From Thermodesulfobacteriota bacterium (GTDB lineage Bacteria > Desulfobacterota_D > UBA1144 > Nemesobacterales > UBA2774), in the NCBI GenBank assembly GCA_021604765.1, contig BQJP01000001.1, positions 262,226 to 326,225 of the forward strand: a stretch of 64,000 nt of DNA, given 5' to 3'. Position numbers and translations under genes: made by a program. The notes below the pieces were generated by a model. The model worked only from the letters and a program-made list of their open reading frames with translations. It was not told the origin of the DNA and made no database searches. Below, in pieces: positions 1-64,000 of the stretch (the stretch's first letter is position 1; each line of letters begins with the position of its first letter).

Positions 1-1540
1 TACTGTTAACTCGATTAAGAACCTGTCGAACTCACTTGAATTTGACGGCGTGCCTTCTATTGAAGAACTGGACGCGGGGCTTGAGGAACTTATTAACGCA
101 GCTGAGCTTGACCCGGATATCATCCAGGACTATCTCGATCTGCGTAATGCAATCCTTGAGGCACAAAGGGCCATACTTGGCTCGATCCAATCAATTATTT
201 CAAGCATCAGCTCGCTTAACAGCATTATTGTCGACGGCGGCGGAAGCGCCTTTGACCTGACCGGTTTCATAAACCAGGGGCTTGGCTCTGTTCAAGGCCT
301 ATTGGGACAGGACGGGCTAAGTGTTGAAGATAGAGAAGAACTCTTGGGACTGGGCACGGGATTTCTTGACCAGTTAATCGCAGAGGAGCAGGCAGCGTTT
401 CAGGCGCAGCTCCAAGCAGCACAAGCCGCGGCTGAGGCGCAGAGAAATGCAATCAGGTCTCAAATAAACGGGCTTGAGGAAGAAAGAGATTTAATCGAGG
501 AAAATTTTGACGCGCGCCTTGAAGCGCTTCAAGAAGAGCTTCGTTTGGCAGAAGAATTCGCTCGATTAACAGAGTCTATTCAGCAAACATTAAACAGCAT
601 TATCCTCGGCCCCGACAGCGTGTTCACAGCGGTTGAGCGGCTTAACATAGTGCAGGGCGACATCGCGTCTTTACAGTCCGAGCTTGCCGCAACAACAGAT
701 CCGTCAAAACAGTTGGAGCTTGCAGCACAGCTTGAGGATTCACTTAGCACGCTGTTTGACCTGGCAGGGGAGGCGTTTGGGGTTAACTCGCCTGAGTTTA
801 CAGCAATTTTCTCACAAGTAACCGGCGGGCTCAATGATCTGATCGACCTTACAGGAAATAGGGAACGTTCTGTAGAAGAGATAAACGCTGAGATCGAATC
901 GCTTAACATCGAGCGTAACCAGCAGTTAGAAGCAATCGACGCTCAGATAGAGAGTCTCAATGACCAACTGTCGTCAATTCAGGCGCAGAATGTAGAGGCA
1001 ACTTTCCAGGCGTCAGACCGAGTTCAAGAATTAGCAGAGTTCTTCCGCAATGAATATATTGCGCTCCTTGAGGAAAGGTTTGCTCAGCTGGGAGAGGTTT
1101 CCGAGACAGGATTTACGGAAGAGTTGGACGCGCTTAATTCTCTTGTACAGCTTGAGGCTGAGCTTGGTGAGAAGATTGACCAGGGACTTCAAATTGAAGA
1201 CTCGATGCTTATTGTGCTTAGAAATATTAATGATGCGCTGGGCGGGGTTCCGAGCTTTATGAACGGCACTGGAGGGTTTCAAGACTTTGGCAATGGAACT
1301 CTTGCGCTTCTCCACGGACGGGAAGCGGTGATTCCCGAGTCAGGGTTTATACCGTTTAGTAATTTCCAAGAAGCTCCCGGTGAGATGAACGTCAATATTA
1401 ATGTGAACGTGGACGGTGGCTCAAGCGGGACTGTTGATACGCTTGCTACCAACATCGAGGACATGCTCGTTAGGAGTATCCGGCAGGGCGGGAAGCTGAG
1501 AAGCGCTGTGCAGGAAGCCGGGGCTAAGAGGTTGAATTAA
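1..1540 (+). CDS. Phage tail tape-measure protein, C-terminal part. The gene runs off the window's left edge; the track start at 50 is an internal GTG.
   Basis: Reading frame is open from position 2. The protein is a long A/E/L/Q-rich coiled coil. It sits immediately upstream of the tail, fiber and lysis genes. Confidence 0.55.
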   Translation, partial: TVNSIKNLSNSLEFDGVPSIEELDAGLEELINAAELDPDIIQDYLDLRNAILEAQRAILGSIQSIISSISSLNSIIVDGGGSAFDLTGFINQGLGSVQGLLGQDGLSVEDREELLGLGTGFLDQLIAEEQAAFQAQLQAAQAAAEAQRNAIRSQINGLEEERDLIEENFDARLEALQEELRLAEEFARLTESIQQTLNSIILGPDSVFTAVERLNIVQGDIASLQSELAATTDPSKQLELAAQLEDSLSTLFDLAGEAFGVNSPEFTAIFSQVTGGLNDLIDLTGNRERSVEEINAEIESLNIERNQQLEAIDAQIESLNDQLSSIQAQNVEATFQASDRVQELAEFFRNEYIALLEERFAQLGEVSETGFTEELDALNSLVQLEAELGEKIDQGLQIEDSMLIVLRNINDALGGVPSFMNGTGGFQDFGNGTLALLHGREAVIPESGFIPFSNFQEAPGEMNVNINVNVDGGSSGTVDTLATNIEDMLVRSIRQGGKLRSAVQEAGAKRLN

Positions 1541-1566
1541 GTGTGTTGACTCGAATAATTTGCGCG

Positions 1567-1590
1567 TCCTTTTGATTGACCAAAAGGACC
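1567..1590 (+). terminator. Perfect 9-bp stem hairpin (GTCCTTTTG-ATTGAC-CAAAAGGAC) after the tape-measure stop; no T-run follows.
   Basis: Inverted repeat read directly from the sequence. Confidence 0.3.
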
Positions 1591-1617
1591 AAAAGTCACC
1601 CTCCAGGACATGAATTA

Positions 1618-1739
1618 CGCTAAAAATAAATTTCATCTCTAAATGATTTAATTCTACCCACATCCCGCAAATCATTTTTAACGTTCTGAAATTTATTTTC
1701 TAAACGCTATTCATGTATTTCGGGGAAATAAAAGCAAAG
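1618..1739 (+). promoter_or_regulatory. Copy A of a repeated ~120-bp intergenic element with nested dyads (AAAATAAATTT..AAATTTATTTT and AAATGATTT..AAATCATTT).
   Basis: Near-identical to 8355..8478. Both copies lie directly upstream of the first gene of a + strand module. Confidence 0.55.
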
Positions 1740-1777
1740 AAATAAACAAAAGAAGGTAGAGGTTAAGGATAAAAACT

Positions 1778-2575
1778 ATGGCGAATAGGAAATTATCAAA
1801 CAGTTTTTTGGGTATATCAGCAGATGCGAATACTACATCTGAGGCGACTAATTTTCCAAAGGAAAATGCAATAAATAGAACCAGTCCTCAGCGGCACTGG
1901 CGAAGTACTGTTACAACAGATACTAGGCTAGTTATTAATCTGGGCGCAGTTCAAACAAATCTGACCTGCTATTTGGATGATGTGAATTTTAGTTCGTTTA
2001 AGTATCAAGAAAGTGCTGACGGATCTAGTGGCTGGTCTGATATAGGAGCAACCAAGACAGTTGAGAAAGACCCTATGCATGGAATATATAGAAGAACGGA
2101 TGATATAACGCTTACTGGCAAGCAGTATCTGGGAATACTCATAGATACTCAGACACCGGTTGATAATGCTGGTTACTTTAGAATAGGCACATTCGCCATT
2201 CCTATGAGCGTTGTTGAATTAGACGCGGAGACTACGGTTGAATACCCATATGATGTAACACTCCCGAGCTCTCACATTGTCGAAAATAGATTTCCGACAG
2301 GGAAAACGGAGAAGATAAAACTAGGCCGATTGCAGCCGATGGTTATTTCCTTTGCACTCAAAACAGGGGTGCATCAAAACATAAAAGGGCAGGCAGTACA
2401 AGAAATCTCCAATCTGCTCAGAGATCCTACCAATACAATTTTCCTCGACTTTAACCTTGGGGAATCCTGGCAAGCGTATCTGGTTAAAAAATCAGGCGAT
2501 TTACGTGCTTCGCTGAGTACGCCTGCCACAGGAACTGCCGATTTCGGCAGCGTTCTATTTGATGTAATTACATAA
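1778..2575 (+). CDS. Phage tail protein, possibly a distal-tail or minor tail component.
   Basis: It follows the tape-measure gene and has an RBS AGGTAGAGG. Identity was assigned from its position in the tail module only. Confidence 0.4.
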   Translation: MANRKLSNSFLGISADANTTSEATNFPKENAINRTSPQRHWRSTVTTDTRLVINLGAVQTNLTCYLDDVNFSSFKYQESADGSSGWSDIGATKTVEKDPMHGIYRRTDDITLTGKQYLGILIDTQTPVDNAGYFRIGTFAIPMSVVELDAETTVEYPYDVTLPSSHIVENRFPTGKTEKIKLGRLQPMVISFALKTGVHQNIKGQAVQEISNLLRDPTNTIFLDFNLGESWQAYLVKKSGDLRASLSTPATGTADFGSVLFDVIT

Positions 2576-2597
2576 CAAATACAGAGAGGTAAATAAT

Positions 2598-3362
2598 ATG
2601 GGATTAAGTACTTATGCCGCCAATAAGGTCTTGGATCATCTATGCGGGACAGCAAATTGGTCAATACCAACAACAGAAATATCATTACACTCGACTGACC
2701 CTGGATTGACAGGAGCCAACGAAGTAAGCGCTGGATGGTATTCCAGGAAACAGCCCGCATCGGGGTGGAATGTAGCAACTACAGCGGGTGTAACAAATAA
2801 TGGCCAGGTTACATGGGATGCTGTAATAGGCTCTGATGTCACAGTGACCCATATTGGCCTTTGGGATACAGAAGGTTCATCTAATTTCTTGTTCAGCATA
2901 GATATTGCGAATAAAACCTTTACAGCGGGTTCCGTCCCCAAAATTTTAGACGGAACAATTTTGATAACTCCTGGTGCTGCATATCATAACGATATAAAAG
3001 CAGCAATTGCAGATCATCTGGTTGGTCGTGCTGCAATGGCATTTGATACTTCCGTGCATCTTGCCTTATATACAGTCTCTCCTACTCAATCAACCAATGG
3101 AACTGAGGCAATTGGCGGCAGTTATGCAAGGCAATCGATAGATTTTGATGCCGCTGCAAGTGGTGCTACTGATAACACAGATGAAGAAAATTTCCCCACA
3201 GCAACAGCAGATCTGGGAACTATTTTAGCCTTTGCTATTAGATCAGAATCATCTGGGACAGCAGGCAATATGCACCTGTTCGGAGCCTTGACCTCAAGCA
3301 TTATCGTTAATAATCAAGATGAATATAAAGCCTTAGTTGGCGCAATCGATTTTACTATATAA
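2598..3362 (+). CDS. Phage tail protein; specific role not assigned.
   Basis: Tightly packed between tail genes and preceded by an RBS GAGAGG. Confidence 0.4.
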   Translation: MGLSTYAANKVLDHLCGTANWSIPTTEISLHSTDPGLTGANEVSAGWYSRKQPASGWNVATTAGVTNNGQVTWDAVIGSDVTVTHIGLWDTEGSSNFLFSIDIANKTFTAGSVPKILDGTILITPGAAYHNDIKAAIADHLVGRAAMAFDTSVHLALYTVSPTQSTNGTEAIGGSYARQSIDFDAAASGATDNTDEENFPTATADLGTILAFAIRSESSGTAGNMHLFGALTSSIIVNNQDEYKALVGAIDFTI

Positions 3363-3368
3363 AAAACT

Positions 3369-6300
3369 ATGCCAAATATAACTGTATTTGCAACGACTGC
3401 TATAGATGATAGTACTGTAGGAACTAAGGCGTGGTCTAATCCTGGCAATGTTACAGCGGATGATGGCAATTGGGGTACTGGAGCTGGACTAGCGATTTTT
3501 GCTACTGATGCTTCTGCTGTAGCTAATTCGCATTATATACGATGTACCCCAGGCAGCCTGGCTGCTATTCCCGCTACAGCAACAATAGAGGGAATAGAGA
3601 TTGAATTAGAACGCGCCGAACAGGCGGATAATAGAAATGTGGTGGATTTTAGTGTTAGGTTATATAAGGCCGGCTCCACTAATGCTTACGTTGGTGATAA
3701 CAAAGCCGATACGTTAACCGAGTGGGCAATCGGTGATGGTACGACAGGTCAGCAGGAAATAGTAACTTACCCTCCATCAGCAGGCTCTACAGATCTTTGG
3801 GGAACTACTTGGACTAGAGATGAAGTAGTTAACGACCTTCAAGTAGGGATATCAGCCACTTCTGATCCTATGTCTGGTTTTGTAGCAGCAGGTTTAGATT
3901 ATGTAAAATTCACTATTTATTATAGTGTTCCAATCGAAGAAATTGCAGCTAATACCAATGTCGATTGGACAGGGTCCGCAACAATTGCAGGTGGGCTTGC
4001 AAAAATAGAAGCTCATGTAAATAGCGATTGGTCTGGTTCTGCTTCTATACTAGCTGAGAAGCACTTAGCTTCGAATGTAGATATAGATTGGTCTGGAAGT
4101 GCTTCAATCACATCCGATTTTAGTTTCAAATGGTCTGTTGAGCATTTAGAAGCAAGCACTTCTCACGGTTTCCCAAGCGTATATGTAGAGGTCGATAACA
4201 CTACTCAGCCTGCTGACGACTTCTCTTCACTTGTAAGCAACGAAGTGGTTTTTGAAAGAAGGTTACTAGAGATGCCGAGGTTGCAAGAGGTGCAGCTTGA
4301 TGAGCGTTCTGGTTTGGCTGGCTTTCAAAGAGTAACTATTCAGGCGGATAACTCAGACGGATTATTAAATGGCTTGGATCTGCAAGACTCATTTGTAAGA
4401 ATGTTTTTTGTAGATGCTGACGGGGTCTCGTATAAAGAATTTAATGGAAAAGTAGTAGATTGGATCCTTTCTCATACAGTTACAATCAATGTCGAAGATT
4501 TAGATGCGCTTGCGTTTACTCAGGAGCTTCCAAAGCGAACGCTTAATGATTTGGTAGAGTCTGAGAAAGAAAGACTTGATACTCCTGGGACCCAAACTGA
4601 GCTTGCAGAGTTTACAAACTCAGTTGTTGCTAATGATCTCGGAAAACCAATTCCAATCATGTTTGGCAGGGCTGTGAAAGTTCCGCTGCTTTATATAAAA
4701 GCAGATGAAACGCTTGTAATGGATGAATCAAAAAGGGAATACGATTATATACTTGGACAAGGGATAGGGTTAAATGGTAATAACTTTGAAGAAGTATTTA
4801 CTGTTTATAGAGATGAAAGGACGTTGGGTGATATAGAGGGACAGGTAAATTTTGGCGCATCCGATCTCAATACTGTAGCATTGGAAGCAGCAGATAATAA
4901 CCCCGACAATTTTTATCAATACTGGTATCTGGAACTATTCGATGATTCAGGATTAACTGATTTAGTAGATACGAAATATGTTACTAGTTCTACGGAGGAC
5001 AGCACAACGCCAACTGTTGAACTGGATAGCAATTTAGACTTATCTGGAAGCTCATCGCCCTATTATTATAGGTTAAGAGAATATCGCTTTTATGATGGTT
5101 CTCAGACGAGTCCTTATCCTGGTTATGCGTTTATAAGGTCTAAAAAACGCTTCGGTACTTCTAGCAGGACTGATGATTTATACGCTGACGTTAATGGGTT
5201 TCAGGATGAAGTAAATAGAGTACGAGCGATTGAAAGTATTTTGTCCAACAGCACTTGGGGGTTAGGCTTAACCGTTGATGCCACAAGTTTTACAACGGCG
5301 GCCGATATATTCTGGAATTCTTCTACTATGATGGGAATAGACCCCTTTACATGTGAAGGGGCAATTCTTAACCAAACTACAGCAACCGATATCTTCCAAA
5401 AATTGTTGTCCTTCAGGGATATGGTCTTGTATAAGGAAAGTGATATAAAAATATCTGTCGATCAGGATAAACCGACACCCGTCTTTAACTTCGGCTTGGG
5501 AGATGAAGCTGGATACAACAATATATTAAACGCAAGTCCTGCAATAACTTACAAACATCCTAATGAAAAAGTTAAGGATTTAAAAGTAAGATACAGAAAG
5601 AATCATAGAGAAAATGATACATACCTTCACGAATTCACAAGGGCATCCAGCACAAATGGTGTAGATGAAAATCTTGATATGCCATTTGTTTACGATCACG
5701 AAACTGCGGATAGGGCGCTTGATTACAAACGTAAGAGATTTGCTGCAGCGGATAGAAATTTGTCATTGGATATTGGGGACGACGGCAAAAAGGCCAAAAG
5801 AGGGGATTTGGTAACCATTGATATTCCAACTTTGGGAATTTCCTCCAATTGGGAAATCATAAGTTCAAGTGTGACTCCGGCGGGATCAAATAATCTTAAT
5901 CTGGCTCCTTTTAGCTCTGCACCCTATTCATATACCTCTTTTACTTCTGATGGCGGCACATTGCCAGTAGATGAGAGCTTTGATATACCACCTGATTATA
6001 CAAATTCGGCGCCATTTCCAGCAACTAGTGTGTCCGTAAGTATGCTTGAAGATGTGGTTGCTTTAACTATCTTCCCTTATGCGAAGATTACCTGGACTCC
6101 ACCTGAAGATAATTATGGCGGAGCGGTGGTAAGCGTGAAACTCCATAGCGAGGGATCCTCTGAATGGCGGGATATAGGAACATTTGATACCACTGCCAGA
6201 ATAGAAAGTTTGATACCGGGTCAACTATACGATTTTAGAATCACTTCTCTAAACATTACTGGCGAACGCAAAGGGTTAGCAGTTTTAGATGATAATTCAG

Positions 6301-7070
6301 GCAATGGTTACTTGGCTGGTGGCGACAGTTCCAGTCCAAACACTCCTACAGGATTAACGGGCTCTAGTAAATTTGGAGAACTTATATGGACTTGGACAAA
6401 TAGTACTTCTAATGATGTTAAATATCATGAAGTTCAGGTTTATAGTGCCTCATCTGGTGGAACACTTTTAGACAGCAAGAAGTATTTCGAAGGGGATATA
6501 CCGCAGCATAAATATACAAGGCAAACAGGCAATTTGACTAGTTCACTGTCAGGTTGGGCTAGAGTCCGAGCTGTAGATTATTCGGGTAATCCAACAGCAG
6601 CTGAAACCGGTTGGACGGTGAGGGTTCAGGCAATAACGGGGGAAGTTGGTAGGGGAGATGCTACCAATAATGATTTTAATTCGCAGGCCAGCGCATTTAA
6701 TAATGGAACCATTACTTTAGATGATGGATTGTTTACAGAAATAATTAGTGTATCAAAGTTTATAAATTCAGGGCAGCAAGTATCAATTAATGTAGGTTTC
6801 AATTATAGATTTACCGCAGATGCAGGCACGCCAAATACAACTCAAGGTAAGATTTTCCAGATTAAAAAAGGTGGTGTATCCCTCGGTCCCAACTATCGCC
6901 TTCCAACACTAAGGCAAGTAGGTGACGATGGTTGGGTGGGGATAACAGTTTTCGATATACCTGGAAATGGAACATTCACTTATTCAGTAGATGTAGAAAG
7001 CACAGACCCCCTTGTCCTTACAACGGCGGCGTCTACCAGGAGGATTGATATAAATGAATTCAGAAGGTAG
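3369..7070 (+). CDS. Phage tail fiber / host-specificity protein with fibronectin type III-like domains and three tandem 23-aa repeats (..DWSGSASI..).
   Basis: The protein is 1233 aa. An FN3-like segment reads WTPPEDNYGG...YDFRITSLNITGE. The tandem repeat lies at about nt 3955-4110. Placement matches lambda J-like genes. Confidence 0.55.
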   Translation: MPNITVFATTAIDDSTVGTKAWSNPGNVTADDGNWGTGAGLAIFATDASAVANSHYIRCTPGSLAAIPATATIEGIEIELERAEQADNRNVVDFSVRLYKAGSTNAYVGDNKADTLTEWAIGDGTTGQQEIVTYPPSAGSTDLWGTTWTRDEVVNDLQVGISATSDPMSGFVAAGLDYVKFTIYYSVPIEEIAANTNVDWTGSATIAGGLAKIEAHVNSDWSGSASILAEKHLASNVDIDWSGSASITSDFSFKWSVEHLEASTSHGFPSVYVEVDNTTQPADDFSSLVSNEVVFERRLLEMPRLQEVQLDERSGLAGFQRVTIQADNSDGLLNGLDLQDSFVRMFFVDADGVSYKEFNGKVVDWILSHTVTINVEDLDALAFTQELPKRTLNDLVESEKERLDTPGTQTELAEFTNSVVANDLGKPIPIMFGRAVKVPLLYIKADETLVMDESKREYDYILGQGIGLNGNNFEEVFTVYRDERTLGDIEGQVNFGASDLNTVALEAADNNPDNFYQYWYLELFDDSGLTDLVDTKYVTSSTEDSTTPTVELDSNLDLSGSSSPYYYRLREYRFYDGSQTSPYPGYAFIRSKKRFGTSSRTDDLYADVNGFQDEVNRVRAIESILSNSTWGLGLTVDATSFTTAADIFWNSSTMMGIDPFTCEGAILNQTTATDIFQKLLSFRDMVLYKESDIKISVDQDKPTPVFNFGLGDEAGYNNILNASPAITYKHPNEKVKDLKVRYRKNHRENDTYLHEFTRASSTNGVDENLDMPFVYDHETADRALDYKRKRFAAADRNLSLDIGDDGKKAKRGDLVTIDIPTLGISSNWEIISSSVTPAGSNNLNLAPFSSAPYSYTSFTSDGGTLPVDESFDIPPDYTNSAPFPATSVSVSMLEDVVALTIFPYAKITWTPPEDNYGGAVVSVKLHSEGSSEWRDIGTFDTTARIESLIPGQLYDFRITSLNITGERKGLAVLDDNSGNGYLAGGDSSSPNTPTGLTGSSKFGELIWTWTNSTSNDVKYHEVQVYSASSGGTLLDSKKYFEGDIPQHKYTRQTGNLTSSLSGWARVRAVDYSGNPTAAETGWTVRVQAITGEVGRGDATNNDFNSQASAFNNGTITLDDGLFTEIISVSKFINSGQQVSINVGFNYRFTADAGTPNTTQGKIFQIKKGGVSLGPNYRLPTLRQVGDDGWVGITVFDIPGNGTFTYSVDVESTDPLVLTTAASTRRIDINEFRR

Positions 7071-7404
7071 AAAAACAATATTTGTCTGCATAGTAAACAA
7101 AGATACAGGAGAAATTTATAGCAACTGCGCAAAGTGTTGTGTTGTGTCTATGGATAACGAAATAAACGTTATAGACTACCCCTGCCCTAAAGATCATACC
7201 GTTATAGAAATAACACAAGAAGAATTTCAACAAATGCATGAAACAATAACTAAAAACGGAGACCAGATTCATGCTCATAGAATTGAATTATCCAAAAGCA
7301 AAAGGCAGGTAAAGAACAGGGACAAAGAAGAATATACGGTTAACGAACATGGTATTAGTTATCAGAACTTAAGACCAGTAAAAGCAACAAAAGAGAATAG
7401 ATAA
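7054..7404 (+). CDS. AT-rich hypothetical protein, a candidate moron between the tail fiber and the lysis genes.
   Basis: Local GC is clearly below the flanks. It overlaps the fiber stop codon and has its own downstream terminator. Confidence 0.35.
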   Translation: MNSEGRKTIFVCIVNKDTGEIYSNCAKCCVVSMDNEINVIDYPCPKDHTVIEITQEEFQQMHETITKNGDQIHAHRIELSKSKRQVKNRDKEEYTVNEHGISYQNLRPVKATKENR

Positions 7405-7410
7405 AAAAAT

Positions 7411-7480
7411 AGGGCGGCGGCGCACATATAAGCAGGATAGACATCCTCCTTACCTCCTTTACACGCGCCGGCGCCCTTTT
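7411..7480 (+). terminator. GC-rich inverted repeat (GGGCGGCGGCGC ... GCGCCGGCGCCC) followed by TTTTAT.
   Basis: Read directly from the sequence. The loop is unusually long, about 40 nt. Confidence 0.4.
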
Positions 7481-7488
7481 ATAAAATT

Positions 7489-8082
7489 ATGAATTTAGCA
7501 TGCCTGCAAAAATTTTCAAGTGATTTTGTTGTTAGTCTCATGCCCGAGGCAAACAAGGTCTATATAAAGCAGTATTGGCCCGTAGTCTATATGGCGCTGG
7601 ACGAATTAGGGCTCGATTATGAAGAGATGCTGCTTATGGCGCTTGGCACAATTGCGGCTGAGACCGGAAATTTCAATATCGCACTTAGAGAGTACGTGTC
7701 GCAGTATAACACCTCTGCAAATGGCAGGATGATGAACCATTACTTTGACCTCTACGATTACAGGCATGATCTGGGTAATATGGGAACTCCCGATGGTGAG
7801 AGGTACCGAGGCGGTGGGGCGATTCAGCTCACAGGTAGATACAACTTTCGAGAAGTCGGTAGGAAATTAAAGATCCCGCTTGAGGATAATCCTGATCTTA
7901 TAGAGAATCCGATAGTTTCAGCCAGGGCATTGGCGACATTTCTGCACAGCAAGGAAAATGATATAAGAGAAGCATTAGGCAGGGGTGATTTAAGAAAGGC
8001 AAGAAGGCTTGTTAACGGTGGCTCGCATGGGCTTGACCGTTTCGAGGGCACTTTCAGGAGGGGGGAGAGATTGATTGCATAG
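7489..8082 (+). CDS. Endolysin, GH19 / COG3179 lysozyme-chitinase-like.
   Basis: The motif GGGAIQLTGRYNF resembles the GH19 catalytic segment GRGPIQL..NYNY. It lies in the phage late region ahead of the holin and spanin genes. Confidence 0.55.
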   Translation: MNLACLQKFSSDFVVSLMPEANKVYIKQYWPVVYMALDELGLDYEEMLLMALGTIAAETGNFNIALREYVSQYNTSANGRMMNHYFDLYDYRHDLGNMGTPDGERYRGGGAIQLTGRYNFREVGRKLKIPLEDNPDLIENPIVSARALATFLHSKENDIREALGRGDLRKARRLVNGGSHGLDRFEGTFRRGERLIA

Positions 8083-8284
8083 GATAACAAATACCAAAGT
8101 AATAAATAACCAGTACAACAAGACTGTTTACACGGCTATTGCGGGAGCGGGTCTGACTATAATATTTGTCGCGCTTAAGGATTATGGGGTTGATGTATCG
8201 ACCGAGCTTCAAGGCGCGATAACCACTTTTACTATGATGCTGACTACTCTTTTCGTTAAGAATAGAAACACGGCTTCTGCTTGA
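8075..8284 (+). CDS. Holin-like small membrane protein with a TTG start overlapping the endolysin 3' end.
   Basis: 69 aa with a single TM helix (VYTAIAGAGLTIIFVAL). Position within the lysis cassette. Confidence 0.3.
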   Translation: MHRITNTKVINNQYNKTVYTAIAGAGLTIIFVALKDYGVDVSTELQGAITTFTMMLTTLFVKNRNTASA

Positions 8285-8354
8285 TTCTATAGGACTATGT
8301 AACTACTTTTCCTGGATGAAAAGTAGCAAAAATCACTGACATAACTCAAATTTA

Positions 8355-8478
8355 GCTAAAAATAAATTTTCTCACTAAAATGATTTAATTCCACCACAAC
8401 CCTAAATCATTTTTTAACGCTCAACAATTTATTTTCTTAACGCTATTTGAGCAAATGTCAGAAAAAAATAAAAGCAAA
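8355..8478 (+). promoter_or_regulatory. Copy B of the repeated nested-dyad intergenic element.
   Basis: About 85% identical to 1618..1739. It lies upstream of the gene starting at 8525. Confidence 0.55.
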
Positions 8479-8524
8479 TCAAAATTAAATGTGAGCGGGT
8501 TGTATCTGCCCGCAAGGGGGAGTT

Positions 8525-8851
8525 ATGTGGAAGGAACTATTTAGAATAGCGCCTGAGCTGATACCGATAATCATTCAGACTGTGATGGATCTGGAGCAGG
8601 TGGTTACAGGCATAAAGAGGGGTGAGATAAGAAAGTCGCGCGTGATGAATATTATCTCAAACATTTTAGATACAAAGGACTATTTTCTAAAACAAGATTC
8701 CGACGGGCAGATGGAGATACTAAATCTTGTCTCTATGTTTGTCGATGTGATTGTCTCGACATTTAACTACACTGGGCTTTTTGCTTCTAGTGAGAAATTA
8801 GATTTTACACCGATTCCGGTTGAACAGGGGGCTAGCAATGAGGGCAACTAA
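8525..8851 (+). CDS. Hypothetical phage protein.
   Basis: ORF with an RBS GGGGGAG, within the phage late region. Confidence 0.4.
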   Translation: MWKELFRIAPELIPIIIQTVMDLEQVVTGIKRGEIRKSRVMNIISNILDTKDYFLKQDSDGQMEILNLVSMFVDVIVSTFNYTGLFASSEKLDFTPIPVEQGASNEGN

Positions 8852-9302
8852 ACTTCTATTCATAATAAGCTTGTTAATAATGGCATCCTGTGTTGGGAAG
8901 GATCTCACTCCGGCGACTGAGGTCGTATATCAGGGCGAGTTGATAGGGAATGAAGATTTTACTTATGCTTCTGCTGCTAAGGTCGTGGAAAAATGTCTCG
9001 AAGTTAAATCCTGCATGGAACTTGGTCAAGAAGATTATCCGTTGCCTAAGATTAGAGGCATGCGCGGGGGGAATGCTGTAGAGTGTGGATCTAATGATGA
9101 TGGTACGCCTAAGCTTAAACTCGGCTGTTACACGACAGATGGTTATATAACAGTTCCACAAGGCGCAGATCTCGAAATAATCTCACACGAATGCGTGCAT
9201 CATTGGTTGTACAAAAGCACAGGAGACGCAGATCCGCTTCATAGCTCAAATTATTTCCTCTCATGCTCAGGTGGACTGAGTTTGACTGAGGATTCCGAAT
9301 AA
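8838..9302 (+). CDS. Lipoprotein carrying an HExxH motif (HECVH). Start revised from the track's TTG at 8820 to the ATG at 8838.
   Basis: Signal peptide with lipobox LIMASC. An HExxH zinc-peptidase-like motif is present. RBS GGGGG. Confidence 0.35.
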   Translation: MRATKLLFIISLLIMASCVGKDLTPATEVVYQGELIGNEDFTYASAAKVVEKCLEVKSCMELGQEDYPLPKIRGMRGGNAVECGSNDDGTPKLKLGCYTTDGYITVPQGADLEIISHECVHHWLYKSTGDADPLHSSNYFLSCSGGLSLTEDSE

Positions 9303-9303
9303 T

Positions 9304-9555
9304 ATGGTCTCTATTCTTACAACTATTTTCGGCTGGATTCTGGCCAAGGTGTTTGGATTGGTAAAGCAGAATCAGACAGAGAAGAAGTATGTTGAATCAG
9401 TGAAAGAGAATTTTGAGCTTCGGGCACAAAATGCGGGTCTTTGGAAACGAAAAGAAGTTGAGAAAAAAGAAGAAAATATAAAAGAGGAGTGGGAGAAAGG
9501 GGATGAGGAACAAAAATACGAAATACTTAAGCGTGATTTTTCTGATCTTGATTAG
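9304..9555 (+). CDS. i-spanin (Rz-like): N-terminal TM helix followed by a charged coiled coil.
   Basis: 83 aa. The TM segment is ILTTIFGWILAKVFGLV, followed by a K/E-rich helical region. The o-spanin gene starts inside its 3' end. Confidence 0.5.
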   Translation: MVSILTTIFGWILAKVFGLVKQNQTEKKYVESVKENFELRAQNAGLWKRKEVEKKEENIKEEWEKGDEEQKYEILKRDFSDLD

Positions 9556-9790
9556 CTTTACATCATGCGCACCAAGGATTATAACACCCAGGGTTGATTA
9601 TCAACCCTACGAAGAGCTTAAAGAGAGCCAGCCTAACTGCGGAGGAGAGCTCTCCGCCCTTACAAGCGCTGAGGTTAAATCTGACCAGCTTATATTAGAC
9701 ACTTTATTTTGTTACAGAACCGTCTGGAAATATTGGGAAAATGAGTATCTAATTTTAGACACTCAGCTTGGCACTATAAATCAAAATTAA
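9503..9790 (+). CDS. o-spanin (Rz1-like) outer-membrane lipoprotein, overlapped architecture.
   Basis: Signal peptide plus lipobox-like FTSC, with a Pro-containing mature region. It starts 53 nt inside the i-spanin gene in a different frame. Confidence 0.45.
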   Translation: MRNKNTKYLSVIFLILISFTSCAPRIITPRVDYQPYEELKESQPNCGGELSALTSAEVKSDQLILDTLFCYRTVWKYWENEYLILDTQLGTINQN

Positions 9791-9803
9791 CATAGGAAGT
9801 CTA

Positions 9804-10184
9804 ATGGATGGCAAATTAGTAGAACTTGGGGTAGGGCTAATAGCGGCAATTCTAGTAATCCGAGAAGTGCTTGGCTTCCTGGACAAGAAGAAATTTCACA
9901 ATGGAGATTCACACGATCACGGAGCGGTAATGAATGAGCATGTAAATGATGTAAGGTTTGCTGTATCAAAGGTAAAAGAAAAAGTGGACGATCTGCACGA
10001 CTGGCACAATAAGCGCGATGAGGACGGAGTGTTTAACTGGTATGTAAGGCGCTCACTTGAAGAAGTGATTAAAGACCTTGGTCAGAAAATAGAGATGCAG
10101 GTTGGCGTACAGACAAAAATTCTCCAGCACATGCAGAAAATGGAAGAGCTCTACAGAAAGAAATTAGATAGAGATGAGGAGTAA
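9804..10184 (+). CDS. Phage membrane protein with an N-terminal TM helix and a charged helical region; last gene of the phage block.
   Basis: The TM segment is LVELGVGLIAAILVI. It is the last + strand gene before the truncated host gene. Confidence 0.35.
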   Translation: MDGKLVELGVGLIAAILVIREVLGFLDKKKFHNGDSHDHGAVMNEHVNDVRFAVSKVKEKVDDLHDWHNKRDEDGVFNWYVRRSLEEVIKDLGQKIEMQVGVQTKILQHMQKMEELYRKKLDRDEE

Positions 10185-10191
10185 AACCAAC

Positions 10192-11400
10192 TTAATTCTG
10201 AACTATTACAATATTGCCTTCTGTATCCACATAACCCAGATCGCCCGTTATAAACCATCCATGCTGTAGTTTCTCTGAAGTAGTATTCTTGTTATTCCAA
10301 TATCCGGGAGTCACCATCTGACCCGCTACACATATCTCTCCAACTTCGCCCACCGAAACATTTCTACCATCTGCACCTATAATCCTTATATTTACTCCCG
10401 GCAAAGCTTTTCCAATTGAGCTTGTTCCCCCGCTGTTGAGCTCTCTATTTATAGTGAGCCAAATTGCCTCTGTCATGCCGTAGCCAAGTTGTATTATCAG
10501 GCCGGAATGATCATAAAACTTTTTTTGGAGTTCTGTAGAGATCGATTTCCCTCCGGTATAGATTCCTCTTAAAGTGGCGAATGTGTCTTTCTCCGTCATT
10601 CCTGAGTCGAGTATTTTCTCATAAACTCCGATGTGTGTAATCATCAGTGTAGGGCGTTCGTTTACAAGAGCGGGGATGGTATCCTCAACTCTATACCCCT
10701 CGTGCACAAAAATTGTCGCGCCATAGTTTAGCCCTGTGAATGTCTCAAGAAATCCGCTTATATTTATCTGTGGGTCAAGGACGAGTATCCTGTCATTTTC
10801 AGTAACATTTTCTAAAGCCGCTGAAGTGGATTCAAATATTCCAGTCATTGACGAGTAAGTGTGTGTGATTCCGTTAAACCCTCCATTTGCAGAAGGGGTG
10901 TAGAAAACCACAGCAGGATCATTCTCACTCACTTGCGTTTCATTGTATTCCCCAGCAGGTCCAAGCAGTGAGTAGAAATTATTGTAACCCTCTCTTGGTA
11001 CAACTCCGTTTACATATACAGTCTGTACTGAAGTTTTTTTGAGATCTATTTCTTCAAGCAAGCTAAGCTTGTCGAGTTCTATAATGAGACACTTTGCCCC
11101 TGATTCAATCAGAATATTTCTGAGCTCTCCCGCACCCAGTCTTCTACTTAAGGGCATTGCCACAGCTCCGGATTTAAAACAGGCCAGATAAGTAACCATA
11201 AGGTCAAACCCGTTAGGCATCATAAACGCAATGGGCTCACCCTTTAGTTCCATGGCGGTAAACCAAGTGGACATATGGCGTGACATAAGCTCGAGGTCTC
11301 CGTAAGTAAAAGACTCTTCTTTAAACTTAAGCGCAATGGTGTCCAGGTTTCTCTCTAATGTGAAATCTCTAATGTTTTCTATTCTGTTTGAGTCGCTCAT
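10192..11400 (-). pseudogene. AMP-dependent synthetase/ligase (adenylate-forming) truncated after the TGD motif, with a degenerate P-loop.
   Basis: Motifs GYGMTE, GEICV.G..V..GYW and WFITGDLG are present. The ORF stops about 20 aa later. The C-terminal subdomain of roughly 100 aa is missing. The stop sits 8 bp from the phage block. Confidence 0.45.
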
Positions 11401-11450
11401 AAGGACGTAATCTTAACAGGGAATCCACTCTATTCAAAGGTGGTTTGGTT

Positions 11451-11873
11451 CTATGGAAGGATAATGTCGCAAGTGAAATCAAAGGGACCTGAACCGTTTA
11501 GGTTTGCAAATCCGATAAATGAATTACCTGGTAGAATTTCCGATGTGGAAAGTATTGCCTCTCCAACAACTTCTCCTGTATCAGATAAAAGATCACAGTC
11601 GAGATTAGTGCAGCGGTCTATTCTGCTACAGTCCTCGCCGTTAATTATTGAAAAGTCTATCGGTGGCAAAGGGCCTCCCATCTGCTGAGTGAACTCACAT
11701 TCAAACGAGTTGCATACTGCTTTTATTGCATCATTTGGACATCCAGCAAAGGCAAGCATGAAGTTATTTACGTTTGTAATCTCAGTACATTGATTGTTGC
11801 CCCCGCTGTCACAAGCTGTGAGGCTAAGAAGAAAGAATATCGGAATGATTAAAACTAAGAGCTTGTTCTTCAT
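11451..11873 (-). CDS. Cys-rich lipoprotein, hypothetical.
   Basis: Signal peptide with lipobox LTAC. Confidence 0.4.
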   Translation of the reverse strand: MKNKLLVLIIPIFFLLSLTACDSGGNNQCTEITNVNNFMLAFAGCPNDAIKAVCNSFECEFTQQMGGPLPPIDFSIINGEDCSRIDRCTNLDCDLLSDTGEVVGEAILSTSEILPGNSFIGFANLNGSGPFDFTCDIILP

Positions 11874-11956
11874 AATGCAATTGTCTCTGATTTTTTAGGT
11901 GGTTTCTACAAAAATTTAATTATAATAATAAATTCACAATAGAGCGCTTGGCGGTA

Positions 11957-12340
11957 TTACCACTCCTCACCAATCCATTTGATCGCTTCTTCAAGCTCGT
12001 CGTTGTGAAATACTTTTACATCCCCGGGGACTGACATTGTCTCGATTGCAAAGCCGAATATTTTCCCCGCCTGCTGGATCCAATTCACATCAGTCACAAT
12101 TGCGATCTTCTCCCAGTCTGTAATATGAGCAAGCCCGACTTTGGCATCATCCCACATAGCGCCTGCTTCAAATCTCTCAAACTCTTCCCCCAGATGATAA
12201 AGGAGACGAACCTTTTCGTGGAGCTTAAGTTTGTCTTCCACAGTGGGTATCAAAACCGTTTCGTAGTCTTCTGCGGTTACATTGCCCTTGGCAGTAAATC
12301 CCACAGCATTGTCTGGTAATCCTTCGATTGGTTCTAACAT
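11957..12340 (-). CDS. SpoIIAA/STAS-like small protein (DUF3478-like).
   Basis: The call rests on size and remembered family similarity only. Confidence 0.3.
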   Translation of the reverse strand: MLEPIEGLPDNAVGFTAKGNVTAEDYETVLIPTVEDKLKLHEKVRLLYHLGEEFERFEAGAMWDDAKVGLAHITDWEKIAIVTDVNWIQQAGKIFGFAIETMSVPGDVKVFHNDELEEAIKWIGEEW

Positions 12341-12408
12341 TGCTCCTCCCTCCAGTAAGTTCTAGATATATATTACATTATAAATTCCCACGAGTAGAAA
12401 TGTTTTTG

Positions 12409-14343
12409 CTAAGGGCGTTTAATTCCAAGTGTTTTAATGCGTGATCTGAGTGTCGAAGGGTTCATTCCAAGCAATTCTGCTGCACCGTTTTTACCGTAAA
12501 TACGCCATTTTGTCGATTCAAGTGCGTTTAATAAATTGTCCTGCTCGAGCTTCTTGAAGTCGTTCTCGGTAATAACACCGCGCTCATTGCTGTCCAGTAA
12601 GTTCTCTTCAAGACTTGAGAAGTTCCCGTTTGTTTCGGGCAACGTATTGTCGAGCATTAACTCAGAGCCTGGTGATGTAATAAGTGATCTCTCGATTACA
12701 TTATGAAGCTCTCTTATATTCCCAGGCCAGCTGTAACTTTTTAAACGCTCTGTAATATCAGGCGACAGCGGCCCCAATCTTCTGCCAAATCTTTTTGCGC
12801 ACTTCTCAACAAATGCAGATGCTAGTAGAGGGATATCATCTGGGCGATCCTTGAGAGGTGGAACATTGATCGGAAAGACATTTAGTCTGTAAAAAAGGTC
12901 TTCACGAAACTTGCCTTCTCTTACCATCTCGTTTAAATCACGATTAGTAGCGCAAATTGCCCGCACATCAACTTTAACAGTTATAGAGCTTCCAACAGGG
13001 TCAAATTCTCCTTCCTGAAGTACTCGGAGTAATTTAGACTGCAAATCAAGCGGGAGTTCTCCAATCTCATCCAGAAATATTGTGCCCCCATCCGCTAAAC
13101 TAAAACGCCCTTCGCGTTTAGAGGTGGCTCCGGTGAACGCTCCTTTTTCGTGCCCAAAGAATTCACTCTCCATTAAAGCAGGTGATATAGCAGCGCAGTT
13201 AACTTTTATTAAAGGCTTATCACTTCTTTTGCTCCGGTTGTGAATAGCCCTTGCTACAAGCTCCTTCCCTGTTCCTGTATCTCCCGTGACTAAAACAGTC
13301 GCGTGAGTTTGGGCTACCTGGTTTATCTCATTTAATACTTTCTTTATTGCTCTGCTATTGCCTATTATTTCATTGTAATCTGATAACTCTTTTATCTCTT
13401 GCTGTAAATATTTAGTCTCATCGATCAGCGTGTTGATCTTCCTCTCTGCTTCAATCCTCTCGTTTACATTTCTTAGTATTACTGTGTAGAAGATCTCTCC
13501 CTCTATTTCAAAGCCTGAGAGAGTGGCTTCTGTTAAGAGTACATGGCGGTTTGCTGTGATAATTTGAAGCCCCCCAGTTATCCAAAGGTTTCTCTTCTCC
13601 TGAGGCAATAAATATAATTCCTTTAGAAGTTCAGCTATTTTGATCTGGCTCTCTTTTCCCAGGAATTCATAAAAGTCTTGGTCTTGAATTTCTGTTTTGG
13701 ATAGCCCAAACAGCTCTTCACCGGCAGGATTTACCATCTTTACTTGTGCTCTGACGTTAAGCTCGATAATCGCATCCATGGTCGAGCCAACAAGCTGAGA
13801 TAACTTCTGTTCACGCTCTCTCACCTGCGATTCAGCACGCAGTCTCTGCAGCTCAGCCGCAGCGCGCGCAGCGAATATATTAAAAACCCCGATTAGCTTT
13901 GGGTCCTCAGGGATAGCTTTTGTATCGAGTACTGCAATATAGCCGAGCGCTCTACCGTCTAAGTCTTTAAGCGGAACACCCATATAACTCACTGCGTTTA
14001 GCTCTTTTAAAGTCGGATTATCAGGAAAAAAATCTATGATATTTTCAGGGTAGTGGACAAATTTATCATCTATAATAACTTCCTCACACACCGTGCCTGC
14101 AATGTCATACTCATAATCCTCAATCCACTTTCCACCCATAAGGAACGCAAGTCCGCGGAGCTTTCGCGTTTCTGATATATACTCTGTAATCCACGCCCCA
14201 TCTGTTCCTAAGGCCAGGCTCAAATTTTCCACTAGTGAGCGGAAGAATTCTTCACCCGTATGTGTAACTGTGCCCTCAACGATGTTTCTTAAGACCGCAT
14301 CCTCATCGAAGATGCGGTCGGATTTGTTTTCTTGGTCTGTCAT
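12409..14343 (-). CDS. Sigma-54-dependent transcriptional activator (bEBP) with GAF, PAS, AAA+ and Fis-type HTH domains.
   Basis: Walker A GDTGTGKE, the GAFTGA motif, and a C-terminal [24 protein letters not shown]. Confidence 0.9.
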
Positions 14344-14412
14344 CAGAATTAATTCCTTATCACCATTCTATCATAGCGAGCTAAACATAACAGTTGTTTT
14401 AAATCGCTTTGG

Positions 14413-14985
14413 TTATTTCTGCTCAATATTAACTTCCACGTTTGTACCGTTTCTGGCGACATCTAAAATTGGCGAAAAAGTTGTAAGCTGTTTTAATTTT
14501 TCAATATCGTCAGTGTCGGATTTTATCTTAAAGTTGATCCGAATATTCTCATAACCTTTTCTGACTTCATCGTTTATTCCTAGCAGCCCTCTAAAATCTA
14601 CATCCCCCTCAATCTCAGACTCGAGCTCTTCAATCTTTATTCCCTGCACGGCTGCGTGATAGACAAGTGTAGTGGTAATGCAAGAGGCTAGGGCATTTAA
14701 GAAATGCTCGGGTGGACTTGCGCCTCTGTCCTTACCGGCAAACACCGGGTGCACATCTGAGTTTAACTCAAACGGCTCTTCGTGGGTATTCTCCTGGCTC
14801 GCTCCAAAACATGATGAAATGGTTGAGTGATTGTGCCCGCCGTCTACCCACTTGTTTGAAAGTTTAAACTTAAAATTGGCAAGCTCCTCATTCTCACAGA
14901 ATGCGTTTACTGCGTTTACAACGTGGTCCACATCCACTCCGTTTAATGTGTTTACCGTCTCTGAAGTATTCTTTTGATCTGACAT
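14413..14985 (-). CDS. OsmC/Ohr family peroxiredoxin-like protein.
   Basis: PEHFLNALASCITTT matches the OsmC signature PEELLLAALASC. It is co-oriented with and immediately upstream of the bEBP gene. Confidence 0.65.
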   Translation of the reverse strand: MSDQKNTSETVNTLNGVDVDHVVNAVNAFCENEELANFKFKLSNKWVDGGHNHSTISSCFGASQENTHEEPFELNSDVHPVFAGKDRGASPPEHFLNALASCITTTLVYHAAVQGIKIEELESEIEGDVDFRGLLGINDEVRKGYENIRINFKIKSDTDDIEKLKQLTTFSPILDVARNGTNVEVNIEQK

Positions 14986-15027
14986 GATTACTACCTCCTA
15001 AGTAGATTTGATTTACTTATACTTTAG

Positions 15028-15044
15028 TGCATCAACCATGCCAA
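15028..15044 (-). promoter_or_regulatory. Candidate sigma-54 -24/-12 promoter (TGGCAT-N6-ATGCA, GG-N10-GC spacing) driving the osmC-bEBP operon.
   Basis: The minus strand reads TTGGCATGGTTGATGCA. This lies about 40 nt upstream of the osmC ATG. Confidence 0.5.
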
Positions 15045-15111
15045 CACACATGTGTGTGTGAATATGTAGTCGCTACAGTGGGTTAGGAGTTGTCTCTCAA
15101 GTTGTTTTAGT

Positions 15112-15166
15112 TGTGAGATTTCACGAACTGTGAGATTTCACGGTAAATATCAGCGAAATATCACGG
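15112..15166. promoter_or_regulatory. Tandem direct repeats (TGTGAGATTTCACG x2 plus ATATCAGCG / ATATCACGG): candidate upstream activator sites.
   Basis: The repeats are exact at 17-bp spacing. They sit about 95-150 bp upstream of the candidate sigma-54 promoter. Confidence 0.4.
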
Positions 15167-15236
15167 TTTTCTGAAGCCAACGTTTAACTTTCCTGCGCTG
15201 GGATTAGCTTAGATTTGTGAATAGTAAAGCGAAGAA

Positions 15237-15277
15237 GAAAAGGGGGCCTTAACTGCATGCACCAAGCCCCCTTTCTT
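15237..15277. terminator. Hairpin terminator of the GGGGGC/GCCCCC type flanked by an A-run and a T-run.
   Basis: Downstream of the 15305..16153 gene. Confidence 0.45.
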
Positions 15278-15304
15278 GTTGTTATTTTGGTTCTTACTTA
15301 ATTT

Positions 15305-16153
15305 CTATTGTTCGCAGCGTCTAAGTGATTCACCAAGGCAAATATCGTTCCCTCTGCCGCCGTTTATATAATCATTACCATCTTCACCGTCGATATCATC
15401 GTCTCCCCATCCTCCCCAGGCTCTGTCGTCACCAAATCCTAAATCAGCGATATCATGGCCAAATCCTGCAAATACTCTGTCATTTCCAGCGCCTGAATCT
15501 ATGCAGTCGTGTCCGGGAAATGCAAAGATCACATCATTTCCAGGTGTCCCGCATATAATGTCGTCCCTAAAGGTGCCGTAGATATAGGTCTTGCCTCTAT
15601 ATGTAAAACCCTCTGTAATTGCGTTGGAATCTGTACAATCGCATATTTCACAAGCGTCTCCAATGCCGTCCATATCGCCATCTTCCTGTCCGGGATTTGG
15701 ATCATCAATGCAGTTGTCATTAGCATCTGCCACACCGTCCATGTCTGTATCCATAATCGTTTCCTCAACACACATCCCGGTATCTATATCACATATCGGA
15801 AATGAAGGGTCCATGCAGTCTGTGTCACTAACGCAAGTATCAGGAGGGCCTTCACACACGCCAGTAGGGCCGCAGAACGGTTTGCTTGGGTCTGTACAGT
15901 CAGAATCTGTGGTACATGTATCTGCTGCAATGCATTGTACACTTTCAAAACAAGCTGTCTGACTAAGAGTTATATCGCATTCTTCGTCCGCATTACAATT
16001 CAGCACCGAACAAACAATTTCGGCGGAAGGACAGATGATGCCAATGTTTCCTAATTCAATTGCAATCAGACCATATTCAATTGCCGTTGCCCCATGCGAC
16101 TTAGGCGCCATCAAACCTAAAGCTAAAATAAGAGCTAAAATAAATTTTAACAT
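15305..16153 (-). CDS. Secreted Cys-rich calcium-binding protein with thrombospondin type-3-like Asp-rich repeats and RTX-like GGxGxD repeats.
   Basis: Signal peptide present. Repeats DTDMDGVADANDNC, DGDMDGIGDAC and GGRGNDICLG are visible. Confidence 0.45.
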   Translation of the reverse strand: MLKFILALILALGLMAPKSHGATAIEYGLIAIELGNIGIICPSAEIVCSVLNCNADEECDITLSQTACFESVQCIAADTCTTDSDCTDPSKPFCGPTGVCEGPPDTCVSDTDCMDPSFPICDIDTGMCVEETIMDTDMDGVADANDNCIDDPNPGQEDGDMDGIGDACEICDCTDSNAITEGFTYRGKTYIYGTFRDDIICGTPGNDVIFAFPGHDCIDSGAGNDRVFAGFGHDIADLGFGDDRAWGGWGDDDIDGEDGNDYINGGRGNDICLGESLRRCEQ

Positions 16154-16435
16154 TCTACAACCTCCTTAGAATATTTAGATGCGACTAATCTAATACCCCA
16201 AAAGGAGACGCTCCTTAAAGTAATTTTGCCATAGCTATCTTCAAGGAATCTTTCTGTTCCGCCCCATACACCGTTCTATATTGAACCCTCCGCCCAGGGA
16301 TCCTCCATAATCATTGGAAAATTCAATTTGTTCAAAATCAATTGAGGTACCTACCGCATCTAGTTTCATTATTTGCATATATAGACAAATAAGTCAAGGA
16401 TTATTTTGATCAAACGTATGTTCGGCAGGAAGGCC

Positions 16436-16480
16436 TACAAAAAAAGGAGCTAATACAGCTTATGTACTAGCTCCCTTTGG
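16436..16480. terminator. GGAGC / GCTCC hairpin terminator flanked by an A-run and a T-run.
   Basis: Downstream of 16511..17398. Confidence 0.45.
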
Positions 16481-16510
16481 TAAATTCTTAATTGAAATAT
16501 TTTTTAGATT

Positions 16511-17398
16511 TTAAGCAGCAACTTGCCTTCTTCTCATAACCATAAATCCAACTACTCCAAGAACACCAGCCATTGCAATCAAACCCCATTCAGATAGGGT
16601 TGGAACTGGTGAAGGTCCGCACGTGTCGAGCCACGCTAGACCGTCAATTTGTTCACCGTCAGCATTATTGGGGCCTATCAGCGTAGATGCGCCTGTATTT
16701 ACATTTAAGCTATACAATTCAATGCTGTTGTTTGCATAGAGAATTTCGTTTCGCTCGTCGTATGCTAAGCCCATGTTGTTTCCGGGTTCTGAGACGCCTG
16801 TGGCGCCAACTAAGCTTGTGTCCCCGGTGGTGGTGGAAATCGTATATAAATTTCCTTCTACATTCAGACCATACAAAATCTCATTTGCATCGTCATATGC
16901 TAATCCGGCGAACTCAAGACCTGAACCTACACCTATTGTCTGAGTATTCCCATTAGGGAACTGCACTGTGAGTATGCTTTCGTTATCTTCATCAGTGGAA
17001 TATAAAATGTTTTCTCCACAGTCGTCAGATGCCAGCCCCCACCAGTTGCTCGATCCGTTCTGATCGCCCAGAAATGTAATAACACCATTTGTTGCTATGG
17101 AACCTATGGTAAATTCATCCGGTATAGGGCTTCCAGGATAATCTTCGAGATCAACGCCGTAAAGAGTTCCCTCTATGTAAGATAGCCCTACTATGCTCGT
17201 CTCTCCATCGGTTGTTACAAATGGTGTTGCCTGGCCGGTGTTGGGACTAATAGTGTACAATACGCCGACATCTGCACTTGAGAGTCCGATCAACCCTTGA
17301 GGGAATCCCTGGGCATTTACTGCGCCTGCTGTTAAGAATAGAGCCAGCATTAACACTAAATTAATTCTGGCAAATAGATATACCAATCTGTTTTGCAT
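16511..17398 (-). CDS. Secreted repeat protein (beta-propeller-like) carrying a C-terminal IPTL-CTERM sorting domain.
   Basis: Signal peptide present. The C-terminus is VPTLSEWGLIAMAGVLGVVGFMVMRRRQVAA. RBS GGAGGA. Confidence 0.6.
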   Translation of the reverse strand: MQNRLVYLFARINLVLMLALFLTAGAVNAQGFPQGLIGLSSADVGVLYTISPNTGQATPFVTTDGETSIVGLSYIEGTLYGVDLEDYPGSPIPDEFTIGSIATNGVITFLGDQNGSSNWWGLASDDCGENILYSTDEDNESILTVQFPNGNTQTIGVGSGLEFAGLAYDDANEILYGLNVEGNLYTISTTTGDTSLVGATGVSEPGNNMGLAYDERNEILYANNSIELYSLNVNTGASTLIGPNNADGEQIDGLAWLDTCGPSPVPTLSEWGLIAMAGVLGVVGFMVMRRRQVAA

Positions 17399-17438
17399 AT
17401 CATCCTCCGAGATATTTGGTTTTCTTTTCTGTTTTTAT

Positions 17439-18143
17439 TTAAGCAGCAACTTGCCTTCTTCTAACAACCATAAATCCAACTATTCCAAGAACACCAGCCA
17501 TTGCGATCAAACCCCATTCAGATAGGGTAGGGACTTCTGTAGGTGCAATTTCAGCCATATAAACAATTCTTTCATAAGACATGGCGTCGGGACCACTATT
17601 TAAGTCACCTTCATTATTTCCAATACTTCCACACCTGTATCCGCCAACATCTCCCTGCAAGTGCCAGCACAACCTTTCGTTGTTTGCACCACTGGAATCA
17701 ACATCGCAATTGTTTTTTTCAACACTGTCTCCAGCTCTTACAAATCCCCATGCAGCTCCCTCTTCATCTCCCATGAGACCGTCATTATTAAAATACCAGC
17801 CCACACCGTTGGCTATGTGGGTAAAATCGTTGTTGTCATTACCCGTATTGAAAGTAACGTCACTTCTTTCACCCTGTGCGAGGAGCATAATTGTCTGACT
17901 TCCAACTGGTTTGCAGGCTAGCATCAATCGCTCTCCTGGGCAATTGGCGAGCACTTCATCAGCATTCATGAATATATTATAAGTGTCGCGGTAGCATTCA
18001 ACCCAACCGCCATTGTTTACTGTTGCTATTGGAACATTTGTCTGTGGCCCAAATGGCAGATACTGAGCTTTAGCTTCAACACTATAAAAAGATGGAATAA
18101 AAACAAGGGATAAAACTATAAAGAAATATCTAAAATTTGTCAT
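17439..18143 (-). CDS. Secreted protein with an IPTL-CTERM tail. Start revised to the ATG at 18143.
   Basis: The C-terminus is VPTLSEWGLIAMAGVLGIVGFMVVRRRQVAA. The signal peptide begins at MTNFRYFFIVLSL. RBS GGAGGA. Confidence 0.55.
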   Translation of the reverse strand: MTNFRYFFIVLSLVFIPSFYSVEAKAQYLPFGPQTNVPIATVNNGGWVECYRDTYNIFMNADEVLANCPGERLMLACKPVGSQTIMLLAQGERSDVTFNTGNDNNDFTHIANGVGWYFNNDGLMGDEEGAAWGFVRAGDSVEKNNCDVDSSGANNERLCWHLQGDVGGYRCGSIGNNEGDLNSGPDAMSYERIVYMAEIAPTEVPTLSEWGLIAMAGVLGIVGFMVVRRRQVAA

Positions 18144-18332
18144 TTTATCATCCTCCATAGACGTATGCCAATTTATATAGATAGTAGTTGATATAACAAT
18201 TTGAGTCAAGGACTAAGTCGGTATTGTTAAGGTAAATCTTTAACTGTCTCACTTGTAGTTATGTAGAGACTACTTTGGAAATTGGGTCAAGAATCATTAT
18301 TATTTAAAAATATATAATGAATCAGGGAGGGA

Positions 18333-19148
18333 TTGCACATGGAGCTCAAAGACTTTTCAGGATACAAGATAATAGACCTTGAGTTTGTACGTACGGTAGG
18401 GATGCCGGGATATGTTACTCACAAGCCTGTATTTGGCTTTGAGATTACTCATCCTCACTCGGATACTGATGCAAATGTTCAAGGAGTACGCACAAGCGCA
18501 TGGGGCAGCATTATTGCTAATGAACACTCAGGCACTCATGTAGACGCGTTTTGTCATCAGGCGGAGAGTGGAATTATGTACGGCGGCGTTGAAATAACTT
18601 CTGAAACTGAGACTAGGGCCGGATTTACCGTACACGGCGCTGAGAATCTGCCCATATTTTTTAATAAGGGGATTCTTCTTGATGTGCCTCCTCTAAAAGG
18701 TTTGGAGTCAATTGAGCCCGGGTATCAGGTAACAGCAGAGGATCTTCTTGAGTGCTGTCGAAAGCAGGATGTTGAGATAACTGAGGGTTGTGTGGTGCTA
18801 GTCAACCTTGGCAACGCCCGATTCTGGAACGATACAGAGCGCTATCTCAATTGCGCAGGGATGAGCGCCGAAGCCTCACAACTGCTAGCTGATAAAAAAG
18901 TTAAAGCCGTCGGTGCCGATAATTTTGCCTGGGACGAGATGGGTCACTTTGAAGAAGAGATGCACTGCAATGGTCCAGGGCATGTGATTCTAATTGTCCG
19001 AAACGGCATAAATATCTTTGAAAATCTCAATCTAACTGAGCTTGCTGCTTCTGGCGCGCACGAATTTATCTTCGTTGCAGCCCCCATAAGAATCAAAGGC
19101 GCCACTGGCGGATCAGTGAGACCATTTGCTTTGATTACCGAGAAATAA
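18333..19148 (+). CDS. Putative cyclase / kynurenine formamidase family protein.
   Basis: The HSGTHVDAFCH motif (HxGTHxDxxxH) is present. Confidence 0.65.
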   Translation: MHMELKDFSGYKIIDLEFVRTVGMPGYVTHKPVFGFEITHPHSDTDANVQGVRTSAWGSIIANEHSGTHVDAFCHQAESGIMYGGVEITSETETRAGFTVHGAENLPIFFNKGILLDVPPLKGLESIEPGYQVTAEDLLECCRKQDVEITEGCVVLVNLGNARFWNDTERYLNCAGMSAEASQLLADKKVKAVGADNFAWDEMGHFEEEMHCNGPGHVILIVRNGINIFENLNLTELAASGAHEFIFVAAPIRIKGATGGSVRPFALITEK

Positions 19149-19170
19149 GATCAGTAATAAGCGGGAATAA

Positions 19171-19626
19171 CTACACTTTCTCTCTAGTTATTGTGCTAAA
19201 GGCAAATTCAATTGTTTCAATTACCATCTCGTTACTTTTTGCTTTGAATGGCGCTGCTTCAAATTTAATCGGCCAGGCATTGGACAATTTCCACCTCATT
19301 GCTGGTTCATGTTCTTGGTTAAGAAGGGTTACGGTTATATCAGTGGTCTTAATAGGTTCGGATAAATCGTTGAGGAATACATTATTAATCCATTCAATTA
19401 TCTTTGGATCGCTTATTATGCCTCTCTTTAGCACAAGGTTGGAGTGTTTAGTTGATATGGGCAGTTTATGAGCATAACTGTTCTCGCCTCCCTCCCGATA
19501 TTCTACAACATCACTTTCACTGTTGAGACCAGTGACCTCTTGAAAGCTGGAGTTGTTGTTTTGAACTCCGTCAAGTCCAAATTCAGCCTTAAAATAAAAC
19601 GCTGCTGGGGGATAATTGTTCGCCAT
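19171..19626 (-). CDS. Contractile tail tube protein homolog (T4 gp19 / eCIS Afp1-Pvc1 type, PF06841-like), orphan.
   Basis: FQEVTGLNSESDVVEYREGGEN..HKLPISTKHSNLVLKRGI..IIEWI matches the remembered tube-protein signature. 151 aa. RBS AAGGGAG. Confidence 0.55.
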   Translation of the reverse strand: MANNYPPAAFYFKAEFGLDGVQNNNSSFQEVTGLNSESDVVEYREGGENSYAHKLPISTKHSNLVLKRGIISDPKIIEWINNVFLNDLSEPIKTTDITVTLLNQEHEPAMRWKLSNAWPIKFEAAPFKAKSNEMVIETIEFAFSTITREKV

Positions 19627-19656
19627 CTATGGACTCCCTTAATACTTTACTACTAT

Positions 19657-19712
19657 AAACAAAAAAGGGAGCCGGCACTATATGTACCAAGCTCCCTTTA
19701 AGTTTTTTAATT
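19657..19712. terminator. GGGAGC-N18-GCTCCC hairpin terminator flanked by A and T runs.
   Basis: Between the IPTL gene and the tube gene. Confidence 0.45.
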
Positions 19713-19729
19713 TTAAAAATTGTCTGAGT

Positions 19730-20104
19730 TTAAGCAGTAGCTCTCTTTCTTCTCATAACCATAAATCCAACTACTCCAAGAACTGCCGCCATGGCAATAA
19801 GACCCCATTCAGAAAGTGTTGGGACTTGACTTGTGAATGCACCACACTGACCTGTTCTTACATCGCAAAATTGATCGTCGAATATGCCAATAAAATCAGC
19901 ATCTCCAGGGATTGCGCATAATACACCCTGGGGTAAGTTACTGCAAGCTAATTCCCCTTCAAGTTCCCACTGGCAACATGCTTGCGAACCGTCTGGTGGT
20001 ATTGGAATGCCTGCATCGGCATCTTTAGGAATAGATATAGATAAAAAACCCGCGATTAGAAAAGCAGCAATAAATGTGGTGATTATAATTTTATTCGCCA
20101 TCTT
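19730..20104 (-). CDS. Small Cys-containing secreted protein with an IPTL-CTERM tail. Start revised to 20104.
   Basis: The C-terminus is VPTLSEWGLIAMAAVLGVVGFMVMRRKRATA. RBS GGAGGA. Confidence 0.55.
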   Translation of the reverse strand, partial: KMANKIIITTFIAAFLIAGFLSISIPKDADAGIPIPPDGSQACCQWELEGELACSNLPQGVLCAIPGDADFIGIFDDQFCDVRTGQCGAFTSQVPTLSEWGLIAMAAVLGVVGFMVMRRKRATA

Positions 20105-20286
20105 GAATCCTCCATTACATAGAATACAAATCATATTATCATATAGACATATGACAAACAACCAGTTCTTTTACTCTATAACTACTTAATAGTAATTCTC
20201 AACATTAAGCAGGCGGAGAAACTATTTTATAAACTACCGAGTTTCCGCTGTAAAACGCTTATGGTATCTGCCTGCTTTATTTTGTA

Positions 20287-21720
20287 TTAACCAACTTTTT
20301 CGACATCTGGAAGTGTCCAGGTTTTATCGAATAGAGCCTTCTCAGGACCATAAAGACGGAAGATCAAAAAGAAGTCCTCGCCAGTTGGAAGCCAATTTGA
20401 TTCCATGCCCTCTGGTGCTTTTGGCCCGAAATATATATCAATTGTCCCATCCTCATTCTGCTTTAGATCTGCTTCCTGAGTAGAACCGATTCCGACCTTG
20501 CTTGCGTTATTAATGAAACCCTTGGTCTTCATGCTATAAACGATTGCTGACCAAAATTGGGCTGCAGGCACATCTTTTGGAACCTTAAGACGATAGAGAG
20601 AAGATCCGTCAAACATTTCTCCTGATTTATCGCGGAGACCCATTAGATAGAAACTCCCTTTACCTAAACGTTTTGGCAAGAATGTAGCCCAGAAGTACAT
20701 CCCTCCTGCCCGCTTGTCCAACAGCAACTCATCTTTTGTTACCATCGGAAACCCTGCTTCAGCTTGTGCTTTAGGGAAATTGGGTGCTTGCCATTTCACA
20801 TCTGACCACCAATTTACAAGTGCTTTGTCAGGTGTGGTGAAGTACTCTTGCATCAAGTCATAACCAAGAGTAAGCGATTGCTCTAAAGCTTTTGTGGTTT
20901 CTTCATTCGGATTAAACTCTGCGCCTTTTTGAATTCCAATAGTTGGGAGCATTCCCATCATTACTAGATCTTTTTCCTGAACGGGTTCTTCGTTAACAAC
21001 AGTGGCTAAGTCCTCAAAGAAGCTCATATCATATTGCGGTAGGGTGTTCCACGTTTTGGGAAATGCATTTATGTAGCGCGTCGGCTCAGGATTCTCCGCC
21101 TCTGATAATGGATAGGCCTTGAGTTTTTTGGCATATGTTACAGCCTCTTCCAGTGTGCCTCCGTTAACTGCTACTGGGCGAAGCCCAACATACAAATTGA
21201 ACGTTTTGGGCCTTTGAACTATATACCCTTCAGGCACCTCTCCCTCATAACCTGGAGGTAAAAACAGATATTTACCACCCTTGCCCTTATCATCCCCTTC
21301 AGGTCCAACATCAGTCACAGGCAATTGCCAGGCATCAATGACGCTTCCAAAATAGATAACCTTTTCTGACGCCGGTGGGACATCTAGTATTACAGGGCCA
21401 TCCTTGGTATTTAACACCGACATTACATATGGGACGTTATTATTCGGAGTTAGAAATCCGTGCCGCGAAACCATGGGCTCTGAGAAATAAATGATATCGT
21501 TGAATGTAAAACCTAGCTGGGTTTCTGCGCTCTTCCGTAAATCCATCATGCTTACAGCTGGCATGCCCCAGATAACAGCCTGTGTGCCGCGCTGGACCGC
21601 TTGTTTATATTCAAGCGATTCCTCCGTTCCGTTCTGTGCCCCAGCTTGTCCTGTCACTGCTATCAGCATTATTGTAAAAACGAAAAGGATAAAACTCTTC
21701 TGTGTGAACTGTTTTAACAT
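20287..21720 (-). CDS. Secreted DUF1254/DUF1214-like protein.
   Basis: Signal peptide present. The call rests on size and a C-terminal FWS..VYS region remembered from the family. Confidence 0.35.
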   Translation of the reverse strand: MLKQFTQKSFILFVFTIMLIAVTGQAGAQNGTEESLEYKQAVQRGTQAVIWGMPAVSMMDLRKSAETQLGFTFNDIIYFSEPMVSRHGFLTPNNNVPYVMSVLNTKDGPVILDVPPASEKVIYFGSVIDAWQLPVTDVGPEGDDKGKGGKYLFLPPGYEGEVPEGYIVQRPKTFNLYVGLRPVAVNGGTLEEAVTYAKKLKAYPLSEAENPEPTRYINAFPKTWNTLPQYDMSFFEDLATVVNEEPVQEKDLVMMGMLPTIGIQKGAEFNPNEETTKALEQSLTLGYDLMQEYFTTPDKALVNWWSDVKWQAPNFPKAQAEAGFPMVTKDELLLDKRAGGMYFWATFLPKRLGKGSFYLMGLRDKSGEMFDGSSLYRLKVPKDVPAAQFWSAIVYSMKTKGFINNASKVGIGSTQEADLKQNEDGTIDIYFGPKAPEGMESNWLPTGEDFFLIFRLYGPEKALFDKTWTLPDVEKVG

Positions 21721-21792
21721 GTTACCGCCTCCTTGTTTAAATTGTCTAATTTATTTTTGACTACTTATCTGCTTGCACAACATTTTCAATAA

Positions 21793-22749
21793 TTACGCAG
21801 GTGGAGAAACAATCTTATACACTACTGAGTTTCCGCTGTAAAACGGCTGATAATAACCTCCTGCAAAGAGAAAATATGTTTGTCCGCCAACATCAGTTTT
21901 TTGAGCGCCATCAGGCAGGTTATTTACCATAGCGCCTACAGGAGGTTCAACCACTTTATAACCATTCGAGGTCTGTTGATAAAATGCTCCTCCGCAGTCG
22001 CGGTACTGACCACTTACTCCGCTCACTGATGTACAGCTTGGGGGAAGCTCAGTTACAACTGCACCTTGTGGAGGTGGAATAACTACATACTCATTTTCCT
22101 TCTGAGCATAGTAAACCCCGTCAGAATAATAGAAGGTATCGCCTTCAACAATCACGGTAGAAGAGTTTTGTGGAATTGACGCAATTGCAGCTCCAATTAC
22201 AAGCCCGCTCGCAAATGCCCATCCTGAGTAATATCCTCCCCAGGAGTTCCAGTATCCGCCGTAGTATCTGCCGTTATATTTGTTTCCGTAGTACTTGTTA
22301 TTCACGTCGATATTAACATTGTTGTTATTGAAATTACCGGAATTATTTATGTTGTTGTTACCACGGTCCGGTCTGTTGCCCTGTCCAGGGTTGTTAGGTC
22401 TATTGCCAGCATTGTTGCCATTTCCCGGTCTGTTAACATTTCCACTTCCCGGCCTACTGTTCCCAGGATTGTTTGGTCTGGTTGCGGGTCTTGTTTGAGG
22501 TCTTGACTGAATGTTCCTCTGTCCCCCGCCATAGTTCTGTCGACTTGAAGAGTGACCTGAATACTTAACACTCCCTCTGCCGCCGTTTCCAAAACCGCCT
22601 CCGCCTCCGCGGTGCATGCTATGACCGCCTCCTCTACCACCACCGCCTCTTCCCCCTCGGGAGTAAGCGTCAAGAGTAGCCATGAGCATCAAAGTTAATA
22701 ATAGAAAAGCAGTTAATGCGCTCTGTAATTTTATTTTATTTTTCTTCAT
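21793..22749 (-). CDS. Secreted low-complexity protein rich in Gly, Arg and Asn with a Tyr/Pro-rich C-terminal domain.
   Basis: Signal peptide present. Runs of RGGGGRGGG and NRPGNGNN. Its start overlaps the upstream gene's end. Confidence 0.4.
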   Translation of the reverse strand: MKKNKIKLQSALTAFLLLTLMLMATLDAYSRGGRGGGGRGGGHSMHRGGGGGFGNGGRGSVKYSGHSSSRQNYGGGQRNIQSRPQTRPATRPNNPGNSRPGSGNVNRPGNGNNAGNRPNNPGQGNRPDRGNNNINNSGNFNNNNVNIDVNNKYYGNKYNGRYYGGYWNSWGGYYSGWAFASGLVIGAAIASIPQNSSTVIVEGDTFYYSDGVYYAQKENEYVVIPPPQGAVVTELPPSCTSVSGVSGQYRDCGGAFYQQTSNGYKVVEPPVGAMVNNLPDGAQKTDVGGQTYFLFAGGYYQPFYSGNSVVYKIVSPPA

Positions 22750-23560
22750 CTTTGTTTGCTCCTTCTTCTTTCTTGAAGTTTATAAAATCAATCTTTACCG
22801 CATCCTTTGGAATGTTGGGTTTAAACGTAGACTTGGTTATCTCAGGTTTAAGATTCCAGTTGGAAAATGTTGCCTGGTACTGAGGCACTCCCTCAATCTG
22901 AGTGTAGTTTATGACAAGCTTACAGGGAAGCGCTGGATCATCATTTGAAACCCATATCTGCCAGTCAACATACTCAGCCGTGAATGCAAGGTGTGTGCAT
23001 TCTTGTCCTCCAACATTGCTGTCGCCCACAACAAATCCTCCAAGAGTTGTTTCCATAACAGATTCGTATGGGTTGGAGCTGATAATGTCTGCAAGCGGTA
23101 GCGAGAAGTTGTAATTGTCTATAAGAAAGTCCATCGTGGCATCAATGTTGTCAGGTGTTTCAAGCTGTCCGTAAAAATCCTTGTTTTCAATATAGAGTGT
23201 GAGACTTTTAGTGCTGTACCAAACCTCTCTTGTGCTAGAGTCGCCAACGTATTTGGCGTAAACCTGGTTGGGGCGTTTAACAACAGCTGTTAAAGTGCCG
23301 CCCATTTGAATGGGTTGTCCAGAGGCATATGTGATATCGTTTGTAATTTCTGTGTCGAATGAGAATTCTTTTAGAGCACTAAGAGTGTTTGACATCTCCT
23401 TCAGCACTTCCAGCGCCTCTGGTTCAATTGTCGCTTGAGTGGTTTCTTCTGTTTGTGTTTCTACCTCTTCCTCTTCTTGAGCCTGCGCTGTTAGAGACGT
23501 GATCAAGGCTGCGCATAGAAAGAGTAATGAAATGATGAGTATATTTCGAGTTCCTACCAT
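22736..23560 (-). CDS. Periplasmic DUF2092 / LolA-like protein.
   Basis: Signal peptide and a Glu-rich linker. The family call comes from memory. It is in an operon with the downstream Gly-rich gene. Confidence 0.35.
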   Translation of the reverse strand: MVGTRNILIISLLFLCAALITSLTAQAQEEEEVETQTEETTQATIEPEALEVLKEMSNTLSALKEFSFDTEITNDITYASGQPIQMGGTLTAVVKRPNQVYAKYVGDSSTREVWYSTKSLTLYIENKDFYGQLETPDNIDATMDFLIDNYNFSLPLADIISSNPYESVMETTLGGFVVGDSNVGGQECTHLAFTAEYVDWQIWVSNDDPALPCKLVINYTQIEGVPQYQATFSNWNLKPEITKSTFKPNIPKDAVKIDFINFKKEEGANKDEEK

Positions 23561-23729
23561 TTTAACCTCCAGTTAAATTGTTATGATCTATTGTAAATGA
23601 TATATATAGAAAATACACGGCCAATATTGTAATGATTAAAAATTGATTGATTCATCAAATTGTTGTGTTAATCTTGGAGTGAATTCTATATTAACATTGC
23701 TTATTAATAAGCAAAAAGGAGGCGGTAAG

Positions 23730-24410
23730 ATGTTGAAGAAGCTAACTATAGCTACAGCTTTATTTGTTTTATTAGCACTACCTGGAATGGCAGTGGATAC
23801 ACCCGAGGTAGAAGCGCCAGCGGCACCTGAAGCAGAAGCACCACTAACTCCGGATACACCAGGGGTTGATACACCTTCAATGCCTGACGTAGAAGTTCCA
23901 GAAGTGAAAATGCCTGAGATGCCAAAAGTAGAGGCTCCTAAAATGCCAAAGGCTGATACACCGGATGCACCAGCAGTAGACGCGCCTGACGCGCCAAGCA
24001 TGGATGCACCAGATGCAGAGATGCCTGATACACCTAAAGCTGACATGCCCGACACACCTGGAGCAGAAGTACCAGATGCACCTGACGCACCGGAAGCGCC
24101 GCTAACTCCGGATACCCCAGACGTTGATACGCCTTCAATGCCTGATGTAGAAGTTCCTGAAGTGAAAGCGCCTGAGATGCCTAAGGTCGAGGCCCCTGAA
24201 ATGCCAGAAGTAAAGGCTCCAGAGATGCCTGAGGTAAAAGCGCCTGAAATGCCAAAGGCCGATGTGCCGGATGCACCAGCAGTTGATGCTCCTGACGCGC
24301 CATCAGTGGATGCACCTGACGCTCCGGAAGCTCCACTTGCCCCGGATACCCCAGACGTTGATACTCCAGAAATGCCTGATGTAGAAGCGCCAGAAGCACC
24401 AAAAAATTAA
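23730..24410 (+). CDS. Secreted Pro/Ala/Asp/Glu-rich repeat protein. Start revised to the ATG at 23730.
   Basis: Signal peptide MLKKLTIATALFVLLALPGMA. A unit of about 85 aa is duplicated and contains PDAPxVDAPDAPS and PEVKAPEMPKVEAPEMP motifs. RBS GGAGG. Confidence 0.5.
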   Translation: MLKKLTIATALFVLLALPGMAVDTPEVEAPAAPEAEAPLTPDTPGVDTPSMPDVEVPEVKMPEMPKVEAPKMPKADTPDAPAVDAPDAPSMDAPDAEMPDTPKADMPDTPGAEVPDAPDAPEAPLTPDTPDVDTPSMPDVEVPEVKAPEMPKVEAPEMPEVKAPEMPEVKAPEMPKADVPDAPAVDAPDAPSVDAPDAPEAPLAPDTPDVDTPEMPDVEAPEAPKN

Positions 24411-24464
24411 AAGAAATAACTGCGGTACTTGAAGTTGGAGTACTTAGTTATAAAAATACGAACA

Positions 24465-24510
24465 AAATGGGAGTTGGCACAAATTGTGTCTCAGCTCCCT
24501 TTTTTTATAT
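24465..24510. terminator. GGGAG-N-GCTCCC hairpin followed by a T-run.
   Basis: Downstream of 23730..24410. Confidence 0.45.
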
Positions 24511-24549
24511 ATACTAAAGGGTATTCAATATCTATAAGGAGTTAACACA

Positions 24550-25296
24550 ATTTCAAAACCGTCTCTAAATATTTTTGTCCATTCTCATTTTTGCGAGAAA
24601 GCCCGCTGGACATTAAATCACTTTGACATAGATTTTGATACTTCTTATATCGCCCCCGGTCTTCATGTAGTTTTTGCGAAAAAATTGAAATTGCCCTGTA
24701 CAACCCTGCCAATACTAATTGTAGATGGTGAAGCCATACAAGGTTCAGCCAATATTATTGACTGGGCTGAGAATCAGTCCGATGACCCTGAAAAATCGCT
24801 GATTCCCTCAACAGATTTAGATAAATGCCTTGAAGTGGAAAAGCACCTTGATGAAGTAGCAGGCGTTCACGCGCGTAGGTTCTACTATTCAGAGGCTCTC
24901 ATGGATTCCCCTGCAGAAGTTCGCCAGATATTTGCAAGGGACTTAACCTTTTTTAACAAAATGGCTCTTCGAGGTTCCTGGAGCATGGTGCGAAAGCTTA
25001 TGATACAGGAGATGGACCTGGGCAAGGAACAAAGAGAGGATTCAAAAAAGATAATAGAGCGAGAGCTTGAGTGGCTTGATGATATGCTCTCGGACGGACG
25101 GGAATTCTTGATTGGGGGTAAATTCTCACGCGCTGATCTCACTGCAGCGAGCTTGCTTGCCGTAATAGCCAAGCCAAAAAAACATCCCGTCTATAATGAT
25201 ATCCCTCTGCCTCCTAAAATGAAAGCTGATATGGAAACCTGGCAGGAACGCCCGGCTATCAAATGGGTGAACCGAATTTATAGCCAATACCGCTAA
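24550..25296 (+). CDS. Glutathione S-transferase-like protein; proposed ATT (AUU) start behind a strong RBS. The track ORF 24685..25296 starts at an internal TTG.
   Basis: The in-frame upstream peptide ISKPSLNIFVHSHFCEKARWTLNHFDIDFDTSYI looks like a GST N-terminal thioredoxin fold. AAGGAG lies 8 nt before ATT. A stop at 24535 leaves no upstream ATG. Confidence 0.45.
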   Translation: MSKPSLNIFVHSHFCEKARWTLNHFDIDFDTSYIAPGLHVVFAKKLKLPCTTLPILIVDGEAIQGSANIIDWAENQSDDPEKSLIPSTDLDKCLEVEKHLDEVAGVHARRFYYSEALMDSPAEVRQIFARDLTFFNKMALRGSWSMVRKLMIQEMDLGKEQREDSKKIIERELEWLDDMLSDGREFLIGGKFSRADLTAASLLAVIAKPKKHPVYNDIPLPPKMKADMETWQERPAIKWVNRIYSQYR

Positions 25297-25506
25297 AGCG
25301 CCAAGCTCCCTTTATATATTGTAAAGGCATATCTCATATTTCCTATGTAAATTATATTGTATTCTTTCATATTATTAGTGATGAATGTTTGCTTCTCATG
25401 GTATTCAAAACAAACCAAACTTGTTTTTATCTTATATTTTGTAGTAGAATAAATTCTACAGTTTTTAGAATATTGTAAAGGATGATTCTTATGGAGGGAA
25501 TTTTCA

Positions 25507-27228
25507 ATGACAAATATTTTGCGTGTTTTCATGTCCGCAGTTCTTATCTTTACTGTTTTAATCTCGTTTGAATTACATGCTCAAGACCAAAGCCCTAAAC
25601 AGCTTGATATAATCTGGCACGAAGGTTCGCTTGGCAATCTGCTAAGTGATCTCGGCGAACAGTACACAAAAGAAACAGGGGTTTTCGTAAATGTAGACCT
25701 GGTTTCCTGGGATAAGTGGCATGACGCTATAGCGGTAGATTTCATTTCAGAATCAGGGAAATATGATCTGGTAGTTTTCGATAGTCAGTCTATGAGTGAG
25801 TTTGCATCTGAGTTTGATATAGTACAGCTGAATTCATATCTTGAAAAAAGTAAGGCTTTAAAAATTACAGATTACGACACCGAATCAATTAATAAATACA
25901 GTGAATATCCTGAGGGATCATCTGATTACTATGCACTGCCGCTTAATCAGGACACTATGGGTCTTGTATATAGGAAAGACCTATTTGAAGATGCTTCCGA
26001 AAAAGAGAACTTCAAGAATAAGTACGGCTACGATCTTGCCGCACCTCAAACTTATGACCAATTAAAAGACATTGCAGAGTTCTTCACAAGGCCAGATGAC
26101 AATTTATACGGAATAGCGCTATTCGGAAGCAGCGATTATGACGCGGTCACCTCTGCATTTAATAATGTGCTCTGGTCTTTTGGCGGAGAACTTTGGGACG
26201 CAAAGACTAACACTGCAGAGGGTGTGATAAATTCCGAGAACGCGGTGACAGCTCTTGAGTTCTATAAGTCACTATTTGCATTTGCGCCTCCCGGTGCAAC
26301 CTTCTGGTACTACAATGAATTAAACGATGCTATAAAAAACGGCAAGGTCGCGATGGGCATAAACTGGTATTACTTTTTTAACAGCTACTTAGATCCGAAA
26401 GACAATGATGTGTCAGACAAAATTGCATTTGCTGTGCTCCCAGGTCATAAGGGAGCAGATGGAAAGCTAAATCAGTATAACTCAGTCGGCGGTCAAGGGA
26501 TAAGCATTTCAAAGTTTTCAGATAACAAGGACGGGGCATGGGCTTTTCTTGAGTGGCTCATGAGTGAGAAGGTGCAGTGGCAGTGGGTAAATGGCGGCGG
26601 CCAGACCGGCAGAACCGATATTCTTAGTTCCTCAAAATATAAAGAGTCAACTCCTTTTAATGCTATATTCCCAGTTTCAATGAGCCGCGTTAAGGATTAC
26701 TGGCACCTAGTAGAATATCCAAGACTTTTAGCTGTATATCAGGAAAATACCCATAAAGCTGTAACTGGTGAAATAACTCCTAAAGAAGCGCTTGATATTA
26801 CAGCTAAAGCGCAGCAGAAAATACTTGATCAGACTAGACAGCATGGCTATATAAATGTCAAAGATGTAGCATCAAATCTTCCTCCTGGAGAAGATGGGCT
26901 TGTAACTGATAACAGAATTGTAGAACGTAAGGACTCCGGAGCAAGGGTGTTTAGGGTAAATAAAGAAGTCCCGAAACATTATCATATAAAATCTGATGTC
27001 TATCTTTATGTTATATCGGGTGAAGCAAGTTTTCTCCTTAGCGACAATGAGCAAAAAATAGTCAAGGAAGGGGATTTTATATTCTTCAAAAAGGGGACTG
27101 TTCACGGAGTGGACAAAATTATCAAGAAACCTTTCAGCGCGCTAGCCATTGATGTTCCGGCGCGCGATCCAAGTGATGTAGTATTCATTGAGGATAAAGG
27201 TGATCAGCTTATTGAGACACCGCAATAA
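25507..27228 (+). CDS. ABC-type extracellular solute-binding protein (family 1, sugar-type) fused to a C-terminal cupin domain; orphan with no permease or ATPase nearby.
   Basis: A signal peptide and an SBP-length core of about 460 aa are present. The C-terminal region of about 110 aa reads KHYHIKSDVYLYVISGEA...GTVHGV, a cupin-like segment. Confidence 0.5.
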   Translation: MTNILRVFMSAVLIFTVLISFELHAQDQSPKQLDIIWHEGSLGNLLSDLGEQYTKETGVFVNVDLVSWDKWHDAIAVDFISESGKYDLVVFDSQSMSEFASEFDIVQLNSYLEKSKALKITDYDTESINKYSEYPEGSSDYYALPLNQDTMGLVYRKDLFEDASEKENFKNKYGYDLAAPQTYDQLKDIAEFFTRPDDNLYGIALFGSSDYDAVTSAFNNVLWSFGGELWDAKTNTAEGVINSENAVTALEFYKSLFAFAPPGATFWYYNELNDAIKNGKVAMGINWYYFFNSYLDPKDNDVSDKIAFAVLPGHKGADGKLNQYNSVGGQGISISKFSDNKDGAWAFLEWLMSEKVQWQWVNGGGQTGRTDILSSSKYKESTPFNAIFPVSMSRVKDYWHLVEYPRLLAVYQENTHKAVTGEITPKEALDITAKAQQKILDQTRQHGYINVKDVASNLPPGEDGLVTDNRIVERKDSGARVFRVNKEVPKHYHIKSDVYLYVISGEASFLLSDNEQKIVKEGDFIFFKKGTVHGVDKIIKKPFSALAIDVPARDPSDVVFIEDKGDQLIETPQ

Positions 27229-27250
27229 ATTTCATTGGAGGAGTAAACAT

Positions 27251-28390
27251 ATGAGATTTCTAAATATTTTAATTTTAACTGCCCTATTATTTACACTAGC
27301 CTGTGCATCTAAAGATAAATATGAACCCCCGACAGTCAGAATGGTTCAACCGCAGCAGCCGGAAATTGTTGCAGAATTTCAGCAGCGTCCCGGAAATCCC
27401 GCAGTCACACCTGACGGAAGAATGATTGTTAGCATGCAGCCAATTGACTCTCCGGAAATTAAAGTTGTAGAAGTCCTTTCCGATGGCACAACAAGACCAT
27501 TCCCGAATGAGAAGTGGGCAACAGCAGTGGACGAAGATGGTATAGGCATGCAGGCTGTTATTGGTGTAGTTGCCGATACAAACGGCATGGTCTGGATGCT
27601 GGATATGGGCGGCGATGGACAGGCTCCTAAACTTGTAGGTTGGGATACAAATACTGACACTCTTTACAAGACGATTGTGTTCCCAGAATCAGTTTCAAAA
27701 CCAAACTCTTTCCATCAGGACGTAGCAATTGATACAGAGCGGAACATGGCATACGTCGCTGACATGACAAGAGGCGATCTTTTAGGAGACAGCTCTCCAG
27801 CAATTTTAGTGATCGATATAGAAACTGAAGAAGTCCGCAGAGTGCTTGAAGGTAACCCCAACTTCGCGCCAGGTACTGACCCTGTTGTTATTAACGGAAA
27901 TACTTTTGCAACAAAAACAGATGAGGGAGTAATCCCTATATTCTTAGGGCTCAACCCAATTACGATTGACCCGGAGAATGAGTGGGTTTATTTTGGCTCT
28001 ATTAACGGCACGGGGCTTTTCAGAATTCAGGCTTCTGCACTGGCAGATTCAAGTCTTTCAGACGAACAGCTCTCGGCAATGATTGAGCCCTATGGAGAAA
28101 AGAGAAGTAGTGACGGTATCAGTGTTGACAGCAGCGGAAATGTTTACATTACCGACATACAGAATAATGCCATTGGTGTTGCAAACCCTGAGGGATATCA
28201 AATCCTGGTTCAGGACAATGAGCTCTTATTATGGCCAGACGGTCTTGCCTTTGGACCAAACGGGTGGCTTTATGCAACTGTAAATCAGCTTAACTTGCAC
28301 CCGGCCCTAAACAGTGGTGTTGATGCGGGACAGCCACCTTACTATTTGGTACGTGTTAGACCTCTCTCGCCGGGACAGGTAGGCCGTTAA
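27251..28390 (+). CDS. Lipoprotein with an SMP-30/NHL-like beta-propeller. Start revised to 27251.
   Basis: Lipobox TLAC. Motifs such as SVDSSGNVYITDIQNNAIGV. Confidence 0.35.
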   Translation: MRFLNILILTALLFTLACASKDKYEPPTVRMVQPQQPEIVAEFQQRPGNPAVTPDGRMIVSMQPIDSPEIKVVEVLSDGTTRPFPNEKWATAVDEDGIGMQAVIGVVADTNGMVWMLDMGGDGQAPKLVGWDTNTDTLYKTIVFPESVSKPNSFHQDVAIDTERNMAYVADMTRGDLLGDSSPAILVIDIETEEVRRVLEGNPNFAPGTDPVVINGNTFATKTDEGVIPIFLGLNPITIDPENEWVYFGSINGTGLFRIQASALADSSLSDEQLSAMIEPYGEKRSSDGISVDSSGNVYITDIQNNAIGVANPEGYQILVQDNELLLWPDGLAFGPNGWLYATVNQLNLHPALNSGVDAGQPPYYLVRVRPLSPGQVGR

Positions 28391-28402
28391 TTTTGAGCCA
28401 AT

Positions 28403-29563
28403 TTAATTGAAAATTTTTCTTCTCAACAACCTTCTAATTAATATGAATGCAGGAATGAACAAAAGAAGAGGGGCATAACTACTTGCCGCTCCAGGGCCGA
28501 CTATAGCGCATGAGCTTGAGCCACCACTTGAGTTATTCGGGTCGGGGTTAAAGTTGTCGACATAGATTATTATGTCAAAAGGTTCTGCTCCAAGAGCGCC
28601 CTGGTTCGAATTGCCAAAATCACTTATCACGGAGTTATTACCGGTACTTAGATTAACCCTGTATATCTCCCCCGAACTGTTTGTCCCGCCTGACTCATCT
28701 ACAACAAGAGCATTTTGTGGGTTCTCAAGCACTATTCCCTCTAAGTTATCTCCAAAATTGCTTATTATTTCCCTGTCTCCAGTGTCAGTGTCTACACTGA
28801 ATACAGCATTCAAACCAAAATCAGTAACTAGAGCTGTTCCAGGGTTTCCGATTGCCACGTGTCTTTGATCACTGCCCAAGGGGCCTTGAGAAGGGCTGCC
28901 AAAATCACTAAGCAGGGTTCTCCCACCAGAGCTAATGTCAACACTAAATAGGGCTCCGCGTGAGTTGGTGCCTGCTTCCGGATCAATCACAAGTGCAGTG
29001 TTGGAATTCAAAACTGCTACTCCAAATGGGTCAAATCCCGTTGGGCCTTGTGTGGAATTTCCAAAGTCGCTTACTAAATTCCTGAAACCTGAATTTACAT
29101 TCACACTACTTAAAGCACCGAGTGAGTTTGTGCCTCCGTCTCTTGTTACGACAAGCGCAGTAATAGAATCCTGCATAGCTATGCTTGAGGGATCACTAGT
29201 TAGAAACCCCTCTGTATTGTCGCCAAAATCACTAATGATTGTCCTTGTTCCGTCAGTTAAATTCACACCCAGCATCAAGCCCATTCCATCTGTTCCTGCC
29301 CCCATTTCAAGTACCAGAACGTTTTCGGTATCCCTCTGTGCAAGTCCTACAATTGCAAAACTTGTAGGTCCTTGGGACGGGTTTCCGAAATCGCTTATTA
29401 TAGTTCTCTGCCCGGTGCTCGGGTCCACACTAAAGAGGGCGGCGCTCGCATCTGCTCCGGCTCCAAGTGCTGTAACGAGGGCATCTCCCGAATTGGGCTG
29501 TGCCTGAGCAACGGTGCCTGCGAAAATTAATGTTATAGCTATTGCCGAAATTATTAATCTCAT
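28403..29563 (-). CDS. Secreted repeat protein of about 50 aa x 6 units (ISDFGNxSQGP motif) with a C-terminal TM plus basic tail.
   Basis: Signal peptide. Six DFG(N/D)xxQG repeats. The C-terminus is PLLLFIPAFILIRRLLRRKIFN. Confidence 0.5.
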   Translation of the reverse strand: MRLIISAIAITLIFAGTVAQAQPNSGDALVTALGAGADASAALFSVDPSTGQRTIISDFGNPSQGPTSFAIVGLAQRDTENVLVLEMGAGTDGMGLMLGVNLTDGTRTIISDFGDNTEGFLTSDPSSIAMQDSITALVVTRDGGTNSLGALSSVNVNSGFRNLVSDFGNSTQGPTGFDPFGVAVLNSNTALVIDPEAGTNSRGALFSVDISSGGRTLLSDFGSPSQGPLGSDQRHVAIGNPGTALVTDFGLNAVFSVDTDTGDREIISNFGDNLEGIVLENPQNALVVDESGGTNSSGEIYRVNLSTGNNSVISDFGNSNQGALGAEPFDIIIYVDNFNPDPNNSSGGSSSCAIVGPGAASSYAPLLLFIPAFILIRRLLRRKIFN

Positions 29564-29717
29564 AAACGTTTTCCTCCAACTCCTAGATGCTAAAAAAAAT
29601 TTTTTAGATAAGTGTTTTGTCCACTTTCTAATATTATAACTAAAGTTAAGAATTTAGTTGTAAACAGTGAAGCTCTCTTTTATTCTTGAACCTATTACAT
29701 CTATTTGGAGGGGATTA

Positions 29718-30212
29718 ATGAAAAGTTACCTTGCGGTATTTGCATTGTTTGTAGTTCTAAGTCTAGTTCTAGTTCCTGCATCTAAATCAACCGATATTAC
29801 AGATGAGTGTGTCATAGTTGAAGGGCTAGTATTCTGTGGCTCCAAGGATTGCAGAACCACTTCAAAAGGAGAGGTTGCCTGCGGTGGCAGATCGAAAGAC
29901 TGCCGCACTACTTCAGCTGGCAACGTCGCATGCGGTGGTTTATCTAAAGACTGTCGTACAACATCCGCCGGTAATGTAGCCTGTGGCGGATTATCCAAAG
30001 ACTGCAGAACAACCTCCGCTGGTAATGTCGCGTGCGGTGGATTGTCTAAAGACTGTCGTACAACTTCAAAAGGTAACGTAGCTTGCGGTGGATTATCTAA
30101 AGAATGCCGTACTACTTCCAAGGGGAATGTAGCCTGCGGAGGGATGGCTAAAGAATGTAGAACAACATCACAGGGTAATGTAGCCTGCGGTGGTCAGTGG
30201 AACTCGAACTGA
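29718..30212 (+). CDS. Secreted Cys-rich protein built from seven tandem 17-aa repeats (SKDCRTTSAGNVACGGL). Start revised to 29718.
   Basis: Signal peptide present. The 51-bp tandem DNA repeats are read directly from the sequence. Confidence 0.55.
   Translation: MKSYLAVFALFVVLSLVLVPASKSTDITDECVIVEGLVFCGSKDCRTTSKGEVACGGRSKDCRTTSAGNVACGGLSKDCRTTSAGNVACGGLSKDCRTTSAGNVACGGLSKDCRTTSKGNVACGGLSKECRTTSKGNVACGGMAKECRTTSQGNVACGGQWNSN
29841..30197 (+). repeat. Seven tandem 51-bp in-frame coding repeats.
   Basis: The units are nearly identical at peptide level but diverged at synonymous sites. Confidence 0.8.
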
Positions 30213-30312
30213 TCTATCACTTGTTATAACAACTCCGTAATTCACCTATACATTTTTTTTCTAGTTGTATAAAATATTCCAACTTGAGAATTTAAGGAGG
30301 ACGTAGATAGCT

Positions 30313-30972
30313 ATGGATAATAACGATTTCGAGAAATATATGGAGAAGTTTGAGTCCCTTGTGCCCGAGCTTCACAATCCATGGACTGAATACAAAGAAG
30401 AGGTTTTTAAAGAAGGATTAATTTCTGTTAAAGACAAGAGGCTTATCGCAGTTTCCTGTGCCCAAATTACCGGATGCGATCATTGTATTGAAGAGCAGAC
30501 AAAGCACGCAAAGGCGGAAGGTGCAACTGATGAAGAACTGGCTGAGTCAGTTTACATCGCAATTCGTCTGGCTATGGGCCAGCCATATGCGTTTAGCAGC
30601 ATTGCGCTTGAGAACTATGATTTGATGAAAGCTAAAGAGAGCGTTTTCAAGGGTTACTTCATTAGCAAGAATATCACACCTCAAATTCAAGATTTTCATG
30701 CAGTTAGCGGAGAGAAGCATAAGAAATTTTCAGCTTTTCATGAGATTGTTTATGAAGACGGCCATCTTTCCAAAAAACTTAAAAAAGGTCTTATGGGTCT
30801 TGCCACAGCTATCTTGGCAAAATGCCCGTGGTGCATTAGAAGCTGCGTGCGTGATGGTCTTACAGAGGGTGTAGTAAAGGAAGAAATAGTAGAGGCTATC
30901 AATATTGCCATGGTGATGAACGGATGCGCTGCAGTTTCACATGCCGCAGCTACGATGAAAGCAGCCGAATAG
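30313..30972 (+). CDS. Carboxymuconolactone decarboxylase / AhpD-like protein with two tandem domains.
   Basis: CAQITGCDHCIEEQ..H and CPWCIRSC match AhpD-core Cxx(x)C..H motifs. Confidence 0.55.
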   Translation: MDNNDFEKYMEKFESLVPELHNPWTEYKEEVFKEGLISVKDKRLIAVSCAQITGCDHCIEEQTKHAKAEGATDEELAESVYIAIRLAMGQPYAFSSIALENYDLMKAKESVFKGYFISKNITPQIQDFHAVSGEKHKKFSAFHEIVYEDGHLSKKLKKGLMGLATAILAKCPWCIRSCVRDGLTEGVVKEEIVEAINIAMVMNGCAAVSHAAATMKAAE

Positions 30973-30974
30973 GG

Positions 30975-31556
30975 TCAGTTTGTAGATGGATTGCAGATCT
31001 GACAGCTTTTAGTGTCATATTCAGTGTCCATAACTATCCCATTTTTATGCTGTGAAATACATGCGCAATCCACAAACATATCTTTTATCATCTCACGCCC
31101 ACGCTGTACGCGGGATTTCAGGCCTGAGTATGAAAGGTTCATCTGGTCTGCTATATCTTTTTGTTTAAGACCTTTTATGTCAGATAGTTCAAGTGGTACT
31201 TTATATTTATCAGGGAGTCTGTTCATAAAAACTTGGAGACACCCGGAGACGCAGGCTGAGTAGATGTCATCCGATGTTTCATCGATTGATGACTCTGTTC
31301 TTTCTTCATCAAACTCTGATGTCTCGAGTCTGTTTTTCCTATAGTAATCCGTAAGTGAGTTGCGCACTATCTGGTAAATCCAGGGGGCAAGCTTCTTTTC
31401 ATCCTTTAAATCACGAAGCTTGTTGTGGATTTTGATAAAGATTTCCTGGAGCAGATCATCGGCATCGTCTTTCTGCTGAACTTTCTTTAGAAGATAACCC
31501 CTTATCTGCGAAGAGAATTCATTCCATACATCATCTACATTGTGCTTATTTTTCAT
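30975..31556 (-). CDS. ECF sigma-70 factor with a C-terminal Cys-rich extension (CorE-like).
   Basis: Region 2 (LLQEIFIKIHNKLRDL...WIYQIVRN) and region 4 (KDIADQMNLSYSGLKSRVQRGR) are recognisable. The tail reads VDCAC...CQIC. Confidence 0.7.
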   Translation of the reverse strand: MKNKHNVDDVWNEFSSQIRGYLLKKVQQKDDADDLLQEIFIKIHNKLRDLKDEKKLAPWIYQIVRNSLTDYYRKNRLETSEFDEERTESSIDETSDDIYSACVSGCLQVFMNRLPDKYKVPLELSDIKGLKQKDIADQMNLSYSGLKSRVQRGREMIKDMFVDCACISQHKNGIVMDTEYDTKSCQICNPSTN

Positions 31557-31650
31557 TTTAAAATCTTTCCTAAAAGATTAGGGCACACACTATATATTAA
31601 TCACTATATATATAATGTGCACCCATATCCATTCAATTTATCTTTTGTGA

Positions 31651-31755
31651 TTAACCGCAGCAGCATTTACAGCCTTCAGTCTCTTCGCCGCATCTGCATG
31701 GGTTGCACTCACAGTTGGTGCAATCACATTTTGGGCTCTTTTCTTTCTCGCTCAT
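31651..31755 (-). CDS. Unannotated 34-aa metallothionein-like peptide with 9 Cys.
   Basis: MSEKEKSPKCDCTNCECNPCRCGEETEGCKCCCG. GGAGGT lies 8 nt upstream of the ATG. It sits immediately upstream of the ECF sigma gene on the same strand. Confidence 0.5.
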   Translation of the reverse strand: MSEKEKSPKCDCTNCECNPCRCGEETEGCKCCCG

Positions 31756-31920
31756 GTTTAATACCTCCAAAGTTTAGTTAAGCATTTTCTGCTCTCACCT
31801 ATAAAGACGAAGCAGGGCCAAAAAAGACGCAAAATTATATTTGTTCTGATCAGCAAATTTTCTTCGTTACTAAAGTGCTATATGCTACCATTTTGTTAAT
31901 TATAGACACTGATCAATCCG

Positions 31921-32280
31921 GTGGGAGGAATTATGTATACGTTAGAACAATTAAAAATGTTTAATGATATGCCGTTTTTGGTATTTGTGAAGGACGAAGA
32001 TCTCAAATACGTTTATGGAAACAAGCAGTTTCTGGACCTTGTGGGTTATGGTTCACTCGATGAGCTTGTGTGCAAGAGCGACCACGAGATGATCTGGAGT
32101 GGTTATGCAGACACGCTTAACGAAAATGACAGAGCCGCTTTAAACAGCAATGAACCGGTTAATACTGATGAAAGCTCAGACATACCGGGTAAGGGTAGAG
32201 TCGGGGCAAGGGTATGCAAGTTTCCTACAATAGTAGACGGGAAGAAATGTCTGATGGGTGTTGCTATCTTTCACGATTAA
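31921..32280 (+). CDS. Small PAS-like domain protein; paralog of 45039..45410.
   Basis: Shares the MPFLVFVKDEDLKYVYGN motif and a C-terminal CxxG(V/F)A motif with its paralog. Confidence 0.35.
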   Translation: MGGIMYTLEQLKMFNDMPFLVFVKDEDLKYVYGNKQFLDLVGYGSLDELVCKSDHEMIWSGYADTLNENDRAALNSNEPVNTDESSDIPGKGRVGARVCKFPTIVDGKKCLMGVAIFHD

Positions 32281-32323
32281 TTAGGGTGTCTTCTTTCTCC
32301 AGAGCAAAAAGCAAAAATATGAA

Positions 32324-33310
32324 TCAATTTGTCGTATGGTTGACGGGCGTGTGGCCTGAGCGTGCTTTCTTGGCTTTTCTTATAAGCTGAGGGTTGGGAA
32401 TAACAACTGTTATATCCGAGACTAAAGTCCATTCCGGGCCGAATGTATCCTGTTTAACTATAGAGTACTGTGCCTCAAAACCAATTAGGACGGGAACCTT
32501 GTGTATCTTGAATAATTTACTGACGCCTGCCCCAACAGGAACATTCCACTTATCTCCATCATTAGCTTTAAAGTCAGCTTTAATCGTAGGCCTGGTCCTG
32601 ATGTTCCAGCCATTACTAAAATGGCGAGCGATAAGATATTGAATCTCCATCTGATTGGTGTCCTCTCTATTATCATCACCCGCAAAAGACCACCAGATCT
32701 GTGGTGTGGCTCCTATGGTCCATCCTTTGGGGACATAAAATATAGTCGCAGCAGGCCCCACTTGCCATTTGCCCTGTCCTGTTACATTTTTTGTAGCAGT
32801 AGGGAGTATAAAAGTAGGTCCTAGCCCAATTTCTATATCTTTGAAAATCTCACGACCTAATACCGTTGCGAGAATAGTATCACCCATCCCGGTTCTGTGT
32901 TCGACAGTTAGACCTCTTATTAAAGATTCTTCAAATTTCGGCTGTGTATCTACAAAAGGTATTTGGGGCTGTAATAACAAGACCCAATTCCCCAGGGATA
33001 TAGGCAGTCTGGGCCTGAATGTAAGGGTGTTTGTCCATACTTTTTTGCCGATATCACCCGTGTTGTAAATAGTGTCATTTTCAAAATCCAGCCTCCAGAT
33101 CTTCGCAAGCGGATTGATAATCTGGGATGAAAGCTCTTGCAGACTCATTGAACTTGCAGTCTGGTTTTGTGCGTCTGAGCTTTGGCTATCGTCTGAGTCT
33201 TGCGCTGAAGTTGATGCAATCGGGGAAAATATAAGGAAGGATATAATCCAAACAAGTACTGAGCTATGAATTTTTATGTTCACTACCCAATCATATAAAA
33301 AATAACTCAT
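32324..33310 (-). CDS. Putative outer-membrane beta-barrel protein.
   Basis: Signal-like N-terminus followed by amphipathic alternating segments. Confidence 0.25.
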   Translation of the reverse strand: MSYFLYDWVVNIKIHSSVLVWIISFLIFSPIASTSAQDSDDSQSSDAQNQTASSMSLQELSSQIINPLAKIWRLDFENDTIYNTGDIGKKVWTNTLTFRPRLPISLGNWVLLLQPQIPFVDTQPKFEESLIRGLTVEHRTGMGDTILATVLGREIFKDIEIGLGPTFILPTATKNVTGQGKWQVGPAATIFYVPKGWTIGATPQIWWSFAGDDNREDTNQMEIQYLIARHFSNGWNIRTRPTIKADFKANDGDKWNVPVGAGVSKLFKIHKVPVLIGFEAQYSIVKQDTFGPEWTLVSDITVVIPNPQLIRKAKKARSGHTPVNHTTN

Positions 33311-33395
33311 GATTGCAATTATTTGTTTCAGCTTGCTCTATTGCTCAACAAATTGTATATATTTTGCAGAAACGGCATAAAAGGACTAAATTCAA

Positions 33396-33746
33396 ATGAT
33401 AAAATATATTGCATCTTTAACTCTTGTATTACTATTCTTTACGCTTATATCTTTCTCCGAAGAAAATTTAACTACATCTGGTTCAGAAGTCGATGTAGAA
33501 CTCGGAGCTCTTAGAGGCGAGATAGATAATATCAACAAGGATATACTTACGCTGCTTAACAAGCGGGCCGAGGTTGTTCTTGAGATTGGAAAGTTAAAAC
33601 AAGAAAATTCTATGGAAATATATGACCCCGCTCGAGAGAAAGAAATAGAAAAGAAATTGGTAGAACTTAATACCGGGCCGATGCCAAATGAGTCAGTAAT
33701 AAAAATTTTCAGAGAGATTATCTCTGCCTGCCGCGCACTACAATAG
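33396..33746 (+). CDS. Chorismate mutase (AroQ class) with an N-terminal signal peptide, probably periplasmic.
   Basis: LRGEIDNINKDILTLLNKRAEVVLEIGKLK...DPAREKEI...IFREIISACRAL matches the AroQ pattern. Confidence 0.65.
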   Translation: MIKYIASLTLVLLFFTLISFSEENLTTSGSEVDVELGALRGEIDNINKDILTLLNKRAEVVLEIGKLKQENSMEIYDPAREKEIEKKLVELNTGPMPNESVIKIFREIISACRALQ

Positions 33747-33752
33747 ATAAAA

Positions 33753-33971
33753 TTGACCTCTATGCTATATTCTCATCCCATGGCTAAAAAATCTCAAGAG
33801 CCCCAGATCACTCTGTTTAACATGCATATATGCCGAAAGTGCAAAGGTGAGCTGCTTGAGTCTAAGGTAAATGCACTTGAAGGCTGGAAGTTCTGCCCGA
33901 CTTGCAACAAGCACTATGACATAAAAAACAGCAAATTTGTGACTACAAAATTTAATAAATATTTGTTGTGA
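33753..33971 (+). CDS. Small zinc-ribbon protein.
   Basis: CRKC...CPTC motif. Confidence 0.3.
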   Translation: MTSMLYSHPMAKKSQEPQITLFNMHICRKCKGELLESKVNALEGWKFCPTCNKHYDIKNSKFVTTKFNKYLL

Positions 33972-34154
33972 AATAAAAAAAGAATAGCAACTAAATTCTC
34001 TTGTCCTATTATCTTACACATTTCTTCCTATAATTATAGTTTTTGTTACTTCCGTCCTGCCTAACACCCCTAAAACATTGTAATATTTCTAATGGCACAA
34101 AGATTGAAAATAATAAACTTAGTGATCTAATATATTCAACTTGGAGGCCTAGTT

Positions 34155-34544
34155 ATGACTGATGCAATTCATCCAAACATCGCACTTCTTCAGAAATTCG
34201 ACATTCGAAATCTGGATGCTTGTGCTGATATAGTTGCAGACAATTTTGTGTGGCACTTTTTTAATCCAAAGCTGCCCGTACTGCAGGGAGACTATAATGG
34301 TCTTGAAGAGCTTAAAGGCTTTTTTGCAAAGCTAGATGAAATGACCAACCATAGTTTTAATGTGACTCCAGTTGAGGCACGTGCTGTTGGGGATGAACTT
34401 GTTGTAGTACAAACCTGTAACCGCATAGCGATAGGAGGTAGTACAATAGAATTTGATGTCGTTGTTGTCTGGCGGTTTGTTGATGGGAAAATTGCTGAGG
34501 CATGGGACATTCCATCTGTTTTTCAGGTACGGAATGTTGAATAA
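34155..34544 (+). CDS. SnoaL/NTF2-like small protein.
   Basis: Size and a C-terminal VVWRFVDGKIAE pattern. Confidence 0.45.
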   Translation: MTDAIHPNIALLQKFDIRNLDACADIVADNFVWHFFNPKLPVLQGDYNGLEELKGFFAKLDEMTNHSFNVTPVEARAVGDELVVVQTCNRIAIGGSTIEFDVVVVWRFVDGKIAEAWDIPSVFQVRNVE

Positions 34545-34601
34545 GTGCCATATCCAACTTTGATGTATTCTGCTTTAAGAAGGATATAATGGAGTAATTC
34601 G

Positions 34602-35561
34602 ATGAAAACTTTAGTATTTGGTGCAGGCCCAATTGGTAGTGTCTACACACATCTTCTGAGTCAAGCGGGTAAGGACGTGACTATACTGGCAAGAGGGCAG
34701 AGGTACGATTTTATTAAGGCCAATGGTCTTGTTCTGGTTGATGAAGTGAGTGGAAGCAAGAGCGTTTCGAAGGTTCAGATCGTTAATCAACTGACGTCGG
34801 ATTGTAAGTACGACCTCGTAATTGTGCTGGTTAGAAAGAATAAGCTCTGCCTTGTGATTGAAACTCTTAGATCAAATGAAAATATCAAGAACATTTTGTT
34901 CATGGGCAACAACGCGCTTGGATTTGAGAACTACCTTAAGCACTTGCCCAGAGAGAAGGTCCTGTTTGGATTCCCTGGTGCAGGAGGCGGGATCAGTGAG
35001 CAGATAGTTCATTATGCTGACAGGGAAAAAGAAGGAAGTAAGCGGATAGGAATAACTATTGGTGAGGTTGATGGGGAGACAAAGGAGAGAACTATAAACG
35101 TTAAAAAGCTCTTTGAAACCAGTGGAATTCCCGTTGACCTTGTCGAAGATATTGACTGGTGGCTAAAATACCATATTGCATTGGTCCTGCCGTTGGGAAA
35201 TGCGCTATACAAACATAATTGTGACAGTATTGCGCTTTCTAAAGACAAAAAGACTCTTAGGATGATGGTAAGAGCTGCAAAAGAAGGGGGTAGGGTCTTG
35301 GAAGCTTTGGGATATACGAAGCGTTACCCATGGCGTTTCAATTTGTTTTACTGGTTGCCTGAAATACTAAATGTTATGGCAGTGCAAAAACTATTGGAAA
35401 GCAAATTTGCAGAAGTTGCATTTGCCATGCATGCCAGTGCGGCAGGGGATGAGATGAGCGAGCTCTCAGAGGAATTCCAGAGTCTAGTAGATAAGACAAC
35501 TGTGAAAACACCTAACATAGATGCTCTCAAAAGATATATTAACGGAGAGGGGAAAGCATAA
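34602..35561 (+). CDS. 2-dehydropantoate 2-reductase (ApbA/PanE family).
   Basis: N-terminal MKTLVFGAGPIGSVY...DVTILAR Rossmann motif. Confidence 0.6.
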   Translation: MKTLVFGAGPIGSVYTHLLSQAGKDVTILARGQRYDFIKANGLVLVDEVSGSKSVSKVQIVNQLTSDCKYDLVIVLVRKNKLCLVIETLRSNENIKNILFMGNNALGFENYLKHLPREKVLFGFPGAGGGISEQIVHYADREKEGSKRIGITIGEVDGETKERTINVKKLFETSGIPVDLVEDIDWWLKYHIALVLPLGNALYKHNCDSIALSKDKKTLRMMVRAAKEGGRVLEALGYTKRYPWRFNLFYWLPEILNVMAVQKLLESKFAEVAFAMHASAAGDEMSELSEEFQSLVDKTTVKTPNIDALKRYINGEGKA

Positions 35562-35635
35562 ATAAGAAAGATAATGACTCAAACATGGACTATAATAAAA
35601 TTAGTGATCAAATTTTTTAACTTGGAGGTCTGTTT

Positions 35636-36202
35636 ATGACTGGTCAATTAAACTGGTTTTGCGGTGGAATTGCCCTGGGATTGGTATTTGTTCTTGCGGT
35701 TTGGTTTGTTAAGCCGATAGGAGTTTCGACCCAGTTTGTCATATTTGATGGTATCGTCTGGAGTAAAATATCCCCGGGCCTGATAGTGGAAGATCCTGAT
35801 TCAAAGTCGGGATACACGAGTACAAATCCTTATCTGGATAAAAGCGGAGGTAAATATGCAAAGAATATTGCCAATCCGTTTAATTACAGTTTTATTTTTG
35901 TGATCTGCATTATATTGGGAGCTTTTATTTCAGCATTAACAAAAGGACCTAAAGCCTCAGTAGAAGACCGAATTGCGCCAGCAGTTTGGCGTAACAGGTT
36001 TGGCGGTGATCCGTCAAAACGATATCTTGCCGCATTTTTGGGTGGAGCATTAGTGCTTTTTGGAGCAAGATTAGCAGGAGGCTGCACGAGTGGGCATATG
36101 ATGAGTGGTATGATGCAGACATCTGTAAGCGGATATCTTTTTGCTGTAGCTGCCTTTGCCGTGGCAGTACCCACCGCAATTATTTTATATGGAAGAAAAT
36201 AA
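35636..36202 (+). CDS. YeeE/YedE family sulfur-compound transporter, half-size subunit.
   Basis: GARLAGGCTSG motif within a multi-TM protein. Confidence 0.55.
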   Translation: MTGQLNWFCGGIALGLVFVLAVWFVKPIGVSTQFVIFDGIVWSKISPGLIVEDPDSKSGYTSTNPYLDKSGGKYAKNIANPFNYSFIFVICIILGAFISALTKGPKASVEDRIAPAVWRNRFGGDPSKRYLAAFLGGALVLFGARLAGGCTSGHMMSGMMQTSVSGYLFAVAAFAVAVPTAIILYGRK

Positions 36203-36214
36203 GGAGAAAGCAAA

Positions 36215-36772
36215 ATGCAGATAATACTCGCAATAATTATAGGAACTTTATTCGGATTTGTGCTTCACAGGGTTGGAGCCTCAAACCCGCAGAGGATAAT
36301 AGATATGTTAAGGTTGAAAGACTTTCATTTGATGAAAGCTATTCTCTTTGGAATAGCTGTGGCAAGCTCTATACTTTTTGTAGGTATGAGCTTTGGAATT
36401 ATAGAATCATCTCACCTTTCAGTTAAGGCTAGCTATTGGGGAGTAATAATAGGTGGGCTAATTCTTGGACTTGGCTGGGCGATAGGTGCATATTGTCCCG
36501 GCACAGGAGTGGCAGCTCTTGGGGATGGGCGGAAGGATGCTATCTTCTTTGTTCTAGGTGGATTTGTTGGAGCACTAATATATATGCTTGTATTTTCGAG
36601 CGTAAAAAGTTCAGGTTTGCTCGAAAGCATTCTCGGCGGAAAATCTACTCTCGCACTTACGCAGTCATCATATCCTGCTTTAATACATACTATGCCGGGC
36701 ATAGCAGTTGCACTTGTAATTGCAATTATTTTCGGGCTTATTGCTTGGTTACTACCAAAAAGCGCCAGCTAA
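36215..36772 (+). CDS. YeeE/YedE family transporter, second half.
   Basis: GAYCPGTG motif. Adjacent to and co-oriented with the first half. Confidence 0.55.
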   Translation: MQIILAIIIGTLFGFVLHRVGASNPQRIIDMLRLKDFHLMKAILFGIAVASSILFVGMSFGIIESSHLSVKASYWGVIIGGLILGLGWAIGAYCPGTGVAALGDGRKDAIFFVLGGFVGALIYMLVFSSVKSSGLLESILGGKSTLALTQSSYPALIHTMPGIAVALVIAIIFGLIAWLLPKSAS

Positions 36773-36803
36773 TATTTAAACTAAATTTGACCAAAGGAAC
36801 AAA

Positions 36804-37295
36804 ATGAATCCAGTTCATTTACATCTTATGTTGAACCACATTCCTCTAGTTGGGGTTGGGTTTGTAATATTATTATTTGTTCTTGCTATATTCTTGAGAA
36901 GTAATCAGCTAATCAATATCTCTTTAATCTTTACAATTTTAGTAGCCCTATGGGCTATTCCTGCTCATCAAACTGGTGAATCTGCGGAAGAGTATGTCAA
37001 AAATTTGCCCGGTTACTCAGATCAATTAGTCCAAGATCATGATATAGCAGCTGATATATCTTTTATTGTCATTGAAATAGTGGGTGTTCTTGCACTGATA
37101 AGCTTGGGTGCACGAAGGTTTTATAAAAAAATTGCCCAGACACTAACGATACTAACACTCGTTGGGCTTATTCTAGGTGGAGTGTTATTAGCCAGGGCCG
37201 CAAATTTAGGTGGCAAGATCCATCATCCTGAATTGCGTCAAGATAATAGTGCTGTAAATTCACCTTCATACAATTCTGAAAATAGGCATGATTAG
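36804..37295 (+). CDS. Membrane protein with about four TM helices, hypothetical.
   Basis: Hydrophobic helices; RBS GGAACAAAATG. Confidence 0.35.
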   Translation: MNPVHLHLMLNHIPLVGVGFVILLFVLAIFLRSNQLINISLIFTILVALWAIPAHQTGESAEEYVKNLPGYSDQLVQDHDIAADISFIVIEIVGVLALISLGARRFYKKIAQTLTILTLVGLILGGVLLARAANLGGKIHHPELRQDNSAVNSPSYNSENRHD

Positions 37296-37320
37296 ATGTA
37301 TAACAAGATTCTAAAGAAAT

Positions 37321-37368
37321 AAAAAAAAGGAGCCAGTACTAATTGTACCAAGCTCCCTTTTGTAAGTT
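37321..37368. terminator. GGAGCC...GCTCCC hairpin flanked by an A-run and a T-run.
   Basis: Downstream of 37392..37739. Confidence 0.45.
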
Positions 37369-37391
37369 TTAAATTGTGACGTTTCTATGTT

Positions 37392-37739
37392 CTAGGTAGT
37401 TACTTTCTTTCTTCTCATTACTATAAATCCGACTATTCCTAAAACTCCAGCCATAGCAATTAATCCCCATTCTGAAAGAGTAGGTACATTGCTGATTTCA
37501 GAGTTTCCAAGACTAAATCCAGGACAGTTGCCTGTGTCAGTATTACAACTCTCGTTAATGTGAAATTGTATGCTTGTAGGATCTGCTATACAAACTTCTT
37601 GAGCTAAGTTTTGACAAGAACCAATAAACTGACAGCAACCTTCAAATGGAACAGGTTGTGTAAATGCTTTTTCATTCATAGCCATAAACAAAAAGCTGAA
37701 TACTAATAATGAAAGTGTGAAAGTTGATATAGTCCTCAT
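37392..37739 (-). CDS. Small Cys-rich secreted protein with an IPTL-CTERM tail.
   Basis: The C-terminus is VPTLSEWGLIAMAGVLGIVGFIVMRRKKVTT. Confidence 0.55.
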   Translation of the reverse strand: MRTISTFTLSLLVFSFLFMAMNEKAFTQPVPFEGCCQFIGSCQNLAQEVCIADPTSIQFHINESCNTDTGNCPGFSLGNSEISNVPTLSEWGLIAMAGVLGIVGFIVMRRKKVTT

Positions 37740-37782
37740 CCTAAATCTTCCGAGATTGCTTTCCGATTTGTTTTTATCTGTA

Positions 37783-38790
37783 TCAGTTTTCTTCAGGTGT
37801 ACTCCATTGCATATTGGAAAAGTTAAGTGTCAAAGATGACGCATTTGTCAGATCCTCTATCGTAGAGAGTGCAGCTGGCTGTCTGCGGATTATCTCACCA
37901 GTACTTGTATTTGATTCAAACCACAAAAGCACTTCTTGTGTGGGTGTCATAGTATTTGATTGTCCACTATTTAACGGAATATCTTCAAAGTAGATTGATG
38001 TAATTGCTTGTGAGGATCCTACTAAAGTGAGCTGTTGAGCCAACGCTGCATATATGAGTTCTTCTGAATTGTTGACGAATCCTATTGAGTCAGGATTGTT
38101 TCCTGCCACAGGTTTTTCCAATATTTCATTCTTACCTAAAACTACGTCCTGACCCAGTGCAATATTTACTACATTGGTCTCAATATCAACTTCTGTTGTT
38201 TCCATCTCCCCTAGGTCTTCAGCTCCAAACACTTGGAACACTGGAGACCATTGGAATTCCATTAGTTGAGTGAGATTTTGTGTCGAGACGGATCGCCAGA
38301 TCACATTAAATGCTCCATTTACTTTTATCGCGATGTTCAGGTTTAACGACTTACTCATAACATATTCTAGGTCCTCAGGCAGTATCATTATTGAGATTGT
38401 TTTCACATCGTTGTTAGAGTTGATGGTCGAGCTTGCGTCAACTACGGTCTGCTGATACGGGACAAGCCCTCCGTGGGAAGGGCATTCTGCTCCCTGTTCT
38501 GCAGCATTAGCTTCTGCTCTCATAAAACGCTGTTCAAAATTCTCATGACAGTGCGCAATATCATCATCTGAGACATCTACCATATTGCGGTTCGCGTTCC
38601 TCTCTGCTCTAAGTAAACAGTTCACGTATTTGCCAGATGCCTTTAGCTTGCTGTTGTAGCACTGTGTGACTGCTCTGGCATCAGGCAGCATTCTTTGAGC
38701 ACTTGCGTTTGTAGAATAAAGCAGATTAAACGCTATTGCTGATAAGAAGAGTAAAACAGCGCAATACAAAAAAGTTTTGTTGTTCATCAT
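37783..38790 (-). CDS. Secreted hypothetical protein. Start revised to the MMNNK ATG at 38790.
   Basis: Signal peptide; RBS GAGGGGG. Confidence 0.4.
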   Translation of the reverse strand: MMNNKTFLYCAVLLFLSAIAFNLLYSTNASAQRMLPDARAVTQCYNSKLKASGKYVNCLLRAERNANRNMVDVSDDDIAHCHENFEQRFMRAEANAAEQGAECPSHGGLVPYQQTVVDASSTINSNNDVKTISIMILPEDLEYVMSKSLNLNIAIKVNGAFNVIWRSVSTQNLTQLMEFQWSPVFQVFGAEDLGEMETTEVDIETNVVNIALGQDVVLGKNEILEKPVAGNNPDSIGFVNNSEELIYAALAQQLTLVGSSQAITSIYFEDIPLNSGQSNTMTPTQEVLLWFESNTSTGEIIRRQPAALSTIEDLTNASSLTLNFSNMQWSTPEEN

Positions 38791-38896
38791 ATCCCCCTCT
38801 ATAAATATATTCATAAAAACTATAACCAAAATTTGTCTGTTTTGTGAAATGGGTTGTGCTCTATTCCAAAGAGTTCTTAAATGATGCCAGTGAGAT

Positions 38897-39958
38897 TTAG
38901 AGAATAAACGATCCTACTAAAATTATTACGAATAGAATAATAAAAGCCCCTCTGCACCAATAGTCCAATGTTTTAGCCTCTTTTTCTTTATCCCGGCCTA
39001 CAAGCCTGGCAACTATAGAGGTCTCTACCAGAACCGCAAACACCAAGAACATCGATCCGAACAAAAAGTAATCCATGTGGGTCAGATAGGATATCTTGGG
39101 CAGCAAGTTCCCCAGCAGAAAACGATAGGCTATTAATGTGAGTATTGCCGTAATTGCGATGCTGAATTTGGGTCCGATATGTGAAGGGTCAATAAATAGT
39201 ACGATTAAAGATATAAACACTATCATAATAAGTGGAACGAGGACTTTAATGAAATAAAACCCAACCAGCCTCTCTGCCTCAAACTGGAATACAACACCTG
39301 GCAAAGGGGGCAGTTTTGGTCCGACAATCATGGGCTCCGTAAATGTGTCCCAGCCTGTTATATCCCAATCTGTAACTGTCAGCACCTCGCTCATACCTGA
39401 TTTTTCTTCATTAATGCTGAATTTGATGTGTTGAGCATCTTTTCCTACAGTTACTATTTTGATCTGGAGAAAATGCTTATCAGTTGGGAAATCTTCAAGA
39501 TTCATTGGATACGACATGGTACCCCAGTAACGCTGCACGTAAGATACTGTGCCGTCGGGAAGAACTTGCACCTGGTCGGGAAATGTCTCAAAAAGTTTTT
39601 GCTGATTTAATATCTGTAAGTACGGAGTCCATATGTCCTCTGTTTTCATGATTCGAATATGGTCAATATCTGCTGCAAGACGAGGGTCTTTCCACTCTGC
39701 AATAAGTGCAAAGTTGGCGACAAATGATTGTTGCGCTCCATCTATGCCGTCAATGTCAATTACTATGATGCCGACCTTAATGGGTAGAGCGGTGTCTTGA
39801 TTCCCAGGGCGTACTTCTGCCAAATATTGCTCTTGTAGTTCTTCCTGTGCGTAAGGAGTATCTGCTGCTGAGATCATTAAAAGAAATAAGCAGCATAAAC
39901 TTAATAATATCTTTGAATAATTTTTATAAATTTTCATATTCAATAAACTCTCTGGCAA
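38897..39958 (-). CDS. Prokaryotic pentameric ligand-gated ion channel (Cys-loop receptor family homolog).
   Basis: AEWKDPRL (the W.D..L motif) and IWTPYLQILNQ (the iW.Pd..l.N motif) are present, plus C-terminal TM helices. Paralog of 47410..48447. Confidence 0.65.
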   Translation of the reverse strand: MPESLLNMKIYKNYSKILLSLCCLFLLMISAADTPYAQEELQEQYLAEVRPGNQDTALPIKVGIIVIDIDGIDGAQQSFVANFALIAEWKDPRLAADIDHIRIMKTEDIWTPYLQILNQQKLFETFPDQVQVLPDGTVSYVQRYWGTMSYPMNLEDFPTDKHFLQIKIVTVGKDAQHIKFSINEEKSGMSEVLTVTDWDITGWDTFTEPMIVGPKLPPLPGVVFQFEAERLVGFYFIKVLVPLIMIVFISLIVLFIDPSHIGPKFSIAITAILTLIAYRFLLGNLLPKISYLTHMDYFLFGSMFLVFAVLVETSIVARLVGRDKEKEAKTLDYWCRGAFIILFVIILVGSFIL

Positions 39959-40230
39959 AAACTAATGGACCCATCCTTCTATGACATTATGGTTATATAT
40001 ATTCTCGAGATTTGATTTATCTGTCAATATAACCATCCGTCATATATTAAGCTTAGGACATTATAACGGGTCTGTTTATAATTGGGAATTGATCTAAGAA
40101 ATATAAATTATGGCTTCTATTCTGTCTAAGTTGTGAGTTGGGTTAATTCAAATTCTCATAAGACGCGTTTGATCTATGTATTTGAGTTTCAGAAACGCTA
40201 TTAAGGTTCAAATGTCTCTGTGCAGAGCCA

Positions 40231-40575
40231 CTATTTGGTTAATTTTAGACCAGCTTTCATGTTAGGATGAAAACGACAGAAATATGATTTGTACATATCC
40301 TCTGTGACAACAATCTGCCATTTCCCATTTGCTTCAATAAGCCCTGAGTCCCAGCTCTCATCATTCGCCGTTACAGTATGGGGAACGAAATCATAGTTTA
40401 TCCAAGTGATTGTGTCACCAGGAGCAACTGTTAACTCATTAGGAGTAAAAACAAGATTTCGTATTTCAACTATATGTTCCTTAGGTTCTTCAGCTATTAC
40501 ATGAGTCACGGCACTCAATATAAAAACTGCAGCCACTATTGTGGCCACAGTCTTTGGAATTTTTAAGATACTCAT
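40231..40575 (-). CDS. Cupredoxin (type-1 blue copper protein, plastocyanin/pseudoazurin-like).
   Basis: Signal peptide. Copper-ligand pattern H...YFCRFHPNMKAG (C..H...M). Confidence 0.55.
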   Translation of the reverse strand: MSILKIPKTVATIVAAVFILSAVTHVIAEEPKEHIVEIRNLVFTPNELTVAPGDTITWINYDFVPHTVTANDESWDSGLIEANGKWQIVVTEDMYKSYFCRFHPNMKAGLKLTK

Positions 40576-41132
40576 TATGAACCTTTGTTAACAGCATCAA
40601 CCATTTTCTGGGCATGCTGCTCGTGACTCTTAAAGATTATAATTGCTTGCCCAAAGAGCTCTTTCATTTGAGCATTCTCAATGTTTGGAATAAACACGCC
40701 TTCTACCAAACTATTTACCGCTTGATGGTAGGCAAGCTCATTAGCTGCGTAGCGTTTATCAAATTCCGGTCCACTCAATGCGCTCATCTCTTCAACAAGC
40801 TGATCAGCCTGCTGGTTTAGCTGTTGACTCAGGAAGTTGTCCTGTGGCTGAGCACCAAGCTCTTTAAGAAGAGCTAATGCCTGCTCATTTACGCCAGTGT
40901 GGTCTCTGACCATTGTTTCAGCGAACTCAATAACGACTGGGTTCTTAGATTTAGCTAGAGCCAAATGCGCATAGCGGATATCAATGTTGTCTGCTGTGTA
41001 GGCGACATGTGCAATTTCCAGATCGTTAAGGTCTGCCGGAGATGGAGCTTTGTCCGCTCTCACCGGTAATGATAGGACTGTGAAAAACATAGCTACTGCA
41101 AATAATGCTAAAACTGATTTTAACTTACTCAT
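40575..41132 (-). CDS. DUF4142-like periplasmic protein; its stop overlaps the cupredoxin start (ATGA).
   Basis: Signal peptide. Remembered DUF4142 pattern FAETMVRDHTGVN. Confidence 0.45.
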   Translation of the reverse strand: MSKLKSVLALFAVAMFFTVLSLPVRADKAPSPADLNDLEIAHVAYTADNIDIRYAHLALAKSKNPVVIEFAETMVRDHTGVNEQALALLKELGAQPQDNFLSQQLNQQADQLVEEMSALSGPEFDKRYAANELAYHQAVNSLVEGVFIPNIENAQMKELFGQAIIIFKSHEQHAQKMVDAVNKGS

Positions 41133-41640
41133 AATGATAATACCTCCTTTGGGTCATTCTTTGTTGTTTTAGATATGCACTCAACGAAATAGATTCAATT
41201 GAATGCTGCATTGAAAATATGCTATTCGTTTTTAAAGTTGCATTCATGATTTATATAATTGCAACATCCATGCCATAGATAGGGCAAATTGCCGATATCA
41301 ATGCAACTAGCTGATATGACATGATTTAATCTGGGCTTTGACATGAGTTTGTACTAATTTATTCGTATCGAACTTACGATATAACGCGAAGTTGCGGTAT
41401 ATGGCAATATTTGGGCTGTGTAATAGAATTGTTTTTGATTTGCTCATAATAACTCCTCAAGCTGGTTGATTTTTGTGATGCATCCTAAAGCAAAAATTGG
41501 CATCGTTATATGTATAGAGTAGGAAACAATGAATTGGTTAAAGATTAAGAAGTTAGTTGCAGATTAAAAAAGAATGTAACCTTTAGCGGATTAAAGACTC
41601 TATATCTATATATAGTATGGTGTAAGCGAGTTCAGTCTAT

Positions 41641-42321
41641 ATGAATATTAATATAGAAATAGATAATGATACGATAGCTGATGAAGAAGTCGTAAGGCGA
41701 GTACTTGCTGGGGAAGTTGCATTGTTTGAAATAATAATGCGGCGCTATAATCAGCGTCTCTATCGGGTTACTCGAGGCATTTTAAGAGATGCAGTTGAAG
41801 CGGAAGACGTAATGCAGAATGCTTATGTAAACGCATACACTCACCTAAATCAGTTTGCCGGACTTGCAAAATTTTCAACGTGGTTGACCAGGATTGCAGT
41901 AAACGAGGCGTTGACTCATATTCGTAACCGTAAGCGGTTTGTTAATATAGATTCGACATATAATGTAGAAGAAGAAACAATGAACATCTTGTCACCAAAA
42001 ACACCTGACCCTGAAGAACAAGTGATTGCCAAAGAGTTAAATGTAGTATTGGAAGCTGCTGTTGACTCTCTTCCTGAGGCTTTCCGTTCAGTGTTCCTTC
42101 TGAGAAAGATGGAGGGAATGAGCACTGCTGAAACTGCAGAATGTCTGGATATAAGCGAACAAAATGTAAAAATTCGTCTTCACCGGGCTCGGGTCTTATT
42201 GAGGGAAGAGATAAGCGCAAGTATTAACCTTGCAGCTCCAGACGCATTTCAGTTTGGAGGTAAGCGTTGTGACCGTGTAGTTGTGAGTGTGCTTAAAAGA
42301 ATTAATTCTGGATTATTGTGA
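41641..42321 (+). CDS. ECF sigma-70 factor.
   Basis: Region 2 (DVMQNAYVNAY...FSTWLTRIAVNEAL) and region 4 (MSTAETAECLDISEQNVKIRLHRAR) are recognisable. Confidence 0.75.
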   Translation: MNINIEIDNDTIADEEVVRRVLAGEVALFEIIMRRYNQRLYRVTRGILRDAVEAEDVMQNAYVNAYTHLNQFAGLAKFSTWLTRIAVNEALTHIRNRKRFVNIDSTYNVEEETMNILSPKTPDPEEQVIAKELNVVLEAAVDSLPEAFRSVFLLRKMEGMSTAETAECLDISEQNVKIRLHRARVLLREEISASINLAAPDAFQFGGKRCDRVVVSVLKRINSGLL

Positions 42322-42363
42322 ACAAAAAAGGGGAGGGCACTATTAGCACCCGTCCCCGGTTGA

Positions 42364-42954
42364 TTATTCTGGTTCTGTTACTGATACTGCAACTGCTTCT
42401 GTAAAGCGGGCGTGTACAATGTCTCCCACTTTAATATTTTCCAGGTTTCCTATACTTGGGTCTACCTTAACTGCAGCCACAGTAGCGTCGGGGCCTTTTA
42501 ATTTTACCTTTCTGTTTTCTTTGTCGATTGCGTCTACTGTTGCGATTATCTCAACAACATCTATAGCAACCATGCCAGGTCTTTCACCTTTTTCTGCGGT
42601 GTGCATTATCTGATTTACAGATTCTCCGGGTTTATCACCGGGTGATCCTAGAAACAGAGCAACCGACTCGAAATACTCTACAGTTACGATGTCGCCTAGT
42701 GCTATCTGGTCAAAGTTCTTTACCTCCGGGTCAACTTCAATAGTCTGTACATTTCCTGCATCATCAGCAAGAATAATGATTCGTTCGTTTGCATTTATAG
42801 CCTGAACTGTTGCCTGCATCACGACAACATCGACGATCTTAACACCTTTTGGTCCCTTCTCAACTTCAACCATCTCCGCTTCCTGCGCATAGACGCATAT
42901 GGAAAAAAAAACGAGCATTAAGACGAATACTGATAAAGCAAGTAATTTCTTCAT
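42364..42954 (-). CDS. Secreted protein made of an internally duplicated domain of about 65 aa.
   Basis: Signal peptide. Two homologous halves (VKIVDVVVMQATVQAI.. and MVAIDVVEIIATVDAI..). Confidence 0.4.
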   Translation of the reverse strand: MKKLLALSVFVLMLVFFSICVYAQEAEMVEVEKGPKGVKIVDVVVMQATVQAINANERIIILADDAGNVQTIEVDPEVKNFDQIALGDIVTVEYFESVALFLGSPGDKPGESVNQIMHTAEKGERPGMVAIDVVEIIATVDAIDKENRKVKLKGPDATVAAVKVDPSIGNLENIKVGDIVHARFTEAVAVSVTEPE

Positions 42955-43125
42955 TGCTTCCCTCCTTACAGAAAAACTAAAAATTTGCTAAAACGATACC
43001 ATCATCACTAACAACATAGCAAATGATTCTAAATAGTTTTGGTTAAGATTTGATTAAAAAAGGGAACAGACACTGAAATAGCATCTACTCCCTTAGTAAG
43101 TTTTCATTTGATATGTTTAAATATC

Positions 43126-44076
43126 TTAAGCTATAACTTCCCTTCTTCTCATAACCATAAATCCAACTATGCCCAAAATACTTGCCATGGCTATTAGTCC
43201 CCATTCAGATAGTGTAGGGATTTCGCTTGGGTCCGGCGTAAAGGCAATCGCGTCCATGCCCAGCTCTGTCGGACCTATAACCGTCACTACGCCAGTGTTA
43301 ATGTCTAATGTCCCTATGAAGTTTTGTCTGGGAACCATAATTGTCCCGCCGCCACTTGTAATAGATAGATACAACACCCCTGTGGACTGGTCAAAATCCA
43401 TAGCGTTTGCCCTAGGAAGATCGTCGTCTGTAAGAGTTGGGTATGTGGGGTTTGATATGACATTGACATCCCCTGTGAGCTGATTAACCGTGTATAGAAC
43501 ATTAGTGCCCGGAGTATTGAAGTCCCCCACTAAATAATAGAGAGTATCCGTTGGAGAAAATGCCGCGGCATTACCACCCCCCGGCACTTGATTAATAATT
43601 GCTATCAGGGTGCTCAGACCCGTTTGGGTATTAATAGTAGTTAACCAGTTTTGAACCAAGCCCATGGTCTCGGTGCAGGGGCCCACAGGATCAAAGTTGA
43701 AACCAGTGGCAAAAAGTGTGTTATCACTGTTACGAAAAGACATGTCTGTCCAAGCTTCGCAATTATCGGTTGGTCCTATTTCTGTTCCCGCGCCTGAAAT
43801 AGTATTGATCTCGACAAGCACCGTAATGTCGGATCCGTCAGCCCTTTCACATATGGCAAACAAACGCCCTTGTGCATTAAAATCCATACTGCCGCAGCGC
43901 TCAAAACCAATTGGCCCCACAGCATTAGCAGCTCCAGTCTGTGTATTAATTATATGTAATGTGCTTAAGCCATCCCGCCCGATATGTGATATACCGTAAA
44001 GTGTCTGAGCCTGTACAGTGACACCCATCAAAACTAATGCAACTAAAGAAATAAAAGCATATTTAACCATTTTCAT
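43126..44076 (-). CDS. Secreted beta-propeller-like protein with an IPTL-CTERM tail. Start revised to 44076.
   Basis: The C-terminus is IPTLSEWGLIAMASILGIVGFMVMRRREVIA. RBS AAGGAG. Confidence 0.55.
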   Translation of the reverse strand: MKMVKYAFISLVALVLMGVTVQAQTLYGISHIGRDGLSTLHIINTQTGAANAVGPIGFERCGSMDFNAQGRLFAICERADGSDITVLVEINTISGAGTEIGPTDNCEAWTDMSFRNSDNTLFATGFNFDPVGPCTETMGLVQNWLTTINTQTGLSTLIAIINQVPGGGNAAAFSPTDTLYYLVGDFNTPGTNVLYTVNQLTGDVNVISNPTYPTLTDDDLPRANAMDFDQSTGVLYLSITSGGGTIMVPRQNFIGTLDINTGVVTVIGPTELGMDAIAFTPDPSEIPTLSEWGLIAMASILGIVGFMVMRRREVIA

Positions 44077-44289
44077 CTTACATACTCCTTTAACTTTCAT
44101 ATGTACACATTAGCTAATATAATTTAATCACAGTTAAAAATTTAAATCAAGAATTTATTGACCGGATGTCTGTATTTACCGCTATATTCTTCCAGTAAAG
44201 AAGGGGTAAAAATGCGTGGTTTTGTGATCCAATCGTAAGTGTAATGTGCTCTTGTTTAATAAGTGTAATTATTAACTCTGCTGGAATTG

Positions 44290-44330
44290 AAAAAGGGAGC
44301 CGGCGTAACTAGAGCCAGACTCCCTTTCAT
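44290..44330. terminator. GGGAGCC...CTCCC hairpin flanked by an A-run and a T-run.
   Basis: Downstream of 44357..44887. Confidence 0.4.
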
Positions 44331-44356
44331 AATTTTATTTGAAATGTTTTTAGTTT

Positions 44357-44887
44357 TTACGCAGTTACTTTCCTTCTTCTCATAGCCATAAATCCAACTA
44401 TCCCAAGAACTGCAGCCATGGCAATTAGTCCCCACTCAGATAGGGTAGGGACATTGCGTGGTGTAATGCTGTTTTTGAAAGTACAAATACCACTGGTATT
44501 TGGTTCAAGGCAATCCATAAATACACTGGCTTCTTCCTCATTAATTTGTAAAATGAGATTATTCGGATTCCCCTGGGTTATTTCGCAGACTATTTCATCC
44601 AGTTCCCAGCCATCAGGTACTGTTTCCATAAACGTAATTCCGGGCTCTTCAACTATAAAACCGAATACTACTCCACTGCCGTTCGGTATTTCGAAGATAC
44701 CACAACTTTCTCCTCCTTCGAATGTACAAGTAAAATCGAATAGAGTACCATCGTCGGGTATGGCCTCTTTTGTAAATTCTACAAAACAAAAAGGTTGAGC
44801 ATGAGATTTCGTTCCAACCACTAAAGAACCTAAACCAGCTAATATCATAAAAATAATAAGAGTTATTAAACATCGTGTATATTTCAT
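44357..44887 (-). CDS. Secreted Cys-containing protein with an IPTL-CTERM tail. Start revised to 44887.
   Basis: The C-terminus is VPTLSEWGLIAMAAVLGIVGFMAMRRRKVTA. RBS GGAGGAG. Confidence 0.55.
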   Translation of the reverse strand: MKYTRCLITLIIFMILAGLGSLVVGTKSHAQPFCFVEFTKEAIPDDGTLFDFTCTFEGGESCGIFEIPNGSGVVFGFIVEEPGITFMETVPDGWELDEIVCEITQGNPNNLILQINEEEASVFMDCLEPNTSGICTFKNSITPRNVPTLSEWGLIAMAAVLGIVGFMAMRRRKVTA

Positions 44888-45038
44888 TCTTCTCCTCCAA
44901 AGAAGCACCTTGATAAGCGGACACAAAGATAATAAACACTTAATATAGAAACTATTGACACACACTCCCTCGTGAATTTAGTACTTATATATATGGTGAA
45001 AAAAAGACTAACACAGTTTCAGATATAAATTCAATAGG

Positions 45039-45410
45039 CTATAAATGAACATTTGTTTGAAAAGATTTAGGTGTACAAAATGTTAAGGGAATTACAAAAG
45101 AAACTCCGAAAGCGCAGCGTTTGCCTTCAAAATCTCCAACAAATTTACATACACTTAGATCGTCGTCGTTAGGTTTTTGCACTATTTCATGAACGAGTAA
45201 ATGTTTCCCCGTCTCAAGCACTTTTAGATCATCCGCTCTAAGTGTCTCAGCGCTGTCTTTCCAAGGAAGCTCGGCGTCCTTCTTCCCAACTATCTCTTCC
45301 TCCGCCATACCCCTTAGTGCGTCATTAACCCAAAGATATGTTCCTTCCGCATCCTTTACCCAAAAGAAAAAGGGCATTTCGTTAAATACTTCAAGTTCTT
45401 TACTAGTCAT
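45039..45410 (-). CDS. Small PAS-like domain protein; paralog of 31921..32280.
   Basis: Shares the FNEMPFFFWVKDAEGTYLWVND motif with its paralog. Confidence 0.35.
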   Translation of the reverse strand: MTSKELEVFNEMPFFFWVKDAEGTYLWVNDALRGMAEEEIVGKKDAELPWKDSAETLRADDLKVLETGKHLLVHEIVQKPNDDDLSVCKFVGDFEGKRCAFGVSFVIPLTFCTPKSFQTNVHL

Positions 45411-45523
45411 TATCTTTCCTCCGTCTAAGTTTCAGTTTCTACTATAATGAATGATTATTATGATTTTGTTAATGCCTCCGAATTTCTCAAAATCAGGCTA
45501 TAATATTTATAATTACTATTAAG

Positions 45524-45949
45524 GTGAGGGAAATGAGAATAAATTCAAAACTGTTATTAATTCTACCTTTATTATTAGTACTGGCGCTTGCCGCTTGTGA
45601 TAGCAGTACCAATAGCAACGCTCAGGATACTGACACTGACAGCGCGTGCCCGTGCTTTAGCGCCCAGGATATAATGAATGAAGCAATGGGAAAAGACTTC
45701 TTTGGTTGTACTGTTATACCTTCGGGATTCTCAGTTTCACTAGACTTGTCTGAGGGAGAGACTGAGTTTACTATCGCCGTGTCTTGCGAGAGCGGAAGTT
45801 TCAGTTCCTGCCAATGTGTCGATGGTGTTAGCGGCGTTGCAAGCAGCGTTACTGAGGAGCAATACTTTGATTGTACTAATATAGTGGTCGAAGCTATTAC
45901 AACTGAGTTTGAGCAGGAGAGCATGGGTATGTGTCTGATTGCGAACTAG
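45524..45949 (+). CDS. Cys-rich lipoprotein, hypothetical.
   Basis: Lipobox LAAC; RBS GGTGAGGG. Confidence 0.4.
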   Translation: MREMRINSKLLLILPLLLVLALAACDSSTNSNAQDTDTDSACPCFSAQDIMNEAMGKDFFGCTVIPSGFSVSLDLSEGETEFTIAVSCESGSFSSCQCVDGVSGVASSVTEEQYFDCTNIVVEAITTEFEQESMGMCLIAN

Positions 45950-45973
45950 AGAACTAGTATAAGGCGTTGGAAA

Positions 45974-47341
45974 ATGGAATTCAAAGAGATAATGGCAGGT
46001 GTCTGGAGCGATGTTCAAGAACTTATGCCGGAGCACGTGGAGAGGCTCTCATGGACAAAGGATCAGGTAAGGGAGCACCAGACAAAGAAATTCAGAGAAC
46101 TACTCAAAACAGCTAAAGAGAAAACGAAATATTACAGTGAATTACTAGCCGATGTTGATATAGATAATTTCACACTTGAAGATCTGCACATACTCCCACC
46201 AAATGACAAAACGTTTCATATGGACAGATGGGACGATTTTGTGGCAGCTCCTGGCATAACGTATGAGGTTGTTGAAAATCACCTCGAAAAGCTAAGAAAG
46301 GGTGAGATAGATGATCCTTTTTATAATGATGAATATCTATTTGTTTCCACTGGTGGCTCAACAGGCAAAAGGGGTGTGTTTCTCTGGGATATGGAGTTCA
46401 TTTGCCAGATAATCTGCTACACTTACCGCTACATCCTTCATGACGAGATAAAAAACTCCTATGAAGGGCCTTTCAAACTGGCCACGGTTGAGGCCCCCAC
46501 GCTTCTACACGGAAGCCCATATGTATTTCCAAGTAAATTTGTAGCCGACATGGATCTTCTTAGTCTTGCTTCAACCGATCCTATTCCCGAAGTGTGTGAG
46601 AAGTTAAATGAATATCAACCGACTCACCTGATGGCATATGCTTCATCTGTAGGAGAATTAGCTGCTGCTCAACTTAAAGGAATGTTGGACATCCATCCTC
46701 GTTGGGTGTGCACCAATTCTGGCCCTCAGGATGAGGATATTCGGAACCGTACCATTAAGGCATGGGGAGTAAAAGCAAGCAATTCCTGGGGCTGTTGTGA
46801 GATAGGGCAGATGGCTATAGAAACGGAGTTTAGCCCTGGGATGGTTATATGCGCAGACGGTGCGATATTTGAGGTAGTAGATAAAAACAACCAGCCAGTG
46901 GATAATGTAGAAGACGCGGCCAAAGTACTAGCGACTAATTTAACCAACTTCTCTATGCCAATGATTCGCTATGAAGTTGATGATATTGTTGAGATTGGAG
47001 CGCCACTGCCTGAATATCCAGCGTACGGCACCGTTAAGCGGATTCTAGGAAAAGCTACTTTCTGGTTCCAGTATGGAGATATTAAAGTTCATCCGACTTC
47101 TTACAGTGATATATTAGAGGTAGAGAAAGAGGTTGAGGAATTTCAGATTGTCCAGACTGAAGAGGGTGCCCATATAAAGCTTGTCTGCAATGGCGAGCCT
47201 AATATTGCAGAGATGAAAGACACTATCTTAAAAAATCTAAATAAATACGGTTTGCATGATCCAATAATTAACTTCGAAGTAGTAGATTCCCTGCCTCGCC
47301 ACCCCGAAACAGGCAAAATCAAGCGCTTTATCCCACTTTAG
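45974..47341 (+). CDS. Adenylate-forming enzyme of the phenylacetate-CoA ligase / CapK / CoF390-synthetase type (PaaK-like).
   Basis: P-loop-like STGGSTGKRG. Size is about 455 aa. The family call is tentative. Confidence 0.4.
   Translation: MEFKEIMAGVWSDVQELMPEHVERLSWTKDQVREHQTKKFRELLKTAKEKTKYYSELLADVDIDNFTLEDLHILPPNDKTFHMDRWDDFVAAPGITYEVVENHLEKLRKGEIDDPFYNDEYLFVSTGGSTGKRGVFLWDMEFICQIICYTYRYILHDEIKNSYEGPFKLATVEAPTLLHGSPYVFPSKFVADMDLLSLASTDPIPEVCEKLNEYQPTHLMAYASSVGELAAAQLKGMLDIHPRWVCTNSGPQDEDIRNRTIKAWGVKASNSWGCCEIGQMAIETEFSPGMVICADGAIFEVVDKNNQPVDNVEDAAKVLATNLTNFSMPMIRYEVDDIVEIGAPLPEYPAYGTVKRILGKATFWFQYGDIKVHPTSYSDILEVEKEVEEFQIVQTEEGAHIKLVCNGEPNIAEMKDTILKNLNKYGLHDPIINFEVVDSLPRHPETGKIKRFIPL
47285..47338 (+). 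repeat. Left copy of a 54-bp direct repeat, the functional 3' end of the PaaK-like gene.
   Basis: 89% identical to 48506..48559. Confidence 0.7.
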
Positions 47342-47409
47342 ACAACTCATTGTCAGGGGGGGAAGGTTGATTGACATACAAATCTATATTTGTTAGTGTC
47401 TAAATTCTA

Positions 47410-48447
47410 ATGTTTAGAATACTTTTGATCCGAATCTCATTAGCTTTTCTATGCTTTTTCCTATTCTCTCCTATCATCACACATGCGTATGAGCCGAAAC
47501 CCACGAGTGTTATAAAAAGTGGTAATACTGGGGGAAAACCGAAACAGGTTCAAGTTGGAATATACGTGATAAACATTGAAGAGGTGAACAGTGCGAAACA
47601 AAGTTATCAAGCAACAATTGCCTTAGATATGAAATGGAACGACCCCACTCTGATATGCGGTCCGTCGGAAGATAAAGGCATAATCCGTAAGTTTAACCTT
47701 AAAGATATTTGGAACCCGAGCATGATTATAGCCAATCAGGAGCATATTGAAAAACAGTTCACGTATCAAGCCTGGGTAGATTGTTTAGGCAATGTAGAAT
47801 ACACGGAGATTGTGTTCGGCGACTTTTTGACAATTGCAAATATTAAGGAATTTCCATTTGACCAGCGCCCTTTGACAATTGAATTAGTTTCTACGGAATT
47901 CGATACCAGTGAATTGCAATTTGTTAATGACAAATCGATCACTGGGCGTGATTCAGATCTCTCCGTTGCAGACTGGTATATTGATAAAGTACCCGTTGCC
48001 GAGTCGACGGCTTATCATTTCAAACCCGGAAATCGTGAGCTTTCATCGTTTGTTTATACACTCTCAGCTAAACGTAATTCTAGTTTCTTTGTGTGGAAGA
48101 TAATTATCCCGCTTATTCTGATTGTAATAATGTCGTGGGCAGTATTCTGGATTCCCCCGAGTCAGTTAGGGCCTCAAATCGGCTTATCTATGACCTCGAT
48201 GCTCACACTGATTGCTTATCGTTTTGCCATAGGGCATGTCGTACCTGACGTTTCCTACCTTACCCGCTTTGACAAATTTGTATTTGGTTCCACATTGCTG
48301 GTATTTCTGGCTTTTGCAGAGGCCATAGTAAGTGGGTCTCTAAGTTACGAGAATAATGATAAGCTGGCTAAAACAATAGACTTTTATTCACGCTTTATAT
48401 TTCCGGCAATATTCATATGTATATTGATCTATTCGTTGTTTCTATAA
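47410..48447 (+). CDS. Prokaryotic pentameric ligand-gated ion channel; second paralog.
   Basis: KWNDPTL and IWNPSMIIANQ motifs. C-terminal TM helices. A candidate promoter TTGACA-N17-TAGTGT lies upstream. Confidence 0.65.
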   Translation: MFRILLIRISLAFLCFFLFSPIITHAYEPKPTSVIKSGNTGGKPKQVQVGIYVINIEEVNSAKQSYQATIALDMKWNDPTLICGPSEDKGIIRKFNLKDIWNPSMIIANQEHIEKQFTYQAWVDCLGNVEYTEIVFGDFLTIANIKEFPFDQRPLTIELVSTEFDTSELQFVNDKSITGRDSDLSVADWYIDKVPVAESTAYHFKPGNRELSSFVYTLSAKRNSSFFVWKIIIPLILIVIMSWAVFWIPPSQLGPQIGLSMTSMLTLIAYRFAIGHVVPDVSYLTRFDKFVFGSTLLVFLAFAEAIVSGSLSYENNDKLAKTIDFYSRFIFPAIFICILIYSLFL

Positions 48448-48505
48448 TCCAGCTCAGCTCTGAAATGATAATTTTCTAGTACCGGAGGCGATACAAAAAG
48501 TCGCA

Positions 48506-48559
48506 GATTCTCTGCCTCCTCACCCCGAAACAGGGAAAATAAAACGCTTTATCCCACTT
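48506..48559 (+). repeat. Right copy of the 54-bp direct repeat, a decayed remnant of the PaaK-like 3' end.
   Basis: It encodes ..SLPPHPETGKIKRFIPL, compared with the gene end SLPRHPETGKIKRFIPL. Confidence 0.7.
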
Positions 48560-48608
48560 AATAAATAAATTTAAGTATCATATCTAACCTATTGTTAATT
48601 AAGTAGAA

Positions 48609-49115
48609 TTAATATAGCCAACTTCTGTATTCAGAGTTGTTATCCTTCATTTCTTCATAGAGCCAGACCATGCGGTCGAGGAACCATGTTTTTCCAAGAA
48701 AAACGAGCACAATTCCAAAGATGGTAGGCCAAATTGCGAGCACAATCAACCCATAGACGCATATGATAGCTCCGATTGAAGATACAGCTGTGAGAAAGTT
48801 GATAATCTTATAATGATGGCTGGGAACTGGGATATTTTTTCTATTTAGCCAAACCCTCTCACCAAGCACTGCTTTAGAAGTCCAGCTCTGTGTAGTTTTA
48901 GGCTTCTTAAAAATCCTCGGGTTTATATAGACCCAGACTAAGGCAGCTGCAACGGGCAAAACAGCCCACCATCCTATCCACACGCGGCACCATACAGCTA
49001 ATGCCAGAAGGGGCATTGTAGAATAACGCGTCCAGACGCTCCAGGGGTTGGCATGGCGTGCCCATACCTCATCTGTCATCTTAAAAAATTTAGCTATCGA
49101 TTTCTCAAGCGTCAT
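48609..49115 (-). CDS. Hypothetical membrane protein with 4-5 TM helices.
   Basis: Hydrophobic helices. Confidence 0.35.
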   Translation of the reverse strand: MTLEKSIAKFFKMTDEVWARHANPWSVWTRYSTMPLLALAVWCRVWIGWWAVLPVAAALVWVYINPRIFKKPKTTQSWTSKAVLGERVWLNRKNIPVPSHHYKIINFLTAVSSIGAIICVYGLIVLAIWPTIFGIVLVFLGKTWFLDRMVWLYEEMKDNNSEYRSWLY

Positions 49116-49258
49116 GGAACTTTATAATATCATAATAGCGCCTGTCATTTCGACTGAAGCGAGAAATCTCATTTCATTAAGAGTAAATTTGTTTCTGGTA
49201 AAATGGGCGATTGTGAGCTACACTTATTTTTATATCTAAAAAGCAGGAGGCGTTAATC

Positions 49259-49411
49259 ATGAAAAGATTATTATTCACATTAGCAATTGCATTAGGACTA
49301 GCATTCGGAAGCTTTGCAATCACGTCTTCTGACGTGCAGGCTTGCAATGGTAAAGATAAAGGCGCTACAACTGAAGATACCACTGGTAGTTCAGAAGGTA
49401 CTGAGTCCTAA
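49259..49411 (+). CDS. Small secreted peptide of 50 aa (signal peptide plus a Thr/Glu-rich tail); not in the ORF track.
   Basis: AGGAGG lies 8 nt upstream of the ATG. A terminator follows. Confidence 0.3.
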   Translation: MKRLLFTLAIALGLAFGSFAITSSDVQACNGKDKGATTEDTTGSSEGTES

Positions 49412-49446
49412 TAACGCTTTACTTCATAATTTAGAAGAGAGGCAAT

Positions 49447-49492
49447 AAAAAGCTCTGACCTAGTTAGAAATGACTGAGTCAGGGCTTTTTTT
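49447..49492. terminator. Bidirectional intrinsic terminator (GCTCTGAC..GTCAGGGC with A and T runs).
   Basis: Sits between convergent genes. Confidence 0.55.
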
Positions 49493-49494
49493 TA

Positions 49495-49890
49495 TTAGTT
49501 ATTAAGATAGGCTTTTTCTAAAGCGGCTGTATCTTCAAACATTTTATATGAGATTATCTGTCCGTCCTTAACTTTACATACAAGTGACCATTCACATTCA
49601 AACATCCTGTCAGTTTTCTTAACCCTATGTTTCATAAGGCCAATCGCGAAAATATAATCATCTTTTTCCACAATATCATAGATTTCATATGCTTCGGTAT
49701 CGAAAAGCTCGCCTAGGATTCGGATAAAATCCCTGACGCCGTCTTTTCCGTAGAAGTTCCCGTATATAGGCACTGTGTCAGGTCCGGGCGCAGAGAATAC
49801 TGCGTCTTCGTGGACTGATTCAAGAGCTTTCTCTAAATCGCCTTCTTCTAATCCCATAAAGAATTTCTGTACTGCATTTAATTCGCTCAT
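49495..49890 (-). CDS. NTF2/SnoaL-like small protein.
   Basis: Size and secondary-structure pattern. Confidence 0.4.
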   Translation of the reverse strand: MSELNAVQKFFMGLEEGDLEKALESVHEDAVFSAPGPDTVPIYGNFYGKDGVRDFIRILGELFDTEAYEIYDIVEKDDYIFAIGLMKHRVKKTDRMFECEWSLVCKVKDGQIISYKMFEDTAALEKAYLNN

Positions 49891-49911
49891 TTTTTTCTTC
49901 CTATCGAAACC

Positions 49912-50310
49912 TTAAACTTCAATTTTATAAACACTGTCAGGTTTTATTTTAAATATGACCCTTACATCCCCCGGCTGATGATAGGGGTATTCATCAAGCC
50001 CTAAATATTTTTTGGCGAGTTTGTCTGTATGCTCCTTAGCGCCGTCATGAGTTTCTTCAACAACCTTTCCTCTTATCATTGCTTGCCTGTATGGATTTTC
50101 AGAATCAACAATCGCAAGAGCAACTCTCTTATCTTTTCTGAAATTGTCTGTTTTGACGCGGCCCTCTGCAGTGTTGACAAGAATATTCTCGCCATCTGAA
50201 TCAACCCACATCACGCTTACCTGTGGGGAGCCGTCTTTCATTAAAGTGGCAACCGAAGCAAAACTCTTACTTCCCGTGATAAGATTTTCTACAAATTCGT
50301 CTAAAGCCAT
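49912..50310 (-). CDS. Pyridoxamine 5'-phosphate oxidase-like (PPOX class, FMN/F420 split-barrel) protein.
   Basis: The pattern ..VATLMKDGSPQVSVMWVDSDGENILVNT..R..KTDNFRKDKRVAL. Confidence 0.55.
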   Translation of the reverse strand: MALDEFVENLITGSKSFASVATLMKDGSPQVSVMWVDSDGENILVNTAEGRVKTDNFRKDKRVALAIVDSENPYRQAMIRGKVVEETHDGAKEHTDKLAKKYLGLDEYPYHQPGDVRVIFKIKPDSVYKIEV

Positions 50311-50488
50311 TTTGCTGCCTCCTTTTAGTAGATAGAATTCGCTCTCATAAAATTACTAAGAAGTTGCATTTTAAGTCTAGCTTAAGGGTAGGGGATAATA
50401 AAGGAAATTAACTTGAATTTAATATTTTATGAGAAAAAAGGGACAAACCGCCTGGTATGCCCCTTTGTCATTTTGTTATTTGAAAAAC

Positions 50489-51568
50489 TTATATCTCTAA
50501 TTTAGCCTGACGACGTCTTAAGAAAACAACTGCGACACCAAGTAACATTACTACAGTAGCAATGAGCCCATACTCCGAAAGTGTTGGAACTTCCGCAACA
50601 AGCTGTTCACCCCTAACTACCAGGGCGGCAAATTGATTCGTCTCATCAGCTATGAATCCAATAACATCAATATCACCGTTGAACTGGTCTATTGTTACAA
50701 GGAAATTACCGTTTTCTATGCCGTTGGTAGTTGCTTCAGGTCCTATCCCATTACCTAAATGAGCTAGGACAGCGAAGAAGTCACCTATGCCATCAAAGTC
50801 TTTGGACCCTATAATATTATCCCCTATAATAAATTCGGGTGGGTATATGAGATTGTCTATGAATGTAGCGTTTCCGGTGGTTTGGTTTAGGATGTTGATT
50901 GCTCCGGGGGTGTTTCGATTGTCTGTGCACTGAAAAAGGGTGTCCATACCGTTAAAACCAATTGCGCTCCATGTATCGTCAGATCCTGTCGGCCCGAGAA
51001 CTGTCAAATTACCGGTTTGGGTATTAATAATGGCCAGTGAGTTTGCGGATACTGTATTGGTAGTGTTCTCAGCTTCCAATGCGTTACCCTCACCATTTAA
51101 ATGAGCGAAGAGAGTACCGTCGGATCTGAATGAAATATCAGAGACAAAATCTCCTCGTCCTAATTCCAGTGATCCTATTTCAGTCGCTTGTCCAGTATTT
51201 GGGTCTAATATTAACAAATATGAGTTGAATAACCCATTTCGTGTAAGCAGTATTGGATCTACGCCGTTTTCTTCGATTTTCTCACATACCGCGAAAAATT
51301 CTCCTGTATCAGGATGTATGTCCAGACCCGTACATCTGGTATAACCGTTTATAGTTCCTATTTCAGTTGGGGTGCCTGTATTAAGATTAATCGAATACAA
51401 TACTGAATCTAAAAATGGTGATAACCGTGGTTCGACTACTTCTTCTGGCGGCAGTTCCTTTATTTGAGATTCAGTGCCAATACCATATATTTTCAGCTGT
51501 GCCATTGCCGGTAATGCCGATACAACAAATAAAGTTAAGACTAAAAATAATCTTACTAAACTTTTCAT
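50489..51568 (-). CDS. Secreted beta-propeller-like protein with a variant IPTL-CTERM tail. Start revised to 51568.
   Basis: The C-terminus is VPTLSEYGLIATVVMLLGVAVVFLRRRQAKLEI. RBS GGAGGG. Confidence 0.5.
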   Translation of the reverse strand: MKSLVRLFLVLTLFVVSALPAMAQLKIYGIGTESQIKELPPEEVVEPRLSPFLDSVLYSINLNTGTPTEIGTINGYTRCTGLDIHPDTGEFFAVCEKIEENGVDPILLTRNGLFNSYLLILDPNTGQATEIGSLELGRGDFVSDISFRSDGTLFAHLNGEGNALEAENTTNTVSANSLAIINTQTGNLTVLGPTGSDDTWSAIGFNGMDTLFQCTDNRNTPGAINILNQTTGNATFIDNLIYPPEFIIGDNIIGSKDFDGIGDFFAVLAHLGNGIGPEATTNGIENGNFLVTIDQFNGDIDVIGFIADETNQFAALVVRGEQLVAEVPTLSEYGLIATVVMLLGVAVVFLRRRQAKLEI

Positions 51569-51835
51569 ATATCCCTCCAAAAAAATGTTGTTTAATTTTA
51601 CAAACGTTTGTTTTTTGTGTTTCTAAAGATTGTTTTAATTTCGATTCAGTTAGAAGGGTTGAGACTAAAGACTAACGTTGCAAGGTTACTACTCTTTATC
51701 TCTGACCGCCATCTTCTTATCTAAGTTCGATATTATCATATCGAAAATGAGAATGCAATAAATATGTATATGTCTATATTGCAATATGCATCTTGGGAAT
51801 TGATTTGTTCTTGAACGGCCTAACAAGGGATTTGT

Positions 51836-52600
51836 TTACGAGGCATTCCAGCCGCCATCTACAGGAAGCAAGTGACCTGTAATAAATTCTGAGTTGTCAT
51901 CGCACAGAAATAATATTGAATGAGCGACTTCTTTCGCTGTTGCAATTCTGCCTAGTGGGTGGAGGCTCTTCATAAACTCAATAGCATCGTCCCTGTCTTC
52001 TGCTCTTTCAAGATAACCCTCTGTTACAAGAGGGGTCTCAACAAATCCAGGGCAGACAGCGTTCACTCTTATATGATTGGGCGCGTATTCAATAGCCATA
52101 CATCTTGTAAGCTGGGCAACAGCTCCTTTAGATGCGGCATAAGCAGCTACTCCTGAAAACCCCTTGAGTCCTATTACTGAAGAGCTATTTACAATTGCTC
52201 CGCTCCTTTGCTCCATCATGTGCGGGAGTACGTATTTGGACATCAGCCACATGCCCCTCACATTTACATTGAAAGTCTTATCCCACTCCAGGCTTGATAT
52301 TTCATGAGTAGCGCCGGGAAGAAGTATCCCCGCGTTGTTGATTAGAATGTCTATGTGTCCATATTTTTCCACTACATATTCTACTATTGCTTTACAGCAG
52401 TCTTCATCTGATATGTCATTAACAAGATAGTCTATTTCGGGGCCTAGTTTTCTGGATTCTTTTTGCACTTGCCTGAGCTTATCAACTCTTCTTCCGATTA
52501 TGACTACGTTTGCGCCTTCCTCGGTAAATAGTAGCGCTGTTTCTCTGCCTATCCCTGTTCCGCCGCCGGTTACAACTACAGTTTTATCCTTAAATCTCAT
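51836..52600 (-). CDS. SDR family short-chain dehydrogenase/reductase.
   Basis: Cofactor motif TGGGTGIG, the NNAG motif, and the catalytic YAASK. Confidence 0.85.
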   Translation of the reverse strand: MRFKDKTVVVTGGGTGIGRETALLFTEEGANVVIIGRRVDKLRQVQKESRKLGPEIDYLVNDISDEDCCKAIVEYVVEKYGHIDILINNAGILLPGATHEISSLEWDKTFNVNVRGMWLMSKYVLPHMMEQRSGAIVNSSSVIGLKGFSGVAAYAASKGAVAQLTRCMAIEYAPNHIRVNAVCPGFVETPLVTEGYLERAEDRDDAIEFMKSLHPLGRIATAKEVAHSILFLCDDNSEFITGHLLPVDGGWNAS

Positions 52601-52880
52601 TGAGCTGGATCTCCATTTGGATATGTGAATATATCAAATTCTTGAATTTGTGCTTACCTTAAATCCTATAATATACAGTTTATTTGAGAACTACAATTAA
52701 CTATTCCTCCAATAAATTTTGCTTCAAATTTCTGACAGCAAAATTTTTGACATATACTAGATATATAGATGCTAGTAATATTGTAAAGGTTTCATAAGTT
52801 CTTATCGTTGGCTTTTTAAAAACAATGCTTCTATAAAATAGATTATATCTAGTTTCTATAAAGAAGAGATAGAGGAATAT

Positions 52881-53261
52881 TTATTTATTCTTGCGTGTCC
52901 ATGTGCCATCAAGTACTTTGACTCGCTCCTGACATGTGTCGGAAATTGATGAAAAAGTTAAATTCTTTTTGGTAACTGTGTATGAATAAGTTCCGGGATT
53001 GAAACAAGTATCGTCTTCAAAGGTAATATTATCCTTTGAAAGGCTGTATCTGCCATTAGTATCAGTATGGTCCTTAGATGAGGATTTAAATATGAAGAGC
53101 GAGCTATCTTTTAACTCAAGAGTTCCTAATTCCTCACCCTCGGTTTGGGTTGAATATTTAATCCAAGTCCCATCGGGTTCTGTTGGGTGCTGTTCTTTGC
53201 ATCCGAGAGTTAGCAGAAGTCCCAGTACCAAAACACAGTGAAGCGCTTTTTGTGAAATCAT
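52881..53261 (-). CDS. Lipoprotein, hypothetical.
   Basis: Lipobox LTLGC. Confidence 0.4.
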   Translation of the reverse strand: MISQKALHCVLVLGLLLTLGCKEQHPTEPDGTWIKYSTQTEGEELGTLELKDSSLFIFKSSSKDHTDTNGRYSLSKDNITFEDDTCFNPGTYSYTVTKKNLTFSSISDTCQERVKVLDGTWTRKNK

Positions 53262-53420
53262 TAGAACATTCTAAGCCATTAGCCTGTATTCCTCAAGTTT
53301 TAAAATTTGGTGCGCATTCTGAAAGCCAATCAATTGTCCAGAAGTCATAGTTTGCATTCTGAGCAGATCTGAGAGTAAAGAACCAAAGCCCTCTGTTTCT
53401 TTAAAAGCAAAGTTGTTCTT

Positions 53421-54344
53421 TTAAGCTGATAGTTTTTTCCTTCTGATGACTAGTAAGCCTGCAATTCCCAATATTGCCGCAAGGGTTATGAGTCCCCATT
53501 GTGAAATGGTCGGTATTGGATTGGGCAAAGGAGGGGCAAAAGGTCCCGGGTTGGCAGAACAGGAAAACCCATCGATTGATGCTGTAAGCCCCTCAGGCAG
53601 CGTCTTGCCGATTGATGTTGCCTCTCCAGTTTGAGTGTTTAGTTGGTAGAAGATTCCCTCACCTGTTCTGTCAGAACCATAAACATTTCCACGTGCATCA
53701 GCGTACATAGAGCCAAAAACTCCATTTGCCTCAAGTCCGGTAAGCCCTCTTTCTTCAAATGTGCCGGTTTCGATATCTATAGCTATTAGGGTTTGAGCAG
53801 GTACCTGAGATGCTCCAATATTTTGAGTGACTGCATAGAACAATCCATCTACAGGATTGTATGCAATATCTGATATACCAAAATTTGATCCAGCTATATT
53901 TATGGAGTTTACAACTTCTACTGTGTCAACATCTATAGCATGTATAATATTAAATACATTACTAGTGCCTCCAGCATTTACATATAATAAGTCGTCCCCG
54001 CCAAAATCTCCGACAGGATAAAGAGGCACGCTTGAAAGGCCTGCTATCGTTCCAAGCTCTTCAACACTACCGTTTGCAGATACTCGTACTAGTTGTAAAT
54101 CATCTCTTGTAAATGTCACACCGTAAGCGAAATTGTCTTTTTGTCTATATCCAGTCGCATTGATACGTCTTCCTGCATTGTTTGGTTCTATTTCAAATAT
54201 ATTTCTCTCTATATCATATTTGAGCAGTTGTCCTTCAGAGCTAAAGACTTGATAAAAAAGTCTGCTGCATTCAAAGGGCCGTTGTCCAAAAGCGTTTGTA
54301 GATAGAGTTGCAAAAATGGCAAAGAGTATGATTTTTAATAACAT
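53421..54344 (-). CDS. Secreted beta-propeller-like protein with an IPTL-CTERM-like tail.
   Basis: The C-terminus is IPTISQWGLITLAAILGIAGLLVIRRKKLSA. RBS GGAGGGG. Confidence 0.5.
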   Translation of the reverse strand: MLLKIILFAIFATLSTNAFGQRPFECSRLFYQVFSSEGQLLKYDIERNIFEIEPNNAGRRINATGYRQKDNFAYGVTFTRDDLQLVRVSANGSVEELGTIAGLSSVPLYPVGDFGGDDLLYVNAGGTSNVFNIIHAIDVDTVEVVNSINIAGSNFGISDIAYNPVDGLFYAVTQNIGASQVPAQTLIAIDIETGTFEERGLTGLEANGVFGSMYADARGNVYGSDRTGEGIFYQLNTQTGEATSIGKTLPEGLTASIDGFSCSANPGPFAPPLPNPIPTISQWGLITLAAILGIAGLLVIRRKKLSA

Positions 54345-54476
54345 CTTCCCCTCCTAAAATTAAAATAAATAGTTTGTACTTTTAGATGCTGGAAAGTTGA
54401 TGTCGTTTCACTATTTAAAGAAATGATTGTTTGTTTTATGTTTGCTAATAATAGATGCATTATGAAAAAAAGAAAA

Positions 54477-54941
54477 TTATGGAATTCCATTAAGCGCCAG
54501 GTTTTTGTTTTTATACCTCTCATCAAGTGTAACTTCTTCTCCGAACCACTCAAGTGGTTCAAAGTTCGAGCTTTGTTCTTCTGTGTCAAATTCCACCTCT
54601 GCAACCACTAGTCCAGCTAAATCGCCAGAGTAAATATCAAGTTCTATCAGAAATTCTTCATAATCTATATCGTATCTGACTTTTAAGACCCGTCTGCCCT
54701 CGGTCTCTGGCCAATGCTCCAAGAATTCAGCTTCAGTGATTTCTTTCTCCACTTCTTTTCTGACAAGACCAGTGCCCGATTTTACAGTGTGATAACAGCG
54801 CTCGCCTTTTTTGCGCACTCTGATCTCAACATCGTTATCGGTGATCATAAGATAGCCCTGAATGATTTCACTATGGGGGTAGCGGTCAAGCTCTGAAGGG
54901 AGATTCTTTACTAAAAACTTTCTTTCAATTTCATGTGCCAT
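54477..54941 (-). CDS. CYTH domain protein (triphosphate tunnel metalloenzyme).
   Basis: N-terminal EIERKF motif. Confidence 0.7.
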   Translation of the reverse strand: MAHEIERKFLVKNLPSELDRYPHSEIIQGYLMITDNDVEIRVRKKGERCYHTVKSGTGLVRKEVEKEITEAEFLEHWPETEGRRVLKVRYDIDYEEFLIELDIYSGDLAGLVVAEVEFDTEEQSSNFEPLEWFGEEVTLDERYKNKNLALNGIP

Positions 54942-54951
54942 AGAGTGGTGG

Positions 54952-55692
54952 TTATAAAACTGATTTTATTTCTTTCCAGAGGTCCTTATATGCCTGGGTT
55001 GAGTCGGAATGAGGGCTTGTCACTGGTAAAGGTTCCCGGTGTATGCCCATCTTCTCAACATCAGAGCGGTAGGGGATTTTAGATTCGAAGATATTCTTTC
55101 CTTCTTCCACAATTTTATTCATAGTTTCCTGATGGAGCGTTTTTCTGGTTTCAACCATTGAGAAGAAGGTGTATATCTTCTTAGAGTCTATGTCATTTTT
55201 CTTAAAGAACTTAATCAATTTCTCATAAGTTAGCTCGGACAATGTTGTTGGAATTAGTGGGACGATAATAATGTCAGCGGCATTGAAAACATTCTCTGAG
55301 ATAAGAGATATTCCAGGGGGGCAGTCCATAAATAGATAGTCGTAGTCGTCTTCGAGTTCCTTGAATATTTGCTTAAGTCTTTTCTTTGAATTCTTAAGCG
55401 CATCAAGAGCAAGGTCCAGATTCCGATAAGATAGCTTAGAGGGGAGCAGGTCAAGATTGGGAAAATCGGTGCCTTTGATATTCTTGTCTATATGCTTTCC
55501 ACCCTTAATGAACTTATTGGTGTTGAAGTTCTTAGAAGCGCGGATTCGGAAATAATATGTTGATGCTCCCTGAGGATCCAAATCGCAGAGTAGGGCGTTA
55601 AAACCATCTTGTGCAGCTAAATAAGATAAATTGACTGAGGCTGCTGTTTTCCCAACACCGCCCTTCATGCTGTATATTGCTATTTTTTTCAT
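54952..55692 (-). CDS. ParA/MinD-family ATPase.
   Basis: Deviant Walker A KGGVGKT. Its ATGA overlaps the CHAD gene. Confidence 0.75.
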   Translation of the reverse strand: MKKIAIYSMKGGVGKTAASVNLSYLAAQDGFNALLCDLDPQGASTYYFRIRASKNFNTNKFIKGGKHIDKNIKGTDFPNLDLLPSKLSYRNLDLALDALKNSKKRLKQIFKELEDDYDYLFMDCPPGISLISENVFNAADIIIVPLIPTTLSELTYEKLIKFFKKNDIDSKKIYTFFSMVETRKTLHQETMNKIVEEGKNIFESKIPYRSDVEKMGIHREPLPVTSPHSDSTQAYKDLWKEIKSVL

Positions 55693-57260
55693 ATCGACTT
55701 TATATATCCTTTGCTAAATAGACTCTTGAAAAGAGATGTTGTTTCCTTATCGCTGAACTCATTAAAATTCTCTTTAAATTTCTTCCTTACTCCCATCTGT
55801 TGTTGATAAAGTACTGAAATGAGACCACCTGCGGCAGCAAGGGTCTTTTGTTTGGATTGATCATACCCTATGTCGGTCTGGCTGAGAAACTTTTTAAGAC
55901 TCTCTTGTTGTATACAGAGGTCGTTAAAGTCCCCGAGATTGTCCTGAAGTATTTTTAGGTGTTTGATGATGACTTTCATGTTATCCTCAGGGAAAAGTGA
56001 GGAGAAGAATTCCAAAAGATATCTAAGCTTCTTGCCTTCTATCCTCAGGTTGTGAACCTCTTCGTCAGGGGTATTGCTGTCTATCTTTCTCCCAAGTTTT
56101 ATAACCTTAGAATATTTCTTCCAGATATGTTCTTTAGCAAGCTCAATTATTGCCCTATCACAATTTGGAGCAAGTCCTGGATTGCTGACTTTCTTTCTTA
56201 AAAAATCATCCCATGATTTTATAATTTCTTTATATGTTTGTGATTTAAGGAAATCTGCACAATCTTTCTTAGTTTTTTCTCTCTGCTTAGATAAAGATCG
56301 AAAAATTGGATCAAGTCCGACTCTTAGATCTGCGGGGATCATTTTTTTGTACAAGTCTTCACTTAAGAGGTAAACATCTAAATCTCTAAGTTCATTTGTA
56401 GCTTTTCCGATTATGGAAAACTCTTCTTTGAATTTGTCCGTATCTTCGGGTGAAAAGATAGCCTTTATCTGACTCAGCGCAGAGCGTGTTCTCCTTACTG
56501 CGACTCTAAAATCGTGCAGAAATTCAGTGTCTATGTCCTCTATAATGCCAAATTCATTTACCTGCATCGTTTCAAGTAAGTTGTGGAAAATAAGCTTTGC
56601 CGCATCTTGAGCTTTCATCTCCGGCATTAAATGCACATTGATTTTAGATGAGTAATTAAGTGGGTATTTCCCACTAAACGATCCTGCAGCTGAAATGAGA
56701 TCTCCATCGGAGTTTATAAGTCCAATTGTACCTAAATATTTCTTGAAACTGGTTGCCTGGTCTTCATATCCCCTTACCGTTTTAATCTGCACCACAACAG
56801 CAGGTTTTGAGTGAGAGCTATCTAACATTTTCAGGTCTTTGATGTACACAAAGAGCACAGTTTTCTTGTCTTCGTTTAATAACCTAAGCGTAGCTATGGA
56901 GCGTTGTATATTGGCTAGCGAAAGAAGGGCTCTAATATCTGTTAAGGGCTTAATCTTTTTTCTTAGATCACACTTGGGAAAGTCCCACCAGAACTTTAGA
57001 CTTATATTGTCAGTGTCCTCAAATGTAGCCAAGGGGTGGCCCTGCGTGAGGTCTTTTAGGTAATATGAGTTTCCTTCTTTTACCAGAGCAAGGTTTGCGC
57101 TGTGAAGGCGTCTGTCAAATGTATCAAAGAATTCTTCTTTTTTCTTCTGCGGGGGGTTGAGTACAAAATTGTAATCCGTTGCGAGTTTGCGCAGCAGATC
57201 TGCACGGTCCATTGTATCCGGAAGGCTGTAATATTCACTGTTGTCCGAATGTGCTGTCAT
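55689..57260 (-). CDS. CHAD domain protein, possibly with an N-terminal CYTH-like region.
   Basis: HDFRVAVRRTRSAL matches the CHAD consensus. Size 523 aa. Confidence 0.55.
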   Translation of the reverse strand: MTAHSDNSEYYSLPDTMDRADLLRKLATDYNFVLNPPQKKKEEFFDTFDRRLHSANLALVKEGNSYYLKDLTQGHPLATFEDTDNISLKFWWDFPKCDLRKKIKPLTDIRALLSLANIQRSIATLRLLNEDKKTVLFVYIKDLKMLDSSHSKPAVVVQIKTVRGYEDQATSFKKYLGTIGLINSDGDLISAAGSFSGKYPLNYSSKINVHLMPEMKAQDAAKLIFHNLLETMQVNEFGIIEDIDTEFLHDFRVAVRRTRSALSQIKAIFSPEDTDKFKEEFSIIGKATNELRDLDVYLLSEDLYKKMIPADLRVGLDPIFRSLSKQREKTKKDCADFLKSQTYKEIIKSWDDFLRKKVSNPGLAPNCDRAIIELAKEHIWKKYSKVIKLGRKIDSNTPDEEVHNLRIEGKKLRYLLEFFSSLFPEDNMKVIIKHLKILQDNLGDFNDLCIQQESLKKFLSQTDIGYDQSKQKTLAAAGGLISVLYQQQMGVRKKFKENFNEFSDKETTSLFKSLFSKGYIKSI

Positions 57261-57318
57261 TTATTTAATATATGCGAAATATTTCTGTATAAAAGGGGCT
57301 AAATATTTCCAAGCCTTC

Positions 57319-58212
57319 TTAAGCTTCGAGCTTTAACCTTTTTTGCTTTTCGTAAAGCACATGAATTATGCCGTCTGAAAGCCCGATGCTGGGTACATAA
57401 AGCTGTTTAATGTCTGCCCACTTGAGCGCTTTTAGAAAAATCTTGGTCGCAGGCACAATCACATCCGCACGGTCGGGGCGAAGGTTGAGTTTTGATATCC
57501 TGTCCTCATAGCTGTATGAATTCACAAGGTCAGATACTTGCTTGATGCCTTTATATGATAAAAATTCTCCATCATCTTTGTGTGACATTTTTAATACCTT
57601 ATTGATATTTCCTCCAGTTCCAATGCCTTTGATGGAAGGATAATCAGAAGTGCTATTCTTAATCCAGGTTCTCATTTCCTGCCATTCCGACTTGGGAACC
57701 TGCTCTGTGAGCAGACGCACCGTGCCTAGTTTGAAAGAGTGAGAGTCTACAATGACGGAGTCTGAAATGAGCGTAAGCTCTGTACTTCCTCCTCCGACAT
57801 CTATATACAGATAGTTCCCTTTATCATCGAGAGCTTCGGCAACGTGGGTTGAGTATATAATCTCTGCCTCTCTGTGGCCGTCTATAACTTCAAGTTCAAT
57901 TCCAGATTCCTTCTCTATTGCGTTGACAATTTCATGTGCATTATCAGCCTCTCTCATGGCGGCTGTGGCTATAGCCATATAATCAAGGGGTGAATAAGAT
58001 TCTATGAGATATTTGAAAGCCATCATTGCTTTTATAAGGCTATCGGCTTTTTCATCTGAAATTCTTCTCTTCACAAACGCGTCGTCCCCAAGCCTGATGG
58101 GGACTCTAAAGAGCGAGTCTTTTTTGAAGAAAATTTCCCCTTTGTTTTCGAAGACCTGTGTGAAGAGGAGCCTTATGGCATTTGATCCGACATCTATGGC
58201 AGCGAATTTCAC
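57319..58212 (-). CDS. Ppx/GppA family phosphatase (exopolyphosphatase / guanosine pentaphosphatase).
   Basis: N-terminal AAIDVGSNAIRLL motif. Confidence 0.7.
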   Translation of the reverse strand: MKFAAIDVGSNAIRLLFTQVFENKGEIFFKKDSLFRVPIRLGDDAFVKRRISDEKADSLIKAMMAFKYLIESYSPLDYMAIATAAMREADNAHEIVNAIEKESGIELEVIDGHREAEIIYSTHVAEALDDKGNYLYIDVGGGSTELTLISDSVIVDSHSFKLGTVRLLTEQVPKSEWQEMRTWIKNSTSDYPSIKGIGTGGNINKVLKMSHKDDGEFLSYKGIKQVSDLVNSYSYEDRISKLNLRPDRADVIVPATKIFLKALKWADIKQLYVPSIGLSDGIIHVLYEKQKRLKLEA

Positions 58213-58262
58213 TTATTTGTCCAGTTTTTTAAAGCAGTAGTATAGAAAATTTAAAACGTTTT

Positions 58263-58571
58263 TTATTCTACCTTACTCAAGTAAAAAAACACCATCATAC
58301 GGGTGAATTTCTCATCGCAGAGCATAAGGTTTTCATTTAAAAGGCTGTTTTTTATCACACTAAGCGCTTCGTCTTTACTTACGGCGCTAACTTCGTCTTT
58401 ATTCTTAACCAGCTGAAGTTCATCCTCTGTGGAAAATAGCGAACGGATTTTCATTCCCGCAAGCTGAAACTGTTCATCTGAACCATCTCCCTCAAGAGAC
58501 CATTCCATATTTTCTTTCATCCAAATCTCAATCCTTAGGGTTTGTAGCGGTTCAGTGTGTTTAAGATTCAT
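58263..58571 (-). CDS. Hypothetical protein.
   Basis: ORF only. Confidence 0.3.
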   Translation of the reverse strand: MNLKHTEPLQTLRIEIWMKENMEWSLEGDGSDEQFQLAGMKIRSLFSTEDELQLVKNKDEVSAVSKDEALSVIKNSLLNENLMLCDEKFTRMMVFFYLSKVE

Positions 58572-58573
58572 AA

Positions 58574-59896
58574 CTATTTATTATACTCGCTACTATTAAT
58601 ATAATTGTCTAAAAAATTGTTTATTGAAAGCGCCATTACCTCATGTCCCGCTTCAGTCCAGTGCATATCGTATTTGTAATAGAGGGGATCTTTGCCTTGA
58701 TAAGACCTGAAATCAGGAAAAGTGTTTAAAAAAGGAAGATCGTTTTGCTGTGTAAATTTTTCAAGTTCAATAACCGTTCTATCGGAGATTTCATGGGATT
58801 TCGGAACAAACTCATATCGCCCTGGCACCCACTCCCAATTATTCACCTGATGTCCCCAAGGGTAGGTGGTAATAATATACTCGCACCCCTTGGTTTCGCA
58901 GAGCTTTTTTATTTCCATCATACTTTGCTTGACCAAACCAAATAATTCGTTGAATTCCTGATCATCATATATTTTAAGTGTGTGCTCTAGGAGCTTTGTT
59001 GATGGACGAGCAACTAGGTTTTCAAGATTCATCAACTCGCTCGCGTATGATTCGTAGTAAATATACTGGTGAATTATTGAAACCGTTAGCATGTTCGAGT
59101 ATATCCAGCCCCTTAATCTCTTGAAGACAGGATCCTTTGTTTCTTTCTCAATGCCGTTCACAGCAATTATGTTTCCATCTTCATCAAACGATCCAGATTT
59201 TCTGTATACGTATTCCTGAACTAGATCTGACATATCAAAATTAAGTATTACGAGGTCGGGGTTGATCAAATCTATTTTTTCTTTTAGCTGCAGGTATTGA
59301 AGTACGGGTGAGTAGCTATCTATACCGCAGTTGATAACTTCGTATCTGCCGCCATTTTTGTTAAGCATGTTTTCAAGCAATGCTGAGAAGGTTTCGTTAT
59401 CATTGACACCTTTTCCCATGGTAAATGAATCTCCTAACATTAATATCCTCTCTGTCGAATCTGCCTTCGCCTCAGATATCTGCTCGCCCCTACACCCAAT
59501 GTTATTAGCCATAATATTGGTATCGTAAGCGAGCATATGTGTTACTTGTGAAGTCGTATTTGGAATTAATTCGTGATGAACTCTTGCGTCTCTTCTGATG
59601 CTGGGAGATATTTTTTTGAGTACTGTTTGTCCTGCAATATAGTCTGTAATTACAAATCCCGCTATAAATATAAAATAAGATACCCAGAGTTTTTGAATTA
59701 ATTTTTTCTTTCCACTATACAAGCCGGTTAGAGAGTAGATGCAAAATCCCAGGTTCAAAACTAAGAATGATATAGCAGCGATACTCGCAATGGTCGGAAT
59801 GTTTGTTCTCTTAGTAGTGAATAAGAATATAAATGCAATTAGGAGAAAAAATGAGATAACCAGGTCTAACGATATTACTGCTCTTAATATTCTCAT
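58574..59896 (-). CDS. Membrane-anchored SGNH/GDSL hydrolase.
   Basis: N-terminal TM helices. LMLGDSFTMG (the GDS block) and a DMHW region. Confidence 0.5.
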   Translation of the reverse strand: MRILRAVISLDLVISFFLLIAFIFLFTTKRTNIPTIASIAAISFLVLNLGFCIYSLTGLYSGKKKLIQKLWVSYFIFIAGFVITDYIAGQTVLKKISPSIRRDARVHHELIPNTTSQVTHMLAYDTNIMANNIGCRGEQISEAKADSTERILMLGDSFTMGKGVNDNETFSALLENMLNKNGGRYEVINCGIDSYSPVLQYLQLKEKIDLINPDLVILNFDMSDLVQEYVYRKSGSFDEDGNIIAVNGIEKETKDPVFKRLRGWIYSNMLTVSIIHQYIYYESYASELMNLENLVARPSTKLLEHTLKIYDDQEFNELFGLVKQSMMEIKKLCETKGCEYIITTYPWGHQVNNWEWVPGRYEFVPKSHEISDRTVIELEKFTQQNDLPFLNTFPDFRSYQGKDPLYYKYDMHWTEAGHEVMALSINNFLDNYINSSEYNK

Positions 59897-59903
59897 AGTT
59901 TTT

Positions 59904-61103
59904 TTATTTAGGGTTTTCTTCTATTAGTCTTTCTGTAATTATTTTGTCAGCTACTGTTTGAGCTAAGAGCGCAGCGCCTTCTTTAGTATAGTGCACATCA
60001 TCTCTGAAATATTCCATGTTTCTGGGGAGTGCCTTCTCAGAATCAACTATCACTACATTTTTACTCTGGGCTATTTGAACAGCACTGATATTAAATGCCT
60101 CCATTGCAGTTCTTAAGGAAGTGGCTGAAGGGTATGTATACTTTAAGAATCCAATGTTTTCTTTACAGTATGAGTTTCCAAATGTGAGCGCCATCCTTTC
60201 TTCTTTGTTCATAGTGCCTTTATATAGAAAAGGTTGAGTCATAACTACCGGCAATACACCATCAGCTTTTAGATACTGTATTAGTGTTCCCAGGTTGCGC
60301 TCATATTCCGCTCTAGATTTAAATTTTTCTACCGGAAGCTCAACTTCATTCTTTTTAACTGCTGAGAGCCAAATGTTGGTAAAAGGTGAGAGTATCCATT
60401 TTTCAAATGTGATGGGTTTTGCACCGTTGATTGATGGTCCGTAAAAATGAGACCAATGTCTATTATATTTGCCAACTGTAAAATTCTCATCTTCACAAGA
60501 GCGCATAATATCATTTACACCATGCATGATGATTGCTATGTCTGGTTTCCATTCTCTCATATTAGTGGTGTAATTAATGAGTGAATGTTTGGTTGTGTAC
60601 CACATCATGCCGGCATTAAATAGTTCGATGTTTTTATCTGGGTATTCCTCTCTAAGAATCTTCAAAAGCACTGTTGGATATTTTTGCTTATATGGTAGTC
60701 CACCGTTCTGTGTAGTTGATCCACCGAGTGTGAGAATACGAATAGTGTTTTCGGATTTCTCAAACTTAGCCGAATTTACTTTTGGCGGGGGCATTTGAAG
60801 AAATGGGTCAAAAGGATGAAGTCTAGTGTTGTAATAAATCATGGAGCAGATTGCATAAATAATTATCAGCATTCCAAGGGCAGGTATGACTGACAGCATC
60901 ACATTCTTTGATCCGAATCTGCTAGATAAATATCTAAGTCCTTGCGGGATCAAAAACCCAAGGGCTAAGATAATTAATAGAGCGATATGTTCAATAGAGT
61001 AGGGACCTAAGGTGGGATTAGAAGATCTATGAAATAAAAATCCTGCGAATACAAAAAAGTATGCGAGGTAGAAAATTGTTTTGATTACAACCGTGATTTT
61101 CAT
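59904..61103 (-). CDS. Membrane-anchored SGNH-like hydrolase; second, tandem copy.
   Basis: N-terminal TM helices. LTLGGSTT and DDVHYT motifs. Confidence 0.45.
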   Translation of the reverse strand: MKITVVIKTIFYLAYFFVFAGFLFHRSSNPTLGPYSIEHIALLIILALGFLIPQGLRYLSSRFGSKNVMLSVIPALGMLIIIYAICSMIYYNTRLHPFDPFLQMPPPKVNSAKFEKSENTIRILTLGGSTTQNGGLPYKQKYPTVLLKILREEYPDKNIELFNAGMMWYTTKHSLINYTTNMREWKPDIAIIMHGVNDIMRSCEDENFTVGKYNRHWSHFYGPSINGAKPITFEKWILSPFTNIWLSAVKKNEVELPVEKFKSRAEYERNLGTLIQYLKADGVLPVVMTQPFLYKGTMNKEERMALTFGNSYCKENIGFLKYTYPSATSLRTAMEAFNISAVQIAQSKNVVIVDSEKALPRNMEYFRDDVHYTKEGAALLAQTVADKIITERLIEENPK

Positions 61104-61121
61104 TCAAGCCCTAATTAATTG

Positions 61122-61469
61122 TTATTCTTTTTCCTGAAGGACAAATGCTATCGTCTGAACTTGTATTTTGTCATCTTCGTCAAACACGAATGTGTCAGAT
61201 GCAAAAGGCACTACATAACCATCTGAATCCGCATGCCATACCAGATAGGCGATATTCTCCTCAATCACTTTGTCATGTAGATGAAAATTGCATCCCGGCG
61301 GCAGCACTTCAGTAACCAAATTAGTAAAAAAGTCTTTAATTTGATCAAGTCCTCTGATTACAGTGTTAGGGATTATTATTACAGATTCCTCAGTATAATC
61401 CTCAAGTATTGCTTCGACATCTCCTTCCCCAAATGAATATAAATGGTGATCGAGAGTAATTTCAGACAT
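61122..61469 (-). CDS. NTF2-like hypothetical protein. Start revised to 61469.
   Basis: GGAGGA lies 8 nt upstream of the MSEITLDHH ATG. Confidence 0.35.
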   Translation of the reverse strand: MSEITLDHHLYSFGEGDVEAILEDYTEESVIIIPNTVIRGLDQIKDFFTNLVTEVLPPGCNFHLHDKVIEENIAYLVWHADSDGYVVPFASDTFVFDEDDKIQVQTIAFVLQEKE

Positions 61470-61556
61470 AATAATATCCTCCAATAATTTTATATCTACA
61501 ATATAACTTAGTAACAAAATATAGGGAATAACGATTGGTTAAAACTTAAGAAAAAA

Positions 61557-61898
61557 TTAGTCTTGTGGTTGCTCATTGGTTTCATTCGGAAGAGAGACGT
61601 TGTTTCCCTTTATGAACTTCTGGCCTTCTTTGCTTTCAATAACTACCATTAGAGATTTGTTGCACCTGGGGCATATGCGCCCTGGCTTTCTTGAATCCAA
61701 GAAATTTAAAAAACCAACAATAATACTAGCAATAGCTAAAATGTGAATGATGATTCCAGTTCCGCTAAGGTGGTCTATGTTTATGGCAATAAGCGCTATG
61801 CCCAAAGATATCTGAGCTATGGCAACGTATAAATTCCCTGAGAATAACCCATGCCTGCCATTACCAATAAGAAGGCATCCTCTACATATTTGTTTCAT
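61557..61898 (-). CDS. Membrane protein with a C-terminal zinc-ribbon (CPRCNKSL), hypothetical.
   Basis: TM helices plus a CxxC pair. Confidence 0.3.
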   Translation of the reverse strand: MKQICRGCLLIGNGRHGLFSGNLYVAIAQISLGIALIAINIDHLSGTGIIIHILAIASIIVGFLNFLDSRKPGRICPRCNKSLMVVIESKEGQKFIKGNNVSLPNETNEQPQD

Positions 61899-61961
61899 GA
61901 GGCGTTATTATAAAGTACTCAGAAAATAAATCGAGTTAGAGAATTAAATAAGTTTATGCAG

Positions 61962-62669
61962 TTAAATAGGCAGCATTCTGTTTTTTGAGGTGTTAAATAT
62001 CCACATCATCTCATTGCCGCCCCGCTGAATCTCATAGGGTACTTTTTTGATTTTCACCGTATAACCATCTCTTTCGAGTTCTTTTATAAGAGGTTCTATA
62101 TAAGGAGAGCGTCTCAGCATCAGATCGAGAAGTGGAAAAATTCGGACTCCTTCTGCAATACGCAGCATTTCATATACAGCGGCTTTATGGAAGTTGTAGT
62201 CATAGTGATCAGAGTATAGAAATAGCAAATGAGAACACAAAGCGATATCAAATGTCTTGTCTTGAAATTGTAGAGCTGGTAGTTCTCCTGTCAGATAACG
62301 CCCCTCTTTTTTCCCTAGCTCAAAGTCTGAGGTGAAACGGTTAAGCGCCTCTATTCGATGGTTCCTTAAATCATCAGGGGACATATGATATGTCCACGTC
62401 CAGTCACCGGGAGTGTTCCTAACCTGCTCAATGATATTGTCGAAAACCTTGTCGAACTTGCGGGATATGTCTTTTGCAGTGAAAAAGTAAATAGGGTCTA
62501 CAGAAACAACTGTTTTACCCATCTCCTTCATCTCGGCATTAAAACTGGCGGGGCCGTCACCCACGCCAATTATTCTTTTGTCTAAGTCGCTTTTTGAGAG
62601 GTTAAACATGAGTCTGTACTCATCAAAAGACCTTCCAAGAGGGACAACGTTCTTTAACTTCAGTGCCAT
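61962..62669 (-). CDS. Class I SAM-dependent methyltransferase-like protein.
   Basis: Glycine-rich motif IIGVGDGPASF followed by an acidic-loop pattern. Confidence 0.45.
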   Translation of the reverse strand: MALKLKNVVPLGRSFDEYRLMFNLSKSDLDKRIIGVGDGPASFNAEMKEMGKTVVSVDPIYFFTAKDISRKFDKVFDNIIEQVRNTPGDWTWTYHMSPDDLRNHRIEALNRFTSDFELGKKEGRYLTGELPALQFQDKTFDIALCSHLLFLYSDHYDYNFHKAAVYEMLRIAEGVRIFPLLDLMLRRSPYIEPLIKELERDGYTVKIKKVPYEIQRGGNEMMWIFNTSKNRMLPI

Positions 62670-62752
62670 GGGGTAATAATTAAACCCCGAGGTGGAAAAA
62701 AATCAATATTTGCGCAATAGGGAAGGGGTCTTTCATTAAAACTGTAACTTCA

Positions 62753-63964
62753 TTATCTGCCAAAAATCTCACGCGCTATGACCATCTTATGAATCTCGTT
62801 TGAGCCCTCATATATCTCGCCCACTTTTGAGTCGCGGTAAATCTCCTCCACTTTATAGGTGGATTTGTCGTGCCCAAGCTCTACCATAAGCCCGTAGCCC
62901 CCGAATATTTGCACAGCGTCTCTTGCCATATCAACGGAGATTTTAGAGCCGTAAAATTTTGCCCCGGATGATTCCAGGATTGGAAACTGGTTGCCTGAGT
63001 CTATTTGAAGGCCACTCTTTATATATAAGTTTCTTGCATTCTCAATCTCAATTGCGCGCTCTGCCATTAAAAACTGCCAATGCTGGAACTGGCTTATCGT
63101 TTTGCCAAACGCCTTTCTCTCATTCATGAAAGATACGCTTTCATCAAATGCCGACTGAGCCATTCCGACTCCTCCTGCACCTATCCCAGTTCGTCCATAC
63201 ATAAGCGCTCTTAGGCATACCTTAAGCCCGTCACCTACTTCGCCTATAAGGTTTTCTTTGGGTACGCGCACCTTATCAAAATAGATGTCGTATGTAAGCT
63301 CACCTCTATTGCCGAGCTTCTTGTCTGGTTCGCTTGTTCTGACTCCTTTTGATTTCATGTCAATCACGAACATGCAGGACTTGCCGTTTAAATCTACAAG
63401 AGTTGTTGTGTAGTCTGCTATGCCCGCGTTTGTGATATAGCGTTTTTGTCCCGAGACAATATATCCGCCTCTGGCTTTGGTTGCCTTGGTTATGAGAGAC
63501 GATGACCTTACGTCTGAGCCCGACTGAGGCTCCGTCATTGCGAACGCGCCTATAGCCTCACACTCTATAAGCGGTTTTAGGTAATTTCGTTTTATATAGT
63601 TGGACCCTTGAGCAAGGCTCATACCCGCGAGTAGAAAGTGGGCGTTTACAGAGCCTGAAAAACTTGCGCTTATATAAGCCATCTCTTCTGCAAGAGTGGC
63701 CGCTGCGCATGCTGGATATTTAAGTCCCATGCCCCCGTCTTTCTTCTTGTGTGGAACTTTGAAGAATCCTTTTTTAGCCATGGATTTGAAAAGCTCCATC
63801 GGGAAGTTTTCGTTACTTTCCCTTCGCTGTCCAAGCTCATAAGCTATTGGGAACAGCTCTTTCTCTGCAAACGATCTAAATTTCTTTCTTAGTTTTAGAG
63901 TTTCCTCGGGTACATAATCATTCTTATATAGCTTCTCGCTCATTCTCTGTGGCAGTTGTCTCAT
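62753..63964 (-). CDS. Acyl-CoA dehydrogenase.
   Basis: C-terminal signature IYEGSNEIHKMVIAREIFG; length 403 aa. Confidence 0.85.
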   Translation of the reverse strand: MRQLPQRMSEKLYKNDYVPEETLKLRKKFRSFAEKELFPIAYELGQRRESNENFPMELFKSMAKKGFFKVPHKKKDGGMGLKYPACAAATLAEEMAYISASFSGSVNAHFLLAGMSLAQGSNYIKRNYLKPLIECEAIGAFAMTEPQSGSDVRSSSLITKATKARGGYIVSGQKRYITNAGIADYTTTLVDLNGKSCMFVIDMKSKGVRTSEPDKKLGNRGELTYDIYFDKVRVPKENLIGEVGDGLKVCLRALMYGRTGIGAGGVGMAQSAFDESVSFMNERKAFGKTISQFQHWQFLMAERAIEIENARNLYIKSGLQIDSGNQFPILESSGAKFYGSKISVDMARDAVQIFGGYGLMVELGHDKSTYKVEEIYRDSKVGEIYEGSNEIHKMVIAREIFGR

Positions 63965-64000
63965 CTGTTTCTCCCAAAATCAGCTTAGAATTCTAATATA

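Follow-up and report, generated by a model that had tools for sequence, protein, structure and literature searches.

A predicted pentameric ligand-gated ion channel gene inserted at the 3' end of a PaaK-like gene in Dadabacteria, with empty sites in related lineages

The 64-kb stretch of DNA analysed here (the window) carries a predicted pentameric ligand-gated ion channel (pLGIC) gene that was inserted, with a short upstream region, at the 3' end of a PaaK-like gene (hereafter PaaK). The original end of PaaK lies stranded behind the channel gene as a relic, followed by its native right flank, and related loci have the site empty. The insertion was most likely made by ordinary homology-guided recombination anchored in PaaK, with the resident gene end left behind, a reading to which we give about half of our confidence. 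The locus is laid out as follows.

45974 to 47341, plus strand: PaaK-like adenylate-forming enzyme gene, the anchor gene (455 aa), an ORF with weak PaaK/F390-type matches, orthologues of 75-86% amino-acid identity and a mosaic sequence
47277 to 47338, plus strand: repeat copy 1, the functional end of PaaK (62 nt; repeat search and alignment)
47339 to 47341, plus strand: TAG stop right behind codon L455, at a position common to 4/4 occupied loci with the channel downstream of PaaK
47342 to 47409, plus strand: upstream part of the channel module, with the conserved block ..CTCATTGTCAGGGGGGGAAGGTTGATTGACA.. and a putative promoter
47410 to 48447, plus strand: pLGIC gene, 345 aa, GLIC-like (Pfam, GLIC alignment and motif)
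48448 to 48497, plus strand: 50-nt spacer from the channel stop to copy 2 (alignment)
48498 to 48559, plus strand: repeat copy 2, the resident PaaK 3' end as a non-coding relic (profile E 3e-19)
48560 to 48608, plus strand: native tail and intergenic flank; empty-site relatives have a colinear sequence behind their intact PaaK (alignment)
48609 to 49115, minus strand: DUF6653 gene, which follows PaaK as a conserved neighbour in empty-site loci and marks where the insertion ends on the right

The two repeat copies are identical at 54/62 nt. The sequence-only reading had described a 54-nt core with 6 mismatches; exactly 6 were read from the sequence, and the repeat proved slightly longer. There are two copies only in the 64-kb window, where the search for further copies that had been proposed found no third, and 0/100 shuffles gave a match. 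The 455-aa ORF truly ends with copy 1, which reads ..DSLPRHPETGKIKRFIPL up to the stop. Copy 2 reads ..VADSLPPHPETGKIKRFIPLNK up to a stop in a frame that is open from 48464 only and has no start codon, which indicates a non-coding relic. A profile built on the PaaK 3' ends of 17 loci matched copy 2 together with 23 nt of its flank; from 48560 onward the sequence is AAT AAA TAA, what remains of the last two codons and the stop, and then ..TTTAAGTATCATAT.TAAC.. As had been claimed, the pLGIC gene is alone between the copies, where we found the TAG stop, a 68-nt upstream region, the channel ORF and the spacer. The first 6 nt of the spacer (TCCAGC) alone are common to L002 and L026, and the spacer has no significant similarity to PaaK upstream regions. 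An independent assembly (L001, Logan DRR328265), which may derive from the same sample as the window, reproduced 46765-48666 at 100% identity, both repeats included.

The channel ORF matched Pfam Neur_chan_LBD (the N-terminal extracellular ligand-binding beta-sandwich domain; E 3.4e-16, above the curated cut-off) and Neur_chan_memb (the four-helix transmembrane channel domain that follows it; E 5.8e-11), and its residues 43-343 aligned with residues 14-311 of GLIC (E ~1e-26). The translation contains the FPFDQ loop motif in ..KEFPFDQRPL.. The flanking cysteine pair is absent, which indicates a channel of the prokaryotic Cys-less type. The product is a predicted pLGIC of the Pro-loop/Cys-loop superfamily. 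The second pLGIC paralog that had been reported at 38897-39958 is present and is 35% identical to this channel; its 348-aa neighbour, considered as a third channel gene, was rejected as not being a channel. Upstream of the channel ATG lie TTGACA (47371-47376), a 17-nt spacer ending in TG and TAGTGT (47394-47399), which leaves ~10 nt between the putative -10 element and the ATG, and no Shine-Dalgarno sequence is present there. This block is conserved in 8 loci, two of them unrelated contexts. A consensus promoter scan did not call it, the -10 element fitting at 3/6 positions only. Thus, of the TTGACA promoter ascribed to the channel gene by the earlier reading, the conserved block stands and its promoter function is putative.

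The name PaaK-like, which was also given from the sequence, applies only in a loose sense. It is supported by sub-threshold NCBIfam matches to PaaK/F390-type ligases (far below the cut-offs; best the DVU1553 family, 62 bits against a cut-off of 300) and by matches to PaaK structures at E ~1e-5 over ~140 residues; there was no Pfam match at 0.01. An exact-sequence look-up of the protein returned no match. The protein is predicted to be related to PaaK/F390-synthetase-type enzymes and to lie outside any curated family.

The window, which comes from an uncultured marine bacterium, was compared with ~35 related Dadabacteria/Thermodesulfobacteriota loci, all MAG or metagenome contigs. The majority of these loci have no channel gene, and their PaaK ends like copy 2 and runs directly into the downstream flank of the window. 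Empty sites were found in 9 distinct loci with both flanks visible and in 2 more with the downstream side only. In L003, L005 and L006-L016, PaaK ends ..CTT-NAN-AAA-TAA (..L-N/E/Q-K and stop) and is followed by the flank that begins at 48560 in the window. The natives of the window's clade have two further codons (N/E/Q-K) before TAA/TAG. In the window the PaaK terminus is now ..PL-TAG, as in the other occupied loci, and the native ..PLNK-TAA is kept in copy 2 only. The empty site with a copy-2-type PaaK end, which the sequence-only reading had suggested looking for, thus exists, and the integration into a gene 3' end with replacement of the terminus that it had proposed is borne out by the empty sites, the new terminus and the stranded native one. 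The 40-base flank of the window was identical at 22-28/40 positions to most clade B/C natives (for example L004, L006, L007 and L030), at 16-19/40 to a few others and at 8-9/40 to the copy-1 flanks of L002 and L026. The flanking repeat duplicates resident target sequence and lies within native outer flanks, copy 2 and its flank being colinear with the empty-site relatives.

The channel gene lies downstream of PaaK in four lineages (the window, L002, L026 and L036). All four share the left junction CTT-TAG and carry a decayed PaaK 3' relic behind the channel (profile E-values of 3e-19, 7e-9, 5e-4 and 1e-4, respectively). Relic lengths vary by lineage (62, ~45 and ~20-45 nt), with left ends at position 1, ~19 and ~40, which may be the result of later decay. 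The native flank after each relic also differs, that of L026 being like L012, that of L036 like L014 and that of the window like L007/L016. L002 and L026 have the same shorter relic in the MAFFT alignment. A derived CGCAGA to the left of copy 2 had been considered common to the window and L026 and was dropped, since MAFFT aligns L026 otherwise.

Another six lineages have the channel gene on the upstream side of PaaK. Two of them, L030 and L037/L038, carry a PaaK 5' relic of ~46-112 nt in front of it (E 1e-19 and 3e-6), the mirror image of the arrangement in the window, and both 5' relics stop at the same point, at about codon 31-32. Channel and PaaK are adjacent and co-oriented in the upstream and downstream orders alike. 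The module also occurs in two unrelated contexts, L031 and L039, with ends that agree within ~10-20 nt; in L039 it is one of a row of single genes with a conserved repeat between them, a repeat found neither in the window nor in the other loci. The none, upstream and downstream states are intermixed on the PaaK tree, and PaaK of the window is itself a mosaic, its first ~200 nt being nearest to the L002/L012 clade and 46200-47300 nearest to L004/L029. These two observations suggest that the locus recombines often. L022 matches L004 at 98% identity and then switches to L030 at 100%, and it looks chimeric or recombinant.

The channel module is much younger than its flanks. Identity between the window and L002 was ~73% across PaaK and 87-97% from ~47300 to 48455, and then collapsed. 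The jump from ~73% to ~92% falls inside copy 1, and the two sequences are near-identical from ~47313. The dS between them was 0.28 for the channel and ~3.1 (saturated) for PaaK, and amino-acid identities were 92% and 75%, respectively. The PaaK closest to that of the window (L029, 86%) accompanies a channel that is just 77% identical and lies on the opposite side of PaaK. The identity jump, the dS contrast and the tree incongruence indicate that the inserted tract differs in ancestry from its flanks. Comparison of these sequences supports an exchange of the module between lineages and suggests that the exchange between the window and L002 was recent. Since related genomes show the empty site, the channel gene is truly exchanged between lineages.

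The ORFs examined in the 64-kb window contained no recombinase, transposase or integrase domain, and the insert holds the channel ORF alone, which agrees with the lack of an integrase noted before. No terminal inverted repeats join the ends of the insert, the best pairs being ~71% identical and internal. Folding of 48445-48575 on both strands detected no attC-like or other hairpin (z -0.6 and -1.1, no long stem), the L039 intergenic repeat contains no hairpin, and no Rfam families or tRNAs were found near the insert. A GIY-YIG gene downstream of PaaK in L002 was considered as a driver; since it is also present in the empty-site L006, it does not track the module. The lack of a recombinase, inverted ends, an attC-like hairpin and a tRNA in these searches does not support a self-contained or integrase-driven cassette.

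We infer the recombination mechanism and the direction of transfer from the end products only. The channel gene with its short promoter region (~1.1-1.2 kb) would be a strain-variable accessory module without mobility genes of its own, which would have arrived, or have last been replaced, in the window lineage by recombination anchored in PaaK. Donor DNA from another Dadabacteria lineage, in the order PaaK 3' end, TAG, promoter and channel gene, would have paired on its left side with the resident PaaK, and its right end would have joined 62 nt before the end of the resident gene. The right join may have been a one-sided illegitimate event of the homology-facilitated type; alternatively, the donor may already have carried a relic with which a crossover took place. 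No relic-free PaaK-channel donor was found among the loci sampled, so that a one-sided illegitimate join is inseparable from a two-sided exchange through an existing relic. As a result, PaaK would have acquired the new terminus ..PL and stop, and the resident ..PLNK and stop would have been stranded downstream with the native flank as copy 2. The relic and PaaK may then have served as two homology arms, by which the module could be swapped or precisely lost wherever a PaaK orthologue exists.

One-sided anchoring in PaaK predicts relics of either PaaK end. The presence of the channel on both sides of PaaK indicates that one site-specific system would be insufficient, whereas homologous recombination anchored in PaaK would explain both orders. 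Against the homology-anchored reading, crossovers within 62 nt or less at ~87% identity would be inefficient for RecA, and homology to PaaK cannot explain the unrelated contexts of L031 and L039. The assignment of donor and resident halves to the repeat copies was abandoned because the 62-nt repeat is too conserved across lineages and offers few differences. Two origins considered for TAGACAACTCATTGTCA, just after copy 1, were also rejected: as a remnant of PaaK codons 22-30 it gave no match to the PaaK 5' profile, and as the native downstream sequence of an L002-type PaaK it conflicts with the alignment of eight contexts, which places CTCATTGTCAGGGG.. in the module itself.

A duplication in situ followed by decay is rather unlikely, but it is the strongest competitor. 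It assumes an ancestral order PaaK - channel - PaaK, produced for example by tandem duplication of a channel-PaaK pair. Deletion of most of the right copy would leave the order of the window with a 3' relic. If most of the left copy were deleted instead, the channel would lie upstream of PaaK and be accompanied by a 5' relic. Empty sites would result from recombination between the copies, and later allelic exchange by ordinary homologous recombination would account for the young module. One ancestral state with deletions would thus cover the mirror-image relics, the native flanks that every lineage has on both sides, the varied relic lengths and the easy precise loss. In addition, L002 and L026 share a relic boundary although the channel of the window is closer to that of L002 than the channel of L026 is, which suggests that the histories of relic and module are partly separate. 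However, two long PaaK copies were found in none of the occupied lineages (0/10), many independent losses would be required on the PaaK tree, and lateral exchange would still be needed to explain a dS of 0.28 beside a saturated PaaK. The spacer before copy 2 contains no significant trace of the PaaK ribosome-binding region (shuffles, p 0.25-0.78). A circular permutation of the channel-PaaK pair by tandem duplication was rejected on the same ground, the spacer similarity not exceeding that of shuffles, and the duplication idea was therefore kept as a rival only. The sequence-only reading had itself raised a deleted second PaaK paralog against its proposal, in a setting without any empty site; empty sites exist, and such a paralog may still be the origin of the repeat.

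It is improbable that the module is a single-gene mobile cassette with defined ends, served by a recombinase encoded elsewhere and targeted in an att-like manner to the PaaK 3' end. A similar-ended unit does occur at sites of four kinds or more (the PaaK 3' end, PaaK codon ~31, L031 and L039), it carries its own promoter-like block, and the CTT-TAG stop position is identical in 4/4 downstream insertions. The ends of the module are semi-defined (left ..TCATTCTCCSGGGG.AGG..AATTGACA, right TAATCCCAAATTATGCGTTAAGAA..). Together with the placement of the module among single genes separated by a conserved repeat in L039, these features would fit a non-autonomous promoter-and-channel cassette of a trans-acting Dadabacteria system that accepts several kinds of site, makes unusually long target duplications of 60-110 nt and has the L039 array as its 'home' platform, an extension that we hold to be equally doubtful. 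The flanking repeats, however, come from the target gene itself, from its 3' end in one arrangement and its 5' end in the other, and vary from 20 to 112 nt. Neither terminal inverted repeats nor a hairpin at the repeat or in the L039 repeat were found, nor a recombinase in the 64 kb, and the module ends differ by 10-20 nt between contexts, as would be expected of random breakpoints around a selected promoter-to-stop unit. The discrete cassette moved by a trans-acting site-specific recombinase, to which the sequence-only reading had pointed, is therefore not upheld: the repeat is the end of the neighbouring gene and not an element-specific att site, relic lengths vary, and the same channel lies upstream of PaaK in six lineages, two of which have a PaaK 5' duplication.

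An assembly artefact joining two co-occurring strains at the short repeat, which would make the structure or the identity jump spurious, is very improbable: the sequence is MAG-derived and the L022 switch indicates that chimeras or very recent recombinants exist in these data, but three further assemblies, made independently from different samples (L002, L026/L027 and L036), also show this order with a relic, L001 reproduces the window junctions exactly, and a strain switch could not create copy 2 with its native flank.

Integrase-mediated integrative elements and genomic islands insert at the 3' end of genes for tRNA, tmRNA or protein, whose terminus they rebuild. Like them, the window has flanking direct repeats, a new functional terminus, a stranded original terminus and empty sites. 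It differs in that no integrase lies inside or nearby, the cargo is one gene in 1.2 kb, the repeats are 87% identical rather than near-identical and vary in length between lineages, and the same module also occurs at the 5' end of PaaK with a 5' duplication. Homology-facilitated illegitimate recombination is known from natural transformation in Acinetobacter, Pseudomonas stutzeri and Streptococcus pneumoniae. The combination of one anchor, here PaaK, with an illegitimate join that leaves part of the resident gene in place is shared with the window and would explain both the relics of either end and the absence of a recombinase, with the difference that the event in the window was reconstructed rather than observed. 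AAGT at the left edge of copy 2 is a candidate microhomology. Dadabacteria are not known to be competent.

As with integron gene cassettes, a single gene is the unit of gain and loss, and L039 has an array of single genes with a repeat; unlike them, the module in the window has a promoter-like block, no attC-type folded site and no IntI in the window, and its repeats are coding sequence of the neighbouring gene. Insertion sequences, MITEs and transposons differ from it by their terminal inverted repeats and by short target-site duplications of fixed length; here, 62 nt are duplicated at the 3' end of PaaK, and ~46-112 nt at its 5' site. In marine bacteria, conserved genes on either side allow small flexible genomic islets to be swapped by homologous recombination. 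Here, too, presence, absence and position vary among close relatives, with mosaic flanks and an incongruent gene tree, but one homology arm is a short relic of the neighbouring gene made by the insertion itself. The module is most likely exchanged without a new kind of mobile element.

The channel belongs to the same fold-level family as GLIC/ELIC-type prokaryotic pLGICs, is similar to GLIC over its full length and is patchily distributed even among close relatives. Transfer and frequent loss of these channels have been inferred for twenty years from sporadic distribution alone (PMC549065; PMC4795631); both studies argue for lateral transfer from phyletic patterns only, and the word 'mobile' occurs in neither text. 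Unlike in those earlier cases, the junctions themselves are visible at this locus, with occupied and empty sites, a stranded gene end, a mirror-image arrangement and a recent exchange between lineages. More generally, a short remnant of a core gene that one insertion leaves behind can act as a portable homology arm, by which a single accessory gene would be easily swapped or lost without any mobility gene. The natural variants among close relatives, with no channel or with the channel upstream or downstream of PaaK, may serve as comparators for the role of bacterial pLGICs and for a functional tie of the channel to the ligase-like gene.

The channel gene occupies the interval between a PaaK-like gene and a DUF6653 gene. 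The gene order was taken from the ORF list together with a sequence reading of 45800-49400:

45039-45410, minus strand: PAS-domain gene
45524-45949: lipoprotein-like ORF, 141 aa
45974-47341: PaaK-like ORF, 455 aa
47410-48447: pLGIC (channel) ORF, 345 aa
between the channel ORF and the DUF6653 gene: non-coding stretch
48609-49115, minus strand: DUF6653 gene

The 345-aa protein matched Pfam Neur_chan_LBD and Neur_chan_memb, both above threshold, and aligned with GLIC over its full length (E about 1e-26). It has the FPFDQ loop and lacks the flanking cysteines. By these matches it is a predicted pentameric ligand-gated channel. The label PaaK-like fits the 455-aa protein only loosely: Pfam gave no match at 0.01, PaaK/F390-type ligases in NCBIfam were matched below threshold, and PaaK structures were matched at E about 1e-5. 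IPTL-CTERM-sorted secreted proteins of the DUF4394/DUF6923 types are numerous around the locus (43126-44965, 50489-51580, 53421-54344, 16511-18209); their number and order vary among related loci, so variability extends to the entire neighbourhood.

The sequence-only reading took the locus for a single-gene mobile cassette between direct repeats; its observation was confirmed, and its interpretation is only partly supported. Copy 1 (47277-47338), the functional 3' end of PaaK, and copy 2 (48498-48559), a non-coding relic without a start codon that reads ..VADSLPPHPETGKIKRFIPLNK*, are identical at 54 of 62 bases. The repeat is real; matches were obtained in 0 of 100 shuffles. L001 (Logan DRR328265), an independent assembly, is 100% identical to the window over 46765-48666. 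Its conservation is too high to locate crossovers inside it, and no further copy was found within the 64-kb window.

The window belongs to a Thermodesulfobacteriota/Dadabacteria MAG (DHS20C13). Related loci came from two kinds of search: the PaaK-like protein was run against genomes and metagenomes, and the channel against a protein collection. The contigs, all from MAGs or metagenomes, were fetched, and mapping the window proteins onto every locus revealed three arrangements, termed states 0, i, and ii. Counting only the unbiased searches made with PaaK, the channel gene was present at 3 of ~16 informative loci. State 0, PaaK without an adjoining channel gene, was seen in L003, L006, L007, L008, L009, L010, L011, L012/13, and L014/15, and also in L005 and L016, where the downstream side alone is visible. 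Where state 0 loci belong to the window's clades, their PaaK terminates in ..CTT-(A/G/C)A(T/G)-AAA-TAA and continues ..CTTTAAGTA.., which is the sequence 3' of window copy 2. The 40-nt flank after copy 2 shows 22-28 identities with most natives of these clades versus 8-9 with the copy-1 flanks of L002/L026, and L004 11304-11913 runs colinear with window 48498-49108. The empty site proposed for comparison was found: PaaK in these relatives ends like copy 2 and runs into the window's downstream flank, and such loci are empty sites.

State ii (PaaK, channel gene, relic) comprises the window, L002, L026/27, and L036. A PaaK 3'-end profile detected the relic 3' of the channel gene in all four, with E values of 3e-19 (window), 7e-9 (L002), 5e-4 (L026), and 1e-4 (L036), and a TAG stop stands immediately 3' of codon L455 in each. 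The left ends of the relics differ between lineages, and each relic is followed by the native flank of that same lineage. The L036 PaaK (3036-4403), adjoining the channel gene, has an in-frame stop (..EISY*IAERH..) and is either a pseudogene or affected by a sequencing error. In state i (L004, L022, L028, L029, L030, L037/38), the channel gene precedes PaaK and lies between the PaaK promoter region and ribosome-binding site. In L030, ~112 nt upstream of the module correspond to a second PaaK ribosome-binding site and the first ~30 codons (E 1e-19), and L037/L038 retain a shorter 5' relic with the same end point (E 3e-6). State i with such a relic is the mirror image of the window arrangement. 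L022 840-2733 matches L004 at ~98% identity as far as ~2150, a point within the channel gene, and L030 at 100% thereafter; the contig is a chimera or else recombined very recently.

The module, that is, the channel gene with a short upstream region, was delimited by alignment of eight contexts and comparison of the downstream sides. Its conserved left part begins ..(T)CATT(C/G)TC.GGGG.AGG..AATTGACA.., and at the channel stop conservation runs on for about 28 nt at L030, L037, and L039 but is limited to TAATCC in state ii. The conservation extends to two unrelated contexts (L031 and L039), and the ends vary by 10-20 nt from context to context. Hardly any variation is seen in a 45-nt block that includes TTGACA, a 17-nt spacer, and TAGT(G/T)T. 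The succession TTGACA, 17 nt ending in TG, TAGT(G/T)T, about 10 nt, and ATG, at 47371-47412 in the window, is also nearly unchanged in L002, L026, L036, L030, L037, L039, and L031. A simple promoter scan missed this site because the -10 matches at only 3 of 6 positions, but the conservation of the block makes the promoter assigned to the gene by the sequence-only reading plausible as a putative one. No Shine-Dalgarno sequence precedes the channel ATG, and the -10-to-ATG distance is too short for one; this layout suggests a near-leaderless mRNA for the window-type channel family.

When the window was compared with L002 in sliding fashion, identity was 55-82% in PaaK and 87-97% over ~47300-48455, beyond which there was no similarity. 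The amino-acid identity was 92% for the channel and 75% for PaaK, and Nei-Gojobori dS was 0.28 for the channel versus about 3.1 (saturated) for PaaK; channel dS was the lower in all pairs tested. The closest PaaK to the window's is that of L029 (86%), a state i locus whose channel is only 77% identical. Each of the three clades of the PaaK tree contains a mixture of states 0, i, and ii, and the channel tree has a clade of window, L002, and L026. The window PaaK is mosaic, with an L004/L029-like middle and an L002/L012-like first ~200 nt. Within 45974-46200 the nearest relative is the distant L002/L012 clade (79-84% over the first 75 nt), and for the remaining PaaK it is L004/L029; this segment is a second recombination tract at the PaaK locus. 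The module is younger than its flanks. Taken together, these data show that the locus recombines between lineages and that the module was recently exchanged across a deep split.

As the sequence-only reading had stated for integrases, no recombinase, integrase, or transposase domain was found in any window ORF scanned, and the trans-acting recombinase it had suggested seeking was likewise not among them. The sole phage-like genes in the window lie ~38 kb from the insert. No tRNA or Rfam family was found, nor were terminal inverted repeats at the insert or a hairpin at copy 2. We prefer recombination anchored in PaaK, which accounts for both the 3' and the 5' relics and which we consider about evenly balanced between right and wrong. 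Donor DNA with the channel gene adjoining PaaK would pair at one side with the PaaK already in place, and the other side would be joined illegitimately inside the resident PaaK near its end, or via a relic already on the donor. The unreplaced PaaK end would be left as a relic, and the outer flank would stay native. In the window this would yield PaaK with a donor-type terminus ..PL-TAG, the module, the native tail ..PLNK-TAA left stranded, and DUF6653. Allelic exchange of the kind seen between the window and L002 could later use PaaK and relic as its two homology arms. If the repeat copies recombined with each other, the module would be removed precisely, which would account for the many empty sites.

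The mirror relics are explained equally well by the main rival, an ancestral PaaK-channel-PaaK array that decayed differently in each lineage. However, no locus has two long PaaK copies, and the spacer before copy 2 holds no trace of the PaaK start region; we regard this array as rather unlikely. A cassette mobilised in trans, for which the module in unrelated contexts and the L039 array would speak, is less probable still. Relics of the 3' end in one arrangement and of the 5' end in the other, at ~20 to 112 nt, do not fit one site-specific system. An assembly artefact is very improbable because the arrangement is common to four independent assemblies.

L039 (1-5640) contains five single genes that do not all point the same way; one is a channel gene with 66% identity to that of the window. 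Between successive genes lies a conserved direct repeat of 50-135 nt (copies at 659, 1982, 3362, 4135, and 5358). GGGCAGGTCATT terminates three of the five copies, one of which directly adjoins the left end of the module. The arrangement resembles a cassette array; the repeat forms no stable hairpin and was found neither in the window nor at any other locus. In one ORF of L035 (90-1040), the N-terminal 65 residues of a GIY-YIG nuclease are fused to the C-terminal 223 of a window-family channel, which looks like the result of a GIY-YIG gene inserting into a channel gene. Close GIY-YIG relatives lie downstream of PaaK in L002 (12907-13206, occupied) and L006 (7649-7945, empty).

The second channel paralog of the window (38897-39958, minus strand) is 35% identical to the inserted channel. 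Its orthologue, 77% identical, lies near the PaaK locus in L030 (3046-4086, minus strand), and the second paralog thus behaves as a stable resident, unlike the inserted channel. Its 348-aa neighbour (37783-38829) had no family match and was rejected as a channel. The phage-like block at 50-9300 (plus strand) probably represents one end of a prophage: ORF 2598-3362 matched Pfam Gp80 (E 1e-46) and PHROG 'head protein' (2e-39), ORF 7489-8082 is endolysin-like, and the 1233-aa ORF 3369-7070 had no match. As far as this block lies inside the window, it showed no integrase. A T4 gp19-type tail-tube protein gene (19171-19626, minus strand; Pfam E 8e-43) stands alone in a setting of IPTL-CTERM and DUF genes; it may belong to a contractile injection system or be left over from a phage.

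From sporadic distribution and incongruent trees, prokaryotic pLGICs have been inferred to undergo lateral transfer and loss (Tasneem et al., PMC549065; Jaiteh et al., PMC4795631), and neither paper mentions mobile elements or junctions. The window locus supplies junction-level evidence beyond the inference in those papers. It points to an accessory gene being gained, lost, and exchanged through host recombination at a variable islet, a process of a known kind.
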